Virus record (IMG/VR): IMGVR_UViG_3300045988_107889
Location: 1-64,000 of that record
DNA: 64,000 bases
Reading direction: 5' to 3' (one strand)
DNA from: a virus
Shown: positions 1 through 64,000 of the stretch, one piece after another
Position numbering within the stretch: the stretch's first letter is position 1
Layout of the letters: each line of letters opens with the position of its first letter
Made by a program: the position numbers and the translations under genes
The notes under the pieces: model-generated
Seen by the model: the letters and a program-made list of their open reading frames with translations, nothing else
What the model was told of the DNA's origin: nothing
Databases searched by the model: none

Positions 1-50
1 CTTTAAAAATAAGAGGGTCGCCCTGCAGGGCGACCCTCTTATTTTTAAAG
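1..50. terminator. 50-bp perfect palindrome, bidirectional terminator-like hairpin at window edge
   Basis: nt 1-25 (ctttaaaaataagagggtcgccctg) are the exact reverse complement of nt 26-50. GC-rich stem flanked by an A-run and a T-run. Confidence 0.55.
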
Positions 51-112
51 GATAAACGGACTGTTAGTTTTATAACACCTATCTAAAATCATTGATTTGA
101 AGGCACAAACAG

Positions 113-147
113 TTAAAAAAAAGAGGACGCCTAAAAAGCGTCCTCTT
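113..147 (-). terminator. intrinsic terminator closing the late/lysis operon
   Basis: 10-bp stem aagaggacgc/gcgtcctctt (121-130/138-147), followed on the minus strand by a T-run (plus A-run 115-120), just after the endolysin stop at 153. Confidence 0.8.
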
Positions 148-152
148 TCATT

Positions 153-1466
153 TTACACCTTCGCTCTTACAACTGCTAGGACATTATGCCGCCACTCATA
201 TCCAGACGTAACAAGCATTTTTACATACTGACCCTTGCTATTGATACATGATCCGTTTCGGCCCGTTAGTACAGCAGGTTTCTTGTCTTTCAGCAGGTAG
301 ATAGCAATACTGGAGTCATGGACAACCACGTCACCAGGCTTCAGCTCATTCTTATAAAAGTCAATACTTTTATTCGGGTACACGACCTTACAGTCGATCA
401 GCTTGTCCGCATTAACAATAGACTTTTCGCCGACGCCATAGCCAGCCTTGCTGTGACTCAGGATCTTTCCAGCCTGCAGCAGACCAACATCCTGCAGTAC
501 CCAAGAGACAAAGTGCGCACAGCTTGAACCAGGTTTAGACAGTTTCTTAGTTGCGGCGAACGTAGTCTTCGCCGTATAACCGTCGCCTTTGTAATGCCAC
601 TTGTTCTTTAGCATGTAGCCACTGATTGTCTTTGCAGACGCGACAACTGCTTCTGAGATAAGCTTCTCCTGTGTCTTCGGTCCCACAATACCGTCCACGG
701 TCAGACCATAATTGTACTGAAAATTACGAACAGCTTGGTCGGTCTTGACGCCCCAGATGCCGTCCTCGGCGAGCTGATTGCCTAGAATATTTAGTCGATG
801 CTGTAGCAACTTAACCTTATCGCCGGTGTCATTCTTCATCAGCAAGCCAGTGCTATTTTGAGTCTGGGTTTTTGCAGGAGCGGCAATTTCAAAGTATCCA
901 TGGTTCATATCAACATTACCTTTGATACCGGACACGCGACCCTTGCTGCTATACTGCCAAGCCCAAACCTTGCCAGTGTAATGGAGCTTAGAGCCATACT
1001 CAGCCAGCCAAATTTTTAGGCCAGCAACTCTGGAGGTGACCAGCTTATTCTTCAGAAAATCGGTCGAACTATACAATCCGCACTCATAACCTGCGTCCTT
1101 TACCGTCTTTACGAACCTTAGAACAATGTCTGTTCTAGTAGCGTCGGACAGTTTCAAAATGGCCGTTTCATATTCCTGGTCGAAGAAGAGGGGAAGGTCA
1201 AACTTCTTTCCCTCGATTGCTTTTAGGAAAGTCTTGGCTTCCTGTTCACCGCGAGCCACACTATCAGCATAGCTATACCAGTAAGCCCCAACCTTGATAC
1301 CGGCGGCTCTAGCCCCGGCATAATTTACTTCAAAATACTTATCCTTCTGAGAGATCTCTCGCCCGTAACCGGCGCGAAGGATGGCGAATTTTACGCCATC
1401 CTTCGCAACTTTTTTCCAGTCGATTGCTCCCTGATGTACGGATACATCAACACCCTTTAATGCCAT
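153..1466 (-). CDS. trimodular endolysin: GH25 muramidase + PG_binding_1-like repeat + C-terminal NlpC/P60- or CHAP-like Cys/His domain
   Basis: N-terminus GVDVSVHQGAIDWKKVAKDGVKFAILRAGYG is a typical GH25 start. LLQHRLN..EDGIWGVKTDQAVRNFQ..GLTVDGIVGPKT is a peptidoglycan-binding repeat. C-terminal SSCAHFVSWV ... VVVHDSS suggests a Cys/His peptidase. Last gene before the terminator. Confidence 0.9.
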   Translation of the reverse strand: MALKGVDVSVHQGAIDWKKVAKDGVKFAILRAGYGREISQKDKYFEVNYAGARAAGIKVGAYWYSYADSVARGEQEAKTFLKAIEGKKFDLPLFFDQEYETAILKLSDATRTDIVLRFVKTVKDAGYECGLYSSTDFLKNKLVTSRVAGLKIWLAEYGSKLHYTGKVWAWQYSSKGRVSGIKGNVDMNHGYFEIAAPAKTQTQNSTGLLMKNDTGDKVKLLQHRLNILGNQLAEDGIWGVKTDQAVRNFQYNYGLTVDGIVGPKTQEKLISEAVVASAKTISGYMLKNKWHYKGDGYTAKTTFAATKKLSKPGSSCAHFVSWVLQDVGLLQAGKILSHSKAGYGVGEKSIVNADKLIDCKVVYPNKSIDFYKNELKPGDVVVHDSSIAIYLLKDKKPAVLTGRNGSCINSKGQYVKMLVTSGYEWRHNVLAVVRAKV

Positions 1467-1491
1467 ATTACTGCTCCTTCATCTATATGAG

Positions 1492-2682
1492 TTATCCTGT
1501 TGATTCTGTTTCTGTTATTTCTGACGCGCTGAGGGTGCCGCTGTCATCTACAGCTAGTTTAAACTTTTTAGTGCTTCCCTCTGTGGAAGAGTTAATGATA
1601 AGATCGGAGCCAACTCTTTGGATGTTGTCAGCGAGGAGCCTGTCGTCTAGCGGTTCTATCTCTTCCACAACCGTATATATGTCTGGCAACACTTGCCCAT
1701 CCGATTCGTAAGCGTAGAAATACGATGCCTTATCTTCGGAGGTGATTAAAATATATTTTTCACCGGTGTTGGTTCGATCTTTTGGATATCCAGTCGGAAA
1801 ATTTAACGACGACCAGCCGCCCGCGCTACCATATACAAAGCTCATAAGCCCCAGCATGTACAAATTCCCAACATACTGGAAAGGCACACCATCTTCTTCT
1901 ATTGTCTTTACGGCAGCTGGAGGAGATATGAAATTCATTTGATTAGCACTGTAGCCATTTTGAATTTGGATCTTAGTTCCCTCAGTAAGAAACGGGAGGT
2001 GTTCCTTATCTGCCATGATAAAATTCCATGGGGCACTGTTGCCGTTCCTTACATTCCCATAACGCCCGATCGGCATCGTCGCCTTAGTTCTTGTTAGCTT
2101 GTACAAGCAAGGCGCGTCCACTAAGTCACCAAAGTTTCCAGAGAAGTCTGATGCACCGATATTTTCCCGCGCCTGAGCTTTTTCACCGTCAGAAAAATTT
2201 TGACTAGACCAAGCGTAGACATATCTATCACCAAAACTGTTAATGCTATTATTGACGCTATTCATCTGAGCGTTAAATGCTGTACTAACCCGATCAACAT
2301 CCTTCTTCTTAGCAACACTCTTGGGCAGTAGCTCTTCCGGCAACAGCTTAATATCATACTTATTTTTAGTCGTCTGATCATTGCGATATATAGAGAGAGT
2401 CTTGTTTACGTATTCGCCAGTACACATCACAGATATCGTACCGTTATGCACACAGATACAGAACGAGTTGGTTGGCCATGTAGATGTGTCTGGCGGCAAC
2501 ACATAGTTATCTTGGAAATTATCAAGAAAAGGAGTCGTGCTAGCCCATTCCGGGAAACTATCATCACACTCCCGGCATTTTGCAGTAAGAGTAATCCTTT
2601 CGTCGCCGAAGTCGATATCGTATGACTGGCCTTCAGTTAGGTTAAACCAAAACATTATCTCCGTCGGTAAATCCACTCGCAA
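1492..2682 (-). CDS. hypothetical protein in the fibre/lysis region (possible receptor-binding or structural protein)
   Basis: 396-aa ORF in the operon orientation, tightly spaced with neighbours. No motif recognised. Confidence 0.6.
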   Translation of the reverse strand: MRVDLPTEIMFWFNLTEGQSYDIDFGDERITLTAKCRECDDSFPEWASTTPFLDNFQDNYVLPPDTSTWPTNSFCICVHNGTISVMCTGEYVNKTLSIYRNDQTTKNKYDIKLLPEELLPKSVAKKKDVDRVSTAFNAQMNSVNNSINSFGDRYVYAWSSQNFSDGEKAQARENIGASDFSGNFGDLVDAPCLYKLTRTKATMPIGRYGNVRNGNSAPWNFIMADKEHLPFLTEGTKIQIQNGYSANQMNFISPPAAVKTIEEDGVPFQYVGNLYMLGLMSFVYGSAGGWSSLNFPTGYPKDRTNTGEKYILITSEDKASYFYAYESDGQVLPDIYTVVEEIEPLDDRLLADNIQRVGSDLIINSSTEGSTKKFKLAVDDSGTLSASEITETESTG

Positions 2683-2793
2683 GCAATACGGACTTAACTA
2701 CCGTTTCCTTCCCAAGGTAATCCTTGTACGCAACTCTATTCCGCATTATCATATTCTGAATTGCGGTAAGTAAATTTTTAATATTCAGTTTAT

Positions 2794-3048
2794 TCAAGAC
2801 AACACCGCCTTATTGAAACGTTGGTCGGGGGAATCTTCCACTGTAATCGTATCCCCTCCGGCATCCATACCTACTGCAATAACATTGTTGTCATCAGATG
2901 CTCCGCCAGTAGAATCAGACCATTGCCATTTTGTTACTAAACAATAAACATTTTGTACATGTAGGTATACCGTGCCTGCCATGAGCGCATCGTAAACTTC
3001 CTGTGCAGTTACGGCTACGCCATCTTGATTATATAAAGTATATGTCAA
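2794..3048 (-). CDS. hypothetical small protein
   Basis: 84-aa ORF, start overlaps the stop of the upstream ORF (3045-3048 coupling). Confidence 0.5.
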   Translation of the reverse strand: MTYTLYNQDGVAVTAQEVYDALMAGTVYLHVQNVYCLVTKWQWSDSTGGASDDNNVIAVGMDAGGDTITVEDSPDQRFNKAVLS

Positions 3049-3239
3049 CCAACCTCACTCCCATTCTGAACTACATCGAAAATTGTTACACTACCGCCGC
3101 CGAACTTAGCGTTAGACTTGGAGATCTGCTTTGCCGTTCCCGCATCAATAATCAGAATCTTTGCGTTGTCAGGAAGAGCTTGAAGCTCTTCGAGATCCAC
3201 AACGCTTCGCAAAGCCAAAGGTTCGCTCATATAATTCAC
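3045..3239 (-). CDS. hypothetical small protein
   Basis: 64-aa ORF, 4 nt downstream of the previous gene, same strand as the operon. Confidence 0.5.
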   Translation of the reverse strand: MNYMSEPLALRSVVDLEELQALPDNAKILIIDAGTAKQISKSNAKFGGGSVTIFDVVQNGSEVG

Positions 3240-3242
3240 TCC

Positions 3243-3563
3243 TCACATCAAAATAATTTTCCCGTCTTCATCAGTCAGCAGTTCTCCGTTATTACTAACA
3301 GCCGCCAACATATTCGCATCCATTAGACTAGCTACTGTATCATCCGCTACTAACGCGGAAGCTCCTCCTGAATTTTTATACGTCCATTCATGGAGTTCTT
3401 CATCATACATATACTCTGTTTCCGTATCCATTTCATAGAACGTACTGCCATTTGAAATCGGCATTCCATCAAAAGTTTTGATTGGCTTTGTATCGGTAGA
3501 TTTGCCAACAAAGTTCATATCATTTTTATTCTGATGGCCGCCATATTTAATCAAGGACACCAT
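3243..3563 (-). CDS. hypothetical protein
   Basis: 106-aa ORF in the operon. No recognisable motif. Confidence 0.55.
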   Translation of the reverse strand: MVSLIKYGGHQNKNDMNFVGKSTDTKPIKTFDGMPISNGSTFYEMDTETEYMYDEELHEWTYKNSGGASALVADDTVASLMDANMLAAVSNNGELLTDEDGKIILM

Positions 3564-3607
3564 GTTAGGTCACATCCTTTCATCATCAATGTTAGAAGAC
3601 CTGGAGG

Positions 3608-3817
3608 TTATTCCTCCAGGTCTTCTTTCTTATCCATATTCATCAAAGCTGCCAGCACAGCGCTGACGACGACCGCCCCAGCACTGATCGCTACAGTCTT
3701 TGCACTTGCCACATCGGTGACGCCGTTAACCCATGCTACCAGGTTCGCGGCGATAGCACCGGCGGCAGCCTGCAGTGCGGTACGTAGTGCTCTATGGAGC
3801 CATTCTCTTTGTTTCAT
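3608..3817 (-). CDS. holin (phage r1t-type holin-like)
   Basis: 69 aa. WLHRALRTALQAAAGAIAANLVAWV...AISAGAVVVSAVLAALMNM gives two hydrophobic helices plus a charged C-terminus KKEDLEE. Resembles the r1t holin family pattern. Confidence 0.65.
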   Translation of the reverse strand: MKQREWLHRALRTALQAAAGAIAANLVAWVNGVTDVASAKTVAISAGAVVVSAVLAALMNMDKKEDLEE

Positions 3818-3843
3818 AACTATTACTCCTTCCGTTAGTACAG

Positions 3844-4272
3844 TTATTCTTCATTCTTGGTGGGGAGCTGTTTAAGCTCTTCTACCATTTTTGTAATCGT
3901 ACCATTCCCACCTAGTGAATGGTACGCACAATAACTTTCCAACACATTCTGCATCGCATACATAGGGATGTAACCCATGTTTACATAATGCGAATGATCT
4001 CTAATAATTTCTGCTCGCAGCAAACACTTCATCCCGTCGTTAACTGCATGGTAGCGCTGGAACAGTGTTTGCTGCTTTTTGTATAAAACCGCCCATACCC
4101 CTGTCAAGAAAGAAACAAGCACAGAGACAATTACTTGAGGTACATACTCAATCAATTTGTTCACCTCTTTTACAAACTGTGGTCTGCCTTGCAATTGCAC
4201 CAGATTAGTCAATTGGGTATGAGATAGAGACCACGTAATTCCCCGCAGCACCATAGACCAATTGAAGCCCAC
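3844..4272 (-). CDS. single-pass membrane protein (possible second holin or lysis regulator); start uncertain
   Basis: One TM segment VIVSVLVSFLTGVWAVLY. The N-terminal 23 codons overlap the fibre gene, so the true start may be internal. Confidence 0.5.
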   Translation of the reverse strand: MGFNWSMVLRGITWSLSHTQLTNLVQLQGRPQFVKEVNKLIEYVPQVIVSVLVSFLTGVWAVLYKKQQTLFQRYHAVNDGMKCLLRAEIIRDHSHYVNMGYIPMYAMQNVLESYCAYHSLGGNGTITKMVEELKQLPTKNEE

Positions 4273-5440
4273 CGTTTGCTAGAATCTTTCCGCGCAAAGG
4301 GTGTTTGTAGCTTGCTGTCCACTGGCACATCTCAAATGGCACTAATGTCCTGTGTTGAGGGCAAGGAACAATAGTGCTATTCAAAATAGTCTTCCAAGCG
4401 GAAATACTTTTCCCTAGGGTTATTGTGCCACTGATCCAGCATATCCCCATTTTCTTTGTTACTGTCAATTTCCCATCCGTGAAAGTGCCGGAAAGACCAG
4501 ATGTACTCGCAAATTCGTCGTACTCCCAAGTTTCGCTATAACATCCTACGCTTGCATCTACGGTCCCGGACAATGTCAACCTGCCATTTTTAAAAATTAG
4601 CGCCGCTTCCGGAGCTTCGTCGCCGTCATCGTATGTTTGAGATATTGTCATAATTGCGGAGCTAGTTTCTGGATCACCGGTGTCATTAAAACTTGTCTCA
4701 ATCTTATTCGTAACATGGACTGTATAATCACCATTTGTTACTCTGTCTTCGCCTTTGACAAGGATATCTTTGCCGGATATTTTGCCATCAATTATTAGCT
4801 CCGTAATATTGGTTTTTTTATCTGTTTTTAAAAGTAACTTTCCGCCACCAAGATTCATATTTCCATTATCCATCTTAAATATACTCCCCGCAGTATTCGC
4901 CAAAGGGTCAGAAGCAATTCCGTTGTAATTCTTAGATCTGAGTGTTCCAGTCACTTTAATGTCCTGAGCAAACAAATTCTCCGTGTCAATGTTTTTTGCT
5001 TTAGCTGCTCCCACCGCCAGCTTATCCGTTGTAACACATCCTGCGTCAAGAGCTTCCGTTATTACGGACCCTGTCGCTATCTTCGCCCCGTCAAAAAGTG
5101 TTGTGTCAGTCTTACTACACCAAGAGGCGAGCTTTTGATTCGCCTCATGCGCTTGATTGTACGCGGACTTTGATGCCTCATAAGAACTAGAAACGGACAC
5201 TTCAGAATAAGCGAACGTGCCATCTGTAAATTGTGTCAACACGCAAGTGTACAGCACGCTGGTCGCAGAACTATCGCTATACGTTGGCTCCGTCTCTATC
5301 CACCCGTTGCCAGGAGGAACAGATGTTGGTTTGCTAGGCGGGCTTAGTGTTGACACCTGAGTTTTGTAATACCGAGTCTCTGATTCCACACTAGTAACAT
5401 ACGCCAGTGTTATCATTGCAGAAGCTAGTACACTCATCAA
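4205..5440 (-). CDS. tail fibre / receptor-binding protein
   Basis: 411 aa, follows the other fibre genes. Ser/Thr/Gly-rich beta-type sequence. 4-nt start/stop overlap with the upstream gene. Confidence 0.6.
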   Translation of the reverse strand: MMSVLASAMITLAYVTSVESETRYYKTQVSTLSPPSKPTSVPPGNGWIETEPTYSDSSATSVLYTCVLTQFTDGTFAYSEVSVSSSYEASKSAYNQAHEANQKLASWCSKTDTTLFDGAKIATGSVITEALDAGCVTTDKLAVGAAKAKNIDTENLFAQDIKVTGTLRSKNYNGIASDPLANTAGSIFKMDNGNMNLGGGKLLLKTDKKTNITELIIDGKISGKDILVKGEDRVTNGDYTVHVTNKIETSFNDTGDPETSSAIMTISQTYDDGDEAPEAALIFKNGRLTLSGTVDASVGCYSETWEYDEFASTSGLSGTFTDGKLTVTKKMGICWISGTITLGKSISAWKTILNSTIVPCPQHRTLVPFEMCQWTASYKHPLRGKILANGGLQLVYGAAGNYVVSISYPID

Positions 5441-6483
5441 TTATCACCTTCCAGTTGAGCGACAAAAATTGCCTTGTTGTTTACTTGGTCTGCGTCAATA
5501 GTAAGAGTCTGGCCGGTCTTTGTCGTTGTCGTCTCTCCATCCTTATACCATTTAATCACTCCCAGCTGCGCAATTTCAGAGGCAGTCAATTCTTTGCCGC
5601 CCTTATACACGTGAGCGGTCAAAGTGGTGGCAATAGAAGTGTTCTTAAAAATAGTGCCGTTAGATGACGTGATAGAAATCGTTACCGCGTCTGCGCCGTC
5701 CGTCCCATTAGTGCCGTTTCTACTAACACTAAAAGAGGTAGTAGAGTTTCCATCATCGTAGTTAACCACGGTTTTAGCCCACAAGTATCCGCCCGCAGCA
5801 ACAGCAGGGATAGTAGTGCCCCAGTCAGACTCCGGCGGCGTGTTCCCGTTGGAGCTGGATGCGTAGGTAACAGAGGTGCTTGACACACCAACGCTGCTAC
5901 CGTCAGTCCCTTGGCGACTAACACTAAATGCCGTTGTTGAATTGCCATCGCTATAAGTCACCACAGTCTTAGTCCATAGATACTCGCCATTAGAAATAGC
6001 AGGAATTGAAGTCTGCCAGCCACTATCGGGGGCAGTCGTGCCATTAGCTCCCTTTGCATATGTAACGGATGTAGAGGATACCTTAACGCTTGTACCATTA
6101 GTTCCTGAGAAAGAAATGGCGAAGGTGAACTGCTTGTAAATTGTAATGTCATTACCAATATGAACCGGGATTTTTACCGCACCACCCTCTGTAACCTCGG
6201 ACGACACTGTAATTGTTAAGGTGGGGGCTGTAGTGCTTGTATCCTTTGAAACCGTCACGCCAGTTGGCTTCTCAATCTCGGACACATTGATTGTTACAGG
6301 GATCTGTGTCGCCCCTTGCAATGCGATAACCTGAGTAGTCGTACTACTGCCGTTAACAGCAGAAGTGGCTGTACCCGGAAAAGCGTGTGCTTCAGATGTC
6401 AGCATAACCGAATACGCATCTGTAATATCAGTTAATGTAATTTGATCAGATGACCTAATCATTTCTAAAAATCTCCTTATCAA
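5437..6483 (-). CDS. tail fibre protein with tandem ~65-aa domain repeats
   Basis: aa 127-191 and 192-256 are clear repeats (..VSSTSVTYA..NG.T.P.S.W.T.IPA...G.YLW.KTVV.Y.DGNSTT.FSVSR). The C-terminal module resembles the C-terminus of the 1224-aa tail protein. Confidence 0.7.
   Translation of the reverse strand: MIRRFLEMIRSSDQITLTDITDAYSVMLTSEAHAFPGTATSAVNGSSTTTQVIALQGATQIPVTINVSEIEKPTGVTVSKDTSTTAPTLTITVSSEVTEGGAVKIPVHIGNDITIYKQFTFAISFSGTNGTSVKVSSTSVTYAKGANGTTAPDSGWQTSIPAISNGEYLWTKTVVTYSDGNSTTAFSVSRQGTDGSSVGVSSTSVTYASSSNGNTPPESDWGTTIPAVAAGGYLWAKTVVNYDDGNSTTSFSVSRNGTNGTDGADAVTISITSSNGTIFKNTSIATTLTAHVYKGGKELTASEIAQLGVIKWYKDGETTTTKTGQTLTIDADQVNNKAIFVAQLEGDN
5716..6105 (-). repeat. in-frame tandem duplication (2 x 195 nt) inside the fibre gene
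   Basis: Repeat 1 is 5911-6105 and repeat 2 is 5716-5910, from the protein-level repeat. Confidence 0.8.
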
Positions 6484-9400
6484 GTAATCAGGCTACACAT
6501 AAATACAGCCTTAACGTCTATGTCATTTGAAGTAAGCGTCATTGTAAAACCATCGTTTCCAATTCTGGGGTCTGATGAAAGAATGATACTAAACGAATCT
6601 TCGCCAAATTTTTGCCACGACCATTGCAAATATGACGAAGTACCAAAAGAATTCTTTAAGTCTGCTATAGTTGAAATCTTTTTAGCTCCATAATATACTG
6701 TCGCTGTTAACGTAGTAGAAATCTCGTTATTCCGGAAAACATTACCCCTAGAAGAATCGACGCGGACAAGCACGGCATCTTCGCCGTCCTTACCATTTGA
6801 AATTTTATTTAGCGTCAAAACTTTCTCGTAGTTATTGTCTTCATATTTTACAGTAAATGTGACTGTCGCCACAGTTTTGCTTATATTTGTGAGAGTGAAA
6901 ACTCCCGCGCTCGTGTCATATGTTCCGTTGCATCCATCGCACGCATACGTAACAGTGCATTCAGACAGTTGGTCTACTAAGCCCTTCGTAACCTTTAGCT
7001 TTACAGTGTAATCGTCAAGTGTCGTCGGAGTTCCGTTTCCGTCACAAAGAACGCCAATATACTCTCTTGACAGTGAGACATTGATAGGAGCGCTCGCATC
7101 CTTCGAATATCCGGAGATAGTCAAAGTTGACCCGTCCCAAACCAACGCGCCATTACCAAAGTTAAACGTTCCGTCAGACAAAATCTTTACGCCATTATTT
7201 CCGCCGACATAGATCGAACCGTCCTTCGCGATATAGGTTCCGTCATTTGTAGACGCTATAGAGTTCTTGCCGCCAGTGGATAGGGAGGTAGCATTGACGT
7301 TACCTGTAAAGTTTGCTGTACCATCCTCGTTAAACGAAATCACAGTTCCATTTTCACTGACGATGGACAGTACCGAGTCTCCCTTGGGGTCGATTGAAAC
7401 CGTGTTCGTGCCGTTTGTTACGGTCAAACCGTCGGCGTCAAACCGCATACTGTTATCAGAGTTGTAGATTCCAAGCGACTCACCTAGCAACAGCTTGCCG
7501 CAAAGGACTTCACCATTGATACCGTACCCCTCAGTGTACTCTCCGGTTTTCGGATTGACATAGAAGAACCGACCAAGAGCTGCGCGGGTAGACTTCCAGT
7601 TGTCATCTGTAATAGCGATAGTCGAGTTGATGATCTTCATCTGGATGTCTTCGTACTTCTCGGTCATCGGGTCAAACTTTCTGTAGAGCGTCCCGTGTTG
7701 GTCAACAACCATATTCTGATTGTCGGCACTGTCTATAATTTTTGTGTGTGTTGCGGATAGACCATTTTCTGTCCAGTTAGAAAGGACACCAGACGCGTCG
7801 GAACCCTTGACTGCCTGCTTTGTTACATAGTCAAAGGTAGACGCCATAGACGATGCGCGGGATAGAATATCCGCCACATCAGCTGTACCACTAAGCGTCT
7901 TAGTTACGTCGGAGAACTCGACAGACAGGCTATCCATATCTGAATAGTCAAGATCATAACTAACAAGCCTTAGTCTGTATACTGCGCCATCAACCTTAAC
8001 CCGAATCCAATTACCTACAGAGAAGTAGTCAACTATCGGTGCGAACGCTGGGATGATCAAAAGATTCTTTAATGTAGCTGTAATAGTATGCTGCAGGTTC
8101 GCAGACTTGTAGATTTCTTTCTTAGCCTTGTCGATAAACTGAAGAGCCTGGTCAACAAGCTCTGAGTCAGTCAGTCCATCAGAGATGAAGTTGTCGTTAG
8201 AATATTCATCCTCTCTCCGGTAAGAAGAAAACTCAACCCACAAATCATGACCCAGGTATGTCTCCAAATCGAGAGCGCCCCGAATCTCTTCCTGCGCCCT
8301 TTCGATATACTGCTTTACCCCAAGTACCGGTTCATCCGAAGCCGTCTCCGCCCCCTCGTCGCCCAGGATAATCATAAGCTCTGAACTGCGAACATCCTTT
8401 TCTGCCTGTATCGCTAAAAGCTTGTTGTAGTATGGCAAATAGTACTGGCTATACATAATAGAGGTTGTTTCGCCGCCACCGGATTCCGTCAAGATATTTA
8501 GAACGTCTTGGCAGCAATCCTCAAATTCATCCAAACAATCCATGCTGTACTTCTTTAGATTATTTGTGAACTGCTCCAGCTCCAGCTTGAATAAACCAGT
8601 AATACTAACATCCTCAGTGTCTGAAATGGCAATCTTCTTTTCTACAAGTTGCTTTGCGTAGTCGGCATAATTGTCTGTTACGACAACAGAAATTGTACTC
8701 GACGTTGCCACGTCTTCTTCTTCGGTGTAGCTAGTAACAGTAAAATTGCCTGTCCACGTTGGAGTGCTTCCTTCTGTATTCACCCATGAAGTTGTGTTAA
8801 TGGAGAACTTGAATCTGCTTGTATCAATAAACACTTTCGCCATTGCCTTTAGCGCACTCTCAACCGTAGCTTTTGATGTCCCAGAGGTCAGCTTAGACAC
8901 AGCGATAGGGGAGAGGTTATCCGCTGTCAGTAAGGCAGCTTGTGCCGCAGCATTCGTTTCCTGGTGCTCGTAGGTTGGCATCATGGATGTCTGTAAGTAG
9001 CTGCCGAACTCTATCGCGCTAAAGTAAGCCTTGACCAGATTAGAGTAGCCAGCGATAGGAGAGGTGATCTTCTCTAAGTTTTCGTTCATCGACTTGTACT
9101 TATCTACAAGCTCGTTGTAGGAAACTAGAATGGTGGCGTCGATTGAGCTGCCAGCTTCTTCATTGTAGTGCTGACACAACTCATCGTAGCTGTTTAATTT
9201 TGCTACCAGCTCATCCGACATATCCTCTTTGGTATCATCCGTGATACACCAAATGTATCCGCCGCCACTTGGATTGCATAGGCGAACCGTCGCCGTCATC
9301 AGGTCATCGCCAGCAGTTAGTCGAAAACAATTTTTCACGGAACCAGTGTCTGTTTCGTAGGACACCTCGTCGGTGAGATTCTCAGTAGAAACAAAGATTG

Positions 9401-10154
9401 TTGTGTCCTGACCATACCCCTCGTTAATATTAGAACTGTTACATTCCGGGCAGTTGCCGTCAAATTCACCTCTATAACCGCAGTCTAGGCAGGTCCGCTC
9501 CAAGTCATACACTTCTACCGTTCGGGACGGAGTTCCTTTATCAGTAGACCCGGAAGGATAAACAAACAGACAGCCGATTTCTTCTGCAACGGCGTCGAAA
9601 GCATCTTTGATAGAATCGCCATCAAAAGAAAATGTCCGCTGCAGTTTTGCTATCGTCGAATCTACATGGCCAATAGAATAGTGAGGCGCTTTCTCCATTA
9701 GACGATGGAGGAGGGACGCGTCAGGTCTGTCCGGGCGATAGAGAATAGTAGGGAAGTTTTCATCGTAGTCATCTCTGTCGATGTCATCTTCCGTGTTAAT
9801 CTCAATGTCGTGCAGTAAAATTTGAGACAGCTCGGCTTCACCCAAGCTTGTTGCGGTTATACTCTTCATAACACTAGAAGACTCCTGTGTGTTAACAGAG
9901 ATAGAAAACCACTTATCCCACTCTTTACACCAGACTAACTTAAAGTCAACTACCTTATCCCATATAGGACAGACCCTACCGTCGAATTCTTTATATATAT
10001 CAAAAGATAGTTCGCATGAATCACTCAATCTATCTGACAAGCTGATATTATCAGCCGTATTTAAAACGCCAAGCTTTTCTCCACCGCGCTTTGCTAACAC
10101 TAGAGTCGGGCACTCTGGCGACCCAGTTCCATCAAACTGAATGCGAATAGCCAT
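6480..10154 (-). CDS. tail-associated (Tal-like) minor structural protein / baseplate hub
   Basis: 1224 aa directly after the Dit-like gene. The N-terminus (MAIRIQFDG...ELSFDIYKEFDG...) resembles the phage minor structural protein N-terminal region of siphoviruses. Confidence 0.75.
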   Translation of the reverse strand: MAIRIQFDGTGSPECPTLVLAKRGGEKLGVLNTADNISLSDRLSDSCELSFDIYKEFDGRVCPIWDKVVDFKLVWCKEWDKWFSISVNTQESSSVMKSITATSLGEAELSQILLHDIEINTEDDIDRDDYDENFPTILYRPDRPDASLLHRLMEKAPHYSIGHVDSTIAKLQRTFSFDGDSIKDAFDAVAEEIGCLFVYPSGSTDKGTPSRTVEVYDLERTCLDCGYRGEFDGNCPECNSSNINEGYGQDTTIFVSTENLTDEVSYETDTGSVKNCFRLTAGDDLMTATVRLCNPSGGGYIWCITDDTKEDMSDELVAKLNSYDELCQHYNEEAGSSIDATILVSYNELVDKYKSMNENLEKITSPIAGYSNLVKAYFSAIEFGSYLQTSMMPTYEHQETNAAAQAALLTADNLSPIAVSKLTSGTSKATVESALKAMAKVFIDTSRFKFSINTTSWVNTEGSTPTWTGNFTVTSYTEEEDVATSSTISVVVTDNYADYAKQLVEKKIAISDTEDVSITGLFKLELEQFTNNLKKYSMDCLDEFEDCCQDVLNILTESGGGETTSIMYSQYYLPYYNKLLAIQAEKDVRSSELMIILGDEGAETASDEPVLGVKQYIERAQEEIRGALDLETYLGHDLWVEFSSYRREDEYSNDNFISDGLTDSELVDQALQFIDKAKKEIYKSANLQHTITATLKNLLIIPAFAPIVDYFSVGNWIRVKVDGAVYRLRLVSYDLDYSDMDSLSVEFSDVTKTLSGTADVADILSRASSMASTFDYVTKQAVKGSDASGVLSNWTENGLSATHTKIIDSADNQNMVVDQHGTLYRKFDPMTEKYEDIQMKIINSTIAITDDNWKSTRAALGRFFYVNPKTGEYTEGYGINGEVLCGKLLLGESLGIYNSDNSMRFDADGLTVTNGTNTVSIDPKGDSVLSIVSENGTVISFNEDGTANFTGNVNATSLSTGGKNSIASTNDGTYIAKDGSIYVGGNNGVKILSDGTFNFGNGALVWDGSTLTISGYSKDASAPINVSLSREYIGVLCDGNGTPTTLDDYTVKLKVTKGLVDQLSECTVTYACDGCNGTYDTSAGVFTLTNISKTVATVTFTVKYEDNNYEKVLTLNKISNGKDGEDAVLVRVDSSRGNVFRNNEISTTLTATVYYGAKKISTIADLKNSFGTSSYLQWSWQKFGEDSFSIILSSDPRIGNDGFTMTLTSNDIDVKAVFMCSLIT

Positions 10155-10969
10155 TAGAACACCACCTTCCGTATCGGCCTGTAAATAATTTTTACGTCAC
10201 ACGGTATGGAGAAGGTAATAGTGTTTACGCGATCCGAATAAGAGTTATAGAGCCGGAAGAATGTGAAATTGAAATCGTTATAAATCTTTTTGTGGGAGGC
10301 TAGGGAAGAGGTGACAATCTTGTCTACGCAGTCCATTGTTATCTTTTCTCCAGCAGTGCAGCCGGTTATAAATGTAACCCGCCCTTCCAGATTATTAGTA
10401 ATAGAGAGATCCCCGTCCTGCTTACAAGTGACTTCTAAGAGGTCAGGATAAAGCACTCCAATCTCGTCCGAATCGTTTGTTATATTATAAGTTCCATTGG
10501 CGGCTTCTATAGAGAACGCAACAGTCGTAACTTTGCCAACACCAAACGGACGGTTAGTATTAAAGGTAAGGTTCAACCCAATAATATTTCCGGCAAACTC
10601 AATCTTCTCCACGTTGAAACTTCCCTGGAAGGTTATATCCTTCCACCCGTTTTCTTTTGGGTCAAGCAAAGCAAAGTCATAAAACCGTCTGCGGTTTAGC
10701 CAACGCATCAACTTGCGGTACTCATCCAAGGAAATCTCCTGGCCAGGCCCATCTGTGGTATTCTTGCAGATGCTAAATGTGGTAGAAAAACACTGCTCGT
10801 ACTCCGTGCCTGTTTGAGCATAATAAACCCCGCCATGTTGCTTGACGGAGTTAAAGGTAATCTCAGACCCTGCGGAGCTGCTGTCCGTGCCACCGCTATC
10901 AAACGTGCATACGATGTAGCCGAGGCTACTAAGTTGCACGCCATCATATATGAAATCTGTTGCTCTCAT
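10154..10969 (-). CDS. distal tail protein (Dit-like)
   Basis: 271 aa directly after the tape measure region. DFIYDGVQLSSLGYIV start is typical of siphovirus tail family proteins. Confidence 0.7.
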   Translation of the reverse strand: MRATDFIYDGVQLSSLGYIVCTFDSGGTDSSSAGSEITFNSVKQHGGVYYAQTGTEYEQCFSTTFSICKNTTDGPGQEISLDEYRKLMRWLNRRRFYDFALLDPKENGWKDITFQGSFNVEKIEFAGNIIGLNLTFNTNRPFGVGKVTTVAFSIEAANGTYNITNDSDEIGVLYPDLLEVTCKQDGDLSITNNLEGRVTFITGCTAGEKITMDCVDKIVTSSLASHKKIYNDFNFTFFRLYNSYSDRVNTITFSIPCDVKIIYRPIRKVVF

Positions 10970-10988
10970 ATAGTAACCTCCTGTTCTT

Positions 10989-11318
10989 TTATTCTGCTAC
11001 TGTCTGGTAGCGCCTATGAAACTCTCGTTCAATTTCTTTGAGCAGCCTAGCCATCTTTTTATTTAGCGCAGCATATTTATCGCTTTGCGCCGTCGCGTCT
11101 ACAATTGCTTTGGCTAGTTCCGCCTTTAGACTAGAGACTTCTTCACTCAGCGAGTCAATCTCGTTTAGTGAAGCAGAATACCGTGACTCGAACAATTCTT
11201 TTTCGGCCAGCACATTATCGTACTTCTCTCTCAGCCGTTCATACTTGTTCTTTTGAGCCTGATATCTTCTTTTATAATCCAAACCATTTCCTCCAATAAT
11301 GACGAACGGGAGCGGCAT
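10989..11318 (-). CDS. coiled-coil protein (start uncertain)
   Basis: 109-aa heptad-rich ORF. The annotated ATG lies inside a 28-bp palindrome (11305-11332). A TTG preceded by GGAGG ~30 nt downstream is an alternative start. Confidence 0.5.
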   Translation of the reverse strand: MPLPFVIIGGNGLDYKRRYQAQKNKYERLREKYDNVLAEKELFESRYSASLNEIDSLSEEVSSLKAELAKAIVDATAQSDKYAALNKKMARLLKEIEREFHRRYQTVAE

Positions 11319-11337
11319 ATGCCGCTCCCGTTTTCTA

Positions 11338-14300
11338 TTACCATTTAATATTATTTTTTCCTTTTGCGTTTTTGCCCACTAGCCTGTCTACAGTCATCGC
11401 CTGAACCAGCTTTTCAAACTTAGGATCAGATCGTGCCGAGTTCATGAAGTCATTATAATTTGACACATTCGGAAGAACGATCTCCATATCGATAGAATTC
11501 TTGATATCGCCACCAGTGTTACCAGGAACTTTAGCAACCGGCCAATTAACACCGAAGTTCATAGCGCGGGCGATGAAGTTACGGGGGTTGTTCGCCATAT
11601 CCCAGATGTTGGATGTAGCATCTCGATTCAAAACACTATCACCCCTCTTGAGCTGGGTAAGCAAAGCACCGTCAGATTTACGGATAATAGTTTCCGGGCC
11701 GTTCTCCTGAGTCCATGCAAACTCATCACGGGGGACACCCTGCACGCCAGAGGCATAGCCACGTTTCTTCATCCACGCAATCAGCTGCTTGTTGTACTTA
11801 CCGCCAATCTTTTCGTATTTCTTTCCGTACTTCTTCTCAAAGCCCATCTTTTTGAAATACTCATTTCGCGCCTTCATTGACCAGTCATAGTCTTTATACT
11901 TCAATCTATGGATGAAGTATTTGTTAGGCTTTAATTTCTTCTTGTTGCCGGTGTACTTCTTCTTATAGAAGATTCCGTCCATTTTTTTATCATCTGTCGG
12001 AGTTTTTGTTGTAGTTGTACTACCCCCACCAGTATTTGATTTCGGAGTGCCCTTGCCCTCGTCAGTCTGATTTTCGACATCCTTGACATCCCCGGCGGCG
12101 TCAGAATCACCATTAGAATATAGACGAGCAACATACTCTTTGATCTCATTTAGAATGCCGTTTAAAGTAGTACACTCTTCGCTAAAGCTATCACTGTAAT
12201 TAGCCAGTACGTCCTTAGAACTGTTCTCGCCCCAAATAGTCTTCATCGAATCGGATAGAGTGGCCCCGACATCTTCGGTCGCACTAGTAATTGTATCAGC
12301 AACTGTTGCCGCGTTCTTATTCGCAGACTCAATTGCGTCGGATAACAACTTGTCTATATCATCAAGACGCTCATTTATAAACTCCTCGAAGTTATCAACG
12401 AGGTCGTCCAGAAGCTCTTTCGTATCAGATACATACTTGTCATACTGAGTGTCTTGCAGGTCGTCCTTTGCTTCCTTTAGGTCGTTCTTCAACTGCTGTA
12501 CAGTCTTCTTAGACTCCTCTGAAGTATCACCGGAATAAGCAGATAGCTGCTTCTCTAGTTTTGATATATTCTTGACCTGTTCGTCAATGTTCTTTTGGTA
12601 GTCATACAGATCCTTTGCACTATCTAACGCCTTTTCGTACTCATCAATAGTGTCTTTCAGAGAATCCAACAAAGCGTCGAACCCGTCCTCGGCTAAGTCT
12701 TTTAGCGCATCCTTCTCGTCATTTGCCGCCAGAATAGCATCTCTATGTGATTCAATCAAGTCCTCACGACGCTCTAAAAGCTTTGTGTTATATGGATCAT
12801 TGGCAATGGATTTATTGATCTCAGCAATAGCCTTGGCGTACTGATCAGCCTGTGCCATATACACATCGTAGTTCTGAGCGTGTAGCGCTTTAGTAGCGAT
12901 ACCTTCGTTAGTAATTGCTCCGTTGTCATCATACAGATCCTTCTCGCTCATTAAGTCAATAAGGAAGTTTGCCTCATCTGTTAGCTTTGAGAATCCATCC
13001 TGCATGTCATCAAACTTATCCCAGTCTAACTGCCGCAACTCATTTCTATATTTTGCTAACGCTTCGTCCGCCTCAATAATAGAAGTTGTGAGCTGGTCAA
13101 TCTCGTGTCGCATATCATACCATGCTTCGGAGCCAATTTTCACAGACCCAGAATCAACAGCTTCATTCAGCTTTTTAACGAGACCAGCCCGTTTCGCCAC
13201 AAGTCTATTTTGATTCTTGGCCTCATACTTAATCAAGGCGTCGTAATACTTAGAACTTGCTTTGTAACCCGCCTCCTCATAAAAGTCAATAGAGGCTTGG
13301 AACGCTTCTTGGTAATCCTTTGCGCGGTCAATAGTGTTCTGCGCTTTAGTGGAATAGTTATCGAAGATTTCTTTATAAGCGTCGGCGACAGTTACTTTTA
13401 GCTCCGCTACCTGCTTCTTGCAGTCTTGAGCTTTATTATACCACTCTTGATATTGGCTGATCTTTTCTTTCAATTTCTTGTTGGAGATCTTGTCAATATC
13501 AATCGCGCCGTTCTGAACTTTCTTCTTGTATGATTTGTTCAGGCCAACAGCATTTGCCTTCTTAATATAATAGTTATAAGCCTTGCCTTGCGTAACAATC
13601 TCTTTGTTTACATTTCCGATATTTGTCTTTAAGGCTTTATTTCTATCTGTCATCGTTTGATAAGCACTATCGGCTGTTACTTTGACAAGCTCAATAGCTT
13701 CTTCAATCCGCTGAAGCTTAACCTCTACCCAGTCGAAAAACTCGGCGTCTGATTTCGAGCCAGAACCTTTTTTCTTGCCAGAGGACTTCTTTTTGCTAGA
13801 AGACTTCTTTTTGTTTTTCTTGTTGGAGTTAGACTTAGAAGACGAACTTCTTGACTTTAAACTGCTATTACCACGGACACCAGGGTTCGGGTTACCAAAG
13901 TTCTTCTTTCCGCCAGTGGTACTGCCAGCAAAAGCAGTACCGTCCGCCATAGCTGTCTTGCCGCGCGTGTCGGAGCCGCGTAGCTGACCTTTCTTAAAAA
14001 GTTCCTCTGTTTGCGCGGCGTTAAAGATTATATCGTGAGAACGATAGTCAAAGAACTCTGCACCGTCCTGCCCGATTATATAAAATGAACCATCCCTTAC
14101 CAGCAACTCTGGGCCGACCTCACCGCCTAAAGCAGTACCGGAACCTCCAGCGCCCCAAAAACCAGATGTGCCTTGAGCAAAAGCAGTGCCATTAGCTTTA
14201 GAGCCATTGCTTCTCAATCTCTGAGATGCACCCATATAGTATTTAGCTCTATTTATACTAGTAGAGGCCCCATTATATCTATTCGAATTACCCGTGCTAG

Positions 14301-17300
14301 GCCCTGCTGTCTTCTTGATGGTGTTGACAGTGTGATTCTCGACATAATTTGTGGTGATAGTCTTAGTTACATTCGGCTTTCGACTAGCTGTGTCTATCGC
14401 TGAATTGTAATTATGAACCTTTTGGGTAGCTTCTTCTGCGCCGGTGACGGTTACTTTAGTATTAACAGTGTTTTCTTTCGATCCATCACCTTGTTTCGAC
14501 GCATCAGAAGATGGTGTATATATCTTCCTGTTACCTGTTTCAGTCCGAACTTGCACAGTAACATTTTGTCCTTCGAATTCTTTTCTTATCCGCTCGACTG
14601 CACCAGGTTCCACTTCCGGAGAAACAAAAATTACCTTTCCAGTCTCGTCAGAAACAAAAGTTCCAATACCCGTTTCGGCATCTATAGTGTCAACACCTAC
14701 TGATAGGACTATTTTCTTGCCGCTATCTTTTTCAACCTGAGCGATATAATCATTTACGCTTTTATTCTCTGATTTTGCGGCACTTTTGACAGCGGATTCA
14801 TCTACCTGTAAATATCCTCCACCTATATCTGTATAAAGAATTTTGTTATAGGATTCTTGATATTTCTTAGCAAAATCCTCGACGGACATCCCAGCAACTT
14901 CTGCTGCTTTAGCTACAGCCTCATAAGAAGCAACCGTGTATTTTGAACCATCCTGCATAGAGGTTCCGAGTTGTTGGGAATATTTTGCGATTCGCTCCAG
15001 GTAGGTCATCCCAGCGTCATCAGACCAGTCTATATCAATATAGTTTCCTGCGGCGGCAAGTAAAGACTCAAAACCATCCGTCGATAGGCCAATAGCTTCA
15101 GCCACTTCTTTAAAATGGCTGACCGGGATATCCCAGTCATAATTCCCGTTTTCATCTTTTGTGAAAGAGTCGCCGTACTTCTGCAAGACGCTTTGTACAT
15201 CTTTGTCAGAACTCATTTTGTCGAAGAATGCTTGTACGCCGGACGCAGCTAAATTACCATCCGCATCTCTATTTCTGTATACTGAGTCGAATTCTTTGAG
15301 TAACTTTTGGGCTTCTTTTCTTTTCTCCGCAATATTGTTTATATTAACATCATCGAACCCTGCAAAATTTTCCTTCATGAAGCCCCAGTACATATCGTTA
15401 CCAAGCCCCGTCATGCCAGTCTTCTGATACTGCATCATATTATCATATGCCTTTACAGTCTCATCGTATGGAGCGTAAGACTTCGACATATTTTGATAAT
15501 TCTGCATACTCTTCCCGAAGGAGATCACGTCTTGCAAGACGTAACCGTACTGTTCTTCAGAAGATAATGCACGGTCAGTAGCGTCTGCCAGGTTATTGTA
15601 GTAATCACAGAGTTGCTGTGCGGTGATGCCGTGCATTTGCATAAAGGTGTCTAGCTCGTCGAATTCACCGGCAAGTGCCAAGATAGATTGCTCAGTCACA
15701 TCTCCGGCGTCACCAAGGTTATAGAAGTCATCAATTAGGGATGACAAAGTTCCGTCTGCTGCAAAACCATCGCCGATAATTTCTTCGATGGTTTTCCCTT
15801 CAGCGGCATCCATTGCTTGTATGTATGCGGCCTCCGATTCCCGGAGTAGGTCAACATATTTCTGTTCTTCAGGTGTTGCTGCTTCAAAACCGCTTAACGT
15901 ATCTTCGATAACAGAGACGTACTCTTGAGCGGCTGTTTGAGCAGCTTCAAGCTGCTGTTCATTCATATCAAGATTCGCAGAAATATTTTGCTTCGCCTCA
16001 TTTGACAAACCCGGATCTGCTAATTTTTCTTTACATTTATCAACACGTTCAGTGTATTTAAGAATATCTTCAGACGCGGCGAGGAGTCTTTCCCCAAGAA
16101 GGCCATCATAATTTCCAGAGAAAGCTGCCGATAGGGAATCCCATGCGCCGCCACTGGACGTTATAACACTTAGCGCGTCGTCATGTACTTTCTTAGATTC
16201 TGTCTCTGCTACTTCCTTTTTATACGCAAGCGTACGTCGGAGTTCCTCGTTCTCCCTTTGAAGTTTTGCGACTGTACCTTCGTCAGTAAGATTCGTATAC
16301 CCCTGATCTCGGATATTATCAATGATCTTCTGATTGGCGTCTATCTGCGTTTTTGTATTATCTACATCCGCCTGGGCCGCCTTATAAGACTCTGTTGATG
16401 CTTGCAGCTTTTCAATCTTACTGTCAAGAGACTCGGCCTTCATTGCGGTGACGCCAAACGCAGTAGCCAATGCACCAACGGCGACTACTGCGTCTGCAAC
16501 AGGATGAGCTGATATAACACCCCACAGACCACTAATTGCTCCTTTGGCCTTATCAACTCCGGCTAAAGTTTTTCCAGCGAGTATTCCACTAAAAGAATCT
16601 TTATTGTCGCCAGTAGCAAGCTGCTTAATTATATCCGCCCCGCCCTTTGCGAGCTTAACGCTCGCCACACCAGCAAGCGCAGTTTCAGCTACGGTTGCGA
16701 CAGGGCCGAGTTGATGGAACAGCTCTATTGCTTCGTTTAGAAACCCTAAGATACCTGTGCCGCCAGACACTACGCCTTTTACGAGATCAGAATTTATAGT
16801 GTTGTAAGACAGCTCTTCAAACTGCTCTTTAAACTGACCAACCTTACCGGAGATTGAGTCCATAACGACCTCATTAGCTGCTTCAGTTTCTCCGGAAGCA
16901 CTCAGCGCTTCGTCATAAGCGCCAGTCAAGTCCTTTAGGTTAGTGATAATGCCAGCAACAACGTTGGACTGATTCTTACCAGCGATGCGCTCAAGCAATG
17001 CTGCCTGGTCTGTATCAGACATCTTATCCCAAACGCTTGCAATCTCTACCATGATATCGTAAATCGACTTATAGGTAGTGGCGTTTTCCATAATATCAAC
17101 GCCAGACAACGCTTTAATTTCTGCGCGATATTTTGCAGCGGATGTCGCAACATCGTCGTAGTCTTCACCAAGTTCTTCGAGTTCAGGCTTAGATGTGCGG
17201 ATTCTTGCGGACATTGTTTTTAAAGCTGTGCCCGTTTTAATTGGGTCCTGAATTGCGGCGTTTCCGGCTGCCGCGAGGGCAACAGATTCTTCGAAGGATG

Positions 17301-18807
17301 TGTTAGCTACGTTAAGAGCCGCACCACCACGCTCCAGAGCAGTCATTAGTTCTTCTGCGCTAATAGCATAATCTTTACCGACTTTAGCCAAAACGTCAGA
17401 AACACGAGTGGCATCAGAAGCTTCAAGACCGTAGCCCTTAATAATAGAAGTTAAACCAGTCGTTGACGCACTCACTGTCGTGTCGGCAACATTTGACATG
17501 ATAGTTGCAGCATCAGCAAGAGTAGAGGCGTCTTCTAATCCATAGCCAAGACGGGTGAATGTCTCGACAGACCCAAGAACCTCTGTGACACTGTGCCCCA
17601 TATTATATGCTGAGTCTGCCGCCCTCTGGAAGAACGAGTCGAGTTCTGAGCCGCTCTTTCCAGTGACAATGGTAAGCTGAGTTAGCGCGTCATTGATATC
17701 CCTAACAGCGGTAACCATTTCCGTGGCAACTTGTTTCGCCTTATTAAAAGCACCTTGGATTGCTTCAGCAGCTGTCACGCCTTGCGCTATAGAAAGAACT
17801 TCTGATTTGAAGCCAGTCCCGGCGTTGCTCTGCCTGTAGTCTATCCCAGCAATGCCAGAGATGATTTTCTTCAGATCCGACTTACTGTACGACCCAGCTT
17901 CAACGATTGACTCAAGCTGCGCCTTATAAGATTTTAGGTTATTAACATCAGCATCATCCAGCAACGACAGCTTCTTTGGTTGATCTATGCTAGATATTTT
18001 CTTCAAAAGATTGTATACGGGGGTCAAATCGTTAGATGTGTCTTTAACCGAAGCAGAAAGCCCGTCCATTACACCCTTAGCAGCCGCAATGGCTGTTCTC
18101 GCTGAGGACTCAACTTTGCCAAAACTTTCAGCAGATACTGTTCCTAATTGGTTGAGCTGATAAATCGCGCTTTCCGCTTTTTTTAGCTCAGCTTCTACTC
18201 CTGTAGTATTTACCCCTGATGTGCCATACTTAGCTGTTTTTTCGCGGATAGCATCGACCTGTTTTTGAAGTGCTGCAGCTACTTTGTTTGGAATAGCAGT
18301 ATCTTCCAACCCTCTGGTTCTAGCCGCATTTTGTATTGCGGCGACTTTGTTTTTGCTGTTAGCAAACCTACCTCTATCGTAAGAGCCAGTCTGAATCGCG
18401 CTCCTAACAAGTCCGGCTAACACCCTCTTCTCGCTGGACAAATCGCTAGACAACGATTTGTCTTTCTGTACAGACGGATTTTTACGAACGTAATCTACGA
18501 GATTTTTATAATACTTAACAAGAGGCTCGATATTTGTAGCGGACGACTTTTTGCTTCCAGATCTACCAGCATTGCCAGAACCTCCGCTGCCTCGACTACC
18601 CTTGCCGTTGATCTTTATGTCGTCTATGTTTAGAACTAAATTTTTTGCTGCGGCATTGACAGCGTTCTGTAACCTCTTAGTATCAATTACGGGCAGGAGA
18701 TTTACCTGCACGCCGTTCTTTGCAGCAGCCGCACTAGCAGCAGCTTTCAAAGCACTACTATCAAATTCAGGTATAAGTTTTACCTTTACGCCAAATTCTT
18801 CCGCCAC
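11338..18807 (-). CDS. tail tape measure protein (2489 aa)
   Basis: Giant alpha-helical ORF between the chaperone-like genes and Dit. Core TIVTGKSGSELDSFFQRAADSAYNMGHS... is typical of TP901-type TMP regions. Contains a Lys/Ser low-complexity tract. Confidence 0.9.
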   Translation of the reverse strand: MAEEFGVKVKLIPEFDSSALKAAASAAAAKNGVQVNLLPVIDTKRLQNAVNAAAKNLVLNIDDIKINGKGSRGSGGSGNAGRSGSKKSSATNIEPLVKYYKNLVDYVRKNPSVQKDKSLSSDLSSEKRVLAGLVRSAIQTGSYDRGRFANSKNKVAAIQNAARTRGLEDTAIPNKVAAALQKQVDAIREKTAKYGTSGVNTTGVEAELKKAESAIYQLNQLGTVSAESFGKVESSARTAIAAAKGVMDGLSASVKDTSNDLTPVYNLLKKISSIDQPKKLSLLDDADVNNLKSYKAQLESIVEAGSYSKSDLKKIISGIAGIDYRQSNAGTGFKSEVLSIAQGVTAAEAIQGAFNKAKQVATEMVTAVRDINDALTQLTIVTGKSGSELDSFFQRAADSAYNMGHSVTEVLGSVETFTRLGYGLEDASTLADAATIMSNVADTTVSASTTGLTSIIKGYGLEASDATRVSDVLAKVGKDYAISAEELMTALERGGAALNVANTSFEESVALAAAGNAAIQDPIKTGTALKTMSARIRTSKPELEELGEDYDDVATSAAKYRAEIKALSGVDIMENATTYKSIYDIMVEIASVWDKMSDTDQAALLERIAGKNQSNVVAGIITNLKDLTGAYDEALSASGETEAANEVVMDSISGKVGQFKEQFEELSYNTINSDLVKGVVSGGTGILGFLNEAIELFHQLGPVATVAETALAGVASVKLAKGGADIIKQLATGDNKDSFSGILAGKTLAGVDKAKGAISGLWGVISAHPVADAVVAVGALATAFGVTAMKAESLDSKIEKLQASTESYKAAQADVDNTKTQIDANQKIIDNIRDQGYTNLTDEGTVAKLQRENEELRRTLAYKKEVAETESKKVHDDALSVITSSGGAWDSLSAAFSGNYDGLLGERLLAASEDILKYTERVDKCKEKLADPGLSNEAKQNISANLDMNEQQLEAAQTAAQEYVSVIEDTLSGFEAATPEEQKYVDLLRESEAAYIQAMDAAEGKTIEEIIGDGFAADGTLSSLIDDFYNLGDAGDVTEQSILALAGEFDELDTFMQMHGITAQQLCDYYNNLADATDRALSSEEQYGYVLQDVISFGKSMQNYQNMSKSYAPYDETVKAYDNMMQYQKTGMTGLGNDMYWGFMKENFAGFDDVNINNIAEKRKEAQKLLKEFDSVYRNRDADGNLAASGVQAFFDKMSSDKDVQSVLQKYGDSFTKDENGNYDWDIPVSHFKEVAEAIGLSTDGFESLLAAAGNYIDIDWSDDAGMTYLERIAKYSQQLGTSMQDGSKYTVASYEAVAKAAEVAGMSVEDFAKKYQESYNKILYTDIGGGYLQVDESAVKSAAKSENKSVNDYIAQVEKDSGKKIVLSVGVDTIDAETGIGTFVSDETGKVIFVSPEVEPGAVERIRKEFEGQNVTVQVRTETGNRKIYTPSSDASKQGDGSKENTVNTKVTVTGAEEATQKVHNYNSAIDTASRKPNVTKTITTNYVENHTVNTIKKTAGPSTGNSNRYNGASTSINRAKYYMGASQRLRSNGSKANGTAFAQGTSGFWGAGGSGTALGGEVGPELLVRDGSFYIIGQDGAEFFDYRSHDIIFNAAQTEELFKKGQLRGSDTRGKTAMADGTAFAGSTTGGKKNFGNPNPGVRGNSSLKSRSSSSKSNSNKKNKKKSSSKKKSSGKKKGSGSKSDAEFFDWVEVKLQRIEEAIELVKVTADSAYQTMTDRNKALKTNIGNVNKEIVTQGKAYNYYIKKANAVGLNKSYKKKVQNGAIDIDKISNKKLKEKISQYQEWYNKAQDCKKQVAELKVTVADAYKEIFDNYSTKAQNTIDRAKDYQEAFQASIDFYEEAGYKASSKYYDALIKYEAKNQNRLVAKRAGLVKKLNEAVDSGSVKIGSEAWYDMRHEIDQLTTSIIEADEALAKYRNELRQLDWDKFDDMQDGFSKLTDEANFLIDLMSEKDLYDDNGAITNEGIATKALHAQNYDVYMAQADQYAKAIAEINKSIANDPYNTKLLERREDLIESHRDAILAANDEKDALKDLAEDGFDALLDSLKDTIDEYEKALDSAKDLYDYQKNIDEQVKNISKLEKQLSAYSGDTSEESKKTVQQLKNDLKEAKDDLQDTQYDKYVSDTKELLDDLVDNFEEFINERLDDIDKLLSDAIESANKNAATVADTITSATEDVGATLSDSMKTIWGENSSKDVLANYSDSFSEECTTLNGILNEIKEYVARLYSNGDSDAAGDVKDVENQTDEGKGTPKSNTGGGSTTTTKTPTDDKKMDGIFYKKKYTGNKKKLKPNKYFIHRLKYKDYDWSMKARNEYFKKMGFEKKYGKKYEKIGGKYNKQLIAWMKKRGYASGVQGVPRDEFAWTQENGPETIIRKSDGALLTQLKRGDSVLNRDATSNIWDMANNPRNFIARAMNFGVNWPVAKVPGNTGGDIKNSIDMEIVLPNVSNYNDFMNSARSDPKFEKLVQAMTVDRLVGKNAKGKNNIKW

Positions 18808-18825
18808 GATCTCACCACCTTGATA

Positions 18826-19254
18826 TTATCCAAATTTAGAACGAAGGACGTCGATGACTTTTTTATCGACGTCCTTTTGTGCGTTATCTATATAGGGCCT
18901 GGCAAATGCTTTTTTCCACATGCCATTTTTGTTTCCTTGCGCCCCTGTATTTATAATAAAACTTAGGTCTGTACCAGACGGTTGGTAGCCTGGAAACACC
19001 GGCGTGTTACCCGGAGTCTCATCCGTCACCAAAAGTGACAGGTCTTCCTCGTAATGTTTCAGGTTCGCTCCAGACTGCATCATACCTCTGCGTGTATACC
19101 ATTCAGGACTGTACGAATAGACGTCCGAGTTGATATGTTCCTTTATAATATCATCCACCATAGTTGGGATTTCGTTATGTACGACGTCTCTAAGCTCTTC
19201 CATTATGTGTGCTTTAAGGGCTGCAATGCTATCAAACACTATCACCATTATCAC
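18826..19254 (-). CDS. hypothetical protein upstream of the tape measure gene
   Basis: 142-aa ORF occupying the position of the second tail chaperone gene. No slippery site seen. Confidence 0.5.
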   Translation of the reverse strand: MIMVIVFDSIAALKAHIMEELRDVVHNEIPTMVDDIIKEHINSDVYSYSPEWYTRRGMMQSGANLKHYEEDLSLLVTDETPGNTPVFPGYQPSGTDLSFIINTGAQGNKNGMWKKAFARPYIDNAQKDVDKKVIDVLRSKFG

Positions 19255-19870
19255 CTTGTTCAGCTACATACTTGCTAAAATTTTCTGCTAGCGCACCAAC
19301 ACTTGCCTTTAAAGATTCAGCGTTCTTTGAAAAGACAGAAATGATTTCAGACAGATCGCTGCCCATAACCTCCTTAAATACAAGGGACACCTCGTTGTAT
19401 TTCTGAGTAACGAACTTTAGCATTGATAGAGCTTCATTTAGCTCTCTTTCTCTTGTGCTATTGATCTTGTTAATCCGCGCTTGCAGCTGCTCCTCAAACG
19501 CATTCTCAAAAATGAATAGCTGATTCTCATTTACATTATCAAGCACTTTGTCATAAACATCTGTTACGGTGACAAGAAAAAATTCTGATTCTGCGTCCGC
19601 CTCATCAAAATCAATATCGGTAAACGCGACTAGTACAGCGTGCATGTACGCAATATCTTTAAGCCATGGGAGATATTCATCGTCATCAAAACAAGAATCA
19701 ACGCCAGCCGCTACGGCTGCAACAAACTGATTCGCAGTAATATTCTTTTTAACATGGAACACAACCTCATCGCCAATCTCAATAGCCGTCTCGTTAGCTG
19801 AATTATCTTGCCTTTTAAAGTATTTATTTAAAGCATCAACACTGATGCACTTGTTTTCTTTTTTACTCAT
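19232..19870 (-). CDS. acidic tail assembly chaperone-like protein
   Basis: Start reassigned to MSKKENK (ATG 19870), preceded by gaaaggg. Acidic and helical, located between the major tail and tape measure genes. Confidence 0.5.
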   Translation of the reverse strand: MSKKENKCISVDALNKYFKRQDNSANETAIEIGDEVVFHVKKNITANQFVAAVAAGVDSCFDDDEYLPWLKDIAYMHAVLVAFTDIDFDEADAESEFFLVTVTDVYDKVLDNVNENQLFIFENAFEEQLQARINKINSTRERELNEALSMLKFVTQKYNEVSLVFKEVMGSDLSEIISVFSKNAESLKASVGALAENFSKYVAEQGDNGDSV

Positions 19871-19880
19871 AATTACCCTT

Positions 19881-20354
19881 TCATTCGTTAGACGGCGTAG
19901 CAAAATGTGACAACCCGATGCAAATTGCATCTGCTTCGTCCGGCCCAACATCTTTATCCAATTTGTCCTTTACGTAGGCAATCGCCTGCTGTTTTAACTC
20001 TTTGCTCTTGACGCCTTTTCCCTGATGAAAACCTAATTTCTTTCTCCAGGCCGTCGGCAAGATGCAATAGAACTCAATGTCGTGATAGTAGCACCACGCC
20101 ATGATCGCCCCTTGTATCCGGGCTAAAGATTTATACGTGCTTACGTTTACTTGTTTTTGTATGTCCTCAAACACCACCAAATCTGTGTTTGAAGTTGCTA
20201 TAATGTAACAAAGACTGGTCATCATATACCCAATTCGCCTTTCGGCGTCTTTGTCTTTGCTTAAATCAATGACGCCCGATTCAACGCAGACGCCATCTTC
20301 CAATATGGCGTACCCGCTAATAGCAGTCGCCTGATCTAACGCGAGTATACGCAT
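19881..20354 (-). CDS. ruvC: RuvC-like Holliday junction resolvase
   Basis: MRILALDQATAISGYAIL (catalytic Asp), VVFEDIQ (Glu) and GPDEADAICIG (DxxD) match the RuvC catalytic tetrad layout. 157 aa. Confidence 0.8.
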   Translation of the reverse strand: MRILALDQATAISGYAILEDGVCVESGVIDLSKDKDAERRIGYMMTSLCYIIATSNTDLVVFEDIQKQVNVSTYKSLARIQGAIMAWCYYHDIEFYCILPTAWRKKLGFHQGKGVKSKELKQQAIAYVKDKLDKDVGPDEADAICIGLSHFATPSNE

Positions 20355-20425
20355 AATTCCTCCTAGGTTAAAAATAGGGGTACGGAATACTCCGTACCCC
20401 TAGGATAGGTATGGATAGAATCCGA

Positions 20426-21166
20426 TTATTCGTTCTCGTCCAGCATGATCATATCCAGGATGTTGTTATCGTTTTCGGTATCGACCATCAGATCACAGGT
20501 AATGGTAACGCTTGCGGGATCGCCGTTATTAGACATCTCCAGAGTAAAGTCAGTCTGAGGTGCGCACTTCCAAGCAATCATACGGAGCCAGACATCTTCA
20601 CCAGCCTCAGTCTTATCCTTAGTTTCCATGTAAGCAGTAAAATACTTAGGGAAGGTGGTAGACTTGATAGAGATCTTTTGTGCAGAAGTCAGATCTTCCA
20701 TGTAATAAACAACGCACTTATCGCCAATAGCAATGCCACTAGTCTCGCCAGCAGTAAAGGTGCCATTTGACAGAGCGCCGCTGATTGCAGTGCCACAATC
20801 ATCATCAGCCTTAAACACAGTTGCGGTAGTTGCAGTCTTGCTGGTAACAGTCAGCTTACCAGCTTCAGTTGCAGCAACCACTTCGCGCTTCAGCCAGTTT
20901 GCGCCGGACTCAATGTCCCCACCAGTCATCAGAGAATACAGATCGAACGGGGTGATCTGAGTCTCAAAGCTGATAGTGCCGCCACGTTCACCAAAGAAGG
21001 TGACGCGCTTGGGGTGGCCCCAACCACCATAAGCGTAAACAGATTCACCGGTCATTTCAGCGGTGGACACGTTTGCGTAATCCATATTCAGGAAAGGCTT
21101 CTTAGTCTTATATTCACAAAAAAGCACGTTGCAAACCTCACGGTTCGCCATCTTAGGAACGCCCAT
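20426..21166 (-). CDS. major tail protein
   Basis: 246 aa with a strong RBS (aggaggaataaaac-ATG). Position is upstream of the chaperones and TMP. Sequence style resembles phi13/TP901-type major tail proteins. Confidence 0.65.
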   Translation of the reverse strand: MGVPKMANREVCNVLFCEYKTKKPFLNMDYANVSTAEMTGESVYAYGGWGHPKRVTFFGERGGTISFETQITPFDLYSLMTGGDIESGANWLKREVVAATEAGKLTVTSKTATTATVFKADDDCGTAISGALSNGTFTAGETSGIAIGDKCVVYYMEDLTSAQKISIKSTTFPKYFTAYMETKDKTEAGEDVWLRMIAWKCAPQTDFTLEMSNNGDPASVTITCDLMVDTENDNNILDMIMLDENE

Positions 21167-21185
21167 GTTTTATTCCTCCTATTAA

Positions 21186-21216
21186 ATATAAAAATGAAAC
21201 CGCCATAATGGCGGTT
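21186..21216 (-). terminator. hairpin plus T-run upstream of the major tail gene (attenuator or terminator)
   Basis: Stem aaccgcc/ggcggtt (21198-21204/21210-21216), followed on the minus strand by tcattttta. Confidence 0.45.
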
Positions 21217-21224
21217 AGCAAATG

Positions 21225-21974
21225 TCACTCACTCGGACGACACCAAGCAGAGAAGTCAAAGTCATCTTTACCCCACACGCTCCAGCGCGTAAGGATGGTG
21301 TCAATCTGTAGGGACATGTTGATTTCATTAAATTGATCGTACAGTTGATACACTGTTAAGTTATAAACGTCTTGTATATTCATCGAGTATGATCTCGCTG
21401 CTAACTTAGATGTGACGTTGTCTAGTCGCATAGCATCCTGCCTGTCCTTATATTTCTTGGATCTCTTTCTGCCTGCCGCTATCTTTGCTTCACGCTCTAG
21501 CTCTTTCTTACTCTTCTTTTTAACGGCCCCTTCTTTTGGAGGGGACATATAATTGCGTTGCAAAATTAAATCTCGCACCTGCTCATAGTTACTGCAATTG
21601 ATATTCCCGACAATATCATCTGCGCCGGGACGTAACGTCAGAAAAGACGCCGACGGCTCATCAAACACAAGACGTTCATCTAGAAAGAATGACAACGCTT
21701 CTGTAATTGCATTACGAAAATCTTGTTGTGCAACCAAGAACAAAAAGAGGGGAGTGGAGTTTAACTCTTCTACGATATCCGGTGTTAGCTCTATGTTTAA
21801 GTTATCTGCTAGTTGAGACTTCGTATATAAAAGCATACCGATTCGCCAGTTATACACGTCCTCGCCGCCAGCCTCCACAATATCGTTAGTAGTAGGGCAT
21901 CGTATATGACCGACTCCTTTTACCAGCAAAGAGCCTGTGTAATTCAGCTCCAGTTTTGTGAAGGAATCAACCAT
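21225..21974 (-). CDS. hypothetical head-tail joining / tail terminator region protein
   Basis: ORF-track ORF 21225-22058 trimmed to the ATG at 21974, which overlaps the upstream stop (ATGgtTGA coupling). Confidence 0.5.
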   Translation of the reverse strand: MVDSFTKLELNYTGSLLVKGVGHIRCPTTNDIVEAGGEDVYNWRIGMLLYTKSQLADNLNIELTPDIVEELNSTPLFLFLVAQQDFRNAITEALSFFLDERLVFDEPSASFLTLRPGADDIVGNINCSNYEQVRDLILQRNYMSPPKEGAVKKKSKKELEREAKIAAGRKRSKKYKDRQDAMRLDNVTSKLAARSYSMNIQDVYNLTVYQLYDQFNEINMSLQIDTILTRWSVWGKDDFDFSAWCRPSE

Positions 21975-22455
21975 AATCTTTTGCACCATGTCTAAAGTTA
22001 AAGTCTTTAAACAGGTACACCACCTTCCTTGTGATATAGTTGTAGTTCGGCAAAACATATCCGACAGGGTAACGCTCTGAAGGTGTTACTTTGCCAATAC
22101 CAAACCCGTGCTTGTGGTTAATCTCATCATCAATCGCATCAGCAATCATATCGACAAGAGTGCCAAATTCTCCAGGCATCATACTCGTATGGCAGGTAAC
22201 AAAAATCATAAGCTCGACGTCACACACGGTGTCACTGCTGATGTTCGTAATATTCGTTTCGCAACAAATGTATGGAGCCGCGATATCAGTTGTCTCAGGG
22301 ATACGGGCAAAAGGAAAGACCTTCTTATACAGAAGGCCAGGAGCAGGAGCGATCTTGAACTCATCGTCGCCAAGTAGATCAACAATCTTTTGAGAAGACA
22401 GAATACACTCAATCGCTTTGTCTTTGCATACACGCGCGGGATACAACAAACCCAT
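21967..22455 (-). CDS. hypothetical head-tail connector region protein
   Basis: Start moved to the ATG at 22455, which overlaps the TAA of the upstream gene (TAATG). Confidence 0.5.
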   Translation of the reverse strand: MGLLYPARVCKDKAIECILSSQKIVDLLGDDEFKIAPAPGLLYKKVFPFARIPETTDIAAPYICCETNITNISSDTVCDVELMIFVTCHTSMMPGEFGTLVDMIADAIDDEINHKHGFGIGKVTPSERYPVGYVLPNYNYITRKVVYLFKDFNFRHGAKDYG

Positions 22456-23459
22456 TACGACCACCCCTTTACTGTAAGTTCTTTCTTTGTTTCTAACTCG
22501 CCACACACTGCGGTCAAAACAAATTTCTTACCTGTATTACTTCTATTCTTCCCGACAGCTAGGATAGGCTGTCCGTTCGACAACATTATAGATGCAACAC
22601 TCGTTTCGCAATCCACAGAATATGTAACCTGTTCATCAACAACATCTCCACTGATATAAACGGAAGAAGTCAAGGAATTATTAGAACCGATATAAACGAA
22701 TCCTTTGTCGAGGCCAGTAATTTCAATGCGATCTTCTATTGGCTTCGGCTTTGACGCATCAGGCTTTTTAATTCGGTCGTAATAATTAGCTATCATCAGC
22801 TCGTAATTATCTACCTCATCATTACGCGGACTCTCAACTAGCATATGGACATAAATACCATGTCCGTTATAAACACTACTAGCCCTATTCAGCTTGGTGA
22901 CTTCGAACGCCTGGATGTCCTCCGCTTTCGGGTCATCAATCAAAAATCTATCATCGCGATCTATCAAAGCAGTCTCGTCATCTTTAGGCATTGTAACCTG
23001 CATTCTAGCGTCGCCAACGGTAACAAACTGCTGAGAATATTCACCGGTCAGATACTTAGTGCCGTCAATAGCAATAACCATACGAGACACTACTTCGCCG
23101 CGCGGATTCACCCACTTTAGGTTATAATTACACTGAACCATTAGCCCAGTCTGATATACCTCGCTGTACTCATCAACAGATGTGATAAGCCAAATACTAT
23201 TAGCCCATTCTACATATGTACCAGCAAAGATTGTCTCGCCAGGCATAGTGTGAATGTTTTTTTCCATGAGCTTCTGTGTGCTGGTAATAGCGCACTTACG
23301 TTCTTCGCCATCAATAACCGCAGTCTGAAATGACAACGAGTTTGGCAGTTTACTGTTAATCCAGCTCTGCGTATTTTTTAGCCAACGCTCTCTTGGAGGG
23401 TCTTTTAAATAAGAAAGGCGGCGCTTGTAACTGCTTAAACTACTCAATAACGCCACCAC
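22455..23459 (-). CDS. hypothetical structural protein (334 aa)
   Basis: Long ORF in the connector region, GTG start. No motif recognised. Confidence 0.55.
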   Translation of the reverse strand: MVALLSSLSSYKRRLSYLKDPPRERWLKNTQSWINSKLPNSLSFQTAVIDGEERKCAITSTQKLMEKNIHTMPGETIFAGTYVEWANSIWLITSVDEYSEVYQTGLMVQCNYNLKWVNPRGEVVSRMVIAIDGTKYLTGEYSQQFVTVGDARMQVTMPKDDETALIDRDDRFLIDDPKAEDIQAFEVTKLNRASSVYNGHGIYVHMLVESPRNDEVDNYELMIANYYDRIKKPDASKPKPIEDRIEITGLDKGFVYIGSNNSLTSSVYISGDVVDEQVTYSVDCETSVASIMLSNGQPILAVGKNRSNTGKKFVLTAVCGELETKKELTVKGWS

Positions 23460-23757
23460 CCTTATACGATGCCTCTAGCTTCTTGCACAAGTCAATCGCT
23501 CGAAAAACATTCTTCTTTACTTTCTTTACTGAGCAGTCTGATATATTGTCAGACAGGTAGGACACGATTCCGATAATACTCATGTAGTATGGCTGTGAAG
23601 ACAGATTGTCTAGCAATTCAACACCAACAAGTTCTGTCAACAAGGTATCTAAGTATTCTTTTAGAGTTTCCTCCTCACATTCTTTTAGCGGCAAGATCTT
23701 ATACAGCTTTCCTACAGTTCGTTCAAAATATTTCCGCATCATAGCATCCGGTATCAT
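23440..23757 (-). CDS. hypothetical head-tail connector protein
   Basis: Start moved to MIPDAMM (ATG 23757), preceded by ggaggtg. Confidence 0.5.
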   Translation of the reverse strand: MIPDAMMRKYFERTVGKLYKILPLKECEEETLKEYLDTLLTELVGVELLDNLSSQPYYMSIIGIVSYLSDNISDCSVKKVKKNVFRAIDLCKKLEASYKGGGVIE

Positions 23758-23770
23758 AAAACACCTCCGC

Positions 23771-24274
23771 TCACATATGCAGTTTGTGCAGCGCACCATG
23801 ATTATAAGAAAACTCGTTAATCATGTTCTTATAATTTGACTTTGTTGTAGAGTAAAGACCTTGCATATTACTGATGAAGTTAGAAGGGGAATACGGAGAG
23901 AAGTCTTTTGTCTTTAGGAAGTTGCCTAAGACAAAGTGATCCCCGCTAAACAAAAAGCCACTCAACCATTTGAGCAGCATTCCTTCGGAAATAATATCAA
24001 CCACCTCATCAGAGGTGATATAATCATCAAGACGTTTATCATGATATTCAGTGATACACACCGGGAGATCCCAGTTAAATTGCCGGGCCTCCAAATCCTT
24101 ATCAGAGAATGACAGACCGGTGCGTCGCCGAAAAATATTTTCAAACTCGGAGCAGGCTGAAAAAAGAAATTGGTCAGCTTGTTCGTTGAACACTTCTTCT
24201 TCCATGTTAACATAATCATACGATGTGATTTTGTTCAAGAACGCCCCGGTAAACACATCGAATGAAGTAGCCAT
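23771..24274 (-). CDS. hypothetical head-tail adaptor-like protein
   Basis: 167-aa ORF in the connector block downstream of the capsid gene. Confidence 0.5.
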   Translation of the reverse strand: MATSFDVFTGAFLNKITSYDYVNMEEEVFNEQADQFLFSACSEFENIFRRRTGLSFSDKDLEARQFNWDLPVCITEYHDKRLDDYITSDEVVDIISEGMLLKWLSGFLFSGDHFVLGNFLKTKDFSPYSPSNFISNMQGLYSTTKSNYKNMINEFSYNHGALHKLHM

Positions 24275-24283
24275 AAGTTAACC

Positions 24284-24865
24284 TCACTTATAAATCAGTT
24301 CGGTGCCTAGTGCTTCTTCCAAAGCTCTAATAACATTAAGGTCTGCTAGTTCACCATCTTCAATCTTTTGCTTTGCGACATAGACAACCCCGCGCTTCTG
24401 ACCGCGAGACAGACCAGACACTTTGTCTTTGACTTCATTTGCTTTCAGAGAAAACAGATCCTCAAAGTCTTCATAGGTCAAAGCGTTCTTGTAATACTGT
24501 GTAGCGTTCAGAGCCTCCAGCACTTCTTGGTCGTCAATCAACCACCAGTTTTCCGTAAAGAACTTACGCTGAGCACTTCTCGCTCTTTGCAGTGAACCGA
24601 AGGTCATTTCGATTTCGTCACCGAACTCAGACCATCTATGTTCCTCGCCGGTCGTTGTGTCTTTGTAAAACAAAGATCCGTGAAAACCATTTTTAACGCT
24701 CACGTAAAGATTCGGGTCGATCGCCTTTCGAACCTTCGGCTTTGAAGGCTTCTTTTTTCCGGTTGCTATTTCGGTAGCTGCCGTAGTTTCTTCCGGCGCT
24801 TTTGCGCTGGCCACGGGAGTTCCGGTTAGCGCACCCTTCTTTACACTTGTTTTGCTTGCTGCCAT
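24284..24865 (-). CDS. hypothetical protein with a basic, disordered N-terminus
   Basis: 193 aa. N-terminal Ala/Lys/Thr-rich tail, then a globular part. Lies downstream of the capsid gene. Confidence 0.55.
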   Translation of the reverse strand: MAASKTSVKKGALTGTPVASAKAPEETTAATEIATGKKKPSKPKVRKAIDPNLYVSVKNGFHGSLFYKDTTTGEEHRWSEFGDEIEMTFGSLQRARSAQRKFFTENWWLIDDQEVLEALNATQYYKNALTYEDFEDLFSLKANEVKDKVSGLSRGQKRGVVYVAKQKIEDGELADLNVIRALEEALGTELIYK

Positions 24866-24888
24866 TTTAAAATCCTTTCTTTCCTAAA

Positions 24889-24912
24889 AGCCGCCCCTGA
24901 AAAGGGGCGGCT
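24889..24912 (-). terminator. GC-rich hairpin after the major capsid gene (partial terminator or RNA stabiliser)
   Basis: Stem agccgcccc/ggggcggct with a 6-nt loop, 16 nt after the capsid stop. Only a short U-run follows on the minus strand. Confidence 0.4.
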
Positions 24913-24927
24913 AAAAATAGTTACCAA

Positions 24928-25932
24928 TTAGGAGAACTGAATACGGCCAATGCCGTCGTTGCAAGAGGTCACAACGCCCATGCCGTACATATCGTAGAAC
25001 TCATACTCCTGAGTCATGTCTGCATTATCCAGAGCGTCAGTCAACTTGATAATGCTGTTACCTTCATAGACCATCTTGATAGGCTTAGAGTCAGTAGCAA
25101 TGATATGCAGAGTGTCGTCGGGGAAGATGAAGTCATGGGTGCCAATCTTATGACGCTGAGGAGTCTTGATAACAGGAGTACCAAAGAACTTACCAGCGTA
25201 GCCCATGTTGTACATATCAGACTTGTACTCCAGACCCTGAATAGAGGGAGCAAGATTACGCAGAGCCTTCATAGTACCCATGATGATCGCCTGCTTACCG
25301 GAGGCAGCTTCAGCATGCTGAATAACGTCTAGCACAGTGCCCTCATCATAGGAGCCAGCAGCGGGGAAGAAGGCAGTACCGTCCAGGTCGTCAGAAGTCA
25401 GACCAGCCCAGCAAGTGTAGATATCGTTCAGGACCTTCTGACGATAAGACTCGCCGACTCTATTGATAAATTCGTTAAAGTCAACGCGACCAGCCAGTAG
25501 TCTACGCAGAGGCTCGTAAATGCGGACGCCGTGCATTTCGGTGTGGATAGTCTTAGTAGTAGCGCCGCCCAGTCTCTGACGACGCAGGCCACGGACACCA
25601 GGAGCCACAGTGGAAACATCGTACCAGTTTACATCTTCTACTACAAAAGTAGGCTCGTCGCCCTCGGCGACGTTACGGAAGTCAACCAGAGAGGTAAACA
25701 TCTCGTCGCCCTGCAGACCTTCAACAACAGTACGGGGAATAATTTCTTCAATCAGAGCAAACAGACCATTGTGAGCACCGTCTCTCATCTGCTTATAGCC
25801 CAGAGTAGTACCGCCGTTAATTTCAATCAGGGCATTACGCATAGCTTCCAAGCCCTGTTCCTTGGAATACTTTTGAGGCTGGCCCTTGTAGGTTTCAACA
25901 GCCAACTGAACCAGGTTCATATCAACATTCAT
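24928..25932 (-). CDS. major capsid protein
   Basis: 334 aa, positioned after the scaffold and a small head protein, with a strong RBS and followed by a hairpin. Assignment is by position and composition only. Confidence 0.65.
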   Translation of the reverse strand: MNVDMNLVQLAVETYKGQPQKYSKEQGLEAMRNALIEINGGTTLGYKQMRDGAHNGLFALIEEIIPRTVVEGLQGDEMFTSLVDFRNVAEGDEPTFVVEDVNWYDVSTVAPGVRGLRRQRLGGATTKTIHTEMHGVRIYEPLRRLLAGRVDFNEFINRVGESYRQKVLNDIYTCWAGLTSDDLDGTAFFPAAGSYDEGTVLDVIQHAEAASGKQAIIMGTMKALRNLAPSIQGLEYKSDMYNMGYAGKFFGTPVIKTPQRHKIGTHDFIFPDDTLHIIATDSKPIKMVYEGNSIIKLTDALDNADMTQEYEFYDMYGMGVVTSCNDGIGRIQFS

Positions 25933-25949
25933 TTTCGAACCCTCCTTTC

Positions 25950-26450
25950 TTACATTTCAATCGCGTAGAATGTATAACGAGCAGTCTTGTCAATAGCAAT
26001 CACCTTGCCAAGCGCAGTTGCACTGGTAGCTGCGGGAGCGGTAATCTTGCCATTAGCACCCAGAGACACAGCGACTGCTGTAGCAGTAGGAGCAGTGCCG
26101 CCGACAAAACCTTCAGCGGTGACAGAAAAAACGCCCGGACAGCCTAGTCTATAGGCGGTGGCGGGCTTACCAGCTTCGTTAATAAATTCATCCAGGTTCT
26201 TATAGGTACACTCATCGTAAATTACTTCCGGAGTGCCAAGCACAGCACACTTCTTCAAATCAGAAGTCGCGGTTGCCAGAGTTGCATAATACAGGTCATG
26301 TTCACCAGGAACAAGAGCACCAATCTCAACGATAGTACCATTTTCAACAGCGATGTTCTTGTTATCGCCATCCCGCACCAGAACAGAAGTAACCATTGTG
26401 CGCTGATCGGTGCCGGGCATATTATCACAGCGGAATACAGTGTAGGCCAA
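25950..26450 (-). CDS. head decoration or auxiliary capsid protein
   Basis: 166-aa Ala/Thr/Gly-rich ORF between the scaffold and capsid genes. Confidence 0.45.
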   Translation of the reverse strand: MAYTVFRCDNMPGTDQRTMVTSVLVRDGDNKNIAVENGTIVEIGALVPGEHDLYYATLATATSDLKKCAVLGTPEVIYDECTYKNLDEFINEAGKPATAYRLGCPGVFSVTAEGFVGGTAPTATAVAVSLGANGKITAPAATSATALGKVIAIDKTARYTFYAIEM

Positions 26451-26464
26451 TTTCGTCTACCTCC

Positions 26465-27844
26465 TTATTTGTTATGTAGGTATTTCTTTACAACACCACC
26501 GTAAGGTTCATAGGTGGGTTCATGATCGAGCACCGGTAGCACAGGTGCCTTTTTGTAGGTTTGATTCATAGAGAAAGTCGCAGTTCGGCCACGAATGGCG
26601 AAACACTTCTCTTCAATTGCGGTAAGGTCATACTTGTCCGCATTATTTTTTAGATCCTTGAAATCTTCATTTGATTCAAGGTCAGAGAACATACTGAACA
26701 GTTCTGCTTTCTTTTCTGATAGAATTTGATTTTTGAATTCTCTAAGTTCTTTAAGCTCTTTCTTTAACAGAGCAAAGTCTTCTTCAGAAATAGCACAAGA
26801 CGTTTTCTTTTCGTCTTCACCGCAAGCAAACTCATCGTCATTGTCTTGAGGCTTCTTATCTTCCTCATCCTCTGGATCATCCTTTGCGTGACCCGTCCGA
26901 TCTTCTTCCAAAGAATGTTCCTCGACGTCTTCCTGATTGTCGTCCTGCCCAGAGTCTTGAGACTCGTCTGTGCCAGGGTTAGCATCAGGGTCGGTGCCAG
27001 GTTCAGTCGGATTCTCCTCTTCCGGAGGAGTCACGACAGGGTCTTCTTCATCAATTTGAGATACACCAAGGCGTTCTCTGATTGCAGCCAGCTTATCTTC
27101 TACTTCGTCAATGGTGTAAGCGGCCAGCTCAAAATCCAAATCATCCAGGGTTAGTCCGTACTTCTCGACCAGCTTTAGCTTTTTATTAACCAACTTGTTT
27201 GTCACCCCTTCTAAATAATTTCTAGTTGCCATAGGCACTTCTTCGAGCATTGCATATAGCTCGGATGTGAATGCGTCAGAGCTGAAAGTAGCAAGGGACG
27301 CAGATTCAAAACAAGGCTCGCAATTTCCAAGCAGGCAAAACGCTAAAAACTCAAAGTCGTCAATTACGTACACGCCATTATCTAGGTGATCTTCTTTTAC
27401 TTTGATCTCCATAGACTCATACACAATACCGTCACTAACAATCTTTTCATACGCCTCTTGCCGCTTCCAAAGCAGAACATCGGTACACAAATATTCGTGG
27501 ATAACTCCATCTTCTTCTGTGACCAACTCCCACCAATTACTTGCCGACTCAGGGACAACACCAACGGGGTGAGTGATGTTTACCATCTTTGGGAGCTTAT
27601 CTTTACGAACAACTTCAATATCATGCCCGCCAATCATGTCGTCGTCTCGCATGTAGTTAGCGACAACCGGAACATTGTACATAGACGGCAAGCACTTCTC
27701 AAACACTTCTTTGCTGATATAGGAACCATTGCGGTTTTCCCCGTGGTAAGCAATACGCAGAACACCCTGGTCAAACGATTCATTGCATGACATGATGTTC
27801 TTTAGTGCAGAGTTGAAAACAAGTCTTACATTCTTGTCATTCAT
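26465..27844 (-). CDS. scaffolding / prohead-processing protein with an acidic linker
   Basis: 459 aa located between portal and capsid. Long Asp/Glu/Pro-rich central tract and a coiled-coil C-terminus. Confidence 0.55.
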   Translation of the reverse strand: MNDKNVRLVFNSALKNIMSCNESFDQGVLRIAYHGENRNGSYISKEVFEKCLPSMYNVPVVANYMRDDDMIGGHDIEVVRKDKLPKMVNITHPVGVVPESASNWWELVTEEDGVIHEYLCTDVLLWKRQEAYEKIVSDGIVYESMEIKVKEDHLDNGVYVIDDFEFLAFCLLGNCEPCFESASLATFSSDAFTSELYAMLEEVPMATRNYLEGVTNKLVNKKLKLVEKYGLTLDDLDFELAAYTIDEVEDKLAAIRERLGVSQIDEEDPVVTPPEEENPTEPGTDPDANPGTDESQDSGQDDNQEDVEEHSLEEDRTGHAKDDPEDEEDKKPQDNDDEFACGEDEKKTSCAISEEDFALLKKELKELREFKNQILSEKKAELFSMFSDLESNEDFKDLKNNADKYDLTAIEEKCFAIRGRTATFSMNQTYKKAPVLPVLDHEPTYEPYGGVVKKYLHNK

Positions 27845-27879
27845 TCTTTTCTCACCTCCTTGCTGCTAGGTGTTGTATA

Positions 27880-28059
27880 TTAAAACATCAAAACATTGGA
27901 CGTCACATAAGAAGAAAGTACACTATCTAAATCAATGCTTATTCCCGTCTTATCTACAAACGCCCATGATGACGCATTGTCTTTTTGCCCTAATAGCAAA
28001 AAACCGAGATCCAACAGCTCGTCCCTGTCAGCCTCGGCGAACACATAAATATATTTCAT
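27880..28059 (-). CDS. small hypothetical protein (59 aa, below the ORF-track cutoff)
   Basis: ATG at 28059 to TAA at 27880, read manually (MKYIYVFAEADRDELLDLGFLLLGQKDN...). Fills an otherwise empty 218-nt gap in a tightly packed operon. Confidence 0.4.
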   Translation of the reverse strand: MKYIYVFAEADRDELLDLGFLLLGQKDNASSWAFVDKTGISIDLDSVLSSYVTSNVLMF

Positions 28060-28062
28060 TTT

Positions 28063-29562
28063 TTAATCTTCGTCTCTCTCTTGCGAGATCTCTCCGCTGT
28101 CGCTAAGTTCTTGTGCGGACGCTTCCGGACGACCGGCTTCCGCCAACGAATCAGAACTCATAGTGTTTGTAGAGCGAAGAGGCATAAAGCGATTCTTAAT
28201 ATCCAAGATATCATCCTCAAGATAGTTGAGACAGTTCATGTCTGCTTGCGGCATACCATACGTTGCGGCTAGATAAGACACCATAGGCATACCAACCTGG
28301 CACATCTTGAGATACTGATTACCCAGCTCGTCTCTGTTAAATGGAGAAGAATCTAGGAACGTGACTCTAAACTTCTTACCAAAATTCAATGACTGGATGT
28401 ACCGATTGACCATATCCTCAATGCTCTTCACAACGCCATAAGTAATACCTTGGTCAGCTTTGATAGAAAGCAACAGGGCATTACTGGATGACTTGCTGCT
28501 GTTATTAAACAGCAGGGAAGAGACACCAGCAGAATCAAACAATGAGCTGATTGCATCAGCCACAGCATTTGAATCTGTGCTAGAAGACTTTTCAAAGGAA
28601 ATCTTGTCAACTGTCATCGGAGTTAAGACCGAACCGACCGCGTCAGGCAGAACGTCGTCAAGGTTCATCCAAAATTCTCTAGCCTTATCAAAGTCCATTT
28701 GCCACTGACCGTCAGAAGTAAGGCCAAGCTTCATAACAAGAATTGCGTAATTCTCTAACTCCGTCTTAGTGAGTTTAAGCTCTTTGTAATTCTCAAGATC
28801 ATATATCTCAGGCATAATGCCAATGAACGGTGGAAGAGCATAAGCGTCAATGTCGTTCGTACATTTGATAGCAAAAGACGTTGGGCAGTCCAAGTCAATC
28901 CATCTATCAAGAGATCGCTTCTTGTACTCATCGTATTTTATGCGGAACTCTTCTGGGAAGAATTGAAGTCTATCTGGGTATGTCGCAAAATACGTAAAGT
29001 CGAAACTTACATTATAGACGTTGCCTTCTATTGAAGAAATTCGACAGTAATCAGACGGTAGCCTTTGAATTGTGATGTTGTCTTGCGTAACCCATAGCGT
29101 ACCATAATAAACATCTTCTCTAAAGCACACCGTAAGGATCTTTCTGAACTGCGACTTTACATTGAACGCTTCCATTACTTTAAGAACCTTATTGAAGTTA
29201 CGCTTCACACTTGTCTTATTTTCTTTTGATGTATCTATACCAAACGGTGACACAACATAAGCCAAGTCGTTCAACATAGTAAAGTATTGAATGAGACGAC
29301 GGAAGTAAGAGCTAACGCCATATACATTGATGCAGGCATCCCGTAGCTGCTTCTCATGAGTATAAGGATCTTCTAAGAAGTCTAGAATCTGTTCCTTGGT
29401 GTATTTCTTAAATGTGGGTCTATAATCTCGCCGATTCAAATCCCGCATAACCAACCGATTCAAGACTTTAAACCGTTCGGGCATTCTGAATGTATCTTTG
29501 AGAGTAAACTCCTGTTTAGATTTCTCGTCTGGTGTACTATCTAGTACAAACTTTTCGCCCAT
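28063..29562 (-). CDS. portal protein
   Basis: 499 aa immediately downstream of the large terminase. Acidic C-terminus. Confidence 0.7.
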   Translation of the reverse strand: MGEKFVLDSTPDEKSKQEFTLKDTFRMPERFKVLNRLVMRDLNRRDYRPTFKKYTKEQILDFLEDPYTHEKQLRDACINVYGVSSYFRRLIQYFTMLNDLAYVVSPFGIDTSKENKTSVKRNFNKVLKVMEAFNVKSQFRKILTVCFREDVYYGTLWVTQDNITIQRLPSDYCRISSIEGNVYNVSFDFTYFATYPDRLQFFPEEFRIKYDEYKKRSLDRWIDLDCPTSFAIKCTNDIDAYALPPFIGIMPEIYDLENYKELKLTKTELENYAILVMKLGLTSDGQWQMDFDKAREFWMNLDDVLPDAVGSVLTPMTVDKISFEKSSSTDSNAVADAISSLFDSAGVSSLLFNNSSKSSSNALLLSIKADQGITYGVVKSIEDMVNRYIQSLNFGKKFRVTFLDSSPFNRDELGNQYLKMCQVGMPMVSYLAATYGMPQADMNCLNYLEDDILDIKNRFMPLRSTNTMSSDSLAEAGRPEASAQELSDSGEISQERDED

Positions 29563-29568
29563 AACAAC

Positions 29569-31344
29569 TCACCTCCTTCTAAGTCTGGGTGCTCTTTGAC
29601 ATCGCAATAGCTCAGAAATATCTATGTTAGATTTCCTCTTCATACGCGACTTGTCTTCTAGTTGACACGCAACCCAGTAGTTATAAGAAAGGGATGAGTA
29701 CCGGTCTTTTCGATAGCCGGATTTTTCGTATACCTTTACACCTGATTGAGTGTCTTCGTATTTCAAGTTAATAATTTCGTCAACCAGGTACGTAGTGTCC
29801 ACATACGGAAGTCGAACCGCAGTCTTCTCGACCGGGTTGATGGACCCCCAACCACGTACTTCAGAGAGATAATCTTCCGCATCATATTCGTTTGCAAGCA
29901 AGCGAATTTTACCAGACCGGAATCCTTCTCTCAAAGAAAAAGCACACTCCGAATTGAAGCGTGCAGTCTGATTATTTATTACCCACAGAGCTTTTGGTGC
30001 ATCCATGTCGGTACACCTAGCAGCAAGGTCAGGATTGTTATAGCAGGACAGAGCACCATATGTTTCGCCTGTGTCAGGATCGTATATATCGTCCAGCAAC
30101 AAGTCAACCACACCAGCGCCAACGCCTTTGCCGTCAATCACAATATAGTCTGCTGAGTATTCTTCGTACAATCTCCGAATACGTAACGCCTGTCTTTGCG
30201 TCGTCTCGCCTTCATGCGACTCCGTATAAACGATGTTGCTATAGTAACGACCATGCGTATTGGGTGTCATTCGATTCACAAAGATCGCCGTCGCGTCGTT
30301 CTCTGACTTTTTCGTAGAACTCATCAAAGCGACGTCAACAGATATTATTCTTATCTCATCTACCTGTTTGTTCACGATCCCCATATCCTTGGCGGCCAGT
30401 TTTCCAGGCAAGGCATAGGATGGCAGCATCGGGAACTTCAGACGTCGCGTGCGATTGATTGCCTCATAGTTGAAGAACGAACCTTCAACGTCGCCTGTCC
30501 AGCAACATTCCATTTCCCTCGCCCATTGGGATTCATTAAATGTCGCTTCGGACATTTCTTCGATCGCCTGTTCTGCGCTATATAGCCCTTCTTTAATTGA
30601 GAGCTGATAGGGGAGACCACATACAAAGTACGGCCCAGCTTGTACCATCTTAGCGTAAAAATCTTCGACCTTCTTGTATGACCAATGATCTTTAAACCAG
30701 GCAGAAGTCAGATAGATTTCTTTGTTTCTTTCTTTGACATGGGCATACTCCGGATTATCAATATATGGAGGATGGCGTTCATCAGAAAGAAATCTCCTTA
30801 ACACCTCATTGATGGCCGATTCAGGGATCATTCTAAACTCATCACAGATAATAATGTTCGCTCTGTTGCCACGAGCTGTATCGCTAGCAGTTACAACCTT
30901 AATCGTTGACCCGTTTTCAAAGATACAAATAGGGTTGTTAGGGGCTGTCGTAATAGTCTTAATCTCGCGTTTCAGCCCTGGCGAGTTTACCATGAACTGA
31001 TTCTGAATGTACTCCAGAATATTGATACTCTGAGATCTACGCCCAGCAGCAACGCAGACTTTTGTGCCGGGGTACAAGATACACCGCACACAGCAGTAAA
31101 GAGAAATAAGAAAACTCTTGCCTTGCCCTCTCGCTGCAATATAGGCAGTATAGTTACATTGATCCATCTCGACCATAAGTATTTGTTGAAATGGCTTCAG
31201 GCTAATACCCAGGTAGTCTTTTGCAAACCTATGTGGGTTGGCTCGGTAGAAAGCAGCCCAGGCAGCCACGCCTTCGAAGACACGCTCCTCTCTTGACTTC
31301 GTAGGGTCAAGTCTTATTTGCCGTGTCTTTGTGTATTCCGTCAT
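29569..31344 (-). CDS. terL: terminase large subunit
   Basis: Walker A-like AARGQGKS, Walker B-like ANIIICDEF, and a C-terminal nuclease-type region. 591 aa. Confidence 0.85.
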   Translation of the reverse strand: MTEYTKTRQIRLDPTKSREERVFEGVAAWAAFYRANPHRFAKDYLGISLKPFQQILMVEMDQCNYTAYIAARGQGKSFLISLYCCVRCILYPGTKVCVAAGRRSQSINILEYIQNQFMVNSPGLKREIKTITTAPNNPICIFENGSTIKVVTASDTARGNRANIIICDEFRMIPESAINEVLRRFLSDERHPPYIDNPEYAHVKERNKEIYLTSAWFKDHWSYKKVEDFYAKMVQAGPYFVCGLPYQLSIKEGLYSAEQAIEEMSEATFNESQWAREMECCWTGDVEGSFFNYEAINRTRRLKFPMLPSYALPGKLAAKDMGIVNKQVDEIRIISVDVALMSSTKKSENDATAIFVNRMTPNTHGRYYSNIVYTESHEGETTQRQALRIRRLYEEYSADYIVIDGKGVGAGVVDLLLDDIYDPDTGETYGALSCYNNPDLAARCTDMDAPKALWVINNQTARFNSECAFSLREGFRSGKIRLLANEYDAEDYLSEVRGWGSINPVEKTAVRLPYVDTTYLVDEIINLKYEDTQSGVKVYEKSGYRKDRYSSLSYNYWVACQLEDKSRMKRKSNIDISELLRCQRAPRLRRR

Positions 31345-32315
31345 TCATCGACCACATCCTCATCTTCTGAGTAATCCGGACGATCAACCCTGTACTCACT
31401 CATCGCCTCTTCGTACATCTCGTTGTACTTGTTGTCCACCCCTACCATATTACATAACGGGCCTAGGAACCAAGTCATGTTGTACTTTCTAATATTATCA
31501 ACGTCAACCCAGTCCGATTGCGGCTCCGGAATAGGGCGTGTCTGCTCCCACTTTTGAATCGCTACACCAAAAGGCATATCATCTAGCCCAGAGTTCCGCT
31601 CGTCCTCTTTGATCTGGCTGGGCTTCAGATTCAATGAACCTAGCGTATTGACCAGAGAGGCTTGTTGTTTTTCGAAAGGCTTACCATTCTTCTGAAGTTC
31701 ATCAATCTCAAACACAGACAGACAAGCCTGTTTAACCAGGAGAGCCTTGGCGGGAGTATCAACGGTATATCCATTAGTCAGCCTGTCGTATGTATGTTGA
31801 AGCTCGTCGTAGCACCACGGCTCTCTGCCCTTACCCCAGAACTCTTCTAGTTCAGGGGGGACTTCAGGATCTTCTTCAGCGTTCATACCAATAGAAGCCT
31901 GCTTCCCCAGTAGCATTTGTCGCCGGGCTTCTTCGACGACAGTGTTGTCATATGTCTTTTTAATATGCTGGTTGAGGTTCATTCGGTCAAGGTAAGTTCT
32001 GATCAATGTTGAACTCTCGCTTTTGTTCGCCGTAGAGACCTTATCCCAAACGTCTTTTTCCCAATAGATATCAAACTTCGAGCATACCTTTTTAGCTGCG
32101 TCCGCCTCAGATAGACCGCTATCCCTATACTTGATATATAGGGCGTCAACACACCTGTTACACCAGCACAGGTAGTTATTATTTCCTTTATACAGCGTGC
32201 TCTGAACAGTCTTGAAATTGCGAGCTTGTGTAGGATAGACAGTGCCGCAACCAACACATTTGAACTGACCTTTGACTCTTGTGGGTTCCGTCGCCCCTAA
32301 TTTCTGCCTAGCCAT
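31341..32315 (-). CDS. putative terminase small subunit / DNA-binding protein with a zinc ribbon
   Basis: CVGCG...CWCNRC Cys4 motif. 4-nt overlap with terL. Confidence 0.45.
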   Translation of the reverse strand: MARQKLGATEPTRVKGQFKCVGCGTVYPTQARNFKTVQSTLYKGNNNYLCWCNRCVDALYIKYRDSGLSEADAAKKVCSKFDIYWEKDVWDKVSTANKSESSTLIRTYLDRMNLNQHIKKTYDNTVVEEARRQMLLGKQASIGMNAEEDPEVPPELEEFWGKGREPWCYDELQHTYDRLTNGYTVDTPAKALLVKQACLSVFEIDELQKNGKPFEKQQASLVNTLGSLNLKPSQIKEDERNSGLDDMPFGVAIQKWEQTRPIPEPQSDWVDVDNIRKYNMTWFLGPLCNMVGVDNKYNEMYEEAMSEYRVDRPDYSEDEDVVDE

Positions 32316-32638
32316 TACAGGTCAATAGTCTGGAAACGACCGTGCGCAACTTCATCACGGAGCCGCTTGCCTGGGCTAAACTTTACACCCTTGCGGGGAG
32401 GAATATTATAAGTCTGCTCGTTGATTGTTGCTTGTCGTTCAGGATATTCATGTACCTTAAAGGCACCAAAACCGTGCAGAGAGATGTCTTCGCCTTCGGC
32501 CAGTGCCTTTTCGATAGCGAACTTTACAGCATCTACCATCAGTTCGCCATCCTTTACTCTATACTTAACGCCAGACAGATGCTCCGCCATTTCCAATACT
32601 CGTCTTACAAATTGCTTATTGTTAATCATTTCATTCAA
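32315..32638 (-). CDS. HU/IHF-family DNA-binding protein
   Basis: LHGFGAFKVHEYPERQATINEQTYNIPPRKGVKFSPGKRLRD matches the HU beta-arm signature. Confidence 0.85.
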   Translation of the reverse strand: MNEMINNKQFVRRVLEMAEHLSGVKYRVKDGELMVDAVKFAIEKALAEGEDISLHGFGAFKVHEYPERQATINEQTYNIPPRKGVKFSPGKRLRDEVAHGRFQTIDL

Positions 32639-32655
32639 CCTTTCATTCGTTCATG

Positions 32656-33681
32656 TTACAGGTCAGCTAGTCCAGTTGCCTTAACATCTGTTTTAATTCC
32701 ATCTTCACCAAAATACTTTTCCAACTGTTCGTCATCAGGAGTGTCGTCATACAGCCGAACCATATCGGCGGAACTCCAGCCGATAACAGTCTGCACAACA
32801 CTATCCGGCAGACCAAGCCGTGCTAACTTTGTGGTGAAGAAATGACGTAAGGCGTGCCAATAGAACGGCACGCCCAATATTTTGCTAAACCGAACAGCCC
32901 AGCTGTTCAGCGTAGAAATATTCATTTGTTTCGTGGGGTCTGCTTTGTCATAAAACAGCCATTCGCTCTCCACGTTATTTTCTTTTCTCCAATTCATATA
33001 GAGGTCTAAGTAAGGGTCGAACTCTTTTGAGAGGGTGTAACAATAGAGATATTTACCGTTGCCAGCACCTTTTGTTTTTACCTTCTCCGGAGTCTTATAT
33101 AGCGACCCGTAAATAATGTTGTCGTTTGTGAACCAGTCTACCTTAAAACGCAACAGTTCCGACTTTCTTCTTCCGCTACACATAGCAAGTGACAGTGCGC
33201 ACGCTTGAGTAAACCTCTCTTCTTTAACCAGAATATCTAGCAGCGACTGCAACTGCTCATCAGAGAACACTGTTTTCTCTCTAACCGGCTGATTGATTGG
33301 GGACTCGATCTTCCTCACGATGGGACGATATCCTTCATACTCGTCGTCCAAAATATTCTCCACGTAATTGGATAGGGAAGAAAGGGCGGCCTTTAGACGT
33401 CTGACTCTTGCTGGGGAGTTTTCGTTCTCGTAGATAAGCCAGTTCTGATATGAGATCAGGTCACGCTTTGATAGGTCAACAAAGAATTTATTATTGTTGT
33501 TCTGCAGATTCCATACAAAGAAGATGTCGAGGTCGTGGGAGTACCCATCAATTGTTCCACTACTTCTTTGTACTGATTTTAGATAAGTAAGGAAATCGTT
33601 CTTCAATCTTTTATTTTCTGGATTAACCTGCTCTAAAAGCGTAGGGCTAGTGATGTTGTTATACTTTGTCTTACGTGGCAT
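32656..33681 (-). CDS. tyrosine recombinase (XerC/D- or phage-integrase-type)
   Basis: Box I SGRRKSELLRF, HALRHFFTT (HxxR), and GWSSADMVRLY (catalytic Tyr region). An N-terminal SAM-like domain is present. Confidence 0.85.
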   Translation of the reverse strand: MPRKTKYNNITSPTLLEQVNPENKRLKNDFLTYLKSVQRSSGTIDGYSHDLDIFFVWNLQNNNNKFFVDLSKRDLISYQNWLIYENENSPARVRRLKAALSSLSNYVENILDDEYEGYRPIVRKIESPINQPVREKTVFSDEQLQSLLDILVKEERFTQACALSLAMCSGRRKSELLRFKVDWFTNDNIIYGSLYKTPEKVKTKGAGNGKYLYCYTLSKEFDPYLDLYMNWRKENNVESEWLFYDKADPTKQMNISTLNSWAVRFSKILGVPFYWHALRHFFTTKLARLGLPDSVVQTVIGWSSADMVRLYDDTPDDEQLEKYFGEDGIKTDVKATGLADL

Positions 33682-33715
33682 ATACGCCCACCTCGCTTTC
33701 TAGCAGCATTCAATT

Positions 33716-34915
33716 TTAGTCTAGTCTTATATTGTATGACGCGTCTCGTCCGCACTCAGGATTGAAGAACAGCAGCGTCTGACCAGGAATGCTATACAGC
33801 CTTTTTGTATTAGCAAAGCTATCTGTGCCGCACAGCGCTCGAACAGAAATTGTTTCAATTGCAAGCTCTTCAAACTCTTCTAAGTGATGACGATGCGCTA
33901 AGATAATATAGTCAATCTTTTGGTCAAATCGTTGCGAGAAAAGTGCGTAAAGACTCTTCCCCGCTGTGTTGACTTTCTTCTCTAGGTCGCCGTGTGTCGC
34001 ACAAATGTAATAACCACAGACGTTCATTGTAGCGAACTCCGGATACTCAGAGTTAATAATATGAACGTGATTAAATCCAGCCAGCCTTAGCTCAAGCCAC
34101 CAGGGAATTAGCCGCTCTATATTATCTGTGTGGATACTATCTTTCTTATTCTGTACTGTACGTGAGTGATTACCGTAGGTGCAATACAAATTCAGTTCCG
34201 GCACATACTGTGATAATTCAGCAACCGTTTCAGCAATAAGCTCTGACACCTGCATAATCTGATCGCACACCAGTTGTTCCGACTCAATCCTAGAGGTTGT
34301 ATGAATGGCACCGCTAATCATGTCACCTAGCACAAGTATGTGCAGCTTGCTAGGCTTGTGTAACTTCATCCGCTCGACCGCGCCGTCAATCAGTTTTCTG
34401 ACGCGGTTAACACAGATATCGGTGCTATACTCGTTCCAAACATTATAGGTCTTCATCCCGTAATGCCAGTCCGCCAACACCAATACAGCCTCATTATTCC
34501 CACGAATCGTATGTAACTCTTCTTGGTAAAGATTATGCAGCTTAGGGGTTAAAGTGAGCGCAGCCTCGAACAACCTGTCACCTAACGCCTCCAGCCTGCC
34601 TGCATGAGACAGCTTCGCATCCAGGACTCTCTGCTGATCAAGTAGCGCTTTGCGCTCGTGTTCGATCCTTTTTGTCTGATTGTATAGCGGGTCTTTTGCA
34701 TTGACCTTATGGATGAGCAGCCCCTCATTGTCGATTACTTCAAATAACCGTTTCATGCCGTACATTCGTCGGCGAACCTCGGACGAACTGTAGGCGTTGC
34801 CCTCACCAAAAATCTCTTCGCTGATATCTTCAAAGCTGTCGGGGAGAGTACGGGTGACAAGTTTGCTATCGACAAGATATCGCAAGCGGTCGTAAGAGAT
34901 CACTGACGACGACAC
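33716..34915 (-). CDS. calcineurin-like metallophosphoesterase (SbcD/Mre11-style motifs)
   Basis: LADWHYG (DxH), LGDMISG (GD), YGNHSR (GNH), THGD and AHRHH motifs occur in the canonical order. Confidence 0.75.
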   Translation of the reverse strand: MSSSVISYDRLRYLVDSKLVTRTLPDSFEDISEEIFGEGNAYSSSEVRRRMYGMKRLFEVIDNEGLLIHKVNAKDPLYNQTKRIEHERKALLDQQRVLDAKLSHAGRLEALGDRLFEAALTLTPKLHNLYQEELHTIRGNNEAVLVLADWHYGMKTYNVWNEYSTDICVNRVRKLIDGAVERMKLHKPSKLHILVLGDMISGAIHTTSRIESEQLVCDQIMQVSELIAETVAELSQYVPELNLYCTYGNHSRTVQNKKDSIHTDNIERLIPWWLELRLAGFNHVHIINSEYPEFATMNVCGYYICATHGDLEKKVNTAGKSLYALFSQRFDQKIDYIILAHRHHLEEFEELAIETISVRALCGTDSFANTKRLYSIPGQTLLFFNPECGRDASYNIRLD

Positions 34916-35136
34916 CCCGTTTCACCATAGGTAGCGACCACACCTTCTGTTCGCAGTCGATTTAGGAATCTCATAACTGTACGACTTTCTTCTAGATAGA
35001 ACTTATGTCGCGTCTTTCTGATGTTTGCGCGCCGTACTTTCTTACGGATTGCTGCAGCTTCTGCTCTTGAAATTTGAATCAATTTCTTTGCTCCTTTTAT
35101 TCTATTTGAGATTAAATAAAGAACCATATTGTTCAT
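34900..35136 (-). CDS. small basic protein, first gene of the late operon
   Basis: 78 aa, Arg/Lys-rich, overlaps the next gene. Confidence 0.5.
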   Translation of the reverse strand: MNNMVLYLISNRIKGAKKLIQISRAEAAAIRKKVRRANIRKTRHKFYLEESRTVMRFLNRLRTEGVVATYGETGCRRQ

Positions 35137-35148
35137 TTAAAATGTTCC

Positions 35149-35162
35149 ATGAACCTGTTCAT
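35149..35162. promoter_or_regulatory. palindrome ATGAAC-CT-GTTCAT immediately upstream of the late operon
   Basis: Perfect 6+6 inverted repeat 13 nt upstream of the first late gene. The ATGAAC half-site recurs three times at 44666-44702. Confidence 0.35.
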
Positions 35163-35210
35163 TATTTTAATCTCATATAATAGTAGAATTTTTTGGAAGA
35201 TAAATTTTTG

Positions 35211-35238
35211 CAAAAAAATAGCGGCCTTCTGGCCGCTA
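35211..35238 (-). terminator. intrinsic terminator of the lipoprotein moron
   Basis: Stem tagcggcc/ggccgcta (35219-35226/35231-35238), followed on the minus strand by T7 (plus A-run 35212-35218), 7 nt after the stop at 35245. Confidence 0.85.
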
Positions 35239-35244
35239 AAATTT

Positions 35245-36003
35245 TTATTCCTGCTTCTCCAATACGGAGCCAGTGTTAAGCGTAATTGTGTTACCATCAA
35301 TTTTCCCGCTCAAGACGTTGCTTTCAGATTGAGAAATAATATTAAAATTGTTATCAGAAACTCCCCACCTTATACTGGTCGGGCCAGTGGAACTACCATT
35401 AACAGTAACATCAATATTGCCAACGCCAAAGCTCTTTACATCTAGCTCAATTTCAATATTACTATTATCTTCGACGCTACGATATTTACCAGTATAATCT
35501 GGTGTTTCCTTGCCACTATAGTTGATCACAAAAGAACTGTAGCCGTGATCGACTACTTTTCCATCACTCAACTCTGGCAAAAATCCAGCACCATTTGCAT
35601 AACACTTCATCACCTGATTCCTATCATCAGGGGTAGCGTTTGGTAGGGCGGCTTCGAGAAAGGAAAAAAGCTCCGAATTGAATGCGTTATCCGTACTTTG
35701 ACCAGTCGTTTTAAAATTGCAAATAAACGCGACTTCTTGTACAGAATCATTTTCGCCAACAGAATCTCTTCCTGTGGAGATTTTAATTTTAGACCCATCA
35801 ATCAGCGAAAATGAACCGCTACTATTAGTCTTGTTTAGACGCGTCATCGACCCATAATCGATAGAGAAAGTCTCGCTCCAGGCTTCGAGACTTTTATTAT
35901 ATGTGTCACAGAACTCTCCAACCGTAAAAGAACCTCCTCCGCCGCAACCAGCCAGCGATACGGCCATGCATATCGCAAGTAAAGCACCTAGTATTTTTCT
36001 CAT
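35245..36003 (-). CDS. secreted lipoprotein (moron; candidate superinfection-exclusion or lysogenic-conversion protein)
   Basis: MRKILGALLAICMAVSLAGCGGG is a signal peptide with a lipobox L-A-G-C. The gene has its own promoter and terminator. Confidence 0.8.
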   Translation of the reverse strand: MRKILGALLAICMAVSLAGCGGGGSFTVGEFCDTYNKSLEAWSETFSIDYGSMTRLNKTNSSGSFSLIDGSKIKISTGRDSVGENDSVQEVAFICNFKTTGQSTDNAFNSELFSFLEAALPNATPDDRNQVMKCYANGAGFLPELSDGKVVDHGYSSFVINYSGKETPDYTGKYRSVEDNSNIEIELDVKSFGVGNIDVTVNGSSTGPTSIRWGVSDNNFNIISQSESNVLSGKIDGNTITLNTGSVLEKQE

Positions 36004-36036
36004 ACACTTTTCCCCCATCAATTTAACGTTAGAACT

Positions 36037-36065
36037 ATTTTACCACATATTACATTGTTCGTCAA
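36037..36065 (-). promoter_or_regulatory. sigma-A-type promoter of the lipoprotein gene
   Basis: Minus strand reads TTGACG (36065-36060), 17 nt, then TGgTAAAAT (-10 at 36042-36037, extended TG). Confidence 0.7.
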
Positions 36066-36079
36066 TATATGCACCACCA

Positions 36080-36358
36080 CTACACCGATCTAGTCGCCGC
36101 CAGGCGTTCAGCTGCCGCAGCCTTTTGCGCATCAGACATTCTGCGCTTTGGGGATACTCTTACCCAGTCACGGGGAACCGTGTATGTCACGGCTCCCGTT
36201 TCTGATTCTCTGATCTTCTGTATTTCGTCTGGCCTGTCTTTGCAGAACTTAGATAGGCGATTGATTAACCGCTTGTTATGTGTATATACTTCGGCGCGGT
36301 CATCTACTTCCGTATAAAGGATGATTGTTTCTCTTTCTTCTTTTGATAAGTTAACCAT
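36080..36358 (-). CDS. hypothetical protein
   Basis: 92-aa ORF overlapping the upstream gene by 8 nt. Confidence 0.5.
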   Translation of the reverse strand: MVNLSKEERETIILYTEVDDRAEVYTHNKRLINRLSKFCKDRPDEIQKIRESETGAVTYTVPRDWVRVSPKRRMSDAQKAAAAERLAATRSV

Positions 36359-37037
36359 AATTTTCTCCCTCTATATAAAACCGATTTCGCTGTGTCTTTT
36401 CAAATATTTCATTATGTAACTTTTTAAAGTCATTGCGTACAAGCTGAAACTTTCCAGCGTTATAAAGCGGAACCTCTATACGCAATCTAGTCTGAGCATA
36501 TTTACTAGTGGTTGTTTTCTTAGCTCGATGCCACACTGTAGTTGCGCTAGAGTCCAGCTTCGTGATGTACCCAAGCTTAATAAGCTCCGGTAAGTAGCTG
36601 TGGCTAATATGCTGTCTAGTGACACCGCACCACTCAGATAAAGCGGATAGGGAAATGTCAAATTCTCTATTCTTATTTGCGTACACCTTCGCATAGCATA
36701 GCAGAGCTAGAGCAAGTTTGCGTGTATTCTTTCCGTCAAACAAATTGACGATTCTGTTGATGTCTGTTTCGCTTATGTATAAAGTCACATTATCTTTCAA
36801 TCTATCATCACAATTACGCGCCGATTCAATAATGTCATTTACATTGTACTTCAAATAATTATCGGTACGCTTTGCCCACTCAAAAATCCTGTCTCTTGTT
36901 TCTCGGAAGGTACACCCTTCCTGGGTGTACCAACGAGCAATCATATAGGCGGCGCGGTAACGACCGCGTTCTGTTATCTTCTTTCCGTCAAGGTACTCTT
37001 TTACTTCATATACTTCATCTATCAAATGAGGGAACAT
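36351..37037 (-). CDS. winged-helix-like DNA-binding protein downstream of the RNA polymerase gene
   Basis: LSALSEWCGVTRQHISHSYLPELIKLGYITK looks like HTH/wHTH. Overlaps the end of RNAP exon 3. Confidence 0.5.
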   Translation of the reverse strand: MFPHLIDEVYEVKEYLDGKKITERGRYRAAYMIARWYTQEGCTFRETRDRIFEWAKRTDNYLKYNVNDIIESARNCDDRLKDNVTLYISETDINRIVNLFDGKNTRKLALALLCYAKVYANKNREFDISLSALSEWCGVTRQHISHSYLPELIKLGYITKLDSSATTVWHRAKKTTTSKYAQTRLRIEVPLYNAGKFQLVRNDFKKLHNEIFEKTQRNRFYIEGENYG

Positions 37038-37657
37038 CCTCCTTCTTTATCTTAATCATCGTATATCTCTTTCCTAGGTATTCGAGTTCTCCTGTATCAT
37101 CCTGCTTTGGCAGTTTGATGTCTGCCTGCTCGATATTGCTAACAATGCCAGCGCCGCCAACAACCCACTTAAACCGCTGATTCCACGTCCTGTGGTCATG
37201 GCATAACATGACGGCGGCGTTAGCAACCAGCGAGGCGTTGCCGTTACAAATAGAGTAGCAGCGATTCCTATACCGCTCGTACAGTAGGGCGTATGCTTTC
37301 TTGCGTTCCGCTTCCGCGTCCTCTCCATCGAGCTGTTTCAACTTGTGCGACAGCTCTTTTACCTCTGTGCAGAACGAGCGATAGACTTGCTCCATTTCCT
37401 TGTAGAGTTCGTCCGAAACAGGGATTTCATCGTTAATCATGATGTTATAGTCGAACTCTTGGTCAGCTCTTTTGTACCTGACGCCCTTCTTCCAATGCTC
37501 GATCTCCCAACACAGCTTATTCATATTGGACAGTGAACGAGACAGCTTCAGTCTTTCATAATACGGAGAGGCGTACTTCATAAAATAAGGGAGGGGGCGT
37601 CCATATTTTGAAATAGTGCGGGGCATAGGGTACAGGATTCCGGTCTTTGCGTAATCT
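37015..37657 (-). CDS. YonO/QDE-1-like single-subunit RNA polymerase, exon 3 of 3
   Basis: The frame is open upstream of the annotated Met back to 37657. Begins (A)GAT TAC GCA AAG ACC GGA = DYAKTG, then ...PLPYFMKY, which is RdRP-family-like. Confidence 0.7.
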
Positions 37658-38768
37658 CTTTTACACCCTCCGTTTCCGGATATTTGTTAGGGAATAGACT
37701 ATATCATTACCCGTAAGACACGGGCAGTCAGCGCTTCCATTTAAGGGGATCTCACCCACTGAGAGTTTCACTCAGCCGTACTCCTATTGCGGAATCTCAC
37801 CGCCAACGGGATAGTCGTTGCACCTTCCTTATTAAAGGCTTGGCACAGAATTATCATATAGCACATTGTTTTTAACTTATATTATTTGATGTACACCATT
37901 CATCCCATCCGTCAACATGTACGTGCTTCCACGTTCTGTTATTCTTTATACTGAGCACGATGCCGTAACTGATGTTATTCTTTTTTGAAACCGCAGTAAT
38001 ATTTTCTCCATTCATAAGCGATTCCTTTATCCCTTTAGCGACGTCTTCAGATATTTTAGCGGATTTGTTTTTGCTTCCTTGAAGCGCCTTTGAGATCTTT
38101 TCTCTCGTATAATCACTGACGACTCTTCCCGTCATAAGCTCTCGCAATTTATTTTTGTGTTCATCTGAGCACGGTAAATGTTTGCTTGACTCTGACATTT
38201 TTCGCTTCGTCTCTTCAGAAGCTTTTCGCCCAAGCATATGCTCCCGATTTTTCTCTCCGACGATACGCTTTGCGTGGTCGTTCATAGGCACCCCACGTTT
38301 CCCGCCTCCGCCATCCGAAATATTGTAGCAGCTCCCTTTATCTTTTAGTTCTTTTATGTAGTATATTTCAGCGGCATCGACGTCATCACTATCGCTACAA
38401 ATTTGCACAACTGAAAACGTGAAGGAGTCTGATCCGTATTTATTCCAGGCGTTTTGTAAATGCCTGTTATCGTGTGAATGATCATTTAATTTCCAACAAT
38501 GATTCCAAAATCTTCTTTGAAAATTTTGCTTGGTCTGCCCAATATATTGCTTGCCGTTAACTGTATTGGTAATAGAATATATTCCAAAAAGATCTTTATA
38601 TTTTTCTTCTTCTATAAATTTCAATAATACTCCTCTTGGTAACTCATCAGAATTTATTTTATGTGCTACTTAGATTTTCTCTGTTAGCCGGTTCTTGACC
38701 GACACCCTACATGTGTAGGTTCACTGACTTTGCACTACGCTGTTACCAGCGCAGGCCACCGATTGTTG
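37658..38768 (-). mobile_element. group I intron (1111 nt) carrying a GIY-YIG homing endonuclease ORF
   Basis: 5' splice site follows U (..AAAUCCAU|CAAC). Intron nt 10-13 GUGG pair with exon CCAU (U-G wobble), and nt 5-8 AAUC pair with the 3' exon GAUU (P10). The intron ends in G (..GUAAAAG|AGAUUAC). Contains a P7-type AAUGAUAUAGUCU. Shares blocks with the intron at 39053-39332. Confidence 0.75.
37872..38624 (-). CDS. GIY-YIG homing endonuclease (I-TevI-like, with NUMOD-type repeats and a C-terminal HTH)
   Basis: GIYSITNTVNGKQYIGQT..RRFWNH..N GIY-YIG core, repeated ..EETKRKMSES / DEHKNKLREL / REKISKAL motifs, TTG start preceded by GAGGAG. Confidence 0.85.
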   Translation of the reverse strand: MKFIEEEKYKDLFGIYSITNTVNGKQYIGQTKQNFQRRFWNHCWKLNDHSHDNRHLQNAWNKYGSDSFTFSVVQICSDSDDVDAAEIYYIKELKDKGSCYNISDGGGGKRGVPMNDHAKRIVGEKNREHMLGRKASEETKRKMSESSKHLPCSDEHKNKLRELMTGRVVSDYTREKISKALQGSKNKSAKISEDVAKGIKESLMNGENITAVSKKNNISYGIVLSIKNNRTWKHVHVDGWDEWCTSNNIS

Positions 38769-39052
38769 ATGGATTTACCTGTTAAGACACTTATAATGTC
38801 AATATACTTCTCATACTTATCTCTTTGTTCTTCTGTTTTACCACATCTGTTTCTGTATGCTGTTGCGTAATTACTGTACTCACCAATCAAATTCTTCATT
38901 GTCCGTAGGATTACTTTCAACCTGTTCTCTGGCGTAAATTCCTCCGGCTCTGTTGTAATCTTATCATCTACGTCTATAACAGGTATGGCGTTTTTTTCTA
39001 CGCCGTTTAGTAACCTGTCATCATCAAATACTAAAACTAAATCTCCGTCAAA
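38769..39052 (-). CDS. YonO/QDE-1-like RNA polymerase, exon 2 of 3
   Basis: No start codon. Frame is open from 39052: TTT GAC GGA GAT = FDGD...LVLVFDDD... and ends ..LTGKS-AU. The ORF-track ORF 38735-38920 is its 3' part running into the intron. Confidence 0.7.
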
Positions 39053-39332
39053 CTTCTACTCTCGTAGAAAGACTATATCATCTACCGCATAGCGGCAGCG
39101 GTGCGCTTGGAAGCCCGTATCAATAGGACTCCTACTGGGCTACACTCATCACCCATAGTCGTTGCACATTCCTTAAAGGCTTGCACAGGATTACCTTCCC
39201 GGCTTCCCCTGTTAGCTGAACAACTAGCAGTCATTTCCTACTGCTCCTGACGTTTGCTCAACACCCGCTGATAAACGGTTCACACCGAGCTTACACCTAC
39301 GTTACCGCAGGGAAGGACTTTGTTTAGGAGTA
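39053..39332 (-). mobile_element. group I intron (280 nt, ORF-less)
   Basis: 5' splice site follows U (GCAGAU|UACUCC). Intron nt 11-17 CAAAGUC pair with the 3' exon UUUG (P10) and the 5' exon GAU (P1, U-G). Ends ..GUAGAAG|UUUGAC. Contains GAUGAUAUAGUCU and GCAAGCCUUUAAGGAAUGUGCAACGACUAU blocks shared with the other intron. Confidence 0.75.
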
Positions 39333-40739
39333 ATCTGCTCCATTCAATCTTTGTGGGATTATTGATTTAGAATTGATGATGCACGTATTAACCAAATGAC
39401 TGAGGTACTTGCTTGTTAATTCATTATTGATAGCGTACAACACGACATTCTCACTATCACAAATGTGAGGGTTACGTGTAATCAACTTGCCGCCGTGCAT
39501 TGGCCCTTCTTTTGTTATACAGTAAAATTCATTGTCGCCGAGACAACCGTTAGGATCTAAACCAGCCGCCGCTTCCATGAATGCAATTAAGTCTGGTATC
39601 AGAAACTTGAAGCAGCTCTTGATCCATATCTTGCCGCAGCACATCTCGTCTATGTATTTAGTCAGCAGACTGATTAAGTAACTCCGCACTTCATATTGTT
39701 TAAGCATAGCGGGATTCTTTATTACGGACTTTGCATAGTCGTTTAAGGGACTGCACTTATCTGCCGTCAGCCCTAAGAAGCACATAGAGTAGAAGGGATC
39801 GCCGTCAATAATCTTTTGTGCCCACTCAATAGAGTCCGTAGCAAGCTCAACAAATTCTTGGTAGGGGAGGTTGAGCGTCTGAAGAACCTGGTAGTTGCAT
39901 CTCGTATAAACTGGCTCGATATCTTTATTGAAGTTCCATTTAGCAACGCCTAAGCAATAACCATACTTTTCGAATTGCTCCCAATAATATTCCCAGTCTG
40001 TTGCATCTTTGTTCGTCTGAAAATATTTGAAGCCCTTATACATACTCTTGCTCAAGATAATCATCGGCTCGGCGTCCGGGGTAACGTCATGCGACACGCC
40101 CCATATATCCTTGATAGATGTTACACCCCGCTCGGCGTAGAAGGTGGGGTAATCAACCTCGCAGGTAAGACCTTTGATATACGGCGCTCGCCAAAGTATC
40201 GTCGTCGGGCTATCAGCAGACGACAGCCGGAACTGAACCTCGTCCGTAATAGCCGGGTGGTGTATGCCACAACCGTCAAATGGAGTTACGTTGATATCTC
40301 TATATCCGTCCGCCACGCTCTTTTGCGTCCAGAGGATCTCTTTGCCATCAGCGTTGGTGAAAGATGTCTTTTCATCGTATATGTATTTGATATGCTGTTG
40401 CGGCAACACGCACTCGTAGTCCGGCACAACAATCACTTTAGGGCGGAAGCCATTCAAGCAATGGCAAGAAGAAAGGCATAGACCCCTATAAGCCATCAGC
40501 TTACTTATGACGGTCGGGCCGGGGCCAGCCCCCATAGTGATTGCCTCGTACACCGGATCTGATATAGCCGCGTCGATAAAGCTCAAGATAGAGTTGCGGG
40601 TCATGCTCGCCGATCGTTCGCACAGTACAAAGTGAGTGCCGTTTAACCAGAACCCATTCATAATTAGCTCCGTCATGACGTCTGTATCAGAGGAGCTACC
40701 CTTACAATCGACAAAACAAATACGCCGCGCACAGGTCAC
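39333..40739 (-). CDS. YonO/QDE-1-like RNA polymerase, exon 1 of 3 (5' end uncertain; frame open to 40892)
   Basis: Ends ...RLNGAD at 39333; the annotated ..YS* tail is intron read-through. The GTG at 40739 is the first canonical start. The frame continues 51 codons upstream to a CTG that lies 7 nt after GAGAGGTG. Confidence 0.7.
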
Positions 40740-40922
40740 ATCTTCGCCTGTGATACGCCGTATCTGATAGAATAGTAAATTGTCTGCCTGCTTTATTTCG
40801 TAGGGACGCAGATCTACCCGTAAAGAAAAATTGTTCTCTTTTAATAGCTTGAAAGCTATCTTGTATGTCGTGTATAGCTTAGGTGCGAACAGTTAAAAGC
40901 ACCTCTCTTATCATGAAAGTGA

Positions 40923-41108
40923 TCATCTCCTTATTAAATGAAGTTCATTGTCGTAAACACTCTCGACACCAAATCGCTCTTTCAGGTTGCACAGCTTTCT
41001 TTTATACACCGTGTCAAAGTCTTCGTCGGCGTCTTTTCTAAAGTCATATAGGATGGCTAGTAAATCCCTAACCGCCCTCTTAGCTACGTCCGGGTCCCGC
41101 ATCCGCAC
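40923..41108 (-). CDS. hypothetical small protein
   Basis: 61-aa ORF (GTG start) upstream of the RNAP gene. Confidence 0.4.
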   Translation of the reverse strand: MRMRDPDVAKRAVRDLLAILYDFRKDADEDFDTVYKRKLCNLKERFGVESVYDNELHLIRR

Positions 41109-41253
41109 CAGCGGAGTTTGTAATCATAAAAGAATTCTTCGCAATCTTCTACATCGCGACACCTTTTGGAGTATGTCTTCAGGACGTAAGAAGCTACATC
41201 CTGAAAAAAACCACCTCGTCTTCCCTTAAAACATATTTTAGATTCATGAATCA

Positions 41254-41631
41254 CTACTCACTTTCTTTGTGCCATTTGAATGTTACTGCCCCGCCAGTAT
41301 AAAATTTACTGTGGAAGATTAAGTTCGCCACACCATAGTAATTGATAATGGTTAACACTTGTTCCTCACGGCGTGGTTGCAAACTACGAATCACAACTCC
41401 AGTCTGTCTGTTTTCCGGATTGACATATTTAGTAATTGCGTCTTTCGCATCCTCATACCTTAATATCGCGGCCACGTCCTCGCCAATTATCCGGTGGTCG
41501 CCTGCGTCACAACTTGCGACACAACTATAATCGTTATTTGCGATGACTCGCGCATTACCAGTAAGAACTTCGTGAGCAGAAAAGAAAATACTTAACTTAT
41601 TCTCCCATATCTCATCTTTCCATATCGTCAA
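41254..41631 (-). CDS. hypothetical protein, weakly Bro-N/antirepressor-like
   Basis: EDVAAILRYEDAKDAITKYV...TIINYYGVANLIFHSK...FKWH loosely resembles the BRO-N pattern. Tentative. Confidence 0.35.
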   Translation of the reverse strand: MTIWKDEIWENKLSIFFSAHEVLTGNARVIANNDYSCVASCDAGDHRIIGEDVAAILRYEDAKDAITKYVNPENRQTGVVIRSLQPRREEQVLTIINYYGVANLIFHSKFYTGGAVTFKWHKESE

Positions 41632-41893
41632 TATCTAACCTCCCGATAAACTATTAACTCTTGTCTTCTTTCAAAAAAAGAGTCGCGCCACTACCTTCAG
41701 GTCTGCAACGTCCAAGTCTTCAAACCCCGTAGACTGACAAATGCCATACCCTTCGCGGTCGTCTCTCACTGGACAGTCATCACAATCTCCATGTGCCCCG
41801 CACCAACAATTGACCAACCACTCCAGGCAATCCCGCTCAAGCCTTCTTTCTAACTCAGTCCATTTTAGTATACCTCCTTTTTTATCCTATCGC

Positions 41894-42214
41894 TTACTTC
41901 TTCTTATTCCGTAGCTCCGCCATTTGCGGGGACTCGATCTTAAACCACTCGCCAGGGAAGGTGGCCTCGATCACCGTGTCATCCTCTCGCATGACGTGGA
42001 CACGGGGAGAGGTGGTGGCCAACTCACCAATCATCCGCTGACTCCAATACTCCGTAGCGATGATTCTGTAGCGGTTAGCGCCGGGTTCACAGATCACTAC
42101 GGTCGGGGTGACGCCCGGTTCGATCTTCATGTCGGACGGCCATTCGTCCGGGTAGTGTACGTGCGGTACATACTGTTTTTCGTTGCGCTTCTTCATCTTG
42201 TCAAATAAACCCAT
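41894..42214 (-). CDS. hypothetical protein
   Basis: Start moved to MGLFDKM (ATG 42214), 8 nt after GGAGG. Confidence 0.5.
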   Translation of the reverse strand: MGLFDKMKKRNEKQYVPHVHYPDEWPSDMKIEPGVTPTVVICEPGANRYRIIATEYWSQRMIGELATTSPRVHVMREDDTVIEATFPGEWFKIESPQMAELRNKKK

Positions 42215-42230
42215 TTTACATTCCTCCATT

Positions 42231-42494
42231 TCAAATCTCTGTCATGACATTTATTATCAGAGCCTCAGCTGCTTCGACCCACCGCCCGTCCAGCTCGACT
42301 AACCCAAGGTCTTCCGGATCGACGGTTGGGTCAAAAAATTCGCACTGGCTGTCCAGCTCATAATACAAGTATACACTATTTTTTTCTGGGGTAGTGTCGG
42401 TTCTCTTATTTTCCTGAAACGAGTTACAGTTGTCGTACCACACGCAGCACTTGCATAGATTGACGCAGGTGTTGTGTGCGCTGATGTCTATCAC
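42231..42494 (-). CDS. small Cys-rich protein
   Basis: 87 aa, CVNLCKCCVWYDNC cluster. Confidence 0.5.
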   Translation of the reverse strand: MIDISAHNTCVNLCKCCVWYDNCNSFQENKRTDTTPEKNSVYLYYELDSQCEFFDPTVDPEDLGLVELDGRWVEAAEALIINVMTEI

Positions 42495-42587
42495 CTCCTA
42501 TCAAGTGGTCAGTTTAGTGTAAGAACTCCTATGTAGTTGCATGAAAACGAGGGAAATAATCTGTAGGGTATATAGACATATACCCGT

Positions 42588-43622
42588 TCAGTTTATTCTA
42601 TTTACGTAGTCTAGTGTCGGGCCTTTTATATGATGATAGGGATACCGTCGGAACGGAGAGCCGAACGGGTCCGGGTAACCCCAGTACAGCTCCAGGCAGA
42701 TCCGTTTGTACTCTGGCGGGCCGTCGGCGTAGATGACGTTGGGGTTTACCATCATTAGGTAGTCGCTCCCATCTTTGTCAATTCGGCAGAGCTGTTGCTC
42801 TACGCCATCGTGCTTAAAAGTGATCCCTAAAAATTTTTCCTTGAGTTTGTCTATATAGTAGGAAGCCCGGCGCGGCTCGTAACCTAACACCCTGCAGATA
42901 TCTTGGGCGGCTAAGGGGACAATCTCATCGCTACGTGTTTCATCTGGGTTGTAACAGAGGTAGTTGTGTTCACAATTAAGGTTTGGTGTTAGTCTCAGCA
43001 CAGCTCCTATGTATTTTAAATTGCCGGTTCCTTTTTTATAAAGCTGGAGGAAGGTGTCTTTTTTAACTTTTCGAACCTTAACATATTGCCACGACCCGCT
43101 TGTTGGCTTAGTTCCACGTAGAAAGAAATTATCGTTTATATACCAATGACCAAACCAGTCTGGTCGAAGTATATTTAAGGGAACACATTTTAAAAATAAA
43201 TTATCTAAACTACTCTTATCAAGCATAGCAATCTCTCCGATCTCGGTTCTAGTAGCCATCTGAGGAGAGTGCGTGCTACTAGAAAGAATCACATGCCAAT
43301 GATTATCTTCGGTCTCGGTCGTGTCAAAAGCGTCTAGATCAAAGCTGTCGTCGCTGTCGCTGCCGTCTATGTCGCTATCGCCATCAGGACTACTATCGCC
43401 GCTGTCACCCTTACTGAAATCTATTTCTATCACCGGGATAGTGTGGAGTGACAAAGCCACAAGCCTGGGCAGGGTATCCAGCCTAACGCCAGCGCAGAAG
43501 CCCTGGAGGTCATAAGCGGCGCTAGGAGGAAACACCAAGTTGCTGGACAGTACGTCCTCGCCATACTGAATATCAGACGTATCACAGCCGGACAGCATTG
43601 CTACTATTTTAGTTACTGACAT
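42588..43622 (-). CDS. DNA-binding (wHTH-like) early protein with an acidic Ser/Asp tract; paralogue of the upstream gene
   Basis: C-terminal part GAVLRLTPNLNCEHNYLCYNPDE..IVPLAAQDICRVLGYEPRRASYYIDKLKEKF aligns with 43613-44323. Contains the tract GDSGDSSPDGDSDIDGSDSDDSFDLD. Confidence 0.6.
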   Translation of the reverse strand: MSVTKIVAMLSGCDTSDIQYGEDVLSSNLVFPPSAAYDLQGFCAGVRLDTLPRLVALSLHTIPVIEIDFSKGDSGDSSPDGDSDIDGSDSDDSFDLDAFDTTETEDNHWHVILSSSTHSPQMATRTEIGEIAMLDKSSLDNLFLKCVPLNILRPDWFGHWYINDNFFLRGTKPTSGSWQYVKVRKVKKDTFLQLYKKGTGNLKYIGAVLRLTPNLNCEHNYLCYNPDETRSDEIVPLAAQDICRVLGYEPRRASYYIDKLKEKFLGITFKHDGVEQQLCRIDKDGSDYLMMVNPNVIYADGPPEYKRICLELYWGYPDPFGSPFRRYPYHHIKGPTLDYVNRIN

Positions 43623-44323
43623 AGGGGCATCAACTCTTTGAAGTAGACAAGTCCCGCGTTTATAAAAATGGCATACCGCCCTTCATGATAGTTGTCTACC
43701 GTACACAGAGGGTGTGTCGATTGTCCGTCCCGAACCGCCATGCTAGACATATTTTTTTCAAATCGCTTCCTGTACTTATCAACATTATTGGTGCTTCTGC
43801 CCAGCACTCGGCAGACATCCGTAAATGTGAGCGGCGCAATCAAGTCTAGATTTTCTTCGTACGGATTCCAGCACAACACATGCTCGCTCTTATGTATAAA
43901 TGGGATCAGTCGAAGTACGGTGCCAATCTCTTTTGCGCTCTTCACGTTGTCCGTATACAGTCTTTGATATTTAGGCACGGACAGTCGTGCGGTTGGGGCG
44001 GCGTACCTTTTCTGCCGTGGCAGCCTACCCTTAGCGAACAACCAGTTACTCAAGATCAAGCATCCCTGGGCGCTTTCGTCCACCAGACGCGCCCGTTCCA
44101 TATCGTCTAAAAATTTGTAAAAGGCGTCTTTCCCAATCTGTAAGATATCTTGGGCCTCACTCTTTGACATTGGGTGCTGCGCTCTCGTGCGGCCAGCCAT
44201 CACCACACTCCCATCTTGCATCGGGTTCTCTGAATACTGCATGTGCGTCGCCAGCATAGCGACCCTAGCTAAGTTTGCCAAAGTGATGTCCGGGCAGAAA
44301 CATTCCCCGATTTGTTTGGGCAA
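43613..44323 (-). CDS. DNA-binding (wHTH-like) early protein; probably extends upstream to ~44515
   Basis: GTVLRLIPFIHKSEHVLCWNPYE..IAPLTFTDVCRVLGRSTNNVDKYRKRFEKN. The frame stays open 64 codons upstream of the TTG to an ATA that lies 9 nt after AGGAGG (44530-44525). Confidence 0.6.
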   Translation of the reverse strand: MPKQIGECFCPDITLANLARVAMLATHMQYSENPMQDGSVVMAGRTRAQHPMSKSEAQDILQIGKDAFYKFLDDMERARLVDESAQGCLILSNWLFAKGRLPRQKRYAAPTARLSVPKYQRLYTDNVKSAKEIGTVLRLIPFIHKSEHVLCWNPYEENLDLIAPLTFTDVCRVLGRSTNNVDKYRKRFEKNMSSMAVRDGQSTHPLCTVDNYHEGRYAIFINAGLVYFKELMPLCQ

Positions 44324-44569
44324 CCTTAGGAATATGAACTGTTCGTCAGATCGGACACGAGCGTTCGCTCTAAAGACATCAATGCCTCGCTCCTTCTGCC
44401 TCTGAACTATTTTGATTTCTTCATCTTGGTGTAGAGGGCGGAAGCCATGCCCGCGTCTAAAAATACCGAAGGTGTTGTCTGGACCTCGCTCAATTGATTC
44501 GTAGCGTTTATCTATAGTGTGCTACCTCCTTATAAAAATTTTGTTGTCGCGGCCTTGCCGCCTGATTAT

Positions 44570-44598
44570 AATATACAAGTTTTTCTTTCAAACGTCAA
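44570..44598 (-). promoter_or_regulatory. consensus sigma-A-type early promoter (leftward)
   Basis: Minus strand reads TTGACG (44598-44593), 17 nt (tttgaaagaaaaacttg), then TATATT (44575-44570). Confidence 0.75.
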
Positions 44599-44665
44599 GG
44601 GGATAGAGTGGAACTCGTGCGAAATCCAACTCGAAATATTCTGATAAAAAATATACTGGGCGACT

Positions 44666-44911
44666 ATGAACAATTGTGAATAAATTATGAACATACATGA
44701 ACGAATTGTTAACAAATAGATTTTCGGACACACTCTGCTATCTTGTCCGCGATACGCTACGCCCCTTCCATATCCTTGAAATTCTGCGCTTCTTTAGATG
44801 CCTGTGGCCTGAAGCTCAATATTTAATTGTGAACAAACTATTAACAAAATACGTTCACTTTAACAGGTAGGCGTACTTTGGCAGAAAAATAGGCGTACTT
44901 AGACAGAAAGA
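44666..44911. promoter_or_regulatory. operator/iteron-like repeat cluster in the divergent control region
   Basis: ATGAAC x3 (44666, 44687, 44697). AATTGTKAAYAAA x3 (44672, 44704, 44825). 22-bp tandem repeat taggcgtactt.g.cagaaa.a x2 (44868-44889, 44890-44911; 19/22 identical). Confidence 0.55.
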
Positions 44912-45030
44912 GCGGATTGTGATTTTGTGTTGATATACCAACATTTTTTAGCTGTTGAGACACTTGTATTATATCTTATATCTATATATACATATATATA
45001 GTAATTCTCTCCGTCACACCTCTATCTCTT

Positions 45031-45809
45031 GTAAGGTAGTCCGTGGCGTGTCAGTAGATCAGCCGTCCTATCTCTTCGCCCCGGCCTGGAGAAGTAGGTA
45101 AGTCCGTAGAAGGGAAAAGGAAAGGTACGCCTGCGGCGTAGTCCGTAGAGAGAAAAGTGAGATGAGCTGTCTTGCTTGTGTGGGTAGTAGTTCTGTAACG
45201 CTGGTGGTGGGTAGGGCTGCGCCGGGATGAACGCGAGATGGTAGGGGGCGAAAGAATGTAGGTTAGCAGGTAGAAGGAAAAGTGATCCGTAGAGGGAAGA
45301 GTGGGTAAGGGCGTGGTGCATGGTGGATGTGGGGAGCGCTATGTTGTTCGCCAGAGGTGAGCTAGGTTTCGGAAGGTAGCAGACCGTCATATCTCCATCC
45401 TGTGTATGGCCGCTGCAGCGGCGGCTTGTTAGGTCGCTGCGCTCCCGAAGATTTTTTATTTTTAGCCCGTACAAGAAAAATGGAGTAGAAGAACTTTTCC
45501 TGTTGGTGGGGACGGCGTAACGGAATGATGGTCAGGCTTCCAGGCCATGACCTTCTCGCAGGAGAGGTTGGAGCTTTCTACAAAAGAAAGCGTGAGAGCG
45601 GCAGGAGTGGGAGATCAGCGAAGAGGGTTGGCAAGACGGAGCCGACGTGGATGGTTGAGGGGAAGAGCTGTTCTGCGATAGGAGGCGGGACTTGCAACGC
45701 TTCGCGTGAGGATTCATTTTTTTAGCCCGTAGAAAGAAATGGGATGAGAAGAGTGCTGGTTACGGAAGTAACTAGGGGTGGGAAGCCGCATAGCCACGGA
45801 CTACCTTAC
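45031..45809. repeat. 17-bp perfect inverted repeat pair A (45031-45047 / 45793-45809)
   Basis: gtaaggtagtccgtggc versus gccacggactaccttac, exact reverse complements. Flanks are unrelated. Confidence 0.9.
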
Positions 45810-45920
45810 GGTATTTCAATTTTTTAAAAGAAACAGCGCAGGATAGTTATTGGGTGAGAGGTAGAGCGTTTAGGGCCAAGTAGTGCTGGTGGATGGAACA
45901 CCACCTTTTCTCTCTACGGA
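45142..45920. repeat. 16-bp perfect inverted repeat pair B (45142-45157 / 45905-45920)
   Basis: tccgtagagagaaaag versus cttttctctctacgga. Both partners are offset by 111 to 112 nt from pair A, so the two pairs are interleaved rather than nested. Confidence 0.9.
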
Positions 45921-46140
45921 AAAAGAGCGGGAGCGATTCCGGGAGCGGAGCGACCTACAAGATGCCGCTGCAGCGGCCTTCCGTAAGAGGGAAACTAGAC
46001 GGTTGAACTTACCTATCATGTTTTCTTCCACACTACGCAGAGAAAATAGAACGGAACGGTCAGGGGTATATACCTACATACCCAACATATTATCTCTCTA
46101 ATTTTTCGTGGGACTACAGGAAGAAAATAGACCTCAGAAG

Positions 46141-47031
46141 TCAAATGGCGGCGGGGGTTGAATCAGCAGGTGCTTCGTACAGAGCAGCGAGCTGGTAGTC
46201 GTATCCGTTGCCACCCAGGTTCAGGTTGGTGTAGGCTTCGGTCATCTCTTCCTTGGTGAGGCCGATGTAGCAGAGGGTCTCGTTCATGGAGGAGTGGCCG
46301 AACATCTTCTGGAGGAGTACCAGCTTGCGAGGGTCGTTGCCGGACATCATCATCTGATGATAGCCGAACGTCTTGCGGAGGGAGTGAGAGGAGAACCGGA
46401 AGTCGAAGTTGCAGTGGTCGGCGATATCTTCTAGGATACGATTGACAGATCTTCTGTTGAGAGGACCAGGCTCGTAAGCACCACGGTTGTTGCTCTCAGA
46501 CCGGAACACTAGGTCAGACAGACTGACAGAGTAGGGTGCGTGCTCCAGGTAGAGTTCCACAGCGTCCATGACCGCGTCGTTGATGACAACGTAGCGGTTC
46601 TTTTTTCTTTTACGGGTGGAGGCAGTTTTCTTTTCCAGGATCTCAAAGGATTCTTTAAAGGAGAAGTCCTCGTTTAGGATGTGGGTGAACCGGAGACGCT
46701 GCAGGTCACTAATTCGGAGGCCGAAGTTGATGCCCATGACAAGTAGCATATGATCTCTGTAGCGGTGGTTGTCCAGAAGGTAGGAGCACGCTCTACGGAT
46801 GTCTTCAACACTCTTGATAGGGTCAGCCGCTCGGTCAGGTGCGGTGATGGCCTCTACCGGCTGGTCGCTCTGAGCGGTGATCCGGCTGGCAGCAGATTGC
46901 TTGAGTACCCGTGAACGGCTACTGTCGGCAGTCCGTGAGCGGCGGACAGAGTTGACGTCGATGGACGCGGGGTTGACAGTTTTGCTGGCGGGGTTGACAG
47001 CACTGTTGGGGAAAGAAATTAGGTTGCTCAT
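46141..47031 (-). CDS. short tyrosine recombinase (catalytic domain plus disordered N-terminus)
   Basis: GLRISDLQRLRF (box I Arg), HSLRKTFGY (HxxR), GHSSMNETLCYIG (His...Tyr). ATG at 47031 lies 8 nt after AGGAGG. Visibly GC-richer than the phage backbone. Confidence 0.85.
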   Translation of the reverse strand: MSNLISFPNSAVNPASKTVNPASIDVNSVRRSRTADSSRSRVLKQSAASRITAQSDQPVEAITAPDRAADPIKSVEDIRRACSYLLDNHRYRDHMLLVMGINFGLRISDLQRLRFTHILNEDFSFKESFEILEKKTASTRKRKKNRYVVINDAVMDAVELYLEHAPYSVSLSDLVFRSESNNRGAYEPGPLNRRSVNRILEDIADHCNFDFRFSSHSLRKTFGYHQMMMSGNDPRKLVLLQKMFGHSSMNETLCYIGLTKEEMTEAYTNLNLGGNGYDYQLAALYEAPADSTPAAI

Positions 47032-47081
47032 TGGCAAAACCTCCTTTTAAATTTGAAATGTTTTCTATTGATTATGTTACT

Positions 47082-47110
47082 ATTATAGCGAAAATGTTTT
47101 CAAATGTCAA
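47082..47110 (-). promoter_or_regulatory. consensus sigma-A-type promoter of the recombinase gene
   Basis: Minus strand reads TTGACA (47110-47105), 17 nt (tttgaaaacattttcgc), then TATAAT (47087-47082). Confidence 0.75.
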
Positions 47111-47526
47111 GATTTTTGGACGGCGAATTCCAAGAAATTTTCCAAAATTTATGAGCTACTGATTACGTCCCAAAATCAGAGACTGGAGAAACGAAGAGGA
47201 AACTTTAACCAAATAAAGTGAAATGAAAAGTTCTGATAATCAATATGTTGCGGATGGAAGTGGCGAGTTTTGGTGAGAAAAAGTTGTGAAATGGTGGAAC
47301 AACTAATTCCATATTACATTAAAAAACCGGCTTTAAAATATGGAAATTGCCCCCTCTACACCCCATAGGCGGGAAATGGGACGTTACTAATAAACGGTGT
47401 TAGGTACTATAATAGACTATAGTCTAGAACGGCTAATGGTCATTAGCTTGCCTGGCACAAATCAATAATAGGAATAAGTCTCAATAACACATTCTGACCG
47501 AAAAAATAAAAAATGCAAAAAAGGGG

Positions 47527-47556
47527 TTGACAAACCATGTCTATGTCTGGTATACT
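47527..47556 (+). promoter_or_regulatory. sigma-A-type promoter P1 of the non-coding RNA region
   Basis: TTGACA, 18 nt, TATACT. Confidence 0.7.
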
Positions 47557-47723
47557 CAAAGCACAGTCAAGGGACGGACGCCAAACCGGATGGACGGCGA
47601 AAAGTGACAGTCGCCGGTTATGTCCTAACCTGATTGTATGACGTAAACCAGGCCAGCCCGGCGGCCTTGCTCCATAGGAGCGGAAGCCAGGCAAAAAAAT
47701 CCCTGAAGAATCACAAAAACCGC

Positions 47724-47752
47724 TTGACAAAAACAAGCCGATGTGATAAGAT
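47724..47752 (+). promoter_or_regulatory. sigma-A-type promoter P2 of the non-coding RNA region
   Basis: TTGACA, 17 nt, TAAGAT. Confidence 0.6.
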
Positions 47753-48474
47753 AGGGACAGCTCGAACGGGGCAACCTGTTTTGAGTGGGGCAAAATGAGA
47801 CATTACAAAATCCAGGCAACCGGATAGCAATTTGACTTTTGCCAAAAAATCTACCACTTGACTAACCATTGAGTGGTACGTGCGGATAGCACGCTATACC
47901 GCACGGCGTACCTTGAAAACTCAATGCCAGACATTTCCTTTTCCGGCGTGGGGCGTTTTACCGTATTTATACGGTAAAACCAATGTAAGTTGGTAGCCCT
48001 CCTATGTGTAGTGTACTCCGTATTTATACGGATAATACTATCCATGGCACGATTAACCAGATTGGGAGATGGTAAAACGTGGCAAGTGCTAAAGGCGCAA
48101 GGGTGCAATAAGGCTGGAAACGGCTGGATATTATAGAGGTATCCTATCCTTTTACAGGATTTACCACTCTGTCGGACGTCCCCAGGGGATAACTATACCC
48201 TGGGGAAGAAAGAGGATAAACCGCTAAAACAATAGCGTGCTGGTTGGCACGCCGTGACCTGTTATGCGGGGGCGTTGTGGGATGTACCAGGGTGGCCAGA
48301 AGGGGAAAAAGACTAATAATCTGGAAACGTCAGAGAAAGATTATTAGCAAGTACCTGGAATAAAGTTAGCACAACACCGGATGGCGTGGCTTGTTATGAG
48401 TGCAGTGACGGTAACAAGCATAGGTCTATAGTTAAGACCTATCAGACGGTGATAAAACTCTTACTGGAAAAATC

Positions 48475-48541
48475 TAGGCCGGGTATGTTTTGTAGTTAGT
48501 AGCGAACGTGAACCCTAAAATTCATGCCCGGCCTATTTTTG
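48475..48541 (+). terminator. terminator-like long-range stem plus T-run closing the structured RNA
   Basis: taggccggg (48475-48483) pairs with cccggccta (48527-48535), followed by TTTTT. Confidence 0.55.
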
Positions 48542-48660
48542 AAAGAGGATTTGTTTTTTTTTATTATCAAATAAGAAGTCGTCAAAAGTGAATCAGACCG
48601 GCGGAACATCCACCTGTGTAATTTACCTTTGAAAATTACTACATAAAAAGGAGAATAACC

Positions 48661-49449
48661 ATGAATAACAATGAATTGTTGAAAAAGTACGAATCCACTA
48701 CCACCACCGACCTGAACAATCAGGTGAAGTCCGCTGTCGAGAAGGCAAACGCCTATGCTAAACAGCCCGAACTGAACCAGGTCGAGCTGTTGAAGCTCCG
48801 TGCCGATGCCGTTGCTCTGGCAGATGACTATAACCGTCTGGTAAAGCTCCGCCGTCTGGGCGAGCTGGCCGCCATGTCCTACGGGGACGCCATCAACGCC
48901 ATGACGGTAGAGGGCGGGGAAACTTGCCCCAAGATGGAAGTGATTCTCGATGGGGAGATCATGAACATCACCACGTCCAACGCCACCCGTATCCGCTGGA
49001 ACGAGTTGTTGAAGGCTGGCCAGTGTCCCGACGGTTACGAAAACCTGGAATCCCTGGTAAAGGTTTTCACCCACAACTGCCTCACCAACAAATTTGAAAA
49101 GGGTCAGTTGGTCGAGCTGCCCCCGCTGGACCCCGCTATCAAAGCGGTCGCTAATGGTCGTGACAACTGGGACTCTGGCTCTATGAATAAGTTGCAGTGC
49201 CAGATCCGGGATCTCATCGGCTGGATGTTCCCGGTGGACGAAGTAGGGGAATACTCTGCTCCTAGAAAGTCTGATGTACGGTGGTTTTCTGACATCGTTT
49301 GCCCTGCGAGTGACCGCGCTGGTGAACCTGCCCACTATGTCCAGCGCAAGGTATCTACTTTGTTGGACTCCCTGTTCAGAGTGTTCTATACCCTGAAAGA
49401 GGAGAAGGAAGTGGTCGTACGGCCTGCAAAAGCTAGCAAGAACCAGTAA
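48661..49449 (+). CDS. hypothetical protein (262 aa) downstream of the structured RNA
   Basis: Strong RBS aaaaaggagaataacc-ATG. GC-richer codon usage like the recombinase. No motif recognised. Confidence 0.7.
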   Translation: MNNNELLKKYESTTTTDLNNQVKSAVEKANAYAKQPELNQVELLKLRADAVALADDYNRLVKLRRLGELAAMSYGDAINAMTVEGGETCPKMEVILDGEIMNITTSNATRIRWNELLKAGQCPDGYENLESLVKVFTHNCLTNKFEKGQLVELPPLDPAIKAVANGRDNWDSGSMNKLQCQIRDLIGWMFPVDEVGEYSAPRKSDVRWFSDIVCPASDRAGEPAHYVQRKVSTLLDSLFRVFYTLKEEKEVVVRPAKASKNQ

Positions 49450-49559
49450 GTCGTTCCGGCGACTATAAACAGGCGTTAGGCCGGGAGCGTTCGCAGGTTA
49501 GGGCAAGCCCAACCTGCGAGGTCGCAGGAATAACATAGGTGGATTCTGTCTATGCCTGC

Positions 49560-49598
49560 AAAAAAAAAGCTACCCTAGCAGTAGCTTGCTAGGGTAGC
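49560..49598 (-). terminator. strong minus-strand intrinsic terminator with no minus-strand gene upstream of it
   Basis: 11-bp stem gctaccctagc/gctagggtagc (49569-49579/49588-49598), followed on the minus strand by T9 (plus A-run 49560-49568). Confidence 0.6.
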
Positions 49599-49616
49599 GG
49601 AAGGGTAGGACGCTGT

Positions 49617-50609
49617 ATGAGTAACCATACATATGTAGTCGGTGAATATACCGACTATGGTTATAAAGGTGGTGATGGTTTGTATAACGAAGATATTAAG
49701 CGGAATTTTTTGGATACGGAATGCAGTAGCTTGAAAAAGCAAAGAGATATTGCGAAAGTTTTTTCTTCTATCGCGTCGTTTGAGCAAGAGAATGGTCTAG
49801 ACATCGCTGAAATGGGCAAGAATTTGAGCGCGCAGGCTCTTGAACGTACTGGAATAAATGAGTATAGTGGAATTAGGAGTTATATTACTAGGTTAAGAGA
49901 GTATGCAAGATGGTGCGAAAAAAACAATATCTTCCCATCAATCCCCGGCGGGATTTTTGAAGTTTCTCCGGACGATGTGGATATTACAGATTCTCTAAAA
50001 GGGGTTTTGTTTAAAGACGAATTTGACTTGCTGGAGTCTATTAGATTAGTCCGTGACTTTGATTCTGGCTATCCAGAGGTTGCAGCCTTTTGTCTTTACT
50101 GGGTCGGTCTTACAAAAGACGAAGCAGTTTTGCTAAAAGACACTGACGTTGACTTGGAAAACAAGATCGTTTATGTTCATGACGGTATTGTTGCAGAAGA
50201 CTTTTCGGATGCCATTTGTGATGTATTAAACCGTTACCGTAATTGCAAATGGTCAACCCGGGCGAACGGAACTACACTCATGAGCGTTCGCAAGGATTTG
50301 TCTGTTGACACATTTCTTAAAAGGATGTTAACAGATGGTTCTAAAAAATTCGGTATGCCTGTAACAAAAACACAAATCACAGCACTATGTCAAGATGTGG
50401 TGACGGATTGTTCAGCACTTGGTCTCCCTAGTCGTCATACTTTTCAAAACGTCTGGCGGTGCGGTGGGTTCAATCGTATGTACAAGCTGGAACAATCCGG
50501 CGTGGATGTAATGAACCGCCCCACCATAGAAACGGTTTTTCGTGGAAAAAAGAATTACTACGATACACTAAGAATGTATCAATATTATAAAAAGGTCTTT
50601 GGTTTATAA
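49617..50609 (+). CDS. tyrosine-recombinase-fold-like protein with apparently degenerate active site
   Basis: AAFCLYWVGLTKDEAVLLKDTDVDLENKIVYV resembles integrase box I but has K instead of R. C-terminal HTFQNVWRCGGFNRMY sits in place of HxxR...Y. Tentative. Confidence 0.35.
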   Translation: MSNHTYVVGEYTDYGYKGGDGLYNEDIKRNFLDTECSSLKKQRDIAKVFSSIASFEQENGLDIAEMGKNLSAQALERTGINEYSGIRSYITRLREYARWCEKNNIFPSIPGGIFEVSPDDVDITDSLKGVLFKDEFDLLESIRLVRDFDSGYPEVAAFCLYWVGLTKDEAVLLKDTDVDLENKIVYVHDGIVAEDFSDAICDVLNRYRNCKWSTRANGTTLMSVRKDLSVDTFLKRMLTDGSKKFGMPVTKTQITALCQDVVTDCSALGLPSRHTFQNVWRCGGFNRMYKLEQSGVDVMNRPTIETVFRGKKNYYDTLRMYQYYKKVFGL

Positions 50610-50638
50610 GCCGTCGCATAGCGACGGCTTAATTTATT
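50608..50638 (+). terminator. intrinsic terminator
   Basis: Stem aagccgtcgc/gcgacggctt with loop ata, followed by aatttatt. Confidence 0.65.
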
Positions 50639-50652
50639 AGGGAGGGTTACTT

Positions 50653-51087
50653 ATGAAAATGTATGGCGAAAAGGATGTAGTGGAACCCAGAGAATATGTC
50701 AAGATGCACCGCGTAAGAACTCTGTGTGAACTTCAGAACAACACCATGGAACCGCTCGGATGGTTCAGCCTTCCCGGATGGTTCAAAGATCTGGTCCGGT
50801 CGGAACTATCTGGTATGGCGAAGGCTGGTAACACCGGTGCCATCTCTGGTCTGGACTACATCGCAAAGATGGAATCCAGAAAGGCGGATCGTACCGGCTG
50901 GAAGTGTGGTACTGTATCATTCTCTAGTCGCAGCCGGAAAGCCCCTATCTTCACAGACTACCTGCGGGAACGTAGAATCTCGTTCAGCGTTCATAGGTGT
51001 AGTGGTAAGGTAGTGTTCCGGCTGACTTTCCATCCATGTGAGCTGGCCGGAATCAAGTCTCAGCTGGATCGTATCGCAATGACGTAA
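50653..51087 (+). CDS. hypothetical protein
   Basis: 144-aa ORF with RBS gggagggttactt-ATG. Confidence 0.6.
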   Translation: MKMYGEKDVVEPREYVKMHRVRTLCELQNNTMEPLGWFSLPGWFKDLVRSELSGMAKAGNTGAISGLDYIAKMESRKADRTGWKCGTVSFSSRSRKAPIFTDYLRERRISFSVHRCSGKVVFRLTFHPCELAGIKSQLDRIAMT

Positions 51088-51173
51088 CAGGAAACTTTTA
51101 CCTCTGGAAATTTTCCCTCTGATGGTATATTATACTTGTATTAGGTGTTTTATACAAATCAAAGAGGTATGAG

Positions 51174-51470
51174 GTGAGAGAATTGTATATTACGAACAAA
51201 AAGGGAACTATTCAGGTGGTTGTCAAACCCGTTGATATCTCGCGCGGAGATGTCAAGGTGGAAGTTGTCTCTGGCTTGGAGCACATCTACTCGGAGCTCC
51301 CGTTGTTTTTCGAGGTTAGATCCTATGTAGTAGTCCAGCACGACACTCCGCCTAATAGGTTCTCGCTTGTTATCGAGAGGGTAGAGGACGATTATAGCGA
51401 TACATGGTTTTGGGATTGTGTCTGTTTTGACGTAACCCTGGAACCGCACGAACTGGAATGGTTCAACTAA
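51174..51470 (+). CDS. hypothetical protein (start GTG 51174 or TTG 51183)
   Basis: 98-aa ORF. GAGGTG precedes the TTG by 6 nt. Confidence 0.55.
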   Translation: MRELYITNKKGTIQVVVKPVDISRGDVKVEVVSGLEHIYSELPLFFEVRSYVVVQHDTPPNRFSLVIERVEDDYSDTWFWDCVCFDVTLEPHELEWFN

Positions 51471-51487
51471 TACATACCTGTCTTACC

Positions 51488-51514
51488 GCCGTACCAAGTA
51501 CGGCTTTCTTTTTT
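51488..51514 (+). terminator. intrinsic terminator
   Basis: Stem gccgtac/gtacggc followed by tttctttttt. Confidence 0.75.
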
Positions 51515-51541
51515 ACCATGACGGTGGTTTAATAAGTCTTC

Positions 51542-51571
51542 AACGCCCGCTATTACTTAGCGGGCGTTTTT
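51542..51571 (+). terminator. intrinsic terminator (second of a tandem pair)
   Basis: Stem aacgcccgc/gcgggcgtt followed by ttttt. Confidence 0.75.
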
Positions 51572-51608
51572 GTTAAGGGGCACTTCTAATAAAAAAGGAG
51601 GAACAAAC

Positions 51609-52067
51609 ATGGAAGTGAATATATGCAAAAATTGCGAGAGCTATCGCGTGGATGGTTGCTGCTACCGCACTTGTGAAAGCTGGCATAAGGCTATTGAAAG
51701 TGTGAGCGACTATTGCTTCTGTCGAGAGCGGTGCGACGGTTGCCCGCTGCATAAGTTGGGTTGCTCAGCAGGTTGGTGCGGCTATCGCAACCAGGCACTT
51801 GTCCAAGTGGCAACGGCATTGCAAAGCCAGGAAGGTCAGGAATGGTTGTCCGGTATGAAGTCCATAAGCGATCTCTATCGTGCCATGGGTATGATGACTG
51901 ATACCGAAGCGCACAACAAACACGTCGCTGAAGCAGAAGAAAAGGACGCACGGATTACGGAGGTAGCAAAGCTCCTCCAGGAATTAGGCGGTGACGCGTG
52001 TCGAGAGGCTGCCCAGTATCTTATGGAATACAAAGAGCAAAGAGAGCGGGATAGAGAGTGCTTCTAA
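51609..52067 (+). CDS. Cys-rich protein
   Basis: Start moved to MEVNICKNC (RBS aaggagg plus 7 nt). CKNC..GCCYRTC..CFCRERCDGC..GC..WC cluster. Confidence 0.6.
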   Translation: MEVNICKNCESYRVDGCCYRTCESWHKAIESVSDYCFCRERCDGCPLHKLGCSAGWCGYRNQALVQVATALQSQEGQEWLSGMKSISDLYRAMGMMTDTEAHNKHVAEAEEKDARITEVAKLLQELGGDACREAAQYLMEYKEQRERDRECF

Positions 52068-52070
52068 CGT

Positions 52071-52099
52071 TTGACCTCTGGTGGTATAGGTGCTATAAT
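52071..52099 (+). promoter_or_regulatory. consensus sigma-A-type promoter
   Basis: TTGACC, 17 nt, TATAAT. Confidence 0.7.
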
Positions 52100-52130
52100 A
52101 TGGTAGCACTTACACGACAGGAGGCCAGAC

Positions 52131-52547
52131 ATGAAACTATACACGATCCGCACGAAGACCAACGAAGGCACAACCTACGATAAAGGTTATACCTCTCGTG
52201 AGTACGCTATGGAAGTCGCTGAGCTACAGGGCGAGAGTTGGGATATAATAGAAAAGGAAATCCCATACGTCTATGTCCTTGCTTACACTAAGATAGGCGA
52301 CAAAGTGGAGTGCGGAACCGTGGAAGTATATGACGGCCTTGATGGGTGTCACTCGCATATGCTGGATAGCTATAGATGTGCTGCGGAAGAAAGTAGCACA
52401 TCAGTTTTGGAAGCATGGGCGGAAGACACACAGGCATATTACAGAACAAATACCTATAGTATCAGGTGGAACATCGTTGTAAGCGATATGATCCCAGACG
52501 GGTGCAGGAAGGTAAAGCACTTGTATGGAACAGAGGCGCGGGTTTGA
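52131..52547 (+). CDS. hypothetical protein
   Basis: 138-aa ORF with RBS caggaggccagac-ATG. Confidence 0.6.
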   Translation: MKLYTIRTKTNEGTTYDKGYTSREYAMEVAELQGESWDIIEKEIPYVYVLAYTKIGDKVECGTVEVYDGLDGCHSHMLDSYRCAAEESSTSVLEAWAEDTQAYYRTNTYSIRWNIVVSDMIPDGCRKVKHLYGTEARV

Positions 52548-52580
52548 CACCCATGACTCTTAAGTTAATAAAGCCATTGC

Positions 52581-52611
52581 AAGACCGTGCTAATCAGCAC
52601 GGTCTTTTCTT
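52581..52611 (+). terminator. intrinsic terminator
   Basis: Stem aagaccgtgc/gcacggtctt followed by ttctt. Lies inside the 5' part of ORF-track ORF 52466-53011, which supports the later start. Confidence 0.75.
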
Positions 52612-52633
52612 ATGGGTGGAAAGGAGAATAGCC

Positions 52634-53011
52634 ATGGCAAGCATGATGGATTTGGTCGGTCGAAACGTCAAAATCGGCAAGTCTACCATCACGATTAAAG
52701 ACGGTGACAATAAGACTCGCGGAATTGTGAGAGGGGTCACCAAGCTAGGGGATGTCCAACTTAGCCAGAGTCTTGAGTTCTGGCACACGCTGAAAAAGAT
52801 TGGTGTGTATAACACACTCGGAGCAAAATGCTTCTTCGTTAAGGATGGTTTCCTGTATGCCATCCGTAGCACGAACTCGGATAAATACAGGGAGGCCATT
52901 ATGGAACGCGATGGTTTTGAAGACGACAAGAAGGTATGGGCAGAACAAGCCGAAGCATATAAGAAGCTCGAAGAGAATGGTATTCCTGTTATTGAATGCA
53001 GGGTTTTGTAA
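52634..53011 (+). CDS. hypothetical protein
   Basis: Start moved to MASMMDL (RBS ggaaaggag). Confidence 0.6.
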   Translation: MASMMDLVGRNVKIGKSTITIKDGDNKTRGIVRGVTKLGDVQLSQSLEFWHTLKKIGVYNTLGAKCFFVKDGFLYAIRSTNSDKYREAIMERDGFEDDKKVWAEQAEAYKKLEENGIPVIECRVL

Positions 53012-53023
53012 GGAGGTATACCT

Positions 53024-53311
53024 ATGGAAGTAACAATTTACGCCAACTATGGAATGTTGGCACACGAAAAGGAAACGGTATACAGCATGAATCCAGCTGC
53101 TGTAATCTACGAAGAACTGACCGTAATTCTTCCGGATGAAATCTATGCCGGTGAGAATCACGCCGGAGAAATCCTGGTGGATTTTGATGGAAGTGGTTGT
53201 CTGTACCCGCTTAGTAGGCTGTTGTGTGACCACAACCATAATGGCCCGGCACTGGTCGTGCCTAGCACCGGAAAGCGTACTAAGTACGTTGATTTGGAAG
53301 TCGTAGTCTAA
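53024..53311 (+). CDS. hypothetical protein
   Basis: 95-aa ORF with RBS aaggaggtatacct-ATG. Confidence 0.6.
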   Translation: MEVTIYANYGMLAHEKETVYSMNPAAVIYEELTVILPDEIYAGENHAGEILVDFDGSGCLYPLSRLLCDHNHNGPALVVPSTGKRTKYVDLEVVV

Positions 53312-53338
53312 GAAAGAAACAGGTAGGAGGAATTTAAA

Positions 53339-53749
53339 ATGAACGTCAAGAAAAAGTGTGTCGCTATCCTGGCAATCGTTATCGCAGCTATGGCAGTGTG
53401 GGGAATCGTCTTAACGGTGAAGTGTGCTGGTGATGATGCTACTATGGTAATTGAGCAGGAGCAGCCCGGATTTAATGATAACAAGGTTAAGCTGATTACC
53501 CACCAGCAGTACGTCAATGACGCTCTGGACCCCAACGCAATCTATATCGTAAAAGAGGATTGGATTTCCGGTGGAAATGGAGAAGGGTATGTGGAAGATT
53601 GTGACTGCGGTCATGATTACATTGCATATCGTGGGAACATTCCTGCTGGAATGGTTGTCACGTCCTACTTCGTGCTTGACAACAAGCACGAATATGAAGT
53701 CCTAGCCCGGTTTGATTACATTGGTGGTCGGTTGGTTGAAGTGCGGTAA
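53339..53749 (+). CDS. membrane-anchored or secreted hypothetical protein
   Basis: N-terminus KKKCVAILAIVIAAMAVWGIVLTV is a signal-anchor. Confidence 0.6.
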   Translation: MNVKKKCVAILAIVIAAMAVWGIVLTVKCAGDDATMVIEQEQPGFNDNKVKLITHQQYVNDALDPNAIYIVKEDWISGGNGEGYVEDCDCGHDYIAYRGNIPAGMVVTSYFVLDNKHEYEVLARFDYIGGRLVEVR

Positions 53750-53761
53750 GGAGGTCTCGCC

Positions 53762-54427
53762 ATGGCTAAGTATGAGTACGACAAAAGTTATCCCTTCGCT
53801 GTTTATATCACGAACCTCGGGAAGTACAACGAGGGCGAGCTTGTGGGCGAGTGGGTTCACCTCCCCACAACAGCCAAAGAAATGAAGGAGGTGTTCGAGC
53901 GTATTGGGATCGGCCAGAAGGATGACTTCGGATGCCCTTATGAGGAGTGGTTTATCACGGACTATGACTGTTATGTAACTGACCTTTGTCGGGGGTTCGG
54001 CGAATACGAAAATCTGGACGAGCTGAATTACCTGGCAGCAAGATTGGACGAGATGAGTGATCATGACTTTGAATTGTTCGAAGCGGTTATTGAGACAGGG
54101 GACTGCGGCGATTCTGTTAAAGATCTTATCAATCTCGTGGATAACCTGGATAGCTATATGGTCTTCTCTAATGTGACCAGCGACTACGACCTTGGATATT
54201 ACTACATCGAGGAAAGTGGTTGCTATGATACGGACAAGCTTGGCACGCTGGCCAGGTATATCGACTATGAAAGTTTTGGTCGAGACGTCCGGTTTGAAGA
54301 AGGAGGGTGTTTCACTTCCGCTGGATATGTTTTGCATGATGGTTCGAGCTTTACGGAATACTACGAGGGTGTCGAGGATATCCCCGATGAATATCGGGTA
54401 ATGACTTTCAAAGAGGAGGATGAATGA
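53762..54427 (+). CDS. ardA: ArdA-type antirestriction protein
   Basis: FAVYITNLGKYNEGELVGEWVHLP...EEWFITDYD...YENLDELNYLA is the characteristic ArdA N-terminal signature. The protein is highly acidic. Confidence 0.85.
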   Translation: MAKYEYDKSYPFAVYITNLGKYNEGELVGEWVHLPTTAKEMKEVFERIGIGQKDDFGCPYEEWFITDYDCYVTDLCRGFGEYENLDELNYLAARLDEMSDHDFELFEAVIETGDCGDSVKDLINLVDNLDSYMVFSNVTSDYDLGYYYIEESGCYDTDKLGTLARYIDYESFGRDVRFEEGGCFTSAGYVLHDGSSFTEYYEGVEDIPDEYRVMTFKEEDE

Positions 54428-54687
54428 TGGAACTGCAGATTGCACTGTTGGACTTGCTGAAGCAAGAAAAAGAGCTGGTCGACGAGATCAACAAAACGGG
54501 GTACGACGCGACCTATTACGAAAAGCGGGCTAAAGAGCATAAAGCTGGCGAAACTATCTGTGATATGCAGGCCGCACTTGATGACTTCAGGAAGGCTAGA
54601 CAGCTCTTGGAGGAAGAGGTTCGTCTTCTCGGTCGGCTGAAAGATATTCGTGTCAGGATCAACAACTACTTCGAGGAAGAACTCTAA
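54424..54687 (+). CDS. coiled-coil hypothetical protein
   Basis: 87 aa, 4-nt overlap with ardA. Confidence 0.55.
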   Translation: MMELQIALLDLLKQEKELVDEINKTGYDATYYEKRAKEHKAGETICDMQAALDDFRKARQLLEEEVRLLGRLKDIRVRINNYFEEEL

Positions 54688-54688
54688 G

Positions 54689-54853
54689 ATGAAACGTGAA
54701 TTTGTAGCGCTGATTGGAGTCGCCTTTCTGATTTCCGCAATTCCCTTCCAGCTGATGGGCTGGTCTGTTACGGCTTGGATCCTCGGCGCGATTGGTGTAG
54801 CTGCCGAATGGAAGAGCGGTTACAGAATCCACGTACATACTGAAGAAGACTAA
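54689..54853 (+). CDS. small two-TM membrane protein
   Basis: MKREFVALIGVAFLISAIPFQLMGWSVTAWILGAIGVAAEW. Start moved to the ATG at 54689. Confidence 0.5.
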   Translation: MKREFVALIGVAFLISAIPFQLMGWSVTAWILGAIGVAAEWKSGYRIHVHTEED

Positions 54854-54854
54854 C

Positions 54855-54893
54855 ACCGCAGCCTTGCCTTTTTCCGCTGCGGTTGTTTCTTTG
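54855..54893 (+). terminator. terminator-like hairpin
   Basis: Stem accgcagc/gctgcggt followed by tgtttcttt. Two further strong hairpins follow (to 54961). Confidence 0.5.
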
Positions 54894-54968
54894 CCCTGGG
54901 TAGTCGCAAGCTGCCCAGGGTAGAATTTAAACCCGCGAAACTCGTCTGACGAGTTTCGCGGAAAAGGG

Positions 54969-54997
54969 TTGACGTTTGAAAAATAATCTTATATAAT
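54969..54997 (+). promoter_or_regulatory. consensus sigma-A-type promoter of the tRNA array
   Basis: TTGACG, 17 nt (tttgaaaaataatctta), TATAAT. Confidence 0.8.
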
Positions 54998-55040
54998 ATA
55001 ACCACGGTGAGCGGTTAAAAAACACAAGATTAAATTGCAT

Positions 55041-55132
55041 GGGGAGTTACCTGCGACGGCTCGCAGCGCTGTCTTGAAAACAGCTGGTACGGCTAGTAAC
55101 CGTATGGGGATCGACACCTCAGCTCCTCGCCA
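55041..55132 (+). tRNA. trnS-UGA: tRNA-Ser (anticodon UGA), class II, CCA encoded, non-canonical T-loop AUCGACA
   Basis: Acceptor GGGGAGU/GCUCCUC, anticodon arm GCUGU-CUUGAAA-ACAGC, long variable arm GUACGG..CCGUAU, then G-CCA. Confidence 0.7.
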
Positions 55133-55277
55133 CAAGACCATCAAACAGCACTTTGATAGGTCAAACTAGGCATGGTTTTGTTCACTTCCTTTCTTAAAAA
55201 ATTGTACTGTCTGTACTGTCATTGATCAAAAAATTTTTACTCCCCAAAAGCACCGGGTGCTGACGGCGCTTTTACTT

Positions 55278-55459
55278 GCCTCCGTAGCTCAGCAGGTAGA
55301 GCAGGGGCGGGCATCGAGTTTAGTTGACAACAGCGTGGGTTAAGTAGTTATGAATCAAAGGTGCGGTAAAGGCGCGGTTCAGGCTACTATATGGGCTTTA
55401 TCACTACGCTAACTCGTAATCCCGTCTCCGTGTCACCGGTTCGATTCCGGTCGGAGGCA
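55278..55459 (+). ncRNA. tRNA-shaped RNA with a ~125-nt insertion replacing the anticodon loop region (no encoded CCA)
   Basis: Perfect acceptor GCCUCCG/CGGAGGC, canonical D-arm GCUC-AGCAGGUA-GAGC, canonical T-arm ACCGG-UUCGAUU-CCGGU. Between them lies a long helix GGGGCGGG..CGAG / CUCG..CCCG(U)CUCC. Confidence 0.6.
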
Positions 55460-55571
55460 TAGCCGCAAGCTATGATTAAGAACGTAAGTTCTGTAAGGGC
55501 GGCGTTGCTGACGTTGCTCTAGTCTTACACTCCTACTTGTGACTTGACAGCCCGGAAAGACGGGCAAACAC

Positions 55572-55647
55572 ACCAGCATAGTTTTAAATGGGAAAACAAC
55601 GGTCTCCAAAACCGTAGTTCTAGGTTCGAGTCTTAGTGCTGGTGCCA
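55572..55647 (+). tRNA. trnW-CCA: tRNA-Trp (CCA)
   Basis: ACCAGCA/UGCUGGU acceptor (A1-U72, G73), anticodon arm ACGGU-CUCCAAA-ACCGU, T-loop UUCGAGU, CCA encoded. Confidence 0.85.
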
Positions 55648-55714
55648 CGTGCAAGTTTAATTGCACGGTGTGTAGTGTGAAAAAAGTCATATATTGCTCT
55701 ATGTATATAACCTC

Positions 55715-55863
55715 ACGGCGTAAAAGAGGTTGACTGTCTGACCGCAGTTATTCCAGTGCAATTCTGGTTGCCGTACACGCTGCTCAAAGCGGGTGAAGAG
55801 GTGTGGCACACTCCTTCCGTGCCTCACTTATGACTTCAAGGCGGTGCAATTCCGCCTAGCAGC
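55715..55863 (+). ncRNA. two adjacent tRNA-like / degenerate tRNA elements sharing a hairpin loop UGCAAUU
   Basis: Unit 1 (55715-55774): ACGGCG...CCAG-UGCAAUU-CUGG-UUGCCGU. Unit 2 (55779-55863): GCUGCU...GGCAC-ACUCCUUCC-GUGCC...GGCGG-UGCAAUU-CCGCC-UAGCAGC. Both lack a D-stem and CCA. Confidence 0.35.
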
Positions 55864-56053
55864 TCTCAATCGCTCTAGTTAACTGGTTCTGGGGCGAGGG
55901 TCAAAACCAGCAACCTAAACATTGATTGCAGACACCTGGTTAAGTACAGGCTAGGCAAGAAAGCTCTCAGGCACGGTTGGGCAACACAATCCAGCCCTAT
56001 CCTTTGGTTAGGCCGACTGATTGATAGGGCGGTTGTGGTTGCTGAACAAATAT

Positions 56054-56144
56054 CTCCCTGTAGCTAAATTGGTTATAGCTTCCAACTTATAATTGGAAGG
56101 CCCTCATAAGGTATATGGTGATTCGAATTCACCCAGGGAGACCA
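56054..56144 (+). tRNA. tRNA with anticodon UAU (Ile2-type reading AUA) but a class II-like 19-nt variable arm
   Basis: CUCCCUG/CAGGGAG acceptor, D-arm GCUA..UAGC, anticodon arm UCCAA-CUUAUAA-UUGGA, variable region AGGCCCUCAUAAGGUAUAU, T-arm GGUGA-UUCGAAU-UCACC, A-CCA. Confidence 0.65.
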
Positions 56145-56195
56145 CGATACCACGATAAAAATCTAATTCCATAAATAAGAAAGTGAGGAACTAAT

Positions 56196-56849
56196 ATGAA
56201 CAAAGAAACTATGACCGTCCATAAAGCTCTTGCGGAGCTGAAAATTTTGGACGCTAGAATTTTCAACGCCACTTCTGGCAAAACATTTGTCGCCGCGAAG
56301 AAGGTGAGCGACAAAAAGATCGGCGGTGTGTTGGTCGAAACCCTCAAGAAGGATATGAAGTCTGATTATCAGTCTGTTACGGACTTGATTGCTCGTCGGA
56401 CTGCCATTAAGAGAGCAGTTGTGCTCTCTAATGCCAAAGCTAAGGTAGTAATTGGTGGTGAGACCTATACTGTGGCAGAAGCTATTGAAATGAAGAACCA
56501 TGGCCTCATGGCAAAGAGAGACTTGCTGGATGTAATGGTTCGGCAGTATGAAAAGGCTCGTGCCGAGGTCGCCAAACACGAAGGCGAGTGGATTGAAGCG
56601 AAAGCCGAGCAATACATTATGAATTTCCTTCAGTCGCAGCCCAAAGAGGCCAAGACAACCAAGGATTCTGAGGTCGTTAAGCGGTTGAGAGAAGAGTATA
56701 TTGCCAACAATACGTATGAACTCATTGATCCGCTTGACATTGGTAATGAAATCAAGGTTTTGAGCGATTGGATTGACGCGTTTACTGCGGATGTAGATTC
56801 TCAGCTGTCTGTGTCCAATGCGACCACTACAATCACCGTAGAATACTAA
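56196..56849 (+). CDS. hypothetical protein embedded in the tRNA array
   Basis: 217-aa ORF with RBS gtgaggaactaat-ATG. Helical and Lys/Glu-rich. Confidence 0.7.
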   Translation: MNKETMTVHKALAELKILDARIFNATSGKTFVAAKKVSDKKIGGVLVETLKKDMKSDYQSVTDLIARRTAIKRAVVLSNAKAKVVIGGETYTVAEAIEMKNHGLMAKRDLLDVMVRQYEKARAEVAKHEGEWIEAKAEQYIMNFLQSQPKEAKTTKDSEVVKRLREEYIANNTYELIDPLDIGNEIKVLSDWIDAFTADVDSQLSVSNATTTITVEY

Positions 56850-56856
56850 AATAATC

Positions 56857-57199
56857 AACTTGCTGCAACCCGAAAACCTAAAACGGTAACCCATCGTGCT
56901 GACGGCACTTGGTTCGATGTAAAAATGAACAAATATGTGCCAACTACAAGGCAAACTTGAAATTTTGTGCTTGTAAAAAGATTGGGCGGTTAATCCAAAT
57001 CTCTTATAAAAAGAAGATATTTGCTGTAAAGCTCAAATTTCAAAGCTCGAATTTCAAAATTCAAGGCTCAAAGATCTTCAGAAGATTAAAGTTCAAGGGT
57101 CAACGTTCAATGGTTAAAGTTTTACAAAATCCTGGGTTAATGGTTTGGGTCAGTTATCAACGCCCACGGGTCAACCACCAGGCTGGGTTGTAGCAAGTT
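56857..57199 (+). ncRNA. ~343-nt element closed by a 15-bp helix, containing TTCAA/GCTCAA-type short repeats
   Basis: AACUUGCUGCAACCC (56857-56871) pairs with GGGUUGUAGCAAGUU (57185-57199). The single difference is a G-U wobble only on the plus-strand RNA. The interior has aagctcaaatttca/aagctcgaatttca and ttcaagg(c/g)tcaa repeats. Confidence 0.4.
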
Positions 57200-57205
57200 C
57201 AATAT

Positions 57206-57290
57206 GCGGGATTGGCGGAATTGGTAGACGCATCGTGTTTAAGTCTCGATGTCGAAAGACGTAGGAGTTCGAGTCTCCTATCCCGTACCA
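57206..57290 (+). tRNA. trnL-UAA: tRNA-Leu (UAA)
   Basis: GCGGGAU/AUCCCGU acceptor, anticodon loop UUUAAGU, long variable arm, T-loop UUCGAGU, A-CCA. Confidence 0.8.
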
Positions 57291-57439
57291 AAGAAAAGCC
57301 CATAGTTTGCGGACTATGACACCTGAAAAGTGGCGGTTTGCTTCTGGTAGACCGTAGTAGTGTGTTGACATCCTGGAAGAGACAGGAGTTCCCCTTTTTG
57401 ATCCCCCTTACATAGCTACCCCGCTTTGCGGGGTAGCGT

Positions 57440-57515
57440 GGCCGATTAGTTTAAATGGTAAAACGGCGGATTTGTACCCCGCAGATGTCGAGTTCGAGCC
57501 TCGCATTGGCCTCCA
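57440..57515 (+). tRNA. trnT-UGU: tRNA-Thr (UGU)
   Basis: GGCCGAU/AUUGGCC acceptor, anticodon loop UUUGUAC, T-loop UUCGAGC, U-CCA. Confidence 0.8.
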
Positions 57516-57516
57516 T

Positions 57517-57590
57517 GCTACTATAGTTTAATGGTTGAACGGTTGTTTCGTAAGCAACAGGTTCCAGTTCGATTCTGGGTAGTAGCTCCA
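57517..57590 (+). tRNA. trnT-CGU: tRNA-Thr (CGU)
   Basis: GCUACUA/UAGUAGC acceptor, anticodon arm GUUGU-UUCGUAA-GCAAC, T-loop UUCGAUU, U-CCA. Confidence 0.85.
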
Positions 57591-57593
57591 TAT

Positions 57594-57668
57594 CTGGGTG
57601 TAGCGCAATGGAAGCGCTCCTGATTTGGGATCAGGAGGTTGTCAGTTCGAGCCTGACCACTCAGACCA
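57594..57668 (+). tRNA. trnP-UGG: tRNA-Pro (UGG)
   Basis: C1-G72 acceptor CUGGGUG/CACUCAG, anticodon arm CCUGA-UUUGGGA-UCAGG, A-CCA. Confidence 0.85.
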
Positions 57669-57670
57669 AT

Positions 57671-57745
57671 GCAGGCGTAGTTCAACGGCTAGAACACCGG
57701 TCTTCCAAACCGGAAACGCGAGATCGGCACTCGTCGCCTGCTCCA
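57671..57745 (+). tRNA. trnG-UCC: tRNA-Gly (UCC), non-canonical T-loop AUCGGCA
   Basis: GCAGGCG/CGCCUGC acceptor, anticodon arm CCGGU-CUUCCAA-ACCGG, U-CCA. Confidence 0.8.
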
Positions 57746-57851
57746 TATCAAGCAACAGAAAACGATTCTCCTACCTGTTATTGTTGATAAATCACCTCCT
57801 TTCTTTACATAGCCTGGAATGGCGTTAAACTCTGCTCTGCTTGATTTATAT

Positions 57852-57925
57852 AGCGCCGTAGCATAACGGTAATGCAACGGACTTTGACTCCGTAAACGGT
57901 AGTTCGACACTATCCGGCGCTGCCA
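57852..57925 (+). tRNA. trnQ-UUG: tRNA-Gln (UUG)
   Basis: AGCGCCG/CGGCGCU acceptor, anticodon arm ACGGA-CUUUGAC-UCCGU, T-loop UUCGACA, G-CCA. Confidence 0.8.
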
Positions 57926-57983
57926 CGTTCGTTTTATACGGACACTTGCTTTCATTAACCGGCGGTACCACCGCCGGTAACAT

Positions 57984-58068
57984 GTGGGCGTGATGTAATT
58001 GGCAAACATGCGAGATTTAGGTTCTCGTGTCGAAAGATGTGCGGGTTCGAACCCCGTCGCCCACTCCA
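57984..58068 (+). tRNA. trnL-UAG: tRNA-Leu (UAG)
   Basis: GUGGGCG/CGCCCAC acceptor, anticodon arm CGAGA-UUUAGGU-UCUCG, long variable arm, U-CCA. Confidence 0.85.
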
Positions 58069-58072
58069 TGAT

Positions 58073-58098
58073 AAAGCCGCTGCTTGAGCAGCGGCTTT
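58073..58098 (+). terminator. terminator-like hairpin closing the tRNA array
   Basis: 11-bp stem aaagccgctgc/gcagcggcttt with loop ttga. Confidence 0.6.
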
Positions 58099-58132
58099 AA
58101 ATATATCAGCAAGTTTTAGGAGGTACATACAA

Positions 58133-59005
58133 ATGACAGTGACAGCTTATGAAGAATTGTTGAGCAAGTTGTTGTTCGAAGAACGGAACGGTGGACAGTT
58201 GGCGTATGCTTACGTGTCTCCGGAAATGGCGACGGGTTTGTTGGCTATGTCCGGCGGCAATCGTCCGATCAGTAAGAGCACTGTGAATAAGTACAAGTCC
58301 CATATGATGAATGGCACATGGGATGAAGATACTCCGACTGGCTTTATTATGTTTGATAAGGCTGGTGTTCTTATCGACGGGCATCACCGGCTCGAAGCAG
58401 TGAAGCGCTGCGGTAAGACAGTAAAGATGTTCTTCCTGTTCAATATGGAACGCAGTCCGTACATTGACCGGGGTAGGGCGAGAAGTGAAGCCGACGCTTT
58501 GTGTATGGCCGAGGGCGGAAACAGAGGAAAGATTTCTTCTTACAAGCGCTCGGTTGCAATCTGCATGGTGCTGAATGAGTTTAGTGCGAGGCACTTGGAG
58601 AATGAAGCTAAGAGAGCGGACATGATTTCGAAGCACATCGCTGAATTCTCCTGGGTTAATAGTTTCTTGAAGGTGAGACAGAGAAAACTTGGCACGGCTC
58701 CGGTCACAGCTGCCATGTATCTGGCGAAAGAAGCCGGAGCGAGCGATGTTAAGCTCGAATACTTCTGGAATGTTCTCCAGACTGGTTATGCTGAGTCTAG
58801 TTTGGATAGGCAGATTGTCCGCTTGAGAGATTGGATTAAGGATTCTACTATTGATGGCCGGTGCAAGCATTATCGTCACCGTGTGTTCTTGACGACCTCT
58901 TATGTGTTGTCCAGATGGTTGGACGGCAAGGAAACCAAAGGCGTTCCCGATCCTGAGTGCTTGGTTGTTTGGAACAACGGTCAGCAAAGAATTGATAACG
59001 CATAA
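58133..59005 (+). CDS. ParB/Srx-fold (ParB N-terminal-like) domain protein
   Basis: GVLIDGHHRLEAVKR motif is typical of ParB-like nuclease/NTPase domains. RBS taggaggtacatacaa-ATG. Confidence 0.6.
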   Translation: MTVTAYEELLSKLLFEERNGGQLAYAYVSPEMATGLLAMSGGNRPISKSTVNKYKSHMMNGTWDEDTPTGFIMFDKAGVLIDGHHRLEAVKRCGKTVKMFFLFNMERSPYIDRGRARSEADALCMAEGGNRGKISSYKRSVAICMVLNEFSARHLENEAKRADMISKHIAEFSWVNSFLKVRQRKLGTAPVTAAMYLAKEAGASDVKLEYFWNVLQTGYAESSLDRQIVRLRDWIKDSTIDGRCKHYRHRVFLTTSYVLSRWLDGKETKGVPDPECLVVWNNGQQRIDNA

Positions 59006-59458
59006 ATAGAATCGCAATTTGAACAAACGTCAGTAACTACAGTTAATAACCAACAAAAACATTCGCATTTTTTCTCAAAAAAAATGAGAAGCTATTTCCG
59101 GAACGGGATAGTAATATATTGCCAGAGGAGAGCATCTCGCTGCCAAGCCTGATGGCAGTACCGCCGAGCGACTCGTGCATCCGCCAACCCAGCCGCAGGT
59201 CATCACAAGAGCAGACGCGAAAAAAAAAATGCCCACCACGCAGTCGCCCCGCATCAGAAAGGCACAAGGCTCGAAGCGACATGGAAGGTCGCAACGGTAC
59301 AACTATAGGCAAACGCACCCTGCAAGCAACGCAAGTACATTATGGCGCAAGCCACCTAACGACATCGCTCGATTTCCTGATTTCCTGAGGCCCATATCTA
59401 GGAGTGTAATGTTGGTTTACGACTGAGTTAATAATACATGAAAAAAGGAGTACATAAC

Positions 59459-59848
59459 ATGGAAATTATCGTATGTGGTAACGCAGTAACGCTCAAGAGT
59501 GCTTTCACTCTTGAAGAAATCAATCGCGCAGCTCTGTATCGGCCTAAGTCTGTACAGCTGCTGGACGAAGATGGCAACGCACTGTTTTACACTCTCGCTG
59601 GCGAGAGAGGAGTAGTAGCACCGACCGGTATTATCTATGAGGCTGAGTCTTGTGATGGCTCTGGTCGTGCGGTCGTAACAGTGAGTCTTATTACCGAAGC
59701 TGACCGTTCCGTACGTGAGGTTGTTGCCGAGAGATATGCTTCTGTTATCGAGAAGGTAGAAAAGATTGAAGCCCAGGTGCGCGAAGCGCTGGAAGAGATC
59801 GACGTTATGATGGCACGGGTCAGTTCCAAGATCGTAGTAGCTGGCTAA
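59459..59848 (+). CDS. hypothetical protein
   Basis: Start moved to MEIIVCGN (RBS aaggag plus 9 nt). Confidence 0.6.
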   Translation: MEIIVCGNAVTLKSAFTLEEINRAALYRPKSVQLLDEDGNALFYTLAGERGVVAPTGIIYEAESCDGSGRAVVTVSLITEADRSVREVVAERYASVIEKVEKIEAQVREALEEIDVMMARVSSKIVVAG

Positions 59849-59889
59849 AACAAATAAGCATAGATGTAATAACAGAAAGGAAGTATAAC

Positions 59890-60129
59890 ATGATTATTGT
59901 TAATGTTCGTAGCACCACCCGGCGTTTTGATGGTCAGGCTGTAGATGAGAGCGTGGAAACCCCTCGTTCTCTGTTCGAGAAGATCGGAATTGAGTGCAGC
60001 CGTAGCGTAAATTCTCTTTCCGGCACGATTCTGACGCCTGATGATATGAGTTGCACTTTTGCCGAACTTGGTGCCGCTGGTGTTTGTACTCTGAGTGCTA
60101 TTGTTAAGGCGCAAGGTAACGCGATCTGA
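59890..60129 (+). CDS. hypothetical small protein
   Basis: 79-aa ORF with RBS gaaaggaagtataac-ATG. Confidence 0.55.
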   Translation: MIIVNVRSTTRRFDGQAVDESVETPRSLFEKIGIECSRSVNSLSGTILTPDDMSCTFAELGAAGVCTLSAIVKAQGNAI

Positions 60130-60255
60130 TTCGAGTTAGCACAATCTACGAGGCCGGACAATGTCCGGCCTCGTACATAACACAGTGAGTTGCTGGGAGG
60201 GCATTCGGTTACGTCGGATGACCTGCCAAGAGTTCATAAAGAAAGGAGAAGATAT

Positions 60256-61671
60256 ATGTTTTCAAATTGTTTGAAGCGCAGTGAAGTTTTAGTGCTGGCC
60301 CCAGAGCTGGAGTCTGAGTTTTCTAATATTGCTGGCGACGGGACGTTCAAAGGCGATGACTTTGCGTTGGCAATGGCTCGGTTGTTTTTGAAGCCAAGAG
60401 TTCCGGCGGACGTGTGCATCACGGTTAGAGTGGTGGATTCTAATTGTGCTGATTGGATTACGTGGATAAAAGACAAAGAGCGTTTTTCGGAGGTGACTTC
60501 TCAAGACAACACAATTACATTTTGCGTGTGTGATAAGGTTAAGGCCGTAGAAACTTTAGTCAGTAATATGAAATGTGCGAGCAGTTGGAAAGAGAAGACG
60601 GCAAGAGAGCTGAATCTAATGAAAGAACGACTCGGTATCATACTGAGAATTTTCAGTAATGAAGAGAGGAAGAGTACGGTTGTCCTTACCGACGTGGATA
60701 ACTATGGCTCGTGGCATTACCTAGTGTGTCTTTTCAATGTATTCTGCCCATGGTACATTAAAGACAGGACTGAAGCGGAGTCAAAGTTTATTAAGATTCT
60801 GTCCAAAGAAGACTCCGGCATGAGTGTAATCTGTAAAGCGATGAACGATATGGTTGCCGCTGCTGTGGACGTGGCCTCAGCTAAAAAGAGATATTACCTT
60901 TATGGCTATGAGGGAAAGCTAAGGAACGTACAGAGGGAAAGATACACAAAGAAGATGGAGAGTGCAAGAAGTCAGATCAATAAATTGACGTCCGATTTGA
61001 GAGATTGGTATAGAGAATACGAAGGTTGGTCTTTGTTGGTGGCAGCAATTGACAACAGTAATGTTGAGAGCAAGAACGAGTTAATGGATTATTTTCTGTC
61101 GAACAAAAATGTGTCTGTTGAGAGCGGTGACAAAGATGGGAATATCGTATATGTTGTAACTGGTTATATGACACTGTTTGATCCAGAGATTGCGAGAGAG
61201 TACATCAACAATTGGTCGTCGATTTTTTATACGCAGTCTTCGTATGCGGGCCTGACAGAAAGTGATACTAAAAAGTTAATGACAGGGATTTTCATTGACT
61301 CTGATATCAAAGTAAGAATGTGTTCCGCATGGAGACTTTCTTTCGGAGGAGGGGTACTACCCATCGTGGCATATGGGTATGGCTGTGAATACAACAGCTA
61401 TCTCCCCAACACACACCTTGATAAATATGGTTGCATGGGGAGCTGGCAACAGGCGTTAGAGAAATCTTGCGACAAATGTGACTACGTTTATACGGTAGAC
61501 ACGACGTGTGCCGAAAGCGGGAATCTGAATCTTAGTGATACTGTCGTATTGAGATCATTCCTTGAAGAGTTGTTGAGAGAAGGCGCTGTAGTATTGGAGT
61601 TGCCGGATGGGCGAGTAGTTAATTACATCGACGCAATTAAATGGATAAAGGAGAATAAGAGCAATGAATAA
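60256..61671 (+). CDS. hypothetical 471-aa protein, translationally coupled to the JAB protein
   Basis: Start moved to MFSNCLK (RBS aaaggagaagatat-ATG). C-terminal Cys/His-rich part. 8-nt overlap with the next gene. Confidence 0.65.
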   Translation: MFSNCLKRSEVLVLAPELESEFSNIAGDGTFKGDDFALAMARLFLKPRVPADVCITVRVVDSNCADWITWIKDKERFSEVTSQDNTITFCVCDKVKAVETLVSNMKCASSWKEKTARELNLMKERLGIILRIFSNEERKSTVVLTDVDNYGSWHYLVCLFNVFCPWYIKDRTEAESKFIKILSKEDSGMSVICKAMNDMVAAAVDVASAKKRYYLYGYEGKLRNVQRERYTKKMESARSQINKLTSDLRDWYREYEGWSLLVAAIDNSNVESKNELMDYFLSNKNVSVESGDKDGNIVYVVTGYMTLFDPEIAREYINNWSSIFYTQSSYAGLTESDTKKLMTGIFIDSDIKVRMCSAWRLSFGGGVLPIVAYGYGCEYNSYLPNTHLDKYGCMGSWQQALEKSCDKCDYVYTVDTTCAESGNLNLSDTVVLRSFLEELLREGAVVLELPDGRVVNYIDAIKWIKENKSNE

Positions 61672-62350
61672 GGCAACTAATGCAACGGATTTGTTGGCTG
61701 CGACAAATCCGTGCAAAATCGTATACAGTAAGAAGGCATGGATGAAGACGTGTTTGCTTGTTATGAATAGGAATCTTGAGGTTGGATGGCACGGAGTTGC
61801 AAGAAGGTTGGAAAATCCAGCTGAGTTTATCGTGGAGGACGTCTTGGTATTCCCCCAGAAGGTCACGTCGGCAAGCACCGAACCTGAAGATGCGGACTAT
61901 GTGAACTGGCAGGATTCTCTTAACACGGAAATATTCAATAAGGTTCGGTTGTACGGGCATTCTCATGTGAACATGGGTGTCAGTCCATCTTCTACGGATA
62001 TAAAGTATAGAGCAGATTTGCTGACAGACGTTGATGATTTCTACGTCTTTCAGATTTTCAATAAGAAAGGCTACATATCCTCACAGGTTTATGATGTTAG
62101 AGAAGGCATCCTGTACGAAAGCGACAATGTGGAACTCGCAGTGGAACGATGGAACCCCGCTGTATATGATTTGTGCAGAGGGTTTTTCGATAACATTGAC
62201 CGGTTTGAGAAGGTGGACGTGCGTGATGTACAGGATGGAATCGAGTGGATCATGAACGCAGCATCCGAGTTTGAAAAATTCATGGAGGACGCAGATAAAA
62301 TTATTGATGAGCGGCCCGATTGGCGTGACGGTAAGATGTTAATTAAGTAA
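61664..62350 (+). CDS. JAB/MPN-family metalloprotease-like protein
   Basis: GHSHVNMGVSPSSTD fits the JAMM motif HxH-x7-S-xx-D. An upstream conserved Glu lies in EFIVEDVLVFPQ. Confidence 0.6.
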   Translation: MNKATNATDLLAATNPCKIVYSKKAWMKTCLLVMNRNLEVGWHGVARRLENPAEFIVEDVLVFPQKVTSASTEPEDADYVNWQDSLNTEIFNKVRLYGHSHVNMGVSPSSTDIKYRADLLTDVDDFYVFQIFNKKGYISSQVYDVREGILYESDNVELAVERWNPAVYDLCRGFFDNIDRFEKVDVRDVQDGIEWIMNAASEFEKFMEDADKIIDERPDWRDGKMLIK

Positions 62351-62523
62351 AAAACATATGTGCCTGTACAGATATGTTAAATTACATATCACTCTTGTCG
62401 GAACGAGGGAGTAACAAATGGCTGTGTCGCTTCAAAAGTTTTCCGCTCTGGGAGTAGGAAAACTTTTTGAACTTAAACAGCTGGTTAGCTGTTCAGAGGT
62501 ACATAAGAAAGGAGAAGACCGGT

Positions 62524-62865
62524 ATGGAGGTATATTGTGTGATAACAGAAACAGACCAGGGTATTGATTTATCCGGTGTTTATTGGAATTTGGAGAGTGC
62601 GGTAGAACACGTGAAACGTAGGTTTTATTCAGTGTTTCAAGAATACGTCGATGATGGATGCGAAATGATTGAAGGTGACAATTTTAATGCTCCAGATAAA
62701 TACGGCGCGACAATTTATCTGGAACCGGACGACTATTGGATTTGGCGTGTTTACTTTGGCGAAGTAAGAGATGAGTGCCTGGTGAGTGGGCCGAACGAAG
62801 TGGTGCCGCCGCTAGAAGGGAAGCGTGTTGACGAAGAGACGCTTATGAATTGTTTGCTGCTATAG
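62524..62865 (+). CDS. small protein with conserved C-terminal tail ...VDEETLMNCLLL (CLLL family, member 1; divergent N-terminal domain)
   Basis: Start at ATG 62524 (RBS aaaggag). Ends AAT TGT TTG CTG CTA TAG. Confidence 0.65.
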   Translation: MEVYCVITETDQGIDLSGVYWNLESAVEHVKRRFYSVFQEYVDDGCEMIEGDNFNAPDKYGATIYLEPDDYWIWRVYFGEVRDECLVSGPNEVVPPLEGKRVDEETLMNCLLL

Positions 62866-62872
62866 AGGTGAT

Positions 62873-63214
62873 ATGATGTTTGAACTTGGGCAGAAAGTTA
62901 CGCTTGCCCCAAAGTCATGGGATGAATTTCGGGGTGCTTTAATGGAGTTGTTTGCGAGAGAGATGATAGTAGATGAATTCTCAACTACTCATAAAGAAAT
63001 GATATTGGTTACAGGGGTGCTTTATGGGGAAGGCGATTCTTGGTTTAACGACCTTCTAATAAATGGAGGTGAGATTATCAAGTGCTATGCTACTGGTTGG
63101 TATATGGTGAATATAAATGGAGTAAAACTGAAATTTCACGAAAGCGTGTTGTGTCTGAAAGAAGACATGAGGTCAGTTGATGAAAAATTGTTCATAAGTT
63201 GCTTATTATTGTGA
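62873..63214 (+). CDS. CLLL-family small protein, member 2 (...VDEKLFISCLLL)
   Basis: RBS agaggtgat. MFELGQKVTLAPKSWDEF N-terminus is paralogous to members 3-5. Confidence 0.7.
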   Translation: MMFELGQKVTLAPKSWDEFRGALMELFAREMIVDEFSTTHKEMILVTGVLYGEGDSWFNDLLINGGEIIKCYATGWYMVNINGVKLKFHESVLCLKEDMRSVDEKLFISCLLL

Positions 63215-63223
63215 GGTGATATA

Positions 63224-63556
63224 ATGTTTAGACCTGGGCAGCGGGTTGAGCTTATTCCCAAAACGTGGGATGAATTTAATGATAACTTACGGGCGGTATT
63301 TCCGAATGGAGCTGTGTCGCAGAGCGTAGACATCATCACAAACGAAAGATTTATATACGCCGACGATGTGATGTACGCGGAGGGCGATCCTTACCTCAGA
63401 GAGTTTATAAGAGACGGCGGCGAGATCGTTGAGTATGAACTTGGCGGTTGGTACAGGATAAGGGTTAGCAAAAAAGAGATGTCTTTCTATAAAAGTGTGT
63501 TGCGGTTAAAGCAATCTATTGATGAGCAGGTTTTTATGAACTGTTTGTTGTTGTGA
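63224..63556 (+). CDS. CLLL-family small protein, member 3 (...IDEQVFMNCLLL)
   Basis: RBS gaggtgat. MFRPGQRVELIPKTWDEF. Confidence 0.7.
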   Translation: MFRPGQRVELIPKTWDEFNDNLRAVFPNGAVSQSVDIITNERFIYADDVMYAEGDPYLREFIRDGGEIVEYELGGWYRIRVSKKEMSFYKSVLRLKQSIDEQVFMNCLLL

Positions 63557-63570
63557 TAAGAGGTGGCGCT

Positions 63571-63840
63571 TTGAATATCGTAGCTGGTCAGAAATTTAGA
63601 GTTAAAAAGTGGTCAGAAAGCAATTCTGACCGCTTTTTTACCAGTAGCCATGAAAAGTATTGCGGGAAAACATTAACGGTGAGAGAAAAAGGTATACATA
63701 GAGGTGTGAGCGGTTACGTTCGCCCGATAATTTGGGCGTACGAATGTAGAGAGGTCGTGTGGTTTTCATGGATGATAGAACCTATTGAGGACCGCCGTCG
63801 TGTTAATGAAAATCTGTTTCTAAGCTGCTTGTTGTTGTAG
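63571..63840 (+). CDS. CLLL-family small protein, member 4 (...VNENLFLSCLLL)
   Basis: Probable TTG start at 63571 after agaggtgg (the ORF-track start is 63553). NIVAGQKFRVKKWSES. Confidence 0.6.
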   Translation: MNIVAGQKFRVKKWSESNSDRFFTSSHEKYCGKTLTVREKGIHRGVSGYVRPIIWAYECREVVWFSWMIEPIEDRRRVNENLFLSCLLL

Positions 63841-63847
63841 GTGATGT

Positions 63848-64000
63848 ATGAAATTTGAAGATATGTATGTTGGGCAAAAGATTAGGGTACGGACTTTAGA
63901 CGACATGGTATCTGACCCTGATTTAACGTATAGACTTGATAAGTCTTTTAAAGTAGCGACGATCAGGTCTAAGGATAATACAACTCATTTGAGCTTAATT
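63848..64000 (+). CDS. CLLL-family-like small protein, member 5 (partial, runs off the window)
   Basis: ATG at 63848 after aggtgatgt. MKFEDMYVGQKIRVRTLDDM parallels the GQK/R-V motif of members 2-4. Confidence 0.55.
   Translation, partial: MKFEDMYVGQKIRVRTLDDMVSDPDLTYRLDKSFKVATIRSKDNTTHLSLI

Follow-up and report, generated by a model that had tools for sequence, protein, structure and literature searches.

A probable YonO-family RNA polymerase gene with two group I introns in a phage or prophage of gut Clostridia

Three consecutive minus-strand reading frames in a 64,000-nt stretch of a viral record (IMGVR_UViG_3300045988_107889; the window) raise the question of whether they are parts of one gene and, if so, what that gene encodes and what interrupts it. 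Our answer, which we hold at roughly 80%, is a single gene, interrupted by two group I introns, whose 828-aa product is a YonO-family RNA polymerase with two double-psi-beta barrels in one chain (Table 1). The gene is carried by a tailed phage or a prophage whose hosts are gut Clostridia.

Table 1. Features of the polymerase locus and its surroundings in the window
Feature	Position	Strand	Remarks
Shine-Dalgarno AGAGGTG	40900..40906	-	7 nt upstream of the CTG start; read from the sequence
Exon 1, aa 1-520	39333..40892	-	CTG start 40892-40890, aligned with Met1 of homologues
Intron 1, 280 nt, ORF-less, group I by anatomy	39053..39332	-	between the D520 and F521 codons
Exon 2, aa 521-615 plus two bases of the I615 codon	38769..39052	-	opens with FDGD (D522, D524)
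Intron 2, 1111 nt, group I	37658..38768	-	splits the Ile codon in the conserved SID(Y/F)AKTG motif
Putative homing endonuclease gene, 250 aa	37872..38624	-	TTG start; Shine-Dalgarno AAGAGGAG
Exon 3, last base of the I615 codon, aa 616-828, stop	37015..37657	-	DYAKTG, PLPYFMKY
Conserved 228-aa gene	36351..37037	-	overlaps the polymerase stop codon; weak winged-helix signals
Strong bidirectional intrinsic terminator	35219..35238		8-bp stem, 6 GC pairs, T-run

Exon structure and start codon

The initial annotation held that the frames join once 280 nt and 1111 nt are removed, and translation confirms it: whether the first segment is opened at 40892 or at 40739, the three form one ORF, which reads ...RLNGAD|FDGDLVLV across junction 1 and ...LTGKSI|DYAKTG...PLPYFMKY across junction 2, where the Ile codon is divided AT|A. 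Such a join far exceeds what chance would give. Three uninterrupted homologues (P0001, P0002, and P0003; 72, 70, and 65% identity) are gap-free and collinear across both junctions. The IMG/VR locus L008, whose polymerase is 97% identical in amino acids to that of the window, lacks intron 1 at exactly its bounds, and its DNA at this site, AATGGAGCAGAT|TTTGACGGAGAT, is the predicted ligation; in another locus, L006, junction 2 is uninterrupted. The ligated RNA is predicted to read GCAGAU|UUUGAC at junction 1 and AAAUCCAU|AGAUUAC at junction 2. The Pfam RdRP match is a single stretch (aa 23-599 of the 777-aa version) spanning both junctions.

Two product sizes had been offered, 777 aa from GTG 40739 or about 828 aa from 40892, and the longer one stands. 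Homologues begin MFAPKLY at the codon corresponding to CTG 40892, an in-frame TAA lies directly upstream, and a Shine-Dalgarno sequence precedes the CTG; we therefore place the start there. The resulting 828-aa, 95-kDa product can be aligned over its full length with homologues that have no interruption, at 72% identity. Initiation at CTG is rare. GAGGTG boxes also precede the TTG start of L006 and the GTG start of L005.

The polymerase and its candidate role in late transcription

The eukaryotic RdRPs QDE-1 and RDR belong to a family whose branch in phages and bacteria is YonO, and by sequence and fold the spliced protein is a member of the YonO family. It matches Pfam RdRP (E=1e-15, 58 bits against a cutoff of 23.8), phrog_8308 (1e-79), and SPbeta YonO (BLASTP E=1e-28 over 659 aa; tblastn against yonO 5e-17, with 24 Bacillus SPbeta-like records matched). 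BLASTP aligns RNPHI with RSPHL, DFDGD with DNDGD, and IDYAKT with IDFAKT in YonO. The AlphaFold2 model is confident (pLDDT 93.2, pTM 0.90). When it is searched against the PDB with Foldseek, RDR2 and QDE-1 come out best (1e-22 to 1e-18, TM 0.5-0.58), two-barrel RNAPs of Thermus phages (8f5m, 8f72) rank next, and the largest subunits of multisubunit RNAPs match only weakly; the best BFVD matches are phage 'RdRP' proteins.

All eight residues called invariant in two-barrel RNAPs are conserved, with D206, R235, K240, R473, P475, D520, D522, and D524 invariant in 89 homologues. Exon 1 contains the first three, which belong to the beta-like barrel, together with the RNPHI motif (R473, P475), and its last codon is the first catalytic Asp, D520 (GAT 39335-39333); exon 3 encodes the helical C-terminal domain. 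The D-29-R-5-K spacing is that of QDE-1 D709/R738/K743, as listed in PMC2919709. Junction 1 does rebuild the N-G-A-D-F-D-G-D loop of double-psi-beta-barrel RNAPs, with the catalytic Asp triad kept, and homology, Pfam family, fold, and catalytic residues all support the original assignment to the YonO/QDE-1 type. QDE-1 (2j7n, 5fsw) and RDR2 (7w82, 7rqs) align with the model in the TM range above over ~900 alignment columns and share its Pfam family and the eight active-site residues with their spacings, but they are 12-16% identical, eukaryotic, act on RNA templates in silencing pathways, and have additional domains (head and neck, or N-terminal).

Among phage members, only SPbeta YonO (Forrest et al. 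2017, PMC5467207) has been characterized: it transcribes the SPbeta late operon as a processive, DNA-dependent RNAP, 37 late genes require it, and mutation of its Asp triad kills it. The window protein is likewise a single chain and of the same size class, as had been expected (828 aa here, 839 aa in YonO); its homology to YonO is collinear and includes all catalytic motifs. Both are phage-encoded, and both genes lie upstream of a long co-oriented structural/lysis block from which small genes and a terminator or stem-loop separate them. The two differ in sequence (24% identity) and in setting, a Bacillus phage there and a gut Clostridia phage here; the SPbeta allele is uninterrupted, whereas the window gene has two introns and a CTG start, and no HU-like yonN follows the window gene, the conserved 228-aa gene standing in its place. 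The window polymerase is probably DNA-dependent too, and the analogy with YonO and the gene order suggest that it would act in late transcription.

The placement directly upstream of the late operon holds in part. About 37 kb of same-strand genes, including those for terminase, portal, capsid, tape measure, and endolysin, do follow, but four small genes, the terminator, an exonuclease gene, and a recombinase gene intervene, with the terminator separating the polymerase cluster from the exonuclease/recombinase/structural block. The 228-aa gene is context and a possible partner of the polymerase; a gene of the same size also lies 3' of the polymerase gene in L001, L004, L005, and L006, and its domain search gave HTH matches below threshold only. 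The argument that no sigma-A promoter precedes the operon is without force, since promoter-like matches equal the shuffle expectation (36 against 33.5 +/- 5.2) and candidates exist, for example at 36065-36037. The literature offered no YonO-type promoter consensus with which to search.

It is unlikely, though worth weighing, that the spliced protein is made but serves as an RNA-dependent RNAP, in early or middle transcription, in priming, or in a conflict system rather than as a late-gene transcriptase. The family is named 'RdRP' by Pfam and GenBank, and the nearest solved folds are RNA-templated enzymes, though one QDE-1 entry is a DNA-template complex. The distant YonO is the only member tested, the intervening terminator and nonstructural genes speak for a different role, and in TR-TP1 and Enterocloster phages the gene lies at the left genome end. 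However, that one member is a DNA-dependent enzyme needed for late genes, the genome carrying the window gene is dsDNA with no RNA replicon in sight, and the order of polymerase, small genes, and long co-oriented block is common to SPbeta.

The two insertions and their variation

Both insertions lie in the polymerase gene's two most conserved coding stretches. In each, a U precedes the 5' splice site, the last base is a G, guide sequences pair with both exons, and a P3/P7 core shows compensatory changes; by these features we classify both as group I introns, and both would be expected to self-splice. Intron 1 sits within the Mg-binding DFDGD loop. Its guide sequence CAAAGUC pairs with GAU|UUUG in a short P1 (3 bp on the exon side, 7 bp with P10 counted), and its core contains P4/P6, a P7 helix formed by GACUAU and AUAGUC, and P3, a long-range helix in which 2 pairs are compensatory. 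Its placement in group I draws on this anatomy and on compensatory pairs, only 7 among four closely related copies; against Rfam Intron_gpI the intron scores 22.4 bits, where the threshold is 50.

Intron 2 follows at a distance of 284 nt. Its guides pair GUGG with exon CCAU and AAUC with 3'-exon GAUU, and 22 of 91 consensus pairs, one of them in P7, show compensatory change. The window copy scores 24.3 bits against the same Rfam model, again below threshold, and the ORF-less orthologue in L004 passes it at 50.5 bits (E=3.5e-10). Without its ORF the intron measures about 317 nt. The ORF is placed in the terminal loop of helix P5 (L5), and its product matches Pfam GIY-YIG (E=1.6e-13) and NUMOD3 (E=8e-9), a PHROG homing endonuclease (E=5e-42), and the I-TevI catalytic domain (1mk0/1ln0, E=1.5e-10). 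The initial annotation had left the nature of the intervening sequences unstated; the second carries this GIY-YIG homing endonuclease gene.

Among near-identical phages, both introns and the endonuclease gene are polymorphic for presence. The window has all three, L008 and L005 have only intron 2 with the endonuclease, and L004, L009, and L010 have both introns without it, a short closed hairpin occupying the endonuclease position. In 73 of the 87 fetched loci the match is single and continuous, though a few of those 73 are truncated or lie outside the survey set. Around intron 2 the window and L008 share a near-identical tract, with 5 mismatches in 1111 nt.

Could the gene instead be dead, broken by mobile DNA, and the frames never-joined remnants? 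The first frame lacks a canonical start at the homologues' Met1 position and the window introns fall under the Rfam threshold, yet we regard this as very improbable. In-silico removal of the insertions leaves intact 827-828-aa ORFs in six independent contigs, every catalytic residue is intact, and five contigs, with three different stop codons upstream, retain the CTG start. The insertions themselves have full group I anatomy with compensatory changes. Between intron-bearing alleles, dN/dS is 0.03-0.07 per exon, including the two downstream of insertions (exon 2, 0.03-0.04 against the intron-bearing L004 and L009; exon 3, 0.04-0.07); all three exons are under purifying selection, and thus the gene is functional. 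That the interruptions are inteins, group II introns, or programmed frameshift or bypass sites is scarcely credible, even if inteins and group II introns likewise target conserved motifs in phage enzymes: intron-less alleles differ by exact whole-element deletion, inteins are rejected by host-frame stops from the first codons of both insertions (TAC TCC TAA in intron 1), and group II introns by lengths of 280 and ~317 nt without ORF, a P/Q/R/S core of the group I kind, and the lack of a reverse transcriptase.

For a functional polymerase gene with two group I introns, we propose the following course. The pre-mRNA would be made, presumably by the host polymerase; each intron would fold into a P3-P9 ribozyme core, use its internal guide sequence (P1/P10) to align the exons, and excise itself through two guanosine-initiated transesterifications, restoring the reading frame. 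Translation would initiate at the weak CTG behind its strong Shine-Dalgarno sequence, and the polymerase would then transcribe phage DNA, most likely the downstream structural and lysis genes, given the SPbeta YonO analogy and gene order. The I-TevI-like endonuclease would cut the intron-less alleles of related phages during co-infection, whereupon repair would copy intron 2 into the cut allele, and the nearby ORF-less intron 1 could travel along by co-conversion.

Relation to other split phage genes

Polymerase and introns belong to already known kinds. Phage group I introns include those of T4 td (with I-TevI), nrdB, and sunY, the SPO1/SP82 and Bastille DNA polymerase genes, Twort, and SPbeta bnrdE/F (in part from the review PMC12908238). 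Like them, intron 2 has an endonuclease ORF looped from a peripheral helix, encoding an I-TevI-related enzyme of the GIY-YIG and NUMOD3 type, and occurrence is sporadic among close relatives. Unlike them, the introns here interrupt a two-barrel RNA polymerase gene rather than a DNA-metabolism gene, and two stand close together, one with an endonuclease.

A related intron and endonuclease split yonO in SPbeta-like Bacillus phages. In Goe11, Goe14, SPbetaL4-L7, and BUCT083 the gene is annotated as two fragments, yonO_1 and yonO_2, around a 'hypothetical protein', with no intron annotated, and our literature search found no paper describing an intron there. The insertion lies in the same ID(F/Y)AKT motif, and its RNA core is visibly homologous to that of intron 2, with AAAGUCAGUGAACCUA..UAGGGUGU, GCUAACAG, CCUGUGCCAAGC, GGUGCAACGAC, and GAUAU(A/G)GUCUAUUCCCUAA.AAAUAUC.GGAAAC.GAGGGU in common; in a phage database, the window endonuclease finds its best match in the GIY-YIG ORF of that insertion (45% identity, 97% of length). 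The insertion point there, GAT|TTC, lies 4 nt 3' of the one here, AT|A GAT, and the DxDGD motif of those phages has no intron.

The polymerase genes of the Enterocloster phages CB457P1 and PMBT24 are annotated as three hypothetical proteins or as RdRP. They too are of the YonO family, and ORF-less insertions with group I core sequences and U/G boundaries interrupt both of the motifs that carry introns in the window. The sites lie downstream of those here, by 6 nt at DFD|GD and by 4 nt at ELD|K; protein identity is only ~24%, and the intron sequences differ.

Reconstruction of the split polymerase gene

According to the initial annotation, three consecutive minus-strand reading frames make up one split gene for a YonO/QDE-1-type RNA polymerase. 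The exon lengths of 1560, 284, and 643 nt, with phases 0, 2, and 1, give a continuous frame only when exactly 280 and 1111 nt, listed as introns 1 and 2 in the table of features, are taken out. With a slash marking the point of joining, removal rebuilds ...PQRLNGAD/FDGDLVLVFDD at junction 1 and ...LTGKSI/DYAKTGILYPMP..PLPYFMKY at junction 2, where the Ile codon is split AT/A. The predicted ligated-exon sequences are GGAGCAGAU/UUUGACGGAG and GUAAAUCCAU/AGAUUACGCA, respectively. The Pfam family PF05183 (RdRP) matches the joined protein in a single stretch spanning both junctions (E=9.8e-16, 58 bits, cut-off 23.8), and phrog_8308 matches residues 16-763 of a 777-aa version (E=1e-79). Both junctions are gap-free and collinear in the uninterrupted proteins P0001 (824 aa, 72% identity), P0002 (70%), and P0003 (65%), and dozens more uninterrupted homologues at ∼50% identity are likewise collinear through both. 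At the DNA level, the IMG/VR locus L008, whose protein is 97% identical, is without intron 1 and reads AATGGAGCAGAT/TTTGACGGAGAT there, while the related locus L006 is uninterrupted at the intron 2 site; an intron-less allele of the L006 or P0001 type carries GGTAAATCCATTGATTACGC around that site. A chance reading of the three frames can be eliminated because of the profile spans, the collinear homologues, and these two alleles, and the proposed joining is borne out.

In silico splicing yields intact 827-828-aa ORFs in six of six contigs, and dN/dS between intron-bearing alleles is 0.03-0.07 in each of the three exons separately. Since these low values extend to the two exons that are translatable only after splicing, they argue strongly against a pseudogene. 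Gene callers report the locus as three or four separate "hypothetical proteins", and such loci are found as 483-aa, 527-aa, and 627-aa protein fragments in databases, as three ORFs in Enterocloster phages, and as yonO_1/yonO_2 in the GenBank records of several Bacillus phages, where the split is already visible. Recognizing the introns restores a complete polymerase from these unrelated-looking pieces, which is useful for annotation.

Features of the window around and beyond the polymerase gene
Feature	Coordinates	Strand	Remarks
Polymerase exon 1	40892-39333	-	CTG start
Intron 1	39332-39053	-	280 nt, without ORF
Polymerase exon 2	39052-38769	-
Intron 2	38768-37658	-	1111 nt
Endonuclease ORF	38624-37872	-	250 aa, TTG start, Shine-Dalgarno AAGAGGAG
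Polymerase exon 3	37657-37015	-
228-aa gene	36351-37037	-	overlaps polymerase stop codon by 23 nt; weak sub-threshold winged-helix/HTH matches
92-aa gene	after 228-aa gene	-
Lipoprotein-like gene	after 92-aa gene	-
Strong bidirectional terminator	35238-35219
AT-rich spacer, 130 nt	after terminator, region 35085-35238	-
Small ORF, exonuclease, tyrosine recombinase	after spacer	-
Large terminase, portal, capsid, 2489-aa tape measure	after recombinase	-
Endolysin	1466-153	-	last of listed downstream block
uORF	40879-40914	-	11 codons: ATG ATA AGA GAG GTG CTT TTA ACT GTT CGC ACC TAA
Bro-N domain protein	41254-41631	-
Pistol ribozyme, full length	49449-49526	+	Rfam RF02679, 66.9 bits (threshold 34.5), E=5e-10
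Nine tRNA genes	55572-58068	+	Trp-CCA, Ile-TAT, Leu-TAA, Thr-TGT, Thr-CGT, Pro-TGG, Gly-TCC, Gln-TTG, Leu-TAG

Two sizes had initially been offered for the product, 777 aa from GTG 40739 and about 828 aa if the frame open back to 40892 is used; the longer one holds. Missing N-terminal residues were suspected because of the phrog_8308 profile and an 864-aa homologue from a Thomasclavelia phage. The homologues begin with MFAPKLY, and their Met1 aligns to a CTG codon (40892-40890, minus strand) that has an in-frame TAA immediately upstream and the Shine-Dalgarno sequence AGAGGTG 7 nt away. On these grounds we take the product to be 828 aa with a non-canonical CTG start, which is kept in five contigs (the window, L004 at 5884, and L008-L010 at 4001) and preceded in L004 and L008-L010 by TAG, TAA, or TGA. 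The GTG start is ruled out, since the homologues are 51 residues longer and begin exactly at the CTG codon; this 51-residue segment, absent from the 777-aa version, is conserved and is well folded in the AlphaFold2 model (pLDDT 88-95). Entry into the polymerase frame by a +1 frameshift from ATG 40914 is likewise ruled out, because this ATG opens an 11-codon uORF, and the position of the CTG-aligned start behind TAA, TAG, and TGA in different contigs also counts against it. A 61-aa ORF at 41108-40923 can be dismissed as a lost N-terminus because Thomasclavelia phage TR-TP1, whose polymerase begins at the aligned Met, has a separate small gene at that place. In a rough count over the fetched loci, the Met1-aligned codon is TTG in 30, ATG in 27, ATT in 8, CTG in 3, and ATA, ATC, and GTG in 1 each; this tally, taken with a CTG behind a strong Shine-Dalgarno sequence, suggests selection for weak polymerase initiation. 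The uORF overlaps the CTG start in another frame, encloses the polymerase Shine-Dalgarno sequence, and is kept in L004 and L008-L010; it may reflect translational coupling, attenuation, or chance.

Sequence comparison and modeling place the predicted protein in the YonO-like branch of the two-barrel RNAP superfamily, with a predicted fold of two double-psi beta-barrels. PF05183 is found in 120 of the 120 listed homologues having a precomputed Pfam entry. A tblastn search of phage genomes matched yonO of SPbeta and of 23 other Bacillus SPbeta-like records, together with full-length "RNA-dependent RNA polymerase" genes of Thomasclavelia phages and one human-gut phage contig. BLASTP against SPbeta YonO (839 aa) gives E=1e-28 and 24% identity over 659 collinear residues, in which FDGCG, RAPYIKG, RNPHI, DFDGD, and SIDYAKT of the window protein face TDGCG, RLPWVKG, RSPHL, DNDGD, and TIDFAKT of YonO. 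Eight residues are reported to be invariant in all two-barrel RNAPs, namely an Asp with two basic residues in the beta-like barrel and RxP and DxDGD in the beta'-like barrel (PMC2919709). In our 89-sequence alignment D206, R235, K240, R473, P475, D520, D522, and D524 are invariant, and the spacing D-29-R-5-K is identical to that of QDE-1 D709/R738/K743, the mapping to QDE-1 numbering being based on this spacing. D520, D522, and D524 lie in the NADFDGD-type loop initially recognized at junction 1. A PDB sequence search with the polymerase returned nothing meaningful, so a fold search was needed. With the AlphaFold2 model (pLDDT 93.2, pTM 0.90) against a PDB copy that contains no YonO structure, the best 21 matches were all plant RDR2 or fungal QDE-1 (E 1e-22 to 3.5e-18, TM 0.5-0.58), followed by the small two-barrel RNAPs of Thermus phages (8f5m, 8f72) and then, weakly, by the largest subunits of multisubunit RNAPs. 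With RDR2 and QDE-1 as the top PDB matches, and with PF05183, the BLASTP match to YonO, and the eight active-site residues, the YonO/QDE-1-type assignment stands.

Predicted group I introns and their endonuclease

Both insertions are, by their sequence features, group I introns with predicted splicing. Intron 1 is bounded by GAU/UAC...GAAG/UUU and intron 2 by CAU/CAA...AAAG/AGA, so that U is last in the exon and G last in the intron, as is also found in L004, L005, L008-L010, Bacillus phage Goe11, and Enterocloster phage CB457P1. Near the 5' end of intron 1, the guide 5'-CAAAGUC-3' is complementary to the ligated GAU/UUUG in a short helix; near that of intron 2, the guide combines GUGG, opposite CCAU, with a neighboring AAUC that pairs with exon 3 GAUU, both again in short helices. 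P4 pairs ACAGGG with CCUGU in intron 1, where P4-P6 is present, and ACAGAG with UUCUGU in intron 2. Both introns contain an 'R' element GUGCAACGACUAU and an 'S' element GAUGAUAUAGUC, the latter forming P7 (GACUAU with AUAGUC), which crosses the long-range P3 to give the group I pseudoknot. In an alignment of four intron 2 copies (mean column identity 85%), compensatory changes affect 22 of the 91 consensus pairs, including pairs in P4, P5, P6, P7 (one UA-to-CG change), and P9; for intron 1 the figure is 7 of 78, two of them in P3, from four much more similar copies that make the statistics weak. Rfam at its gathering threshold detected no intron in the window. A permissive search with RF00028 (threshold 50) gave 24.3 bits for intron 2 and 22.4 bits for intron 1, and in L004 it gave 50.5 bits (E=3.5e-10) for the ORF-less intron 2 orthologue and 26.7 bits for intron 1. 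Intron 1 is exactly absent from L008 and L005, and intron 2 from L006, P0001-P0003, and the locus L001. The group I assignment of intron 1, which draws on anatomy and exact presence or absence, is thus more thinly supported than that of intron 2. Inteins and group II introns were rejected as identities of the insertions.

The ORF in intron 2 matches GIY-YIG (PF01541, E=1.6e-13) and NUMOD3 (PF07460, E=8e-9) in Pfam, the I-TevI catalytic domain structures 1mk0/1ln0 (E=1.5e-10), and phrog_314 (E=4.6e-42). It sits in the terminal loop of an extended P5 helix, the kind of arrangement in which optional homing endonuclease genes usually sit. This loop is UAGCACAU-[794 nt]-AUGUGCUA in the window and L008, UAGCAC-GAC-GUGCUA in L004, and another short hairpin in L009 and L010. 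The product is a predicted endonuclease of the I-TevI-like GIY-YIG homing type, optional among intron 2 copies.

Distribution and probable mobility of the introns

Intron content was compared among close relatives at 88-97% amino acid identity (75% for L005). The window holds both introns and the endonuclease ORF, L008 holds intron 2 with the ORF but not intron 1, as does L005, and L004, L009, and L010 hold both introns without the ORF. More widely, a single continuous tblastn match was obtained in 73 of 87 fetched loci, a few of these 73 being truncated or belonging to reference loci that were not in the survey set, and interruptions affect ∼1/6 of the YonO-family loci retrieved from viral metagenomes. 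Insertions at the second site (aa 612-617) also occur in the more distant loci L066, L069-L072, L078, L081, and L085-L087, and span lengths suggest the same for the bacterial genome loci L102, L104, and L107. L078 (2635-4001) carries an extra insertion of ∼1.37 kb at polymerase aa 130/131, which would bring the insertion sites of the family to three.

The window and L008 diverge unevenly, as a mosaic. Their copies of intron 2 have 5 mismatches over 1111 nt, and a tract that starts ∼60 nt ahead of the intron 1 site and reaches ∼450 nt into exon 3 has 0-2 differences per 100 nt, as against 5-12 in mid-exon 1 (window 39333-40892, L008 4001-5560); dS is 0.018 in exon 2 and ∼0.2 elsewhere. This pattern points to recent recombination around the intron sites and would be the expected trace of the gene conversion that accompanies homing.

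The endonuclease's best phage-database match (45% identity, 97% coverage) is an unnamed ORF between 'yonO_1' and 'yonO_2' in the SPbeta-like Bacillus phages Goe11, Goe14, SPbetaL4-L7, and BUCT083. The Goe11 insertion resembles intron 2 of the window in its U/G boundaries and a visibly homologous RNA core, but lies 4 nt further downstream (ATC GAT/TTC, compared with AT/A GAT). In phage CB457P1, an ORF-less insertion with U/G boundaries and group I core sequences splits each of the two motifs that are interrupted in the window, at points shifted by 6 and 4 nt (DFD/GD and ELD/K). These insertions, together with those of the distant loci, mark the two most conserved coding stretches of the enzyme family as recurrent intron targets. 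By these similarities, one intron and endonuclease lineage would span phages whose polymerases are only 24% identical; it appears to be specialized on the ID(F/Y)AKT site of YonO-family genes and to have moved between Bacillus SPbeta-like and gut Clostridia phages.

Species-representative genomes searched with the single polymerase protein gave no close relative, and a profile search gave only relatives of ∼50% identity, in Clostridia. Phages and prophages with related polymerases are widespread among gut Clostridia and their kin (Diplocloster, Anaerolentibacter, Oscillospiraceae, Christensenella, Faecalibacillus), and given this spread the YonO paradigm probably applies well beyond Bacillus. 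The T4 td intron with I-TevI is a precedent for a group I intron with a GIY-YIG endonuclease in an active-site-coding phage gene. Such elements in the active-site-coding parts of phage genes are known (PMC12908238), as are YonO-like polymerases in Firmicutes phages and genomes, according to the passages of PMC2919709 that cite Iyer et al. 2003 and those of PMC5467207 on the subject. Our literature searches found no described intron in a YonO-family gene or in the Enterocloster-phage 'RdRP' genes. The locus is a correct and complete case of known kinds; it is not conceptually new and leaves current concepts unchanged. The positions of its introns are an independent indication of which two stretches of this minimal RNA polymerase are the most constrained. 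Near-identical phages that differ in intron 1, intron 2, and the endonuclease ORF, with a related pair in cultivable B. subtilis phages, offer a possibly tractable system for studying how introns home into an RNA polymerase gene and may mediate competition between phages there.

Gene context and a possible role in late transcription

The polymerase gene had been placed directly upstream of the late operon. A co-oriented structural and lysis block does follow, but a terminator, small genes, an exonuclease, and a recombinase lie between, and it would be too simple to call the polymerase gene the first one of the operon. The arrangement resembles that of SPbeta, in which yonO is followed by a stem-loop, yonN, the YonO promoter, and the late operon, and this likeness makes a late-transcriptase reading reasonable. 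SPbeta YonO has been shown experimentally to be a processive DNA-dependent RNAP that needs its Asp triad, and it is required for 37 late genes in one operon with a start site upstream of yonK (PMC5467207). By analogy, we infer a DNA-dependent late-transcription function for the window polymerase. It is unlikely, in our judgment, that the introns serve a function of their own here, with the endonuclease directed against the late-polymerase gene of a rival phage in co-infection and double splicing plus a weak CTG/TTG/ATT start timing the late switch. If they did, the endonuclease would cut the rival's late-transcription gene at the active site, and splicing and the weak start would delay or throttle the polymerase.

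A regulated or polymerase-specific promoter could plausibly lie in the spacer in 35085-35238. This spacer holds two GAAC-N-GTTC palindromes (GAACAGGTTC, GAACAATATGGTTC) just ahead of the small ORF and exonuclease gene. In a promoter scan, sigma-70-like matches equaled the shuffle expectation, so the scan is uninformative as to the initial argument from a lacking sigma-A promoter. Rfam found no YonO-promoter-associated RNA in window 32000-37100. In Goe11 (locus L003), an Rfam 'skipping-rope' RNA scores 31.3 bits (threshold 36.7, E=0.001) at 7473-7582 (plus strand), right after yonN, roughly where a non-coding RNA lacking annotation and the start site used by YonO are placed in PMC5467207; no counterpart came up in window 32000-37100.

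A gene similar in size to the conserved 228-aa gene also lies 3' of the polymerase gene in TR-TP1, L004, L005, and L006. Its protein is a candidate DNA-binding partner of the polymerase; whether YonO needs a specificity factor is a question raised in PMC5467207. On the other side, the window, L004 (5005-5832), and L006 (4100-4999) have a gene for a Bro-N domain protein a short way upstream of the polymerase gene, with an AntA/ANT protein at the corresponding place in L005. Judged from these gene orders, an antirepressor-like gene and the polymerase gene are in conserved synteny. Further away, the Pistol ribozyme lies at the divergence point of the minus- and plus-strand gene blocks, and the plus strand carries a tRNA array of a kind typical of large phage genomes.

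What the first reader, a model, noticed from the sequence alone, without database searches (positions are those of the whole stretch)
37658..38768. Second, related group I intron carrying a GIY-YIG homing endonuclease, inserted in the DYAKTG motif
- The 5' splice site follows U (..AAAUCCAU|CAAC..).
- Intron nt 10-13 (GUGG) pair with exon CCAU (U-G wobble). The adjacent nt 5-8 (AAUC) pair with the 3' exon GAUU.
- The intron ends ..GUAAAAG|AGAUUAC.
- It shares ordered sequence blocks with the 280-nt intron: CUGCG..GGUAAC..GUAG, GUGAACC, GCUAACAG, AAGCCUUUAA..GG..GUGCAACGACUAU and AUGAUAUAGUCU.
- A 250-aa I-TevI-like GIY-YIG ORF (TTG start with GAGGAG RBS) sits in a peripheral loop.
- So there are two paralogous introns within 1.7 kb of one gene, one with and one without a homing endonuclease. 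This looks like a snapshot of intron spread or HEG loss.
Basis: partly seen in the sequence, partly recalled or inferred. Interest (0 to 1): 0.7.

Follow-up and report, generated by a model that had tools for sequence, protein, structure and literature searches.

The report
Mobile intron splitting a phage polymerase
This is a self-splicing group I intron carrying its own GIY-YIG homing endonuclease, sitting in a conserved motif of a phage YonO-type RNA polymerase gene: a well-known kind of selfish element in a host gene where I found no published description of one.

Summary
Window 37658..38768 (minus strand, 1111 nt) is an intervening sequence. Removing it, together with the 280-nt intron at 39053..39332, gives one 828-aa RdRP/YonO-family RNA polymerase ORF. 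This restores ..GKSI|DYAKTG.. and ..GAD|FDGD.., which are contiguous in all full-length, uninterrupted homologues aligned.

The RNA has every group I hallmark:
- U·G at the 5' splice site in P1, P10, and a terminal G.
- P3-P9 with the P3/P7 pseudoknot.
- 98.7% of cells paired and 18 pairs with compensatory changes across eight orthologues.

The 250-aa ORF in the P5 loop is an intact I-TevI-like GIY-YIG enzyme.

Related phages show every occupancy state, so the element is or recently was mobile. States seen are an empty site, intron plus endonuclease, and intron without endonuclease.

- The two introns share a family architecture but are not each other's closest relatives. Intron 1's lineage carries an HNH endonuclease elsewhere.
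- The true closest relative is an unannotated intron plus GIY-YIG gene in yonO of Bacillus SPbeta-like phages. It lies in the same motif, 4 nt away.

Verdict: new member of a known kind, of moderate interest.

The parts
39333..40892 (-). Exon 1 of the YonO/RdRP-family RNA polymerase gene. Probable CTG start at 40892..40890; ends ..NGAD.
   Evidence: The ORF and N-terminus match homologues (MFAPxLYT..). The CTG is conserved in six related genomes. Pfam PF05183 scores 58 bits.
39053..39332 (-). Intron 1: a 280-nt group I intron without an ORF, splitting the catalytic GAD|FDGD motif.
   Evidence: Junctions are defined by homologues. It has the same architecture as intron 2. An identical empty site exists in L008. 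Rfam scores 22.4 bits.
38769..39052 (-). Exon 2 (284 nt; FDGDLVLV...LTGKSI).
37658..38768 (-). Intron 2: the finding itself, a 1111-nt group I intron with an endonuclease ORF in the P5 loop.
38756..38764 (-). Internal guide sequence AAUC-GGUGG. Nt 5-8 form P10 with 3'-exon GAUU. Nt 9-13 form P1 with exon CCAU plus intron C1.
   Evidence: helices 1 and 2 (100% paired). Compensatory changes in L078, L001 and L002. Coordinates.
38735..38754 (-). P2 hairpin (CUGCGCUG / CAGCGUAG) with a GUAA tetraloop.
   Evidence: helix 3; three pairs with compensatory changes.
38722..38728 (-). P3 5' strand, GUCAGUG.
   Evidence: It pairs 7/7 with 37727..37733. It covaries within and between introns and in 18 of 20 other family members.
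38687..38719 (-). Two extra hairpins (here called PA and PB) between P3 and J3/4, a trait of this intron family.
   Evidence: (helices 5-7).
38663..38684 (-). P4 5' strand ACAGAG, J4/5, and the P5/P5a 5' strands (..UC..GUAGCAC).
   Evidence: (helix 8; A-U to G-C switch in 4 sequences).
38630..38635 (-). GAGGAG ribosome-binding site of the endonuclease gene.
   Evidence: Read directly from the sequence; 5 nt upstream of the TTG.
37872..38624 (-). GIY-YIG homing endonuclease gene (250 aa, TTG start) inside the P5a terminal loop.
   Evidence: Pfam GIY-YIG 1.6e-13 and NUMOD3 8e-9. PHROG homing endonuclease 5e-42. I-TevI catalytic domain 1MK0, E = 1.5e-10. Orthologues at 45-54% identity.
37822..37864 (-). 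P5a/P5 3' strands, P4 3' strand UUCUGU, and the P6 hairpin.
37811..37816 (-). P7 5' strand GACUAU (part of the conserved R element GUGCAACGACUAU).
   Evidence: It pairs 6/6 with 37697..37702. L001 has a compensatory GACCAU/AUGGUC (helix 12).
37746..37809 (-). Peripheral hairpins between P7 and P3' (P7.1/P7.2-type, typical of subgroup IA).
   Evidence: helices 13-16. This is the stretch similar to the SPbeta bnrdF intron.
37727..37733 (-). P3 3' strand, CGCUGAC.
37710..37724 (-). P8 hairpin.
   Evidence: (helix 17).
37697..37702 (-). P7 3' strand AUAGUC (part of the S element AUGAUAUAGUCU).
37658..37696 (-). P9 with an internal GAAA-capped hairpin. The terminal G (omega-G) is at 37658.
   Evidence: (helices 18-19). 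The terminal G is present in all 16 introns compared.
37015..37657 (-). Exon 3 (DYAKTGILYP... to the stop codon).

Best explanation
Window 37658..38768 (minus strand) is a mobile group I (subgroup IA-type) intron in the gene for a phage single-chain, two-barrel RNA polymerase of the YonO/RdRP family.

**Splicing (inferred).**
- The gene is transcribed through both introns.
- Intron 2 folds into the P1-P10 ribozyme.
- Its guide sequence (nt 5-13) holds the 5' exon by CCAU/GUGG, with U·G at the cleavage site. After the first step it holds the 3' exon by GAUU/AAUC.
- An external guanosine cuts the 5' splice site.
- The terminal G at 37658 then docks in P7 and the exons are ligated.
- This recreates codons ..Ser-Ile-Asp-Tyr-Ala-Lys-Thr-Gly.. 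of an essential motif.

**Homing (inferred).**
- The terminal loop of P5a holds a separately translated gene with its own GAGGAG site and TTG start.
- It encodes an I-TevI-like GIY-YIG endonuclease.
- In a mixed infection or a prophage encounter, this enzyme would cut an intron-less allele of the polymerase gene near the insertion point.
- Repair from the intron-bearing copy would then copy in the intron and flanking exon sequence.

**What is shown and what is inferred.**
- Shown here from sequence and comparison: the boundaries, the fold with covariation, the intact endonuclease, the presence/absence polymorphism and the mosaic flanks.
- Inferred: the splicing chemistry, the cleavage and the homing.
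For: **Boundaries.** Splicing restores an 828-aa ORF and two motifs that are contiguous in all ten full-length, uninterrupted homologues aligned. The first 3'-exon base varies A/U/C, as expected for the third position of an Ile codon.

**Fold.**
- RNAalifold independently finds P1, P2, P3, P4-P6, P8 and P9.
- With the P7 pseudoknot and P10 added, 98.7% of cells pair, against 35-51% when partners are slid.
- 18 pairs carry double changes against 5.4 +/- 1.8 in shuffles; 0 of 500 shuffles reach the observed value.
- P3 pairs 7/7, with a variety of different sequences, in 18 of 20 other family members.
- P1 switches with the exon (AGCAU/GUGCU) in a host only 52% identical.

**Rfam.** The endonuclease-free orthologue passes the Intron_gpI gathering score (50.5 bits).

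**Endonuclease.**
- GIY-YIG and NUMOD3 domains are present.
- It aligns to I-TevI 1MK0 with GIY, YIG, Arg, Glu and Asn conserved.
- Full-length orthologues exist at 45-54% identity.

**Mobility.**
- Site 2 is empty in most homologues.
- It is occupied with the endonuclease in L001, L008 and L078.
- It is occupied without it in L003, L009, L010 and L080.
- The window and L008 share the intron (5 differences in 1111 nt) and about 800 nt of flanking exon at about 99% identity. Adjacent parts of the gene differ by up to 23%.

**Lineage.** The same intron-plus-endonuclease lineage sits in the same motif of yonO in Bacillus SPbeta-like phages. Those polymerases are only 24% identical to this one.
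Against: - There is no experimental evidence of splicing or cleavage.
- The window copy itself scores only 24.3 bits against Rfam RF00028, where the gathering score is 50.
- The family has two hairpins between P3 and J3/4 that the Rfam consensus does not model, and I could not match them to published subgroup nomenclature.
- The endonuclease uses a weak TTG start.
- It lacks the ~50-aa C-terminal extension of the Bacillus and L078 orthologues, so its activity is not assured.
- P10 in the window skips the first exon base (G9 opposite A+1).
Confidence: 0.9

Rival explanations
1. Direct paralogy. One of the two introns arose from the other inside this gene, by ectopic homing or reverse splicing followed by endonuclease loss. 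The locus would then be a snapshot of within-gene spread.
For: The two introns have the same architecture and share ordered blocks. They lie 284 nt apart in one gene. Both sites are occupied together in the window's clade and in two distant prophages, L232 and L233.
Against: - By BLAST they share only about 43 nt at 86% (41 bits).
- Introns from unrelated contigs score higher against each: L173 scores 99 bits to intron 1, and L093, L115 and L147 score 145-290 bits to intron 2.
- The shared blocks are the family-wide conserved core, found in more than 120 IMG/VR contigs.
- Intron 1's lineage occurs alone (L216). It also carries a different endonuclease type (HNH) in a different loop (P6) in L215.
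Confidence: 0.08
2. A splicing-competent intron whose endonuclease is decaying or inactive. The element is inherited vertically and persists only because precise loss is rare.
For: Endonuclease-free derivatives are common among close relatives (L003, L009, L010, L080; phi3T in Bacillus). The ORF has a TTG start and lacks the C-terminal ~50 aa seen in the Bacillus and L078 orthologues.
Against: - The ORF is intact.
- The catalytic GIY/YIG/Arg/Glu/Asn positions are conserved against I-TevI.
- L001 has the same 250-253 aa length.
- The intron plus about 800 nt of flanks is near-identical between two otherwise diverged phages. This points to recent transfer.
Confidence: 0.15
3. Not an intron but a gene fragmented by insertion of a free-standing endonuclease cassette. 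The polymerase would be made as three separate polypeptides that assemble, as in some split phage genes.
For: Gene callers and GenBank annotators treat such loci as separate CDS (yonO_1 / hypothetical protein / yonO_2 in Goe11; phi3T_59/60).
Against: - The intervening RNA has a complete, covarying group I core with a guide sequence that tracks the exon sequence.
- Endonuclease-free versions of the insert (309-316 nt) still interrupt the gene.
- The breaks fall inside GAD|FDGD and I|DYAKTG.
- Exons 2 and 3 have no start codon or ribosome-binding site at their beginnings.
Confidence: 0.03

Closest known systems
Unannotated intron (with or without a GIY-YIG gene) in yonO of Bacillus SPbeta-like phages. 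With a ~300-aa GIY-YIG gene: Goe11, Goe14, BUCT083, SPbetaL4-7. Without an ORF: phi3T, SPR, SPbetaL3. SPbeta itself is intron-less.
   Same: - Same host-gene family and the same motif (I-D-F/Y-A-K-T).
- Same RNA architecture: GUGAACC..GGGUGU, P3 GUCAGUG/CGCUGAC, and near-identical P9.
- The endonuclease sits in the P5 loop.
- The endonucleases are 45-46% identical over their full length. They are the best hits among all 50,697 phage records; the next best is 37%.
   Different: - The insertion point is 4 nt further downstream: ATCGAT|TTC against AT|AGAT.
- The host polymerases are only 24% identical.
- The Bacillus enzyme has an extra ~50-aa C-terminal region.
- The records carry no intron annotation, and I found no paper describing it.
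Phage T4 td intron with I-TevI
   Same: - A phage group IA intron in a nucleic-acid-metabolism gene.
- It carries a GIY-YIG endonuclease in a peripheral loop.
- The catalytic domain matches I-TevI (1MK0) at E = 1.5e-10.
- The homing mechanism is presumed the same (established knowledge of I-TevI).
   Different: - The host gene differs (thymidylate synthase).
- From my own knowledge, the td ORF lies in P6a rather than P5.
- There is no detectable similarity outside the catalytic and NUMOD modules.
- The window's intron has two extra hairpins between P3 and J3/4.
SPbeta bnrdE/bnrdF introns and other Bacillus/Staphylococcus phage group I introns (for example Twort orf142, with three introns in one gene)
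   Same: - Phages of Bacillota, with multiple introns in one gene or operon and sporadic distribution.
- The P7.1/P7.2 region of the window's intron is 73-77% identical to the bnrdF intron and relatives.
   Different: - The bnrdF intron has a canonical P3 directly before J3/4.
- It carries an HNH endonuclease (yosQ).
- Its host genes are ribonucleotide reductase subunits.
Bacillus cereus-group nrdF group IA intron with GIY-YIG endonuclease (Nord et al. 2007, PMC2248736)
   Same: A bacterial or phage IA intron encoding a GIY-YIG homing endonuclease, with strain-to-strain presence/absence (abstract seen).
   Different: The host gene differs. No specific sequence relationship was tested here.

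Membership tests
Group I intron | 5' splice site follows a U that forms a U·G wobble with the internal guide sequence in P1. | tested here: met
   CCAU|C pairs with GGUGG. The pairing is 100% across 8 orthologues (helix 1). There is a compensatory exon/guide switch in L078.
Group I intron | The intron ends in G (omega-G), and the 3' exon pairs with the guide sequence (P10). | tested here: met
   A terminal G is present in all 16 introns compared. P10 AAUC/GAUU is 100% paired (helix 2). A8:U+1 in L001 and G8:C+1 in L002 extend it.
Group I intron | A P4-P6 domain with conserved P and Q elements. | tested here: met
   P4 ACAGAG/UUCUGU pairs 6/6 with two compensatory positions. P5 and P6 covary. 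The Rfam alignment places the Q/P6 elements (AAUUCUGUGCCAAG) on the consensus; the endonuclease-free orthologue aligns P, Q and P6 with high posterior.
Group I intron | A P3-P7-P8-P9 domain with the P3/P7 pseudoknot and R/S elements (G-binding helix P7). | tested here: met
   P7 GACUAU/AUAGUC pairs, with compensatory GACCAU/AUGGUC in L001. P3 pairs 7/7, and P8 and P9 covary.
Group I intron | A score at or above the curated Rfam RF00028 gathering threshold (50 bits). | tested here: inconclusive
   The window copy scores 24.3 bits and intron 1 scores 22.4 bits. The endonuclease-free orthologue of intron 2 in L003 scores 50.5 bits, and two other family members score 64 and 73 bits. The 798-nt insert (HEG ORF plus flanks) in the P5a loop and the extra hairpins depress the score.
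Group I intron | Guanosine-dependent self-splicing. | not testable with these tools
   This needs in vitro transcription with GTP, or RT-PCR from infected cells.
Subgroup IA (Michel-Westhof) | Extra pairings (P7.1/P7.2) between P7 and the 3' strand of P3. | tested here: met
   Three hairpins lie at 37746..37809 with covariation (helices 13-16). The region is homologous to the same part of the SPbeta bnrdF intron. Assignment to IA1, IA2 or IA3 was not attempted.
GIY-YIG homing endonuclease (I-TevI-like) | An N-terminal GIY-YIG catalytic domain with conserved Tyr, Tyr, Arg, Glu and Asn. | tested here: met
   Pfam PF01541, E = 1.6e-13. The alignment to 1MK0 shows GIY, YIG, R, E and N conserved.
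GIY-YIG homing endonuclease (I-TevI-like) | Modular DNA-binding region (NUMOD repeats and a helix-turn-helix) C-terminal to the nuclease. | tested here: met
   NUMOD3, E = 8e-9. The C-terminal 190-245 region is conserved among orthologues. That it is a helix-turn-helix is inferred, not tested.
GIY-YIG homing endonuclease (I-TevI-like) | Encoded in a loop that leaves the ribozyme core intact, with sporadic distribution among alleles. | tested here: met
   The ORF is in the P5a loop, and L003 has the same stem closed by a 3-nt loop. Occupancy states are shown.
GIY-YIG homing endonuclease (I-TevI-like) | Site-specific cleavage of the intron-less allele. | not testable with these tools
   This needs a cleavage assay.
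YonO / RdRP-family two-barrel RNA polymerase (host gene) | The RdRP (PF05183) fold signature with a D-x-D-G-D metal-binding loop. | tested here: met
   PF05183 scores 58 bits against a cut-off of 23.8. GADFDGD is restored by splicing. The protein is 24% identical to SPbeta YonO, E = 1e-28. The profile hits eukaryotic RdRP 7w82 at E = 2.5e-4.

The most novel reading that the evidence does not exclude
The intron and GIY-YIG pair is a lineage specialised on one motif (I-D-Y/F-A-K-T) of YonO-type polymerases.
- It has crossed between phages of Bacillus and of gut Clostridia, whose polymerases are only 24% identical.
- It has slid its insertion point by 4 nt, by turning the guide segment that pairs with GAU(U) from a P10 element into a P1 element.
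- Its double-strand breaks also drive the spread or erasure of the ORF-less intron 1, 284 nt upstream, by co-conversion (trans-homing).
- Together with the two hairpins between P3 and J3/4, shared by many IMG/VR phage introns and poorly scored by Rfam, this would define an undescribed and widespread structural subclass.
Probability: 0.2. Interest if true: 0.55.

Novelty: new member of a known kind. Interest (0 to 1): 0.4.

Why it matters
- **Annotation.** It shows that YonO-type single-chain RNA polymerase genes are intron targets at their two most conserved motifs. This explains why the gene is annotated as two or three fragments in several phage genomes, including cultured Bacillus phages phi3T and Goe11.
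- **A natural series for study.** The related phages provide empty sites, an intron with its endonuclease, an intron without it, and a 4-nt shifted site. This series could be used to study the homing cycle and guide-sequence retargeting.
- **A tractable model.** SPbeta crossed with Goe11 in Bacillus subtilis offers a system for testing homing.
- **No new biology.** The finding does not reveal a new kind of element.

Tried and rejected
- **Rfam at gathering thresholds on the window.** No Intron_gpI hit; only sub-threshold hits appeared with E-value mode.
- **GTDB scan with the single protein.** It found nothing. The profile scan worked.
- **Literature searches for an intron in yonO.** Searches on YonO, phi3T and Goe11 found none.
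- **Lazarevic 2001.** The paper is not held, so the published subgroup of the SPbeta introns could not be checked.
- **Search for 'P3.1/P3.2' nomenclature.** It was uninformative.
- **An alternative P3 (GCU/AGC next to J3/4).** I rejected it. It is invariant, overlaps the 7-bp helix, and RNAalifold and family-wide covariation favour GUCAGUG/CGCUGAC. The alternative P3 that the Rfam model appears to pick in L003 is absent from the window sequence (the alignment lines could not be read unambiguously).
- **L002's intron.** I left it out of the structural alignment because its core is of a different, compact type.
- **Covariance model.** I did not build one. The intron exceeds the practical size limit, and anchored per-helix analysis answered the question.
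- **Intein, group II intron and simple intergenic spacer.** I excluded these because the insert is not in frame, has group I rather than group II features, and interrupts invariant motifs.
Full report
**1. What is in the sequence**

The feature lies on the minus strand. Reading that strand:
- The 5' exon ends ..GGUAAAUCCAU at 38769.
- An intervening sequence of 1111 nt runs 38768..37658. It starts CAACAAUCGGUGG and ends GGGUGUAAAAG.
- The 3' exon starts AGAUUACGCAAAG at 37657.

I removed this stretch and the 280-nt stretch at 39332..39053. That gives one continuous reading frame. Extended to a CTG directly after an in-frame TAA at 40892, it encodes 828 aa.

The protein is a member of Pfam RdRP PF05183 (58 bits against a cut-off of 23.8). 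It also matches an uncharacterised PHROG (1e-79). It is 24% identical to YonO, the single-chain DNA-dependent RNA polymerase of Bacillus prophage SPbeta (E = 1e-28). YonO's function is described in PMC5467207 and PMC8270828, seen.

**2. The boundaries are fixed by homologues**

A protein search returned 487 relatives. Most are uninterrupted proteins of 800-880 aa covering 98-99% of the spliced product. In the alignment of the spliced product with ten full-length, uninterrupted homologues, all of them read ..QRL(N/Q)G.D.DGDL.. and ..GK(S/A)ID.(A/R)KTG.. without a break. The splice junctions I inferred fall at GAD|FDGD and KSI|DYAKTG. Three further rows in that alignment (P0004, P0008, P0021) are intron-truncated exon-1 fragments that end ..NGADYS.

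Of 80 IMG/VR loci encoding the protein, 73 are single uninterrupted matches.

At site 2 the first base of the 3' exon is A, U or C in different phages. This is the synonymous third position of the Ile codon, and it places the junction to the base.

**3. It is a group I intron**

Rfam's Intron_gpI model gives only sub-threshold hits in the window: 24.3 bits for this intron and 22.4 bits for the 280-nt one. No other group I candidate appears in the 64 kb.

I collected orthologues of the site-2 intron from related contigs:
- L001 and L008, which carry the endonuclease.
- L003, L009, L010 and L080, which lack it (309-316 nt).
- L004, with a different insertion.
- L078, from a host protein only 52% identical.

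RNAalifold on eight of them, run without guidance, returned P1, P2 (with a GNRA loop), a long-range 7-bp P3, P4, P5, P6, three hairpins after P7, P8 and P9. I added the P7 pseudoknot (GACUAU/AUAGUC) and P10 and counted pairs:
- 98.7% of cells are standard pairs, against 35-51% when partners are slid by 1-3 columns.
- 18 pairs carry changes on both sides, against 5.4 +/- 1.8 in shuffles.
- 0 of 500 shuffles reach the observed value on any measure.

Individual tests agree.
- P7 switches U-A to C-G in L001.
- P4 switches A-U to G-C in four sequences.
- P3 reads GUCAG/CUGAC, GCCAG/CUGGC or GUUGG/CCAAC at site 2, and CGGUG/CACCG or CGACG/CGUCG at site 1.
- In 18 of 20 other phage introns of the same family from IMG/VR, the equivalent 7 nt pair 7/7, with a variety of different sequences.

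The guide sequence tracks the exon. Where the host uses AGC instead of UCC for Ser (L078), the guide reads GUGCU instead of GUGG, and P10 extends to 7 bp.

The endonuclease-free orthologue in L003 reaches the Rfam gathering score (50.5 bits). The window copy's low score is therefore explained by two things: the 798-nt insert (the endonuclease ORF plus flanks) in the P5a loop, and two family-specific hairpins (PA and PB) between P3 and J3/4 that the consensus does not model.

The hairpins between P7 and P3' are the IA-type P7.1/P7.2 elements. They are the part similar (73-77%) to the SPbeta bnrdF intron and to other Bacillus, Staphylococcus and Brochothrix phage introns.

**4. The ORF**

- It spans 38624..37872 and encodes 250 aa from a TTG, 5 nt after GAGGAG. 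The L001 orthologue has ATG at the same codon.
- It has a GIY-YIG domain (1.6e-13) and a NUMOD3 module (8e-9).
- It matches a homing-endonuclease PHROG (5e-42).
- It aligns to the I-TevI catalytic domain 1MK0 (E = 1.5e-10) with the GIY, YIG, Arg, Glu and Asn positions conserved.
- It lies entirely in the terminal loop of P5a (GUAGCAC[..]GUGCUAU). In L003 the same stem is closed by GAC.

**5. Relation to the 280-nt intron**

Both introns have the same order of helices: P1, P2 (GUAA loop), P3, PA, PB, J3/4, P4-P6, P7, P7.x, P3', P8, P7', P9. In each, P3 pairs 7/7, P4 6/6 and P7 6/6.

They are not each other's nearest relatives, however.
- BLAST links them only through about 43 nt at 86%.
- Introns from unrelated contigs score higher against each of them.
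- The shared P6-P7 motif occurs in more than 120 IMG/VR contigs.
- Site-1 introns occur alone (L216).
- In L215 a site-1 intron carries an HNH endonuclease in P6, with no intron at site 2.

The two sites thus host two separate intron lineages of one large phage intron family, each with its own endonuclease history.

**6. Evidence of mobility**

Among phages whose polymerase is 94-97% identical to the window's:
- L008 has intron 2 with the endonuclease but an empty, sequence-identical site 1.
- L009, L010 and L080 have intron 1 plus an endonuclease-free intron 2.
- The window has intron 1 plus intron 2 with the endonuclease.

More distant hosts, and GTDB prophages in Lachnospiraceae, Clostridiales Family XIII and Faecalibacillus, show further combinations.

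A sliding comparison shows a mosaic:
- The window and L008 are about 99% identical from CDS nt ~1500 to ~2300 (8 differences in 800 nt).
- They differ at only 5 of 1111 intron positions.
- The next 100 nt differ at 23 positions from L008 and at 0 from L010.

This is the pattern expected of recent transfer with co-conversion of flanking exon sequence. Intron 1 is present or absent inside that 99% tract, so it too was gained or precisely lost recently.

**7. Closest known relative**

A BLAST hit extending 16 nt into exon 3 led to Bacillus phage phi3T. There the yonO homologue is annotated as two CDS separated by about 415 nt. That spacer is a 400-nt intron of the same architecture.

- In Goe11, Goe14, BUCT083 and SPbetaL4-7 it contains a ~300-aa GIY-YIG gene in the P5 loop.
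- That protein is 45-46% identical to the window's enzyme over its whole length. It is the best match among 50,697 phage records; the next best is 37%.
- SPbeta itself is intron-less: ACT ATC GAT TTT GCA AAA ACC.
- The Bacillus intron is inserted after GAT (ID|FAKT). That is 4 nt downstream of the window's AT|A GAT.

None of the three records I inspected (phi3T, BUCT083, Goe11) carries an intron feature. I found no paper in the held library that describes an intron in yonO.

**8. Mechanism**

The best-supported explanation is a self-splicing, endonuclease-mobilised group I intron, as detailed in the Best explanation section.
- Shown: the boundaries, the covarying fold, the intact endonuclease, the occupancy polymorphism and the mosaic flanks.
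- Inferred from established knowledge of group I introns and of I-TevI: the two transesterifications, cleavage of the empty allele, and repair-mediated copying.

**9. Verdict**

This is a new member of a well-known kind. The modest interest comes from four points:
- The host gene is an RNA polymerase of the YonO type, split at its catalytic motifs.
- An endonuclease-intron lineage is conserved across very divergent hosts.
- The insertion point is shifted by 4 nt between lineages.
- The cultured Bacillus phage records inspected leave the element unannotated.

Noticed in passing
window 49449..49526 (+): A Pistol self-cleaving ribozyme (Rfam RF02679) scores 66.9 bits against a gathering score of 34.5.
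   Followed up: no
window 55572..58065 (+): A cluster of nine tRNA genes.
   Followed up: no
window 40890..40892 (-): The polymerase gene appears to start with CTG, directly after an in-frame TAA and 8-9 nt after AGAGAGGUG. The CTG is conserved in six related genomes. More distant homologues use GTG, TTG or possibly ATA. This gene family seems to use weak start codons systematically.
   Followed up: partly
window 39053..39332 (-): Intron 1 splits the metal-binding GAD|FDGD motif. It has no ORF here. A relative at the same site (L215 5588..6452) carries an HNH endonuclease in the P6 loop, and L216 has it without any site-2 intron.
   Followed up: yes
L211 (phi3T) 1495..1909; L213 (Goe11) 1484..2788; L212 (BUCT083): Bacillus SPbeta-like phage records annotate yonO as two separate CDS, with a 'hypothetical' or GIY-YIG protein between them in some. 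The gap is a group I intron homologous to the window's intron 2, inserted 4 nt further downstream in the same motif.
   Followed up: yes
L002 4848..5108: A 261-nt intron sits at exactly the same splice point. Its first ~20 nt (guide sequence and start of P2) resemble the window's intron 2. Its catalytic core is a different, compact type: CAGGGAACACC, P3 directly after P7, and no P7.1/P7.2. This suggests a chimera or an independent invasion of the site.
   Followed up: partly
L004 2596..3168: This orthologue of intron 2 has no P5 ORF. Instead it has a ~250-nt insertion in the P6 loop, containing only an antisense 79-aa ORF of unknown nature.
   Followed up: no
window 37015..40892 compared with L008 and L010: The gene is a mosaic. 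It is about 99% identical to L008 across CDS nt 1500-2300 and intron 2. It then switches to L010-like sequence, with 23 differences against 0 in the next 100 nt. Intron 1 is absent from L008 inside the 99% tract.
   Followed up: partly
window 38687..38719 (-) and equivalents in L096-L165: Two hairpins lie between P3 and J3/4, flanked by the conserved GUGAACC and GGGUGU. They are shared by many IMG/VR phage introns and by the Bacillus yonO intron, but not by the SPbeta bnrdF intron. I could not establish whether published subgroup schemes cover this arrangement.
   Followed up: partly
window 38769..38779 and 37650..37657 (-): RNAalifold also pairs the 5' exon GUAAAUC with the 3' exon GAUUAC. 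This is probably chance complementarity around the splice sites.
   Followed up: no
window 32656..34915 (-): A tyrosine-recombinase-like ORF (341 aa) and, next to it, a 399-aa ORF. Neighbouring genes in related loci carry Phage_integrase and Metallophos Pfam hits, consistent with a temperate phage of about 107 kb.
   Followed up: no

Follow-up and report, generated by a model that had tools for sequence, protein, structure and literature searches.

A putative ORF-less group I intron between catalytic aspartate codons of a phage YonO-type RNA polymerase gene

The window analyzed here comprises positions 1 to 64,000 of IMG/VR virus record IMGVR_UViG_3300045988_107889 and carries, on its minus strand, an RNA polymerase gene in three exons. 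Exon 1 (39333..40892), delimited by the open reading frame (ORF) list, tblastn, and a conserved CTG, ends in LNGAD. Exon 2 (38769..39052) spans FDGD...SVLTGKSI and exon 3 (37015..37657) runs from DYAKTG to the stop codon, both placed by the joined reading frame. Mechanical ORF calling starts exon 1 at GTG 40739, but the true start of the gene is probably CTG 40892: the 50 N-terminal residues encoded upstream of the GTG align with the N-terminus of the Thomasclavelia phage TR-TP1 RNA polymerase (tblastn E = 1e-14), and in five relatives the CTG is conserved right after a stop codon, with GAGAGG 8-9 nt upstream. The spliced product matches Pfam RdRP (PF05183) over residues 23-599 (58 bits against a cut-off of 23.8, E = 1e-15) and phrog_8308 over residues 16-763, across both junctions (E = 1e-79). 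Using it as a tblastn query retrieved SPβ YonO, and its DFDGD aligns with the DNDGD of YonO from the SPβ-like phage Goe11; a PDB sequence search with the spliced protein returned nothing useful. By homology, we assign the host gene to the YonO family of two-barrel, single-chain DNA-dependent RNA polymerases. YonO's aspartate triad is essential for catalysis, as its mutation abolishes activity, and the YonO-type polymerase transcribes the late genes of SPβ (PMC5467207). LNG[AC]D[FY]DGD is uninterrupted in MT836002, Thomasclavelia phage TR-TP1, and Enterocloster phage PMBT24. Candidate introns at this position in Enterocloster phages, suggested by tblastn matches that stopped at residue ~467, were discarded: the PMBT24 gene is continuous, and the stop reflects divergence only.

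The first of the two interruptions, intron 1 (39053..39332, minus strand, 280 nt), was delimited by empty alleles, an alignment to the Rfam group I intron model RF00028, and a drawable core; its nucleotide n lies at window position 39333 - n. It splits the gene between the codons for the first two aspartates of the triad (NGAD|FDGD). Exon 1 ends in ...GGAGCAGAU at 39333 and the intron starts with UACUCC at 39332; the intron ends in ...GAGAGUAGAAG at 39053 and exon 2 starts with UUUGACGGAGAU at 39052, giving the predicted ligated junction GGAGCAGAU|UUUGACGGAGAU, i.e., GCAGAU|UUUGAC. The upstream ORF (40739..39324) reads ...NGADYS*, terminating two codons inside the element, and the preliminary description had correctly taken this stop for intron read-through. 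Joining the exons yields LNGAD|FDGDLV, which intron-less homologues encode without a break. Natural alleles that lack exactly these 280 nt set the boundaries independently to within 1 nt (empty site ggagcagat|tttgacggagat, without a target-site duplication). Only the register of that description, in which exon 1 ends in U and the intron in G, as can be read directly on the minus strand, yields U(-1) together with a terminal G. G15 is the partner of U39333, and the pairs A-U16 and G-C17 come next; the terminal G (ωG) is nt 280, at 39053; and the 3' exon UUUG pairs with C11-A14, contiguous with P1. By the ORF list and comparison with relatives, the window copy encodes no homing endonuclease: a conserved ORF is absent, and its two ORFs of ~50 aa are broken by indels in relatives. 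The minimum free energy (MFE) z-score of intron 1 is -1.83, compared with +1.61 for 280 nt of adjoining exon.

A second intron, missing from the preliminary description, lies 284 nt downstream of intron 1. Intron 2 (37658..38768, minus strand, 1111 nt; RF00028 24.3 bits) is a putative paralogous group I intron at GKSI|DYAKTG, with the predicted ligated junction AAAUCCAU|AGAUUACGC. It holds a GIY-YIG/NUMOD3 endonuclease ORF (38624..37872; Pfam GIY-YIG E = 1.6e-13) that matches phrog_314, annotated "homing endonuclease" (E = 5e-42). ORF-less forms of 309-310 nt and empty sites also occur at this position in relatives.

Related alleles document several states of the intron 1 site. Intron 1 is precisely absent from L004, L129, L130, and L134 (L004 and L130 share the same blastn values and possibly represent a single sequence from two databases) and present in the window, L005-L007, and L131-L133. 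The exons of the empty-site alleles are 89-97% identical to those of the window, with identical flanks, and other alleles hold the intron at about 97% identity. L129 has an uninterrupted 777-aa ORF that reads LNGADFDGDLV; in DNA sequence, the intron-less alleles correspond to the exon ligation product that is predicted. ORF-less copies of intron 1 are 96-99% identical, versus 88-96% for exon 1, and the core is invariant while the exons differ by up to 12%. All three exons are open and conserved in every intron-bearing allele. In L131, intron 1 contains an HNH_3 and HTH ORF (Pfam E = 1e-10) in the P6a loop, closed by a perfect 10-bp P6a stem. On the evidence of these alleles, intron 1 is mobile now or was so recently, because its site is empty, ORF-less, or HNH-bearing among phages whose exons are 88-97% identical. 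Hitch-hiking on the intron 2 endonuclease is unsupported, as intron 1 and the endonuclease-bearing intron 2 are found in all combinations among the alleles. The surroundings of the polymerase gene yielded no free-standing endonuclease, and a scan of genome contigs found no relatives.

The preliminary description had proposed folding P3-P9 by hand, and a complete group I core (P2-P9 with the P3/P7 pseudoknot, P7.1/P7.2, P10, and ωG) can indeed be drawn; all its elements lie on the minus strand. The internal guide, CAAAGUC at nt 11-17 (39316..39322), is complementary to the ligated junction GAU|UUUG as originally read from the sequence, with CAAA/UUUG as P10 and GUC/GAU as P1, including U(-1)·G15. 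By itself the guide is weak, being equaled in 2,135 of 20,000 shuffles of the first 40 nt (10.7%). P1 consists of three contiguous base pairs, followed after an internal loop by a possible extension of three pairs, GAG(-8..-6) with U19-C21; in isolation it loses to a local competitor fold (-7.3 versus -14.4 kcal/mol). P2, drawn at nt 22-37 (39296..39311) as CCUGCG-GUAA-CGUAGG, has a GNRA loop, and its G25·U34 pair is replaced by A-U in three variants. A P2-type hairpin with a GUAA loop also occurs in intron 2 and in the L098 intron of a ribonucleotide reductase gene.

For P3, the 5' strand CGGUGUG (nt 46-52; 39281..39287) pairs at 7 of 7 positions with the 3' strand CGCACCG (nt 228-234; 39099..39105), which follows a conserved AAG. 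The format NNNN-GUG / CGC-NNNN is homologous to the Rfam-aligned P3 of the introns L021, L060, and L120. In a class test that selected introns by anchors only and shuffled the partners, replacing a circular survey that had selected for complementarity, 47 of 47 related introns were fully paired in 22 combinations, compared with a partner-shuffled mean of 5.8 and a maximum of 15. Two other placements were dropped on the homology to the Rfam-aligned relatives: a P3 adjacent to P4 (CAGC/GCUG, 4 bp) and an 8-bp pairing of nt 63-71 with 230-237, the latter being a possible competitor of P3. Between GUG-AAC and UAA-P4 sits a 63-nt insertion of two hairpins in J3/4 (nt 56-118; 39215..39277), where canonical relatives pass from P3-AAC straight into P4. 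Hairpin A occupies nt 56-67; hairpin B (nt 73-116) contains an inner stem, nt 89-106, and the loop AGGAAAUG. The form of this domain is common to intron 1, intron 2, and L098; a hairpin in J3/4 was present in ~10 of 67 class members examined, and the drawn pairs are supported by the series U93-A102, U·G, C-G and by the change of G76·U113 to A-U.

The P4-P5-P6 scaffold (nt 121-167; 39166..39212) follows the RF00028 alignment at high posterior probability with standard pairs: P4 ACAGGG/UCCUGU, J4/5 GAA, P5 GCC/GGU, J5/4 AA, P6 GC/GU, and a minimal P6a, CCU-UUA-AGG, so that P6 and P6a amount to 2 + 3 bp. The P7 5' strand GACUA (nt 173-177; 39156..39160), preceded by GCAAC as J6/7, agrees with the RF00028 consensus AGACUA and pairs with UAGUC at nt 258-262; by alignment, G173-C262 is presumably the G-binding pair. 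P7.1 (nt 178-197) and P7.2 (nt 201-223) lie between P7 and the P3 3' strand (39110..39155), and equivalent hairpins are found in L098, intron 2, and canonical relatives. An initial register of P7.2 left mismatches in variants and was abandoned for one shifted by 1 nt, with which all variants are compatible: L131 has U-A and L007 has U·G in place of C206-G218, and a U-A pair replaces U205·G219. P8, drawn as GCCGC-UAU-GCGGU (nt 237-249; 39084..39096), has 4-5 bp and a 3-nt loop, which varies in relatives; its innermost pair is lost in L131. J8/7 AGAUGAUA and the P7 3' strand UAGUC (nt 250-262; 39071..39083; together GAUGAUA-UAGUC) align with the RF00028 consensus GAUAUAGUC at a posterior probability of ~1. 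The preliminary description had pointed to a P7/P3-type block near the 3' end; its sequence, GAUGAUAUAGUCU, is present at nt 251-263 but represents J8/7 and the P7 3' strand, not P3. P9, UUCUAC-GAGA-GUAGAA (nt 264-279), supported by the RF00028 alignment and drawn pairs, directly precedes ωG at nt 280 (39053..39069).

Fourteen of the 15 helix segments were fully standard-paired as first drawn, and P7.2 became so after the register correction. Across six variants of intron 1, 99.8% of cells pair, versus 32-46% with the partners slid; there are two compensatory pairs, and all helix substitutions except one are compatible. Covariation within the family is sparse, with the observed score reached by 31 of 500 shuffles, and the proposed nested structure is less stable than the pseudoknot-free MFE fold (-68.6 versus -92.6 kcal/mol). 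Every helix is kept in L098 and intron 2 with different sequences; these were compared by hand-anchored strings, as a MAFFT alignment of the three introns was misaligned and left unused.

Covariance searches gave a weaker signal. At the gathering threshold, Rfam returned no group I hit in the whole window. A permissive local search of 1.8 kb with RF00028, the check named in the preliminary description, matched 39270..39053 with 22.4 bits, below the 50-bit gathering score, and with an E-value of 0.005 that is valid only for that search; the alignment nevertheless ends exactly on the terminal G and covers P4-P6, J6/7-P7, J8/7-P7', and P9. No other Rfam family fits the region. The low score probably reflects the 63-nt J3/4 insertion, which keeps P3 and P8 out of the model alignment, with the minimal P6/P6a and the short P1 contributing. 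Scores of 70-99 bits are reached by relatives that have the same core, 84-94 bits by the canonical L021, L060, and L120, and 46.5 bits by L098, which has a J3/4 insertion as in intron 1. The J6/7-P7 and J8/7-P7' strings of intron 1 are identical to those of the 70-99-bit introns. We regard the motif pair GCAACGACUAU...UGAUAUAGUC as diagnostic for group I introns: it occurs in at least 119 IMG/VR loci, and all 17 loci sampled had an RF00028 match, most of them at 70-99 bits and 14 above 50 bits. The sub-threshold score of intron 1 concerns detection by the model and not the structure of the element.

Core, boundaries, empty alleles, and restored frame agree with the original proposal of a group I intron that lacks an ORF and lies inside the DFDGD codons. 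The 280-nt element is very probably such an intron, without a gene of its own, predicted to self-splice, and ordinary of its kind. By its resemblance to phage introns it appears to belong to subgroup IA and to be IA2-like, a type that includes T4 td and nrdB and Staphylococcus phage Twort orf142. It also has the P7.1/P7.2 pairings that, added to P7, define subgroup IA (PMC3984707).

A group I intron in decay would account for several of these features: the weak or minimal P1, P6/P6a, and P8, the pairing that competes with P3, and the low Rfam score. In the established model of the homing cycle, moreover, ORF-less forms are expected at the last stage but one (reviewed in PMC3984707). Having lost its endonuclease ORF, intron 1 would then self-splice inefficiently and be heading for loss; either it would depend on an RNA chaperone or maturase-like factor of host or phage, or the polymerase gene of this phage would be an effective pseudogene. 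We consider this very unlikely. Six diverged copies keep nearly all pairs, with substitutions that are compensatory or compatible, the core stays invariant against exon divergence, and the three exons remain open and conserved in all intron-bearing alleles; loss of the polymerase would probably be lethal, judging from the late-gene role of YonO in SPβ (PMC5467207).

The presence/absence polymorphism would also suit an inserted DNA element other than an intron, for instance a miniature transposable element. Phage multisubunit RNA polymerases often have split subunits, and the gene could likewise be divided into separately translated, assembling halves. Both accounts are extremely improbable given the exact empty sites, the lack of a target-site duplication and of terminal inverted repeats beyond 5 nt, and a group I core whose terminal nucleotides obey the group I rule. 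In addition, exon 2 has its first in-frame ATG/GTG/TTG 44 codons past FDGD, and a C-terminal fragment translated on its own would therefore be missing two of the three aspartates needed for catalysis. That the group I resemblance is coincidental, and the sub-threshold score the mark of some other structured RNA, seems to us next to negligible. With 280 nt the element falls well below the size of a group II intron and greatly exceeds known translational bypass gaps, it fits no other Rfam family, its J6/7-P7 and J8/7-P7' strings recur unchanged in high-scoring introns, and its P3 has the covarying format of the class.

For catalysis, the timing of splicing, and the direction of ORF gain or loss at intron 1, we infer the following course. 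The pre-mRNA would fold into the P3-P9 and P4-P6 core, P1 would mark the 5' splice site by a U·G pair, and an exogenous guanosine bound in P7 would attack that site. The terminal G would next take the guanosine site while P10 (UUUG/CAAA) aligns the 3' exon, and ligation would restore LNGADFDGD in a polymerase of ~828 aa. If splicing failed, translation would end two codons into intron 1 and yield no active enzyme. The window copy would most simply be a derivative that lost its endonuclease ORF or a precursor in which none was ever acquired, and it could spread only via recombination or an endonuclease supplied in trans.

Intron 1 shares with the phage IA-type introns L021, L060, L120, and L098 the U·G 5' splice site, P10, and terminal G; the P2 GNRA loop, the P3 format, and P4-P6 with a GAA J4/5; the strings GCAACGACUA at J6/7-P7 and GAUGAUAUAGUC at J8/7-P7'; P7.1/P7.2 between P7 and P3'; and a P9 hairpin directly before ωG. 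It departs from the canonical members in its J3/4 insertion, minimal P6/P6a, and short P1. A close parallel in host and site is the ΦPA3 group I intron that interrupts the gene for the β subunit of the virion RNA polymerase and is accompanied by the HNH endonuclease gp210 (Birkholz et al., Science 2024, PMC11620839), likewise in a phage polymerase related to cellular RNA polymerases and beside conserved aspartates, with co-existing intron-plus and intron-minus relatives. Interference competition has been shown for ΦPA3/ΦKZ. In contrast, the gene here encodes a single-chain YonO-type enzyme rather than a β subunit, and its intron lies in the DxDGD triad, a metal-binding site of β' type. Only the L131 allele, and not the window copy, comes with an HNH endonuclease, and any effect of intron 1 on phage competition would be hypothetical. 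Collaborative or trans-mobilized ORF-less phage introns (PMC3984707) offer a further comparison: a matching endonuclease exists elsewhere in the population (the L131 HNH form), and an endonuclease intron, the GIY-YIG intron 2, lies nearby. Unlike those cases, no free-standing endonuclease was identified beside the gene, and hitch-hiking on intron 2 is not indicated.

A speculative and rather unlikely reading is that ORF-less intron 1 is kept for an advantage. The split DFDGD target would confer immunity to the L131-type HNH endonuclease of co-circulating relatives, the downstream GIY-YIG intron would attack intron-less competitors, and the J3/4 domain together with the P3 competitor could make splicing conditional. 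Were this so, gut phages would be contesting the polymerase gene at two sites through interference competition, as with ΦPA3/ΦKZ, and conditional splicing would entail conditional late transcription. The allelic series (empty, ORF-less, and HNH-bearing at site 1; GIY-YIG-bearing, ORF-less, and empty at site 2) is a ready system for the homing cycle and for possible phage-phage interference in gut phages. Knowledge of how group I introns work is unchanged by intron 1, but single-chain YonO-type polymerase genes would join the essential phage genes with group I introns at catalytic motifs.

The predicted splicing also bears on annotation. Gene callers would report a truncated 471-aa "RdRP-like" ORF plus fragments in place of the ~828-aa product of three exons. 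A literature search for an intron in yonO found none, the Goe11 insertion included, and no intron at the aspartate triad was found in the SPβ-like records examined. The same annotation problem affects cultured SPβ-like phages: in the Bacillus phage vB_BsuS-Goe11 (MT601272.1), a gene of the same polymerase family is interrupted and annotated as yonO_1, hypothetical protein, and yonO_2, with no part labeled as an intron in the record. The Goe11 insertion contains a GIY-YIG ORF, has a group I 3' half that closely resembles the one in window intron 2, and lies at the same ID|xAKT motif; it corresponds to intron 2 rather than to the DFDGD intron.

We examined a 280-nt element (intron 1, 39332..39053, minus strand) in the phage YonO-type polymerase gene. 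The upstream ORF (40739..39324, minus strand) in the ORF list terminates at a stop codon after ...IIPQRLNGADYS, and direct reading of the RNA, 5' to 3', gives ...AAUGGAGCAGAU|UACUCCUAAACAAAGUCC...GAUGAUAUAGUCUUUCUACGAGAGUAGAAG|UUUGACGGAGAUUUAGUU... across the element. Excision of the 280 nt joins GAU to UUU GAC GGA GAU and restores the frame as LNGAD|FDGDLVLVFDDD. The minus-strand reading bears out all sequence details of the preliminary description, in which exon 1 ends in U and the intron ends in G. The gene comprises three exons rather than two, with a second interruption (intron 2, 38768..37658, minus strand, 1111 nt) located 284 nt downstream. Counted from GTG, the product of the three exons has 777 aa and matches the Pfam RdRP family PF05183 over residues 23-599 (E = 1e-15) and phrog_8308 over residues 16-763 (E = 1e-79), both matches spanning both junctions. 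By tblastn, the YonO family was recovered among annotated phages, with SPβ yonO at ~24% identity; among the best matches, MT836002 (42.5%) and the Thomasclavelia phages TR-TP1/TP2 (39%) each gave a single unbroken alignment over residues 5-770. A MAFFT alignment showed these homologues to be uninterrupted at LNG[AC]D[FY]DGD and GK.[IV]D..KTG. The reading frame upstream of GTG 40739 is open, and its 51 codons there (40740-40892, minus strand) align to the N-terminus of the homologue in Thomasclavelia phage TR-TP1; five relatives have conserved the same stretch. A probable CTG start (40892..40890, minus strand) directly follows a stop codon and lies 8-9 nt downstream of GAGAGG. Judged from these sequence features, the polymerase likely starts at this conserved CTG, giving a protein of ~828 aa.

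For group I introns, a position within the catalytic motif of an essential phage gene is classic. In our alignment, DFDGD corresponds to DNDGD of YonO from the SPβ-like phage Goe11, and replacing the YonO aspartate triad with asparagines abolishes activity (Forrest et al., PMC5467207). Intron 1 therefore lies between the first catalytic aspartate and the remaining two. Because exon 2 has no in-frame start codon until 44 codons past FDGD, separately translated halves cannot function.

Independent proof of the intron 1 boundaries is provided by a natural allelic series. Relatives were found by pattern scans with the spliced protein in IMG/VR and metagenomes (exons 88-97% identical), and alleles were dissected with blastn and their junctions read directly. 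One allele (L129) lacks both introns and encodes an uninterrupted ORF reading LNGADFDGDLV. Two (L004 and L130) lack intron 1 and carry intron 2 with its endonuclease ORF, and in L134, which also lacks intron 1, the contig ends before the intron 2 site. Four (L005, L006, L007, and L133) carry intron 1 (278-279 nt, ~97% identical) and an ORF-less intron 2 (309-310 nt), L132 has intron 1 and the endonuclease-bearing intron 2, as in the window, and L131 has intron 1 with an extra 563 nt and no intron 2. The flanks ggagcagat|tttgacggagat are identical in empty and occupied intron 1 sites, and comparison of these alleles revealed no target-site duplication. DNA comparison leaves the boundary ambiguous by 1 nt (T|T); U at -1 together with a terminal G is obtained only in the register of the preliminary description. 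ORF-less intron 1 copies are 96-99% mutually identical versus 88-96% for exon 1, a difference that either structural constraint or recent spread could explain.

At the Rfam gathering threshold (50 bits for RF00028), no group I intron was detected in the 64-kb window. In a permissive local search over 1.8 kb, RF00028 scored 22.4 bits (E = 0.005) on 39270..39053, its alignment being confident in P4-P6, J6/7-P7, J8/7-P7', and P9 and ending on G39053. RF00028 could not place P3 or P8 because a 63-nt two-hairpin insertion (J3/4; intron nt 56-118, window 39215-39277) separates GUG-AAC from UAA-P4. The score threshold is the single formal criterion on which intron 1 falls short, and this insertion, which depresses Rfam scores, is the identified reason. 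At least 119 IMG/VR loci carry the motif pair GCAACGACUAU...UGAUAUAGUC. RF00028 matched 17 of 17 sampled loci, where 14 of 18 intron matches reached the gathering score or more, most at 70-99 bits. In canonical members (L021, L060, and L120; 84-94 bits), the Rfam P3 is NNNN-GUG/CGC-NNNN, with J3/4 (AAC or AAU) and P4 coming directly after it; P3 of intron 1 has the same format. The same kind of insertion is present in L098, a diverged relative of full length located in a ribonucleotide reductase gene, which scored 46.5 bits. J3/4 hairpin domains between P3-AAC and UAA-P4 were present in ~10 of the 67 introns of this class examined (carriers: intron 1, L098, intron 2, L112, L127, L059, L038, L012, and L031), and the inner hairpin loop AGGAAAUG is common to intron 1 and L098.

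A complete model, including P3, P7, P8, and P9, was drawn; intron nt n lies at window position 39333 - n. The previously proposed internal guide (intron nt 11-17) is present: C11-A14 pair with exon UUUG (P10) and G15-C17 with exon GAU (P1), possibly extended by U19-C21 with GAG(-8..-6). The model continues with P2 (nt 22-37, GUAA loop), P3 (CGGUGUG, nt 46-52, with CGCACCG, nt 228-234), P4 (nt 121-126 with 143-148), P5 (nt 130-140), P6/P6a (nt 149-167), P7 (nt 173-177 with 258-262), P7.1 (nt 178-197), P7.2 (nt 201-223), P8 (nt 237-249), P9 (nt 264-279, GAGA loop), and ωG (nt 280). The GAUGAUAUAGUCU block is present as described, but its label of P7/P3 should be replaced by J8/7 plus the 3' strand of P7. 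On these structural criteria, the modeled element is a group I intron of the phage IA type, and it would work like one.

P3 was tested with anchors picked regardless of complementarity and with shuffled partners as control. Each of the 47 class members formed all four variable P3 pairs, and 22 different combinations were represented; with shuffled partners the mean was 5.8 and the maximum 15. Among six intron 1 variants, 99.8% of cells were standard-paired versus 32-46% with partners slid by 1-3 columns. Compensatory change was seen at two pairs, U93-A102 (via U·G to C-G) and C206-G218 (via U·G to U-A); seven more helix positions varied compatibly, and one innermost P8 pair was lost. This variation is too sparse for strong statistics, the observed score being reached in 31 of 500 shuffles. 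Every helix is retained in L098 and intron 2 despite different sequences. Compared with dinucleotide shuffles, intron 1 is the more stably folded (z = -1.83), whereas the adjoining 280 nt of exon are not (z = +1.61).

The fold also has weak points. Among shuffles, 10.7% do as well as the 7-nt guide, which proves little by itself. P1 has three contiguous pairs only and, in isolation, loses to a local GGAG/CUCC hairpin (-7.3 versus -14.4 kcal/mol); P6/P6a and P8 are minimal. P3 competes with an 8-bp alternative pairing (nt 63-71 with 230-237) and a CGGU-GUGA-ACCG hairpin. Such features are not unusual for phage introns, yet in the model they leave room for inefficient or factor-assisted splicing. 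Guanosine-initiated self-splicing is the best-supported prediction for intron 1; its two steps would restore the polymerase reading frame, and without them the phage would be unable to make its own RNA polymerase. In SPβ, YonO is the enzyme that transcribes late genes (PMC5467207), and by extension the window polymerase may have a late-transcription role. The initial observation is confirmed, and its interpretation as a group I intron without an ORF, lying in the DFDGD codons, is supported by the allelic series and fold. The element is real, well formed, evolutionarily active, and biologically ordinary. Its value is chiefly twofold: YonO-type polymerase genes can be annotated correctly, and the alleles make a neat natural set in which to study how introns are gained and lost.

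In L131, the P6a loop holds the extra DNA (3059-3621, ERZ1034897 NODE-20), which is flanked by intron nt 153 and 163 and closed by a perfect 10-bp stem. It encodes an HNH_3 + HTH_7 endonuclease (Pfam E = 1e-10), so an endonuclease-bearing form of intron 1 exists. This ORF has no canonical in-frame start codon before residue ~58; a candidate AUU start lies 9 nt after AAGGAG. At the DNA level, the best-supported reading is that intron 1 belongs to a homing system with the HNH endonuclease in the L131 form. The window copy carries no endonuclease and would move only through recombination or a trans-supplied enzyme. Intron-bearing alleles of homing introns generally lack the intact target (PMC3984707) and should therefore be immune to the L131-type endonuclease. 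A similar arrangement is found in ΦPA3, where an intron and HNH endonuclease adjoin conserved aspartates in the RNA polymerase β-subunit gene and mediate phage competition (PMC11620839). Our literature search found no description of an intron in a YonO-type gene.

Intron 2 is a group I intron at GKSI|DYAKTG, with a GIY-YIG/NUMOD3 endonuclease ORF (37872-38624, minus strand) in its P5 region; relatives have ORF-less forms or an empty site. It is paralogous to intron 1, sharing P2 type, P3 format, J3/4 insertion, and P7 core. Its homologue occupies the same ID|xAKT site in Bacillus phage vB_BsuS-Goe11 (MT601272.1, 4506-5812), annotated as yonO_1, a hypothetical protein, and yonO_2, with no intron annotation. 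A GIY-YIG protein similar to the intron 2 endonuclease of the window is encoded by the middle ORF, and the flanking RNA matches RF00028 weakly (18.9 bits), its 3' half being very like intron 2. By tblastn, matches in phi3T, SPR, and Goe14 also stop early. L004/L130 are 99.5% identical to the window in the endonuclease-bearing intron 2 and 98.9% in exon 2 (38769-39052), but only ~95% in exons 1 and 3, a pattern expected from co-conversion during homing, yet intron 1 is missing there.

The closest annotated-phage match to the intron 1 core is in Staphylococcus phage PMBT8 (MK893987.1, ~2501-2599), with 76-95% identity over 39-98 nt inside an unannotated gap; PT1-1 and PT94 resemble PMBT8 there. 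The gap has a CDS labeled "DNA polymerase III alpha subunit" on one side and hypothetical ORFs around it, and that gene seems to contain an unannotated intron here. Elsewhere in the window are a Pistol ribozyme (RF02679, 49449-49526, plus strand; 66.9 bits versus a threshold of 34.5) and a cluster of nine tRNA genes detected with Rfam (55572-58065, plus strand). The tRNA cluster and YonO-type polymerase fit a ~100-kb phage infecting Bacillota, and related contigs span 92-109 kb.
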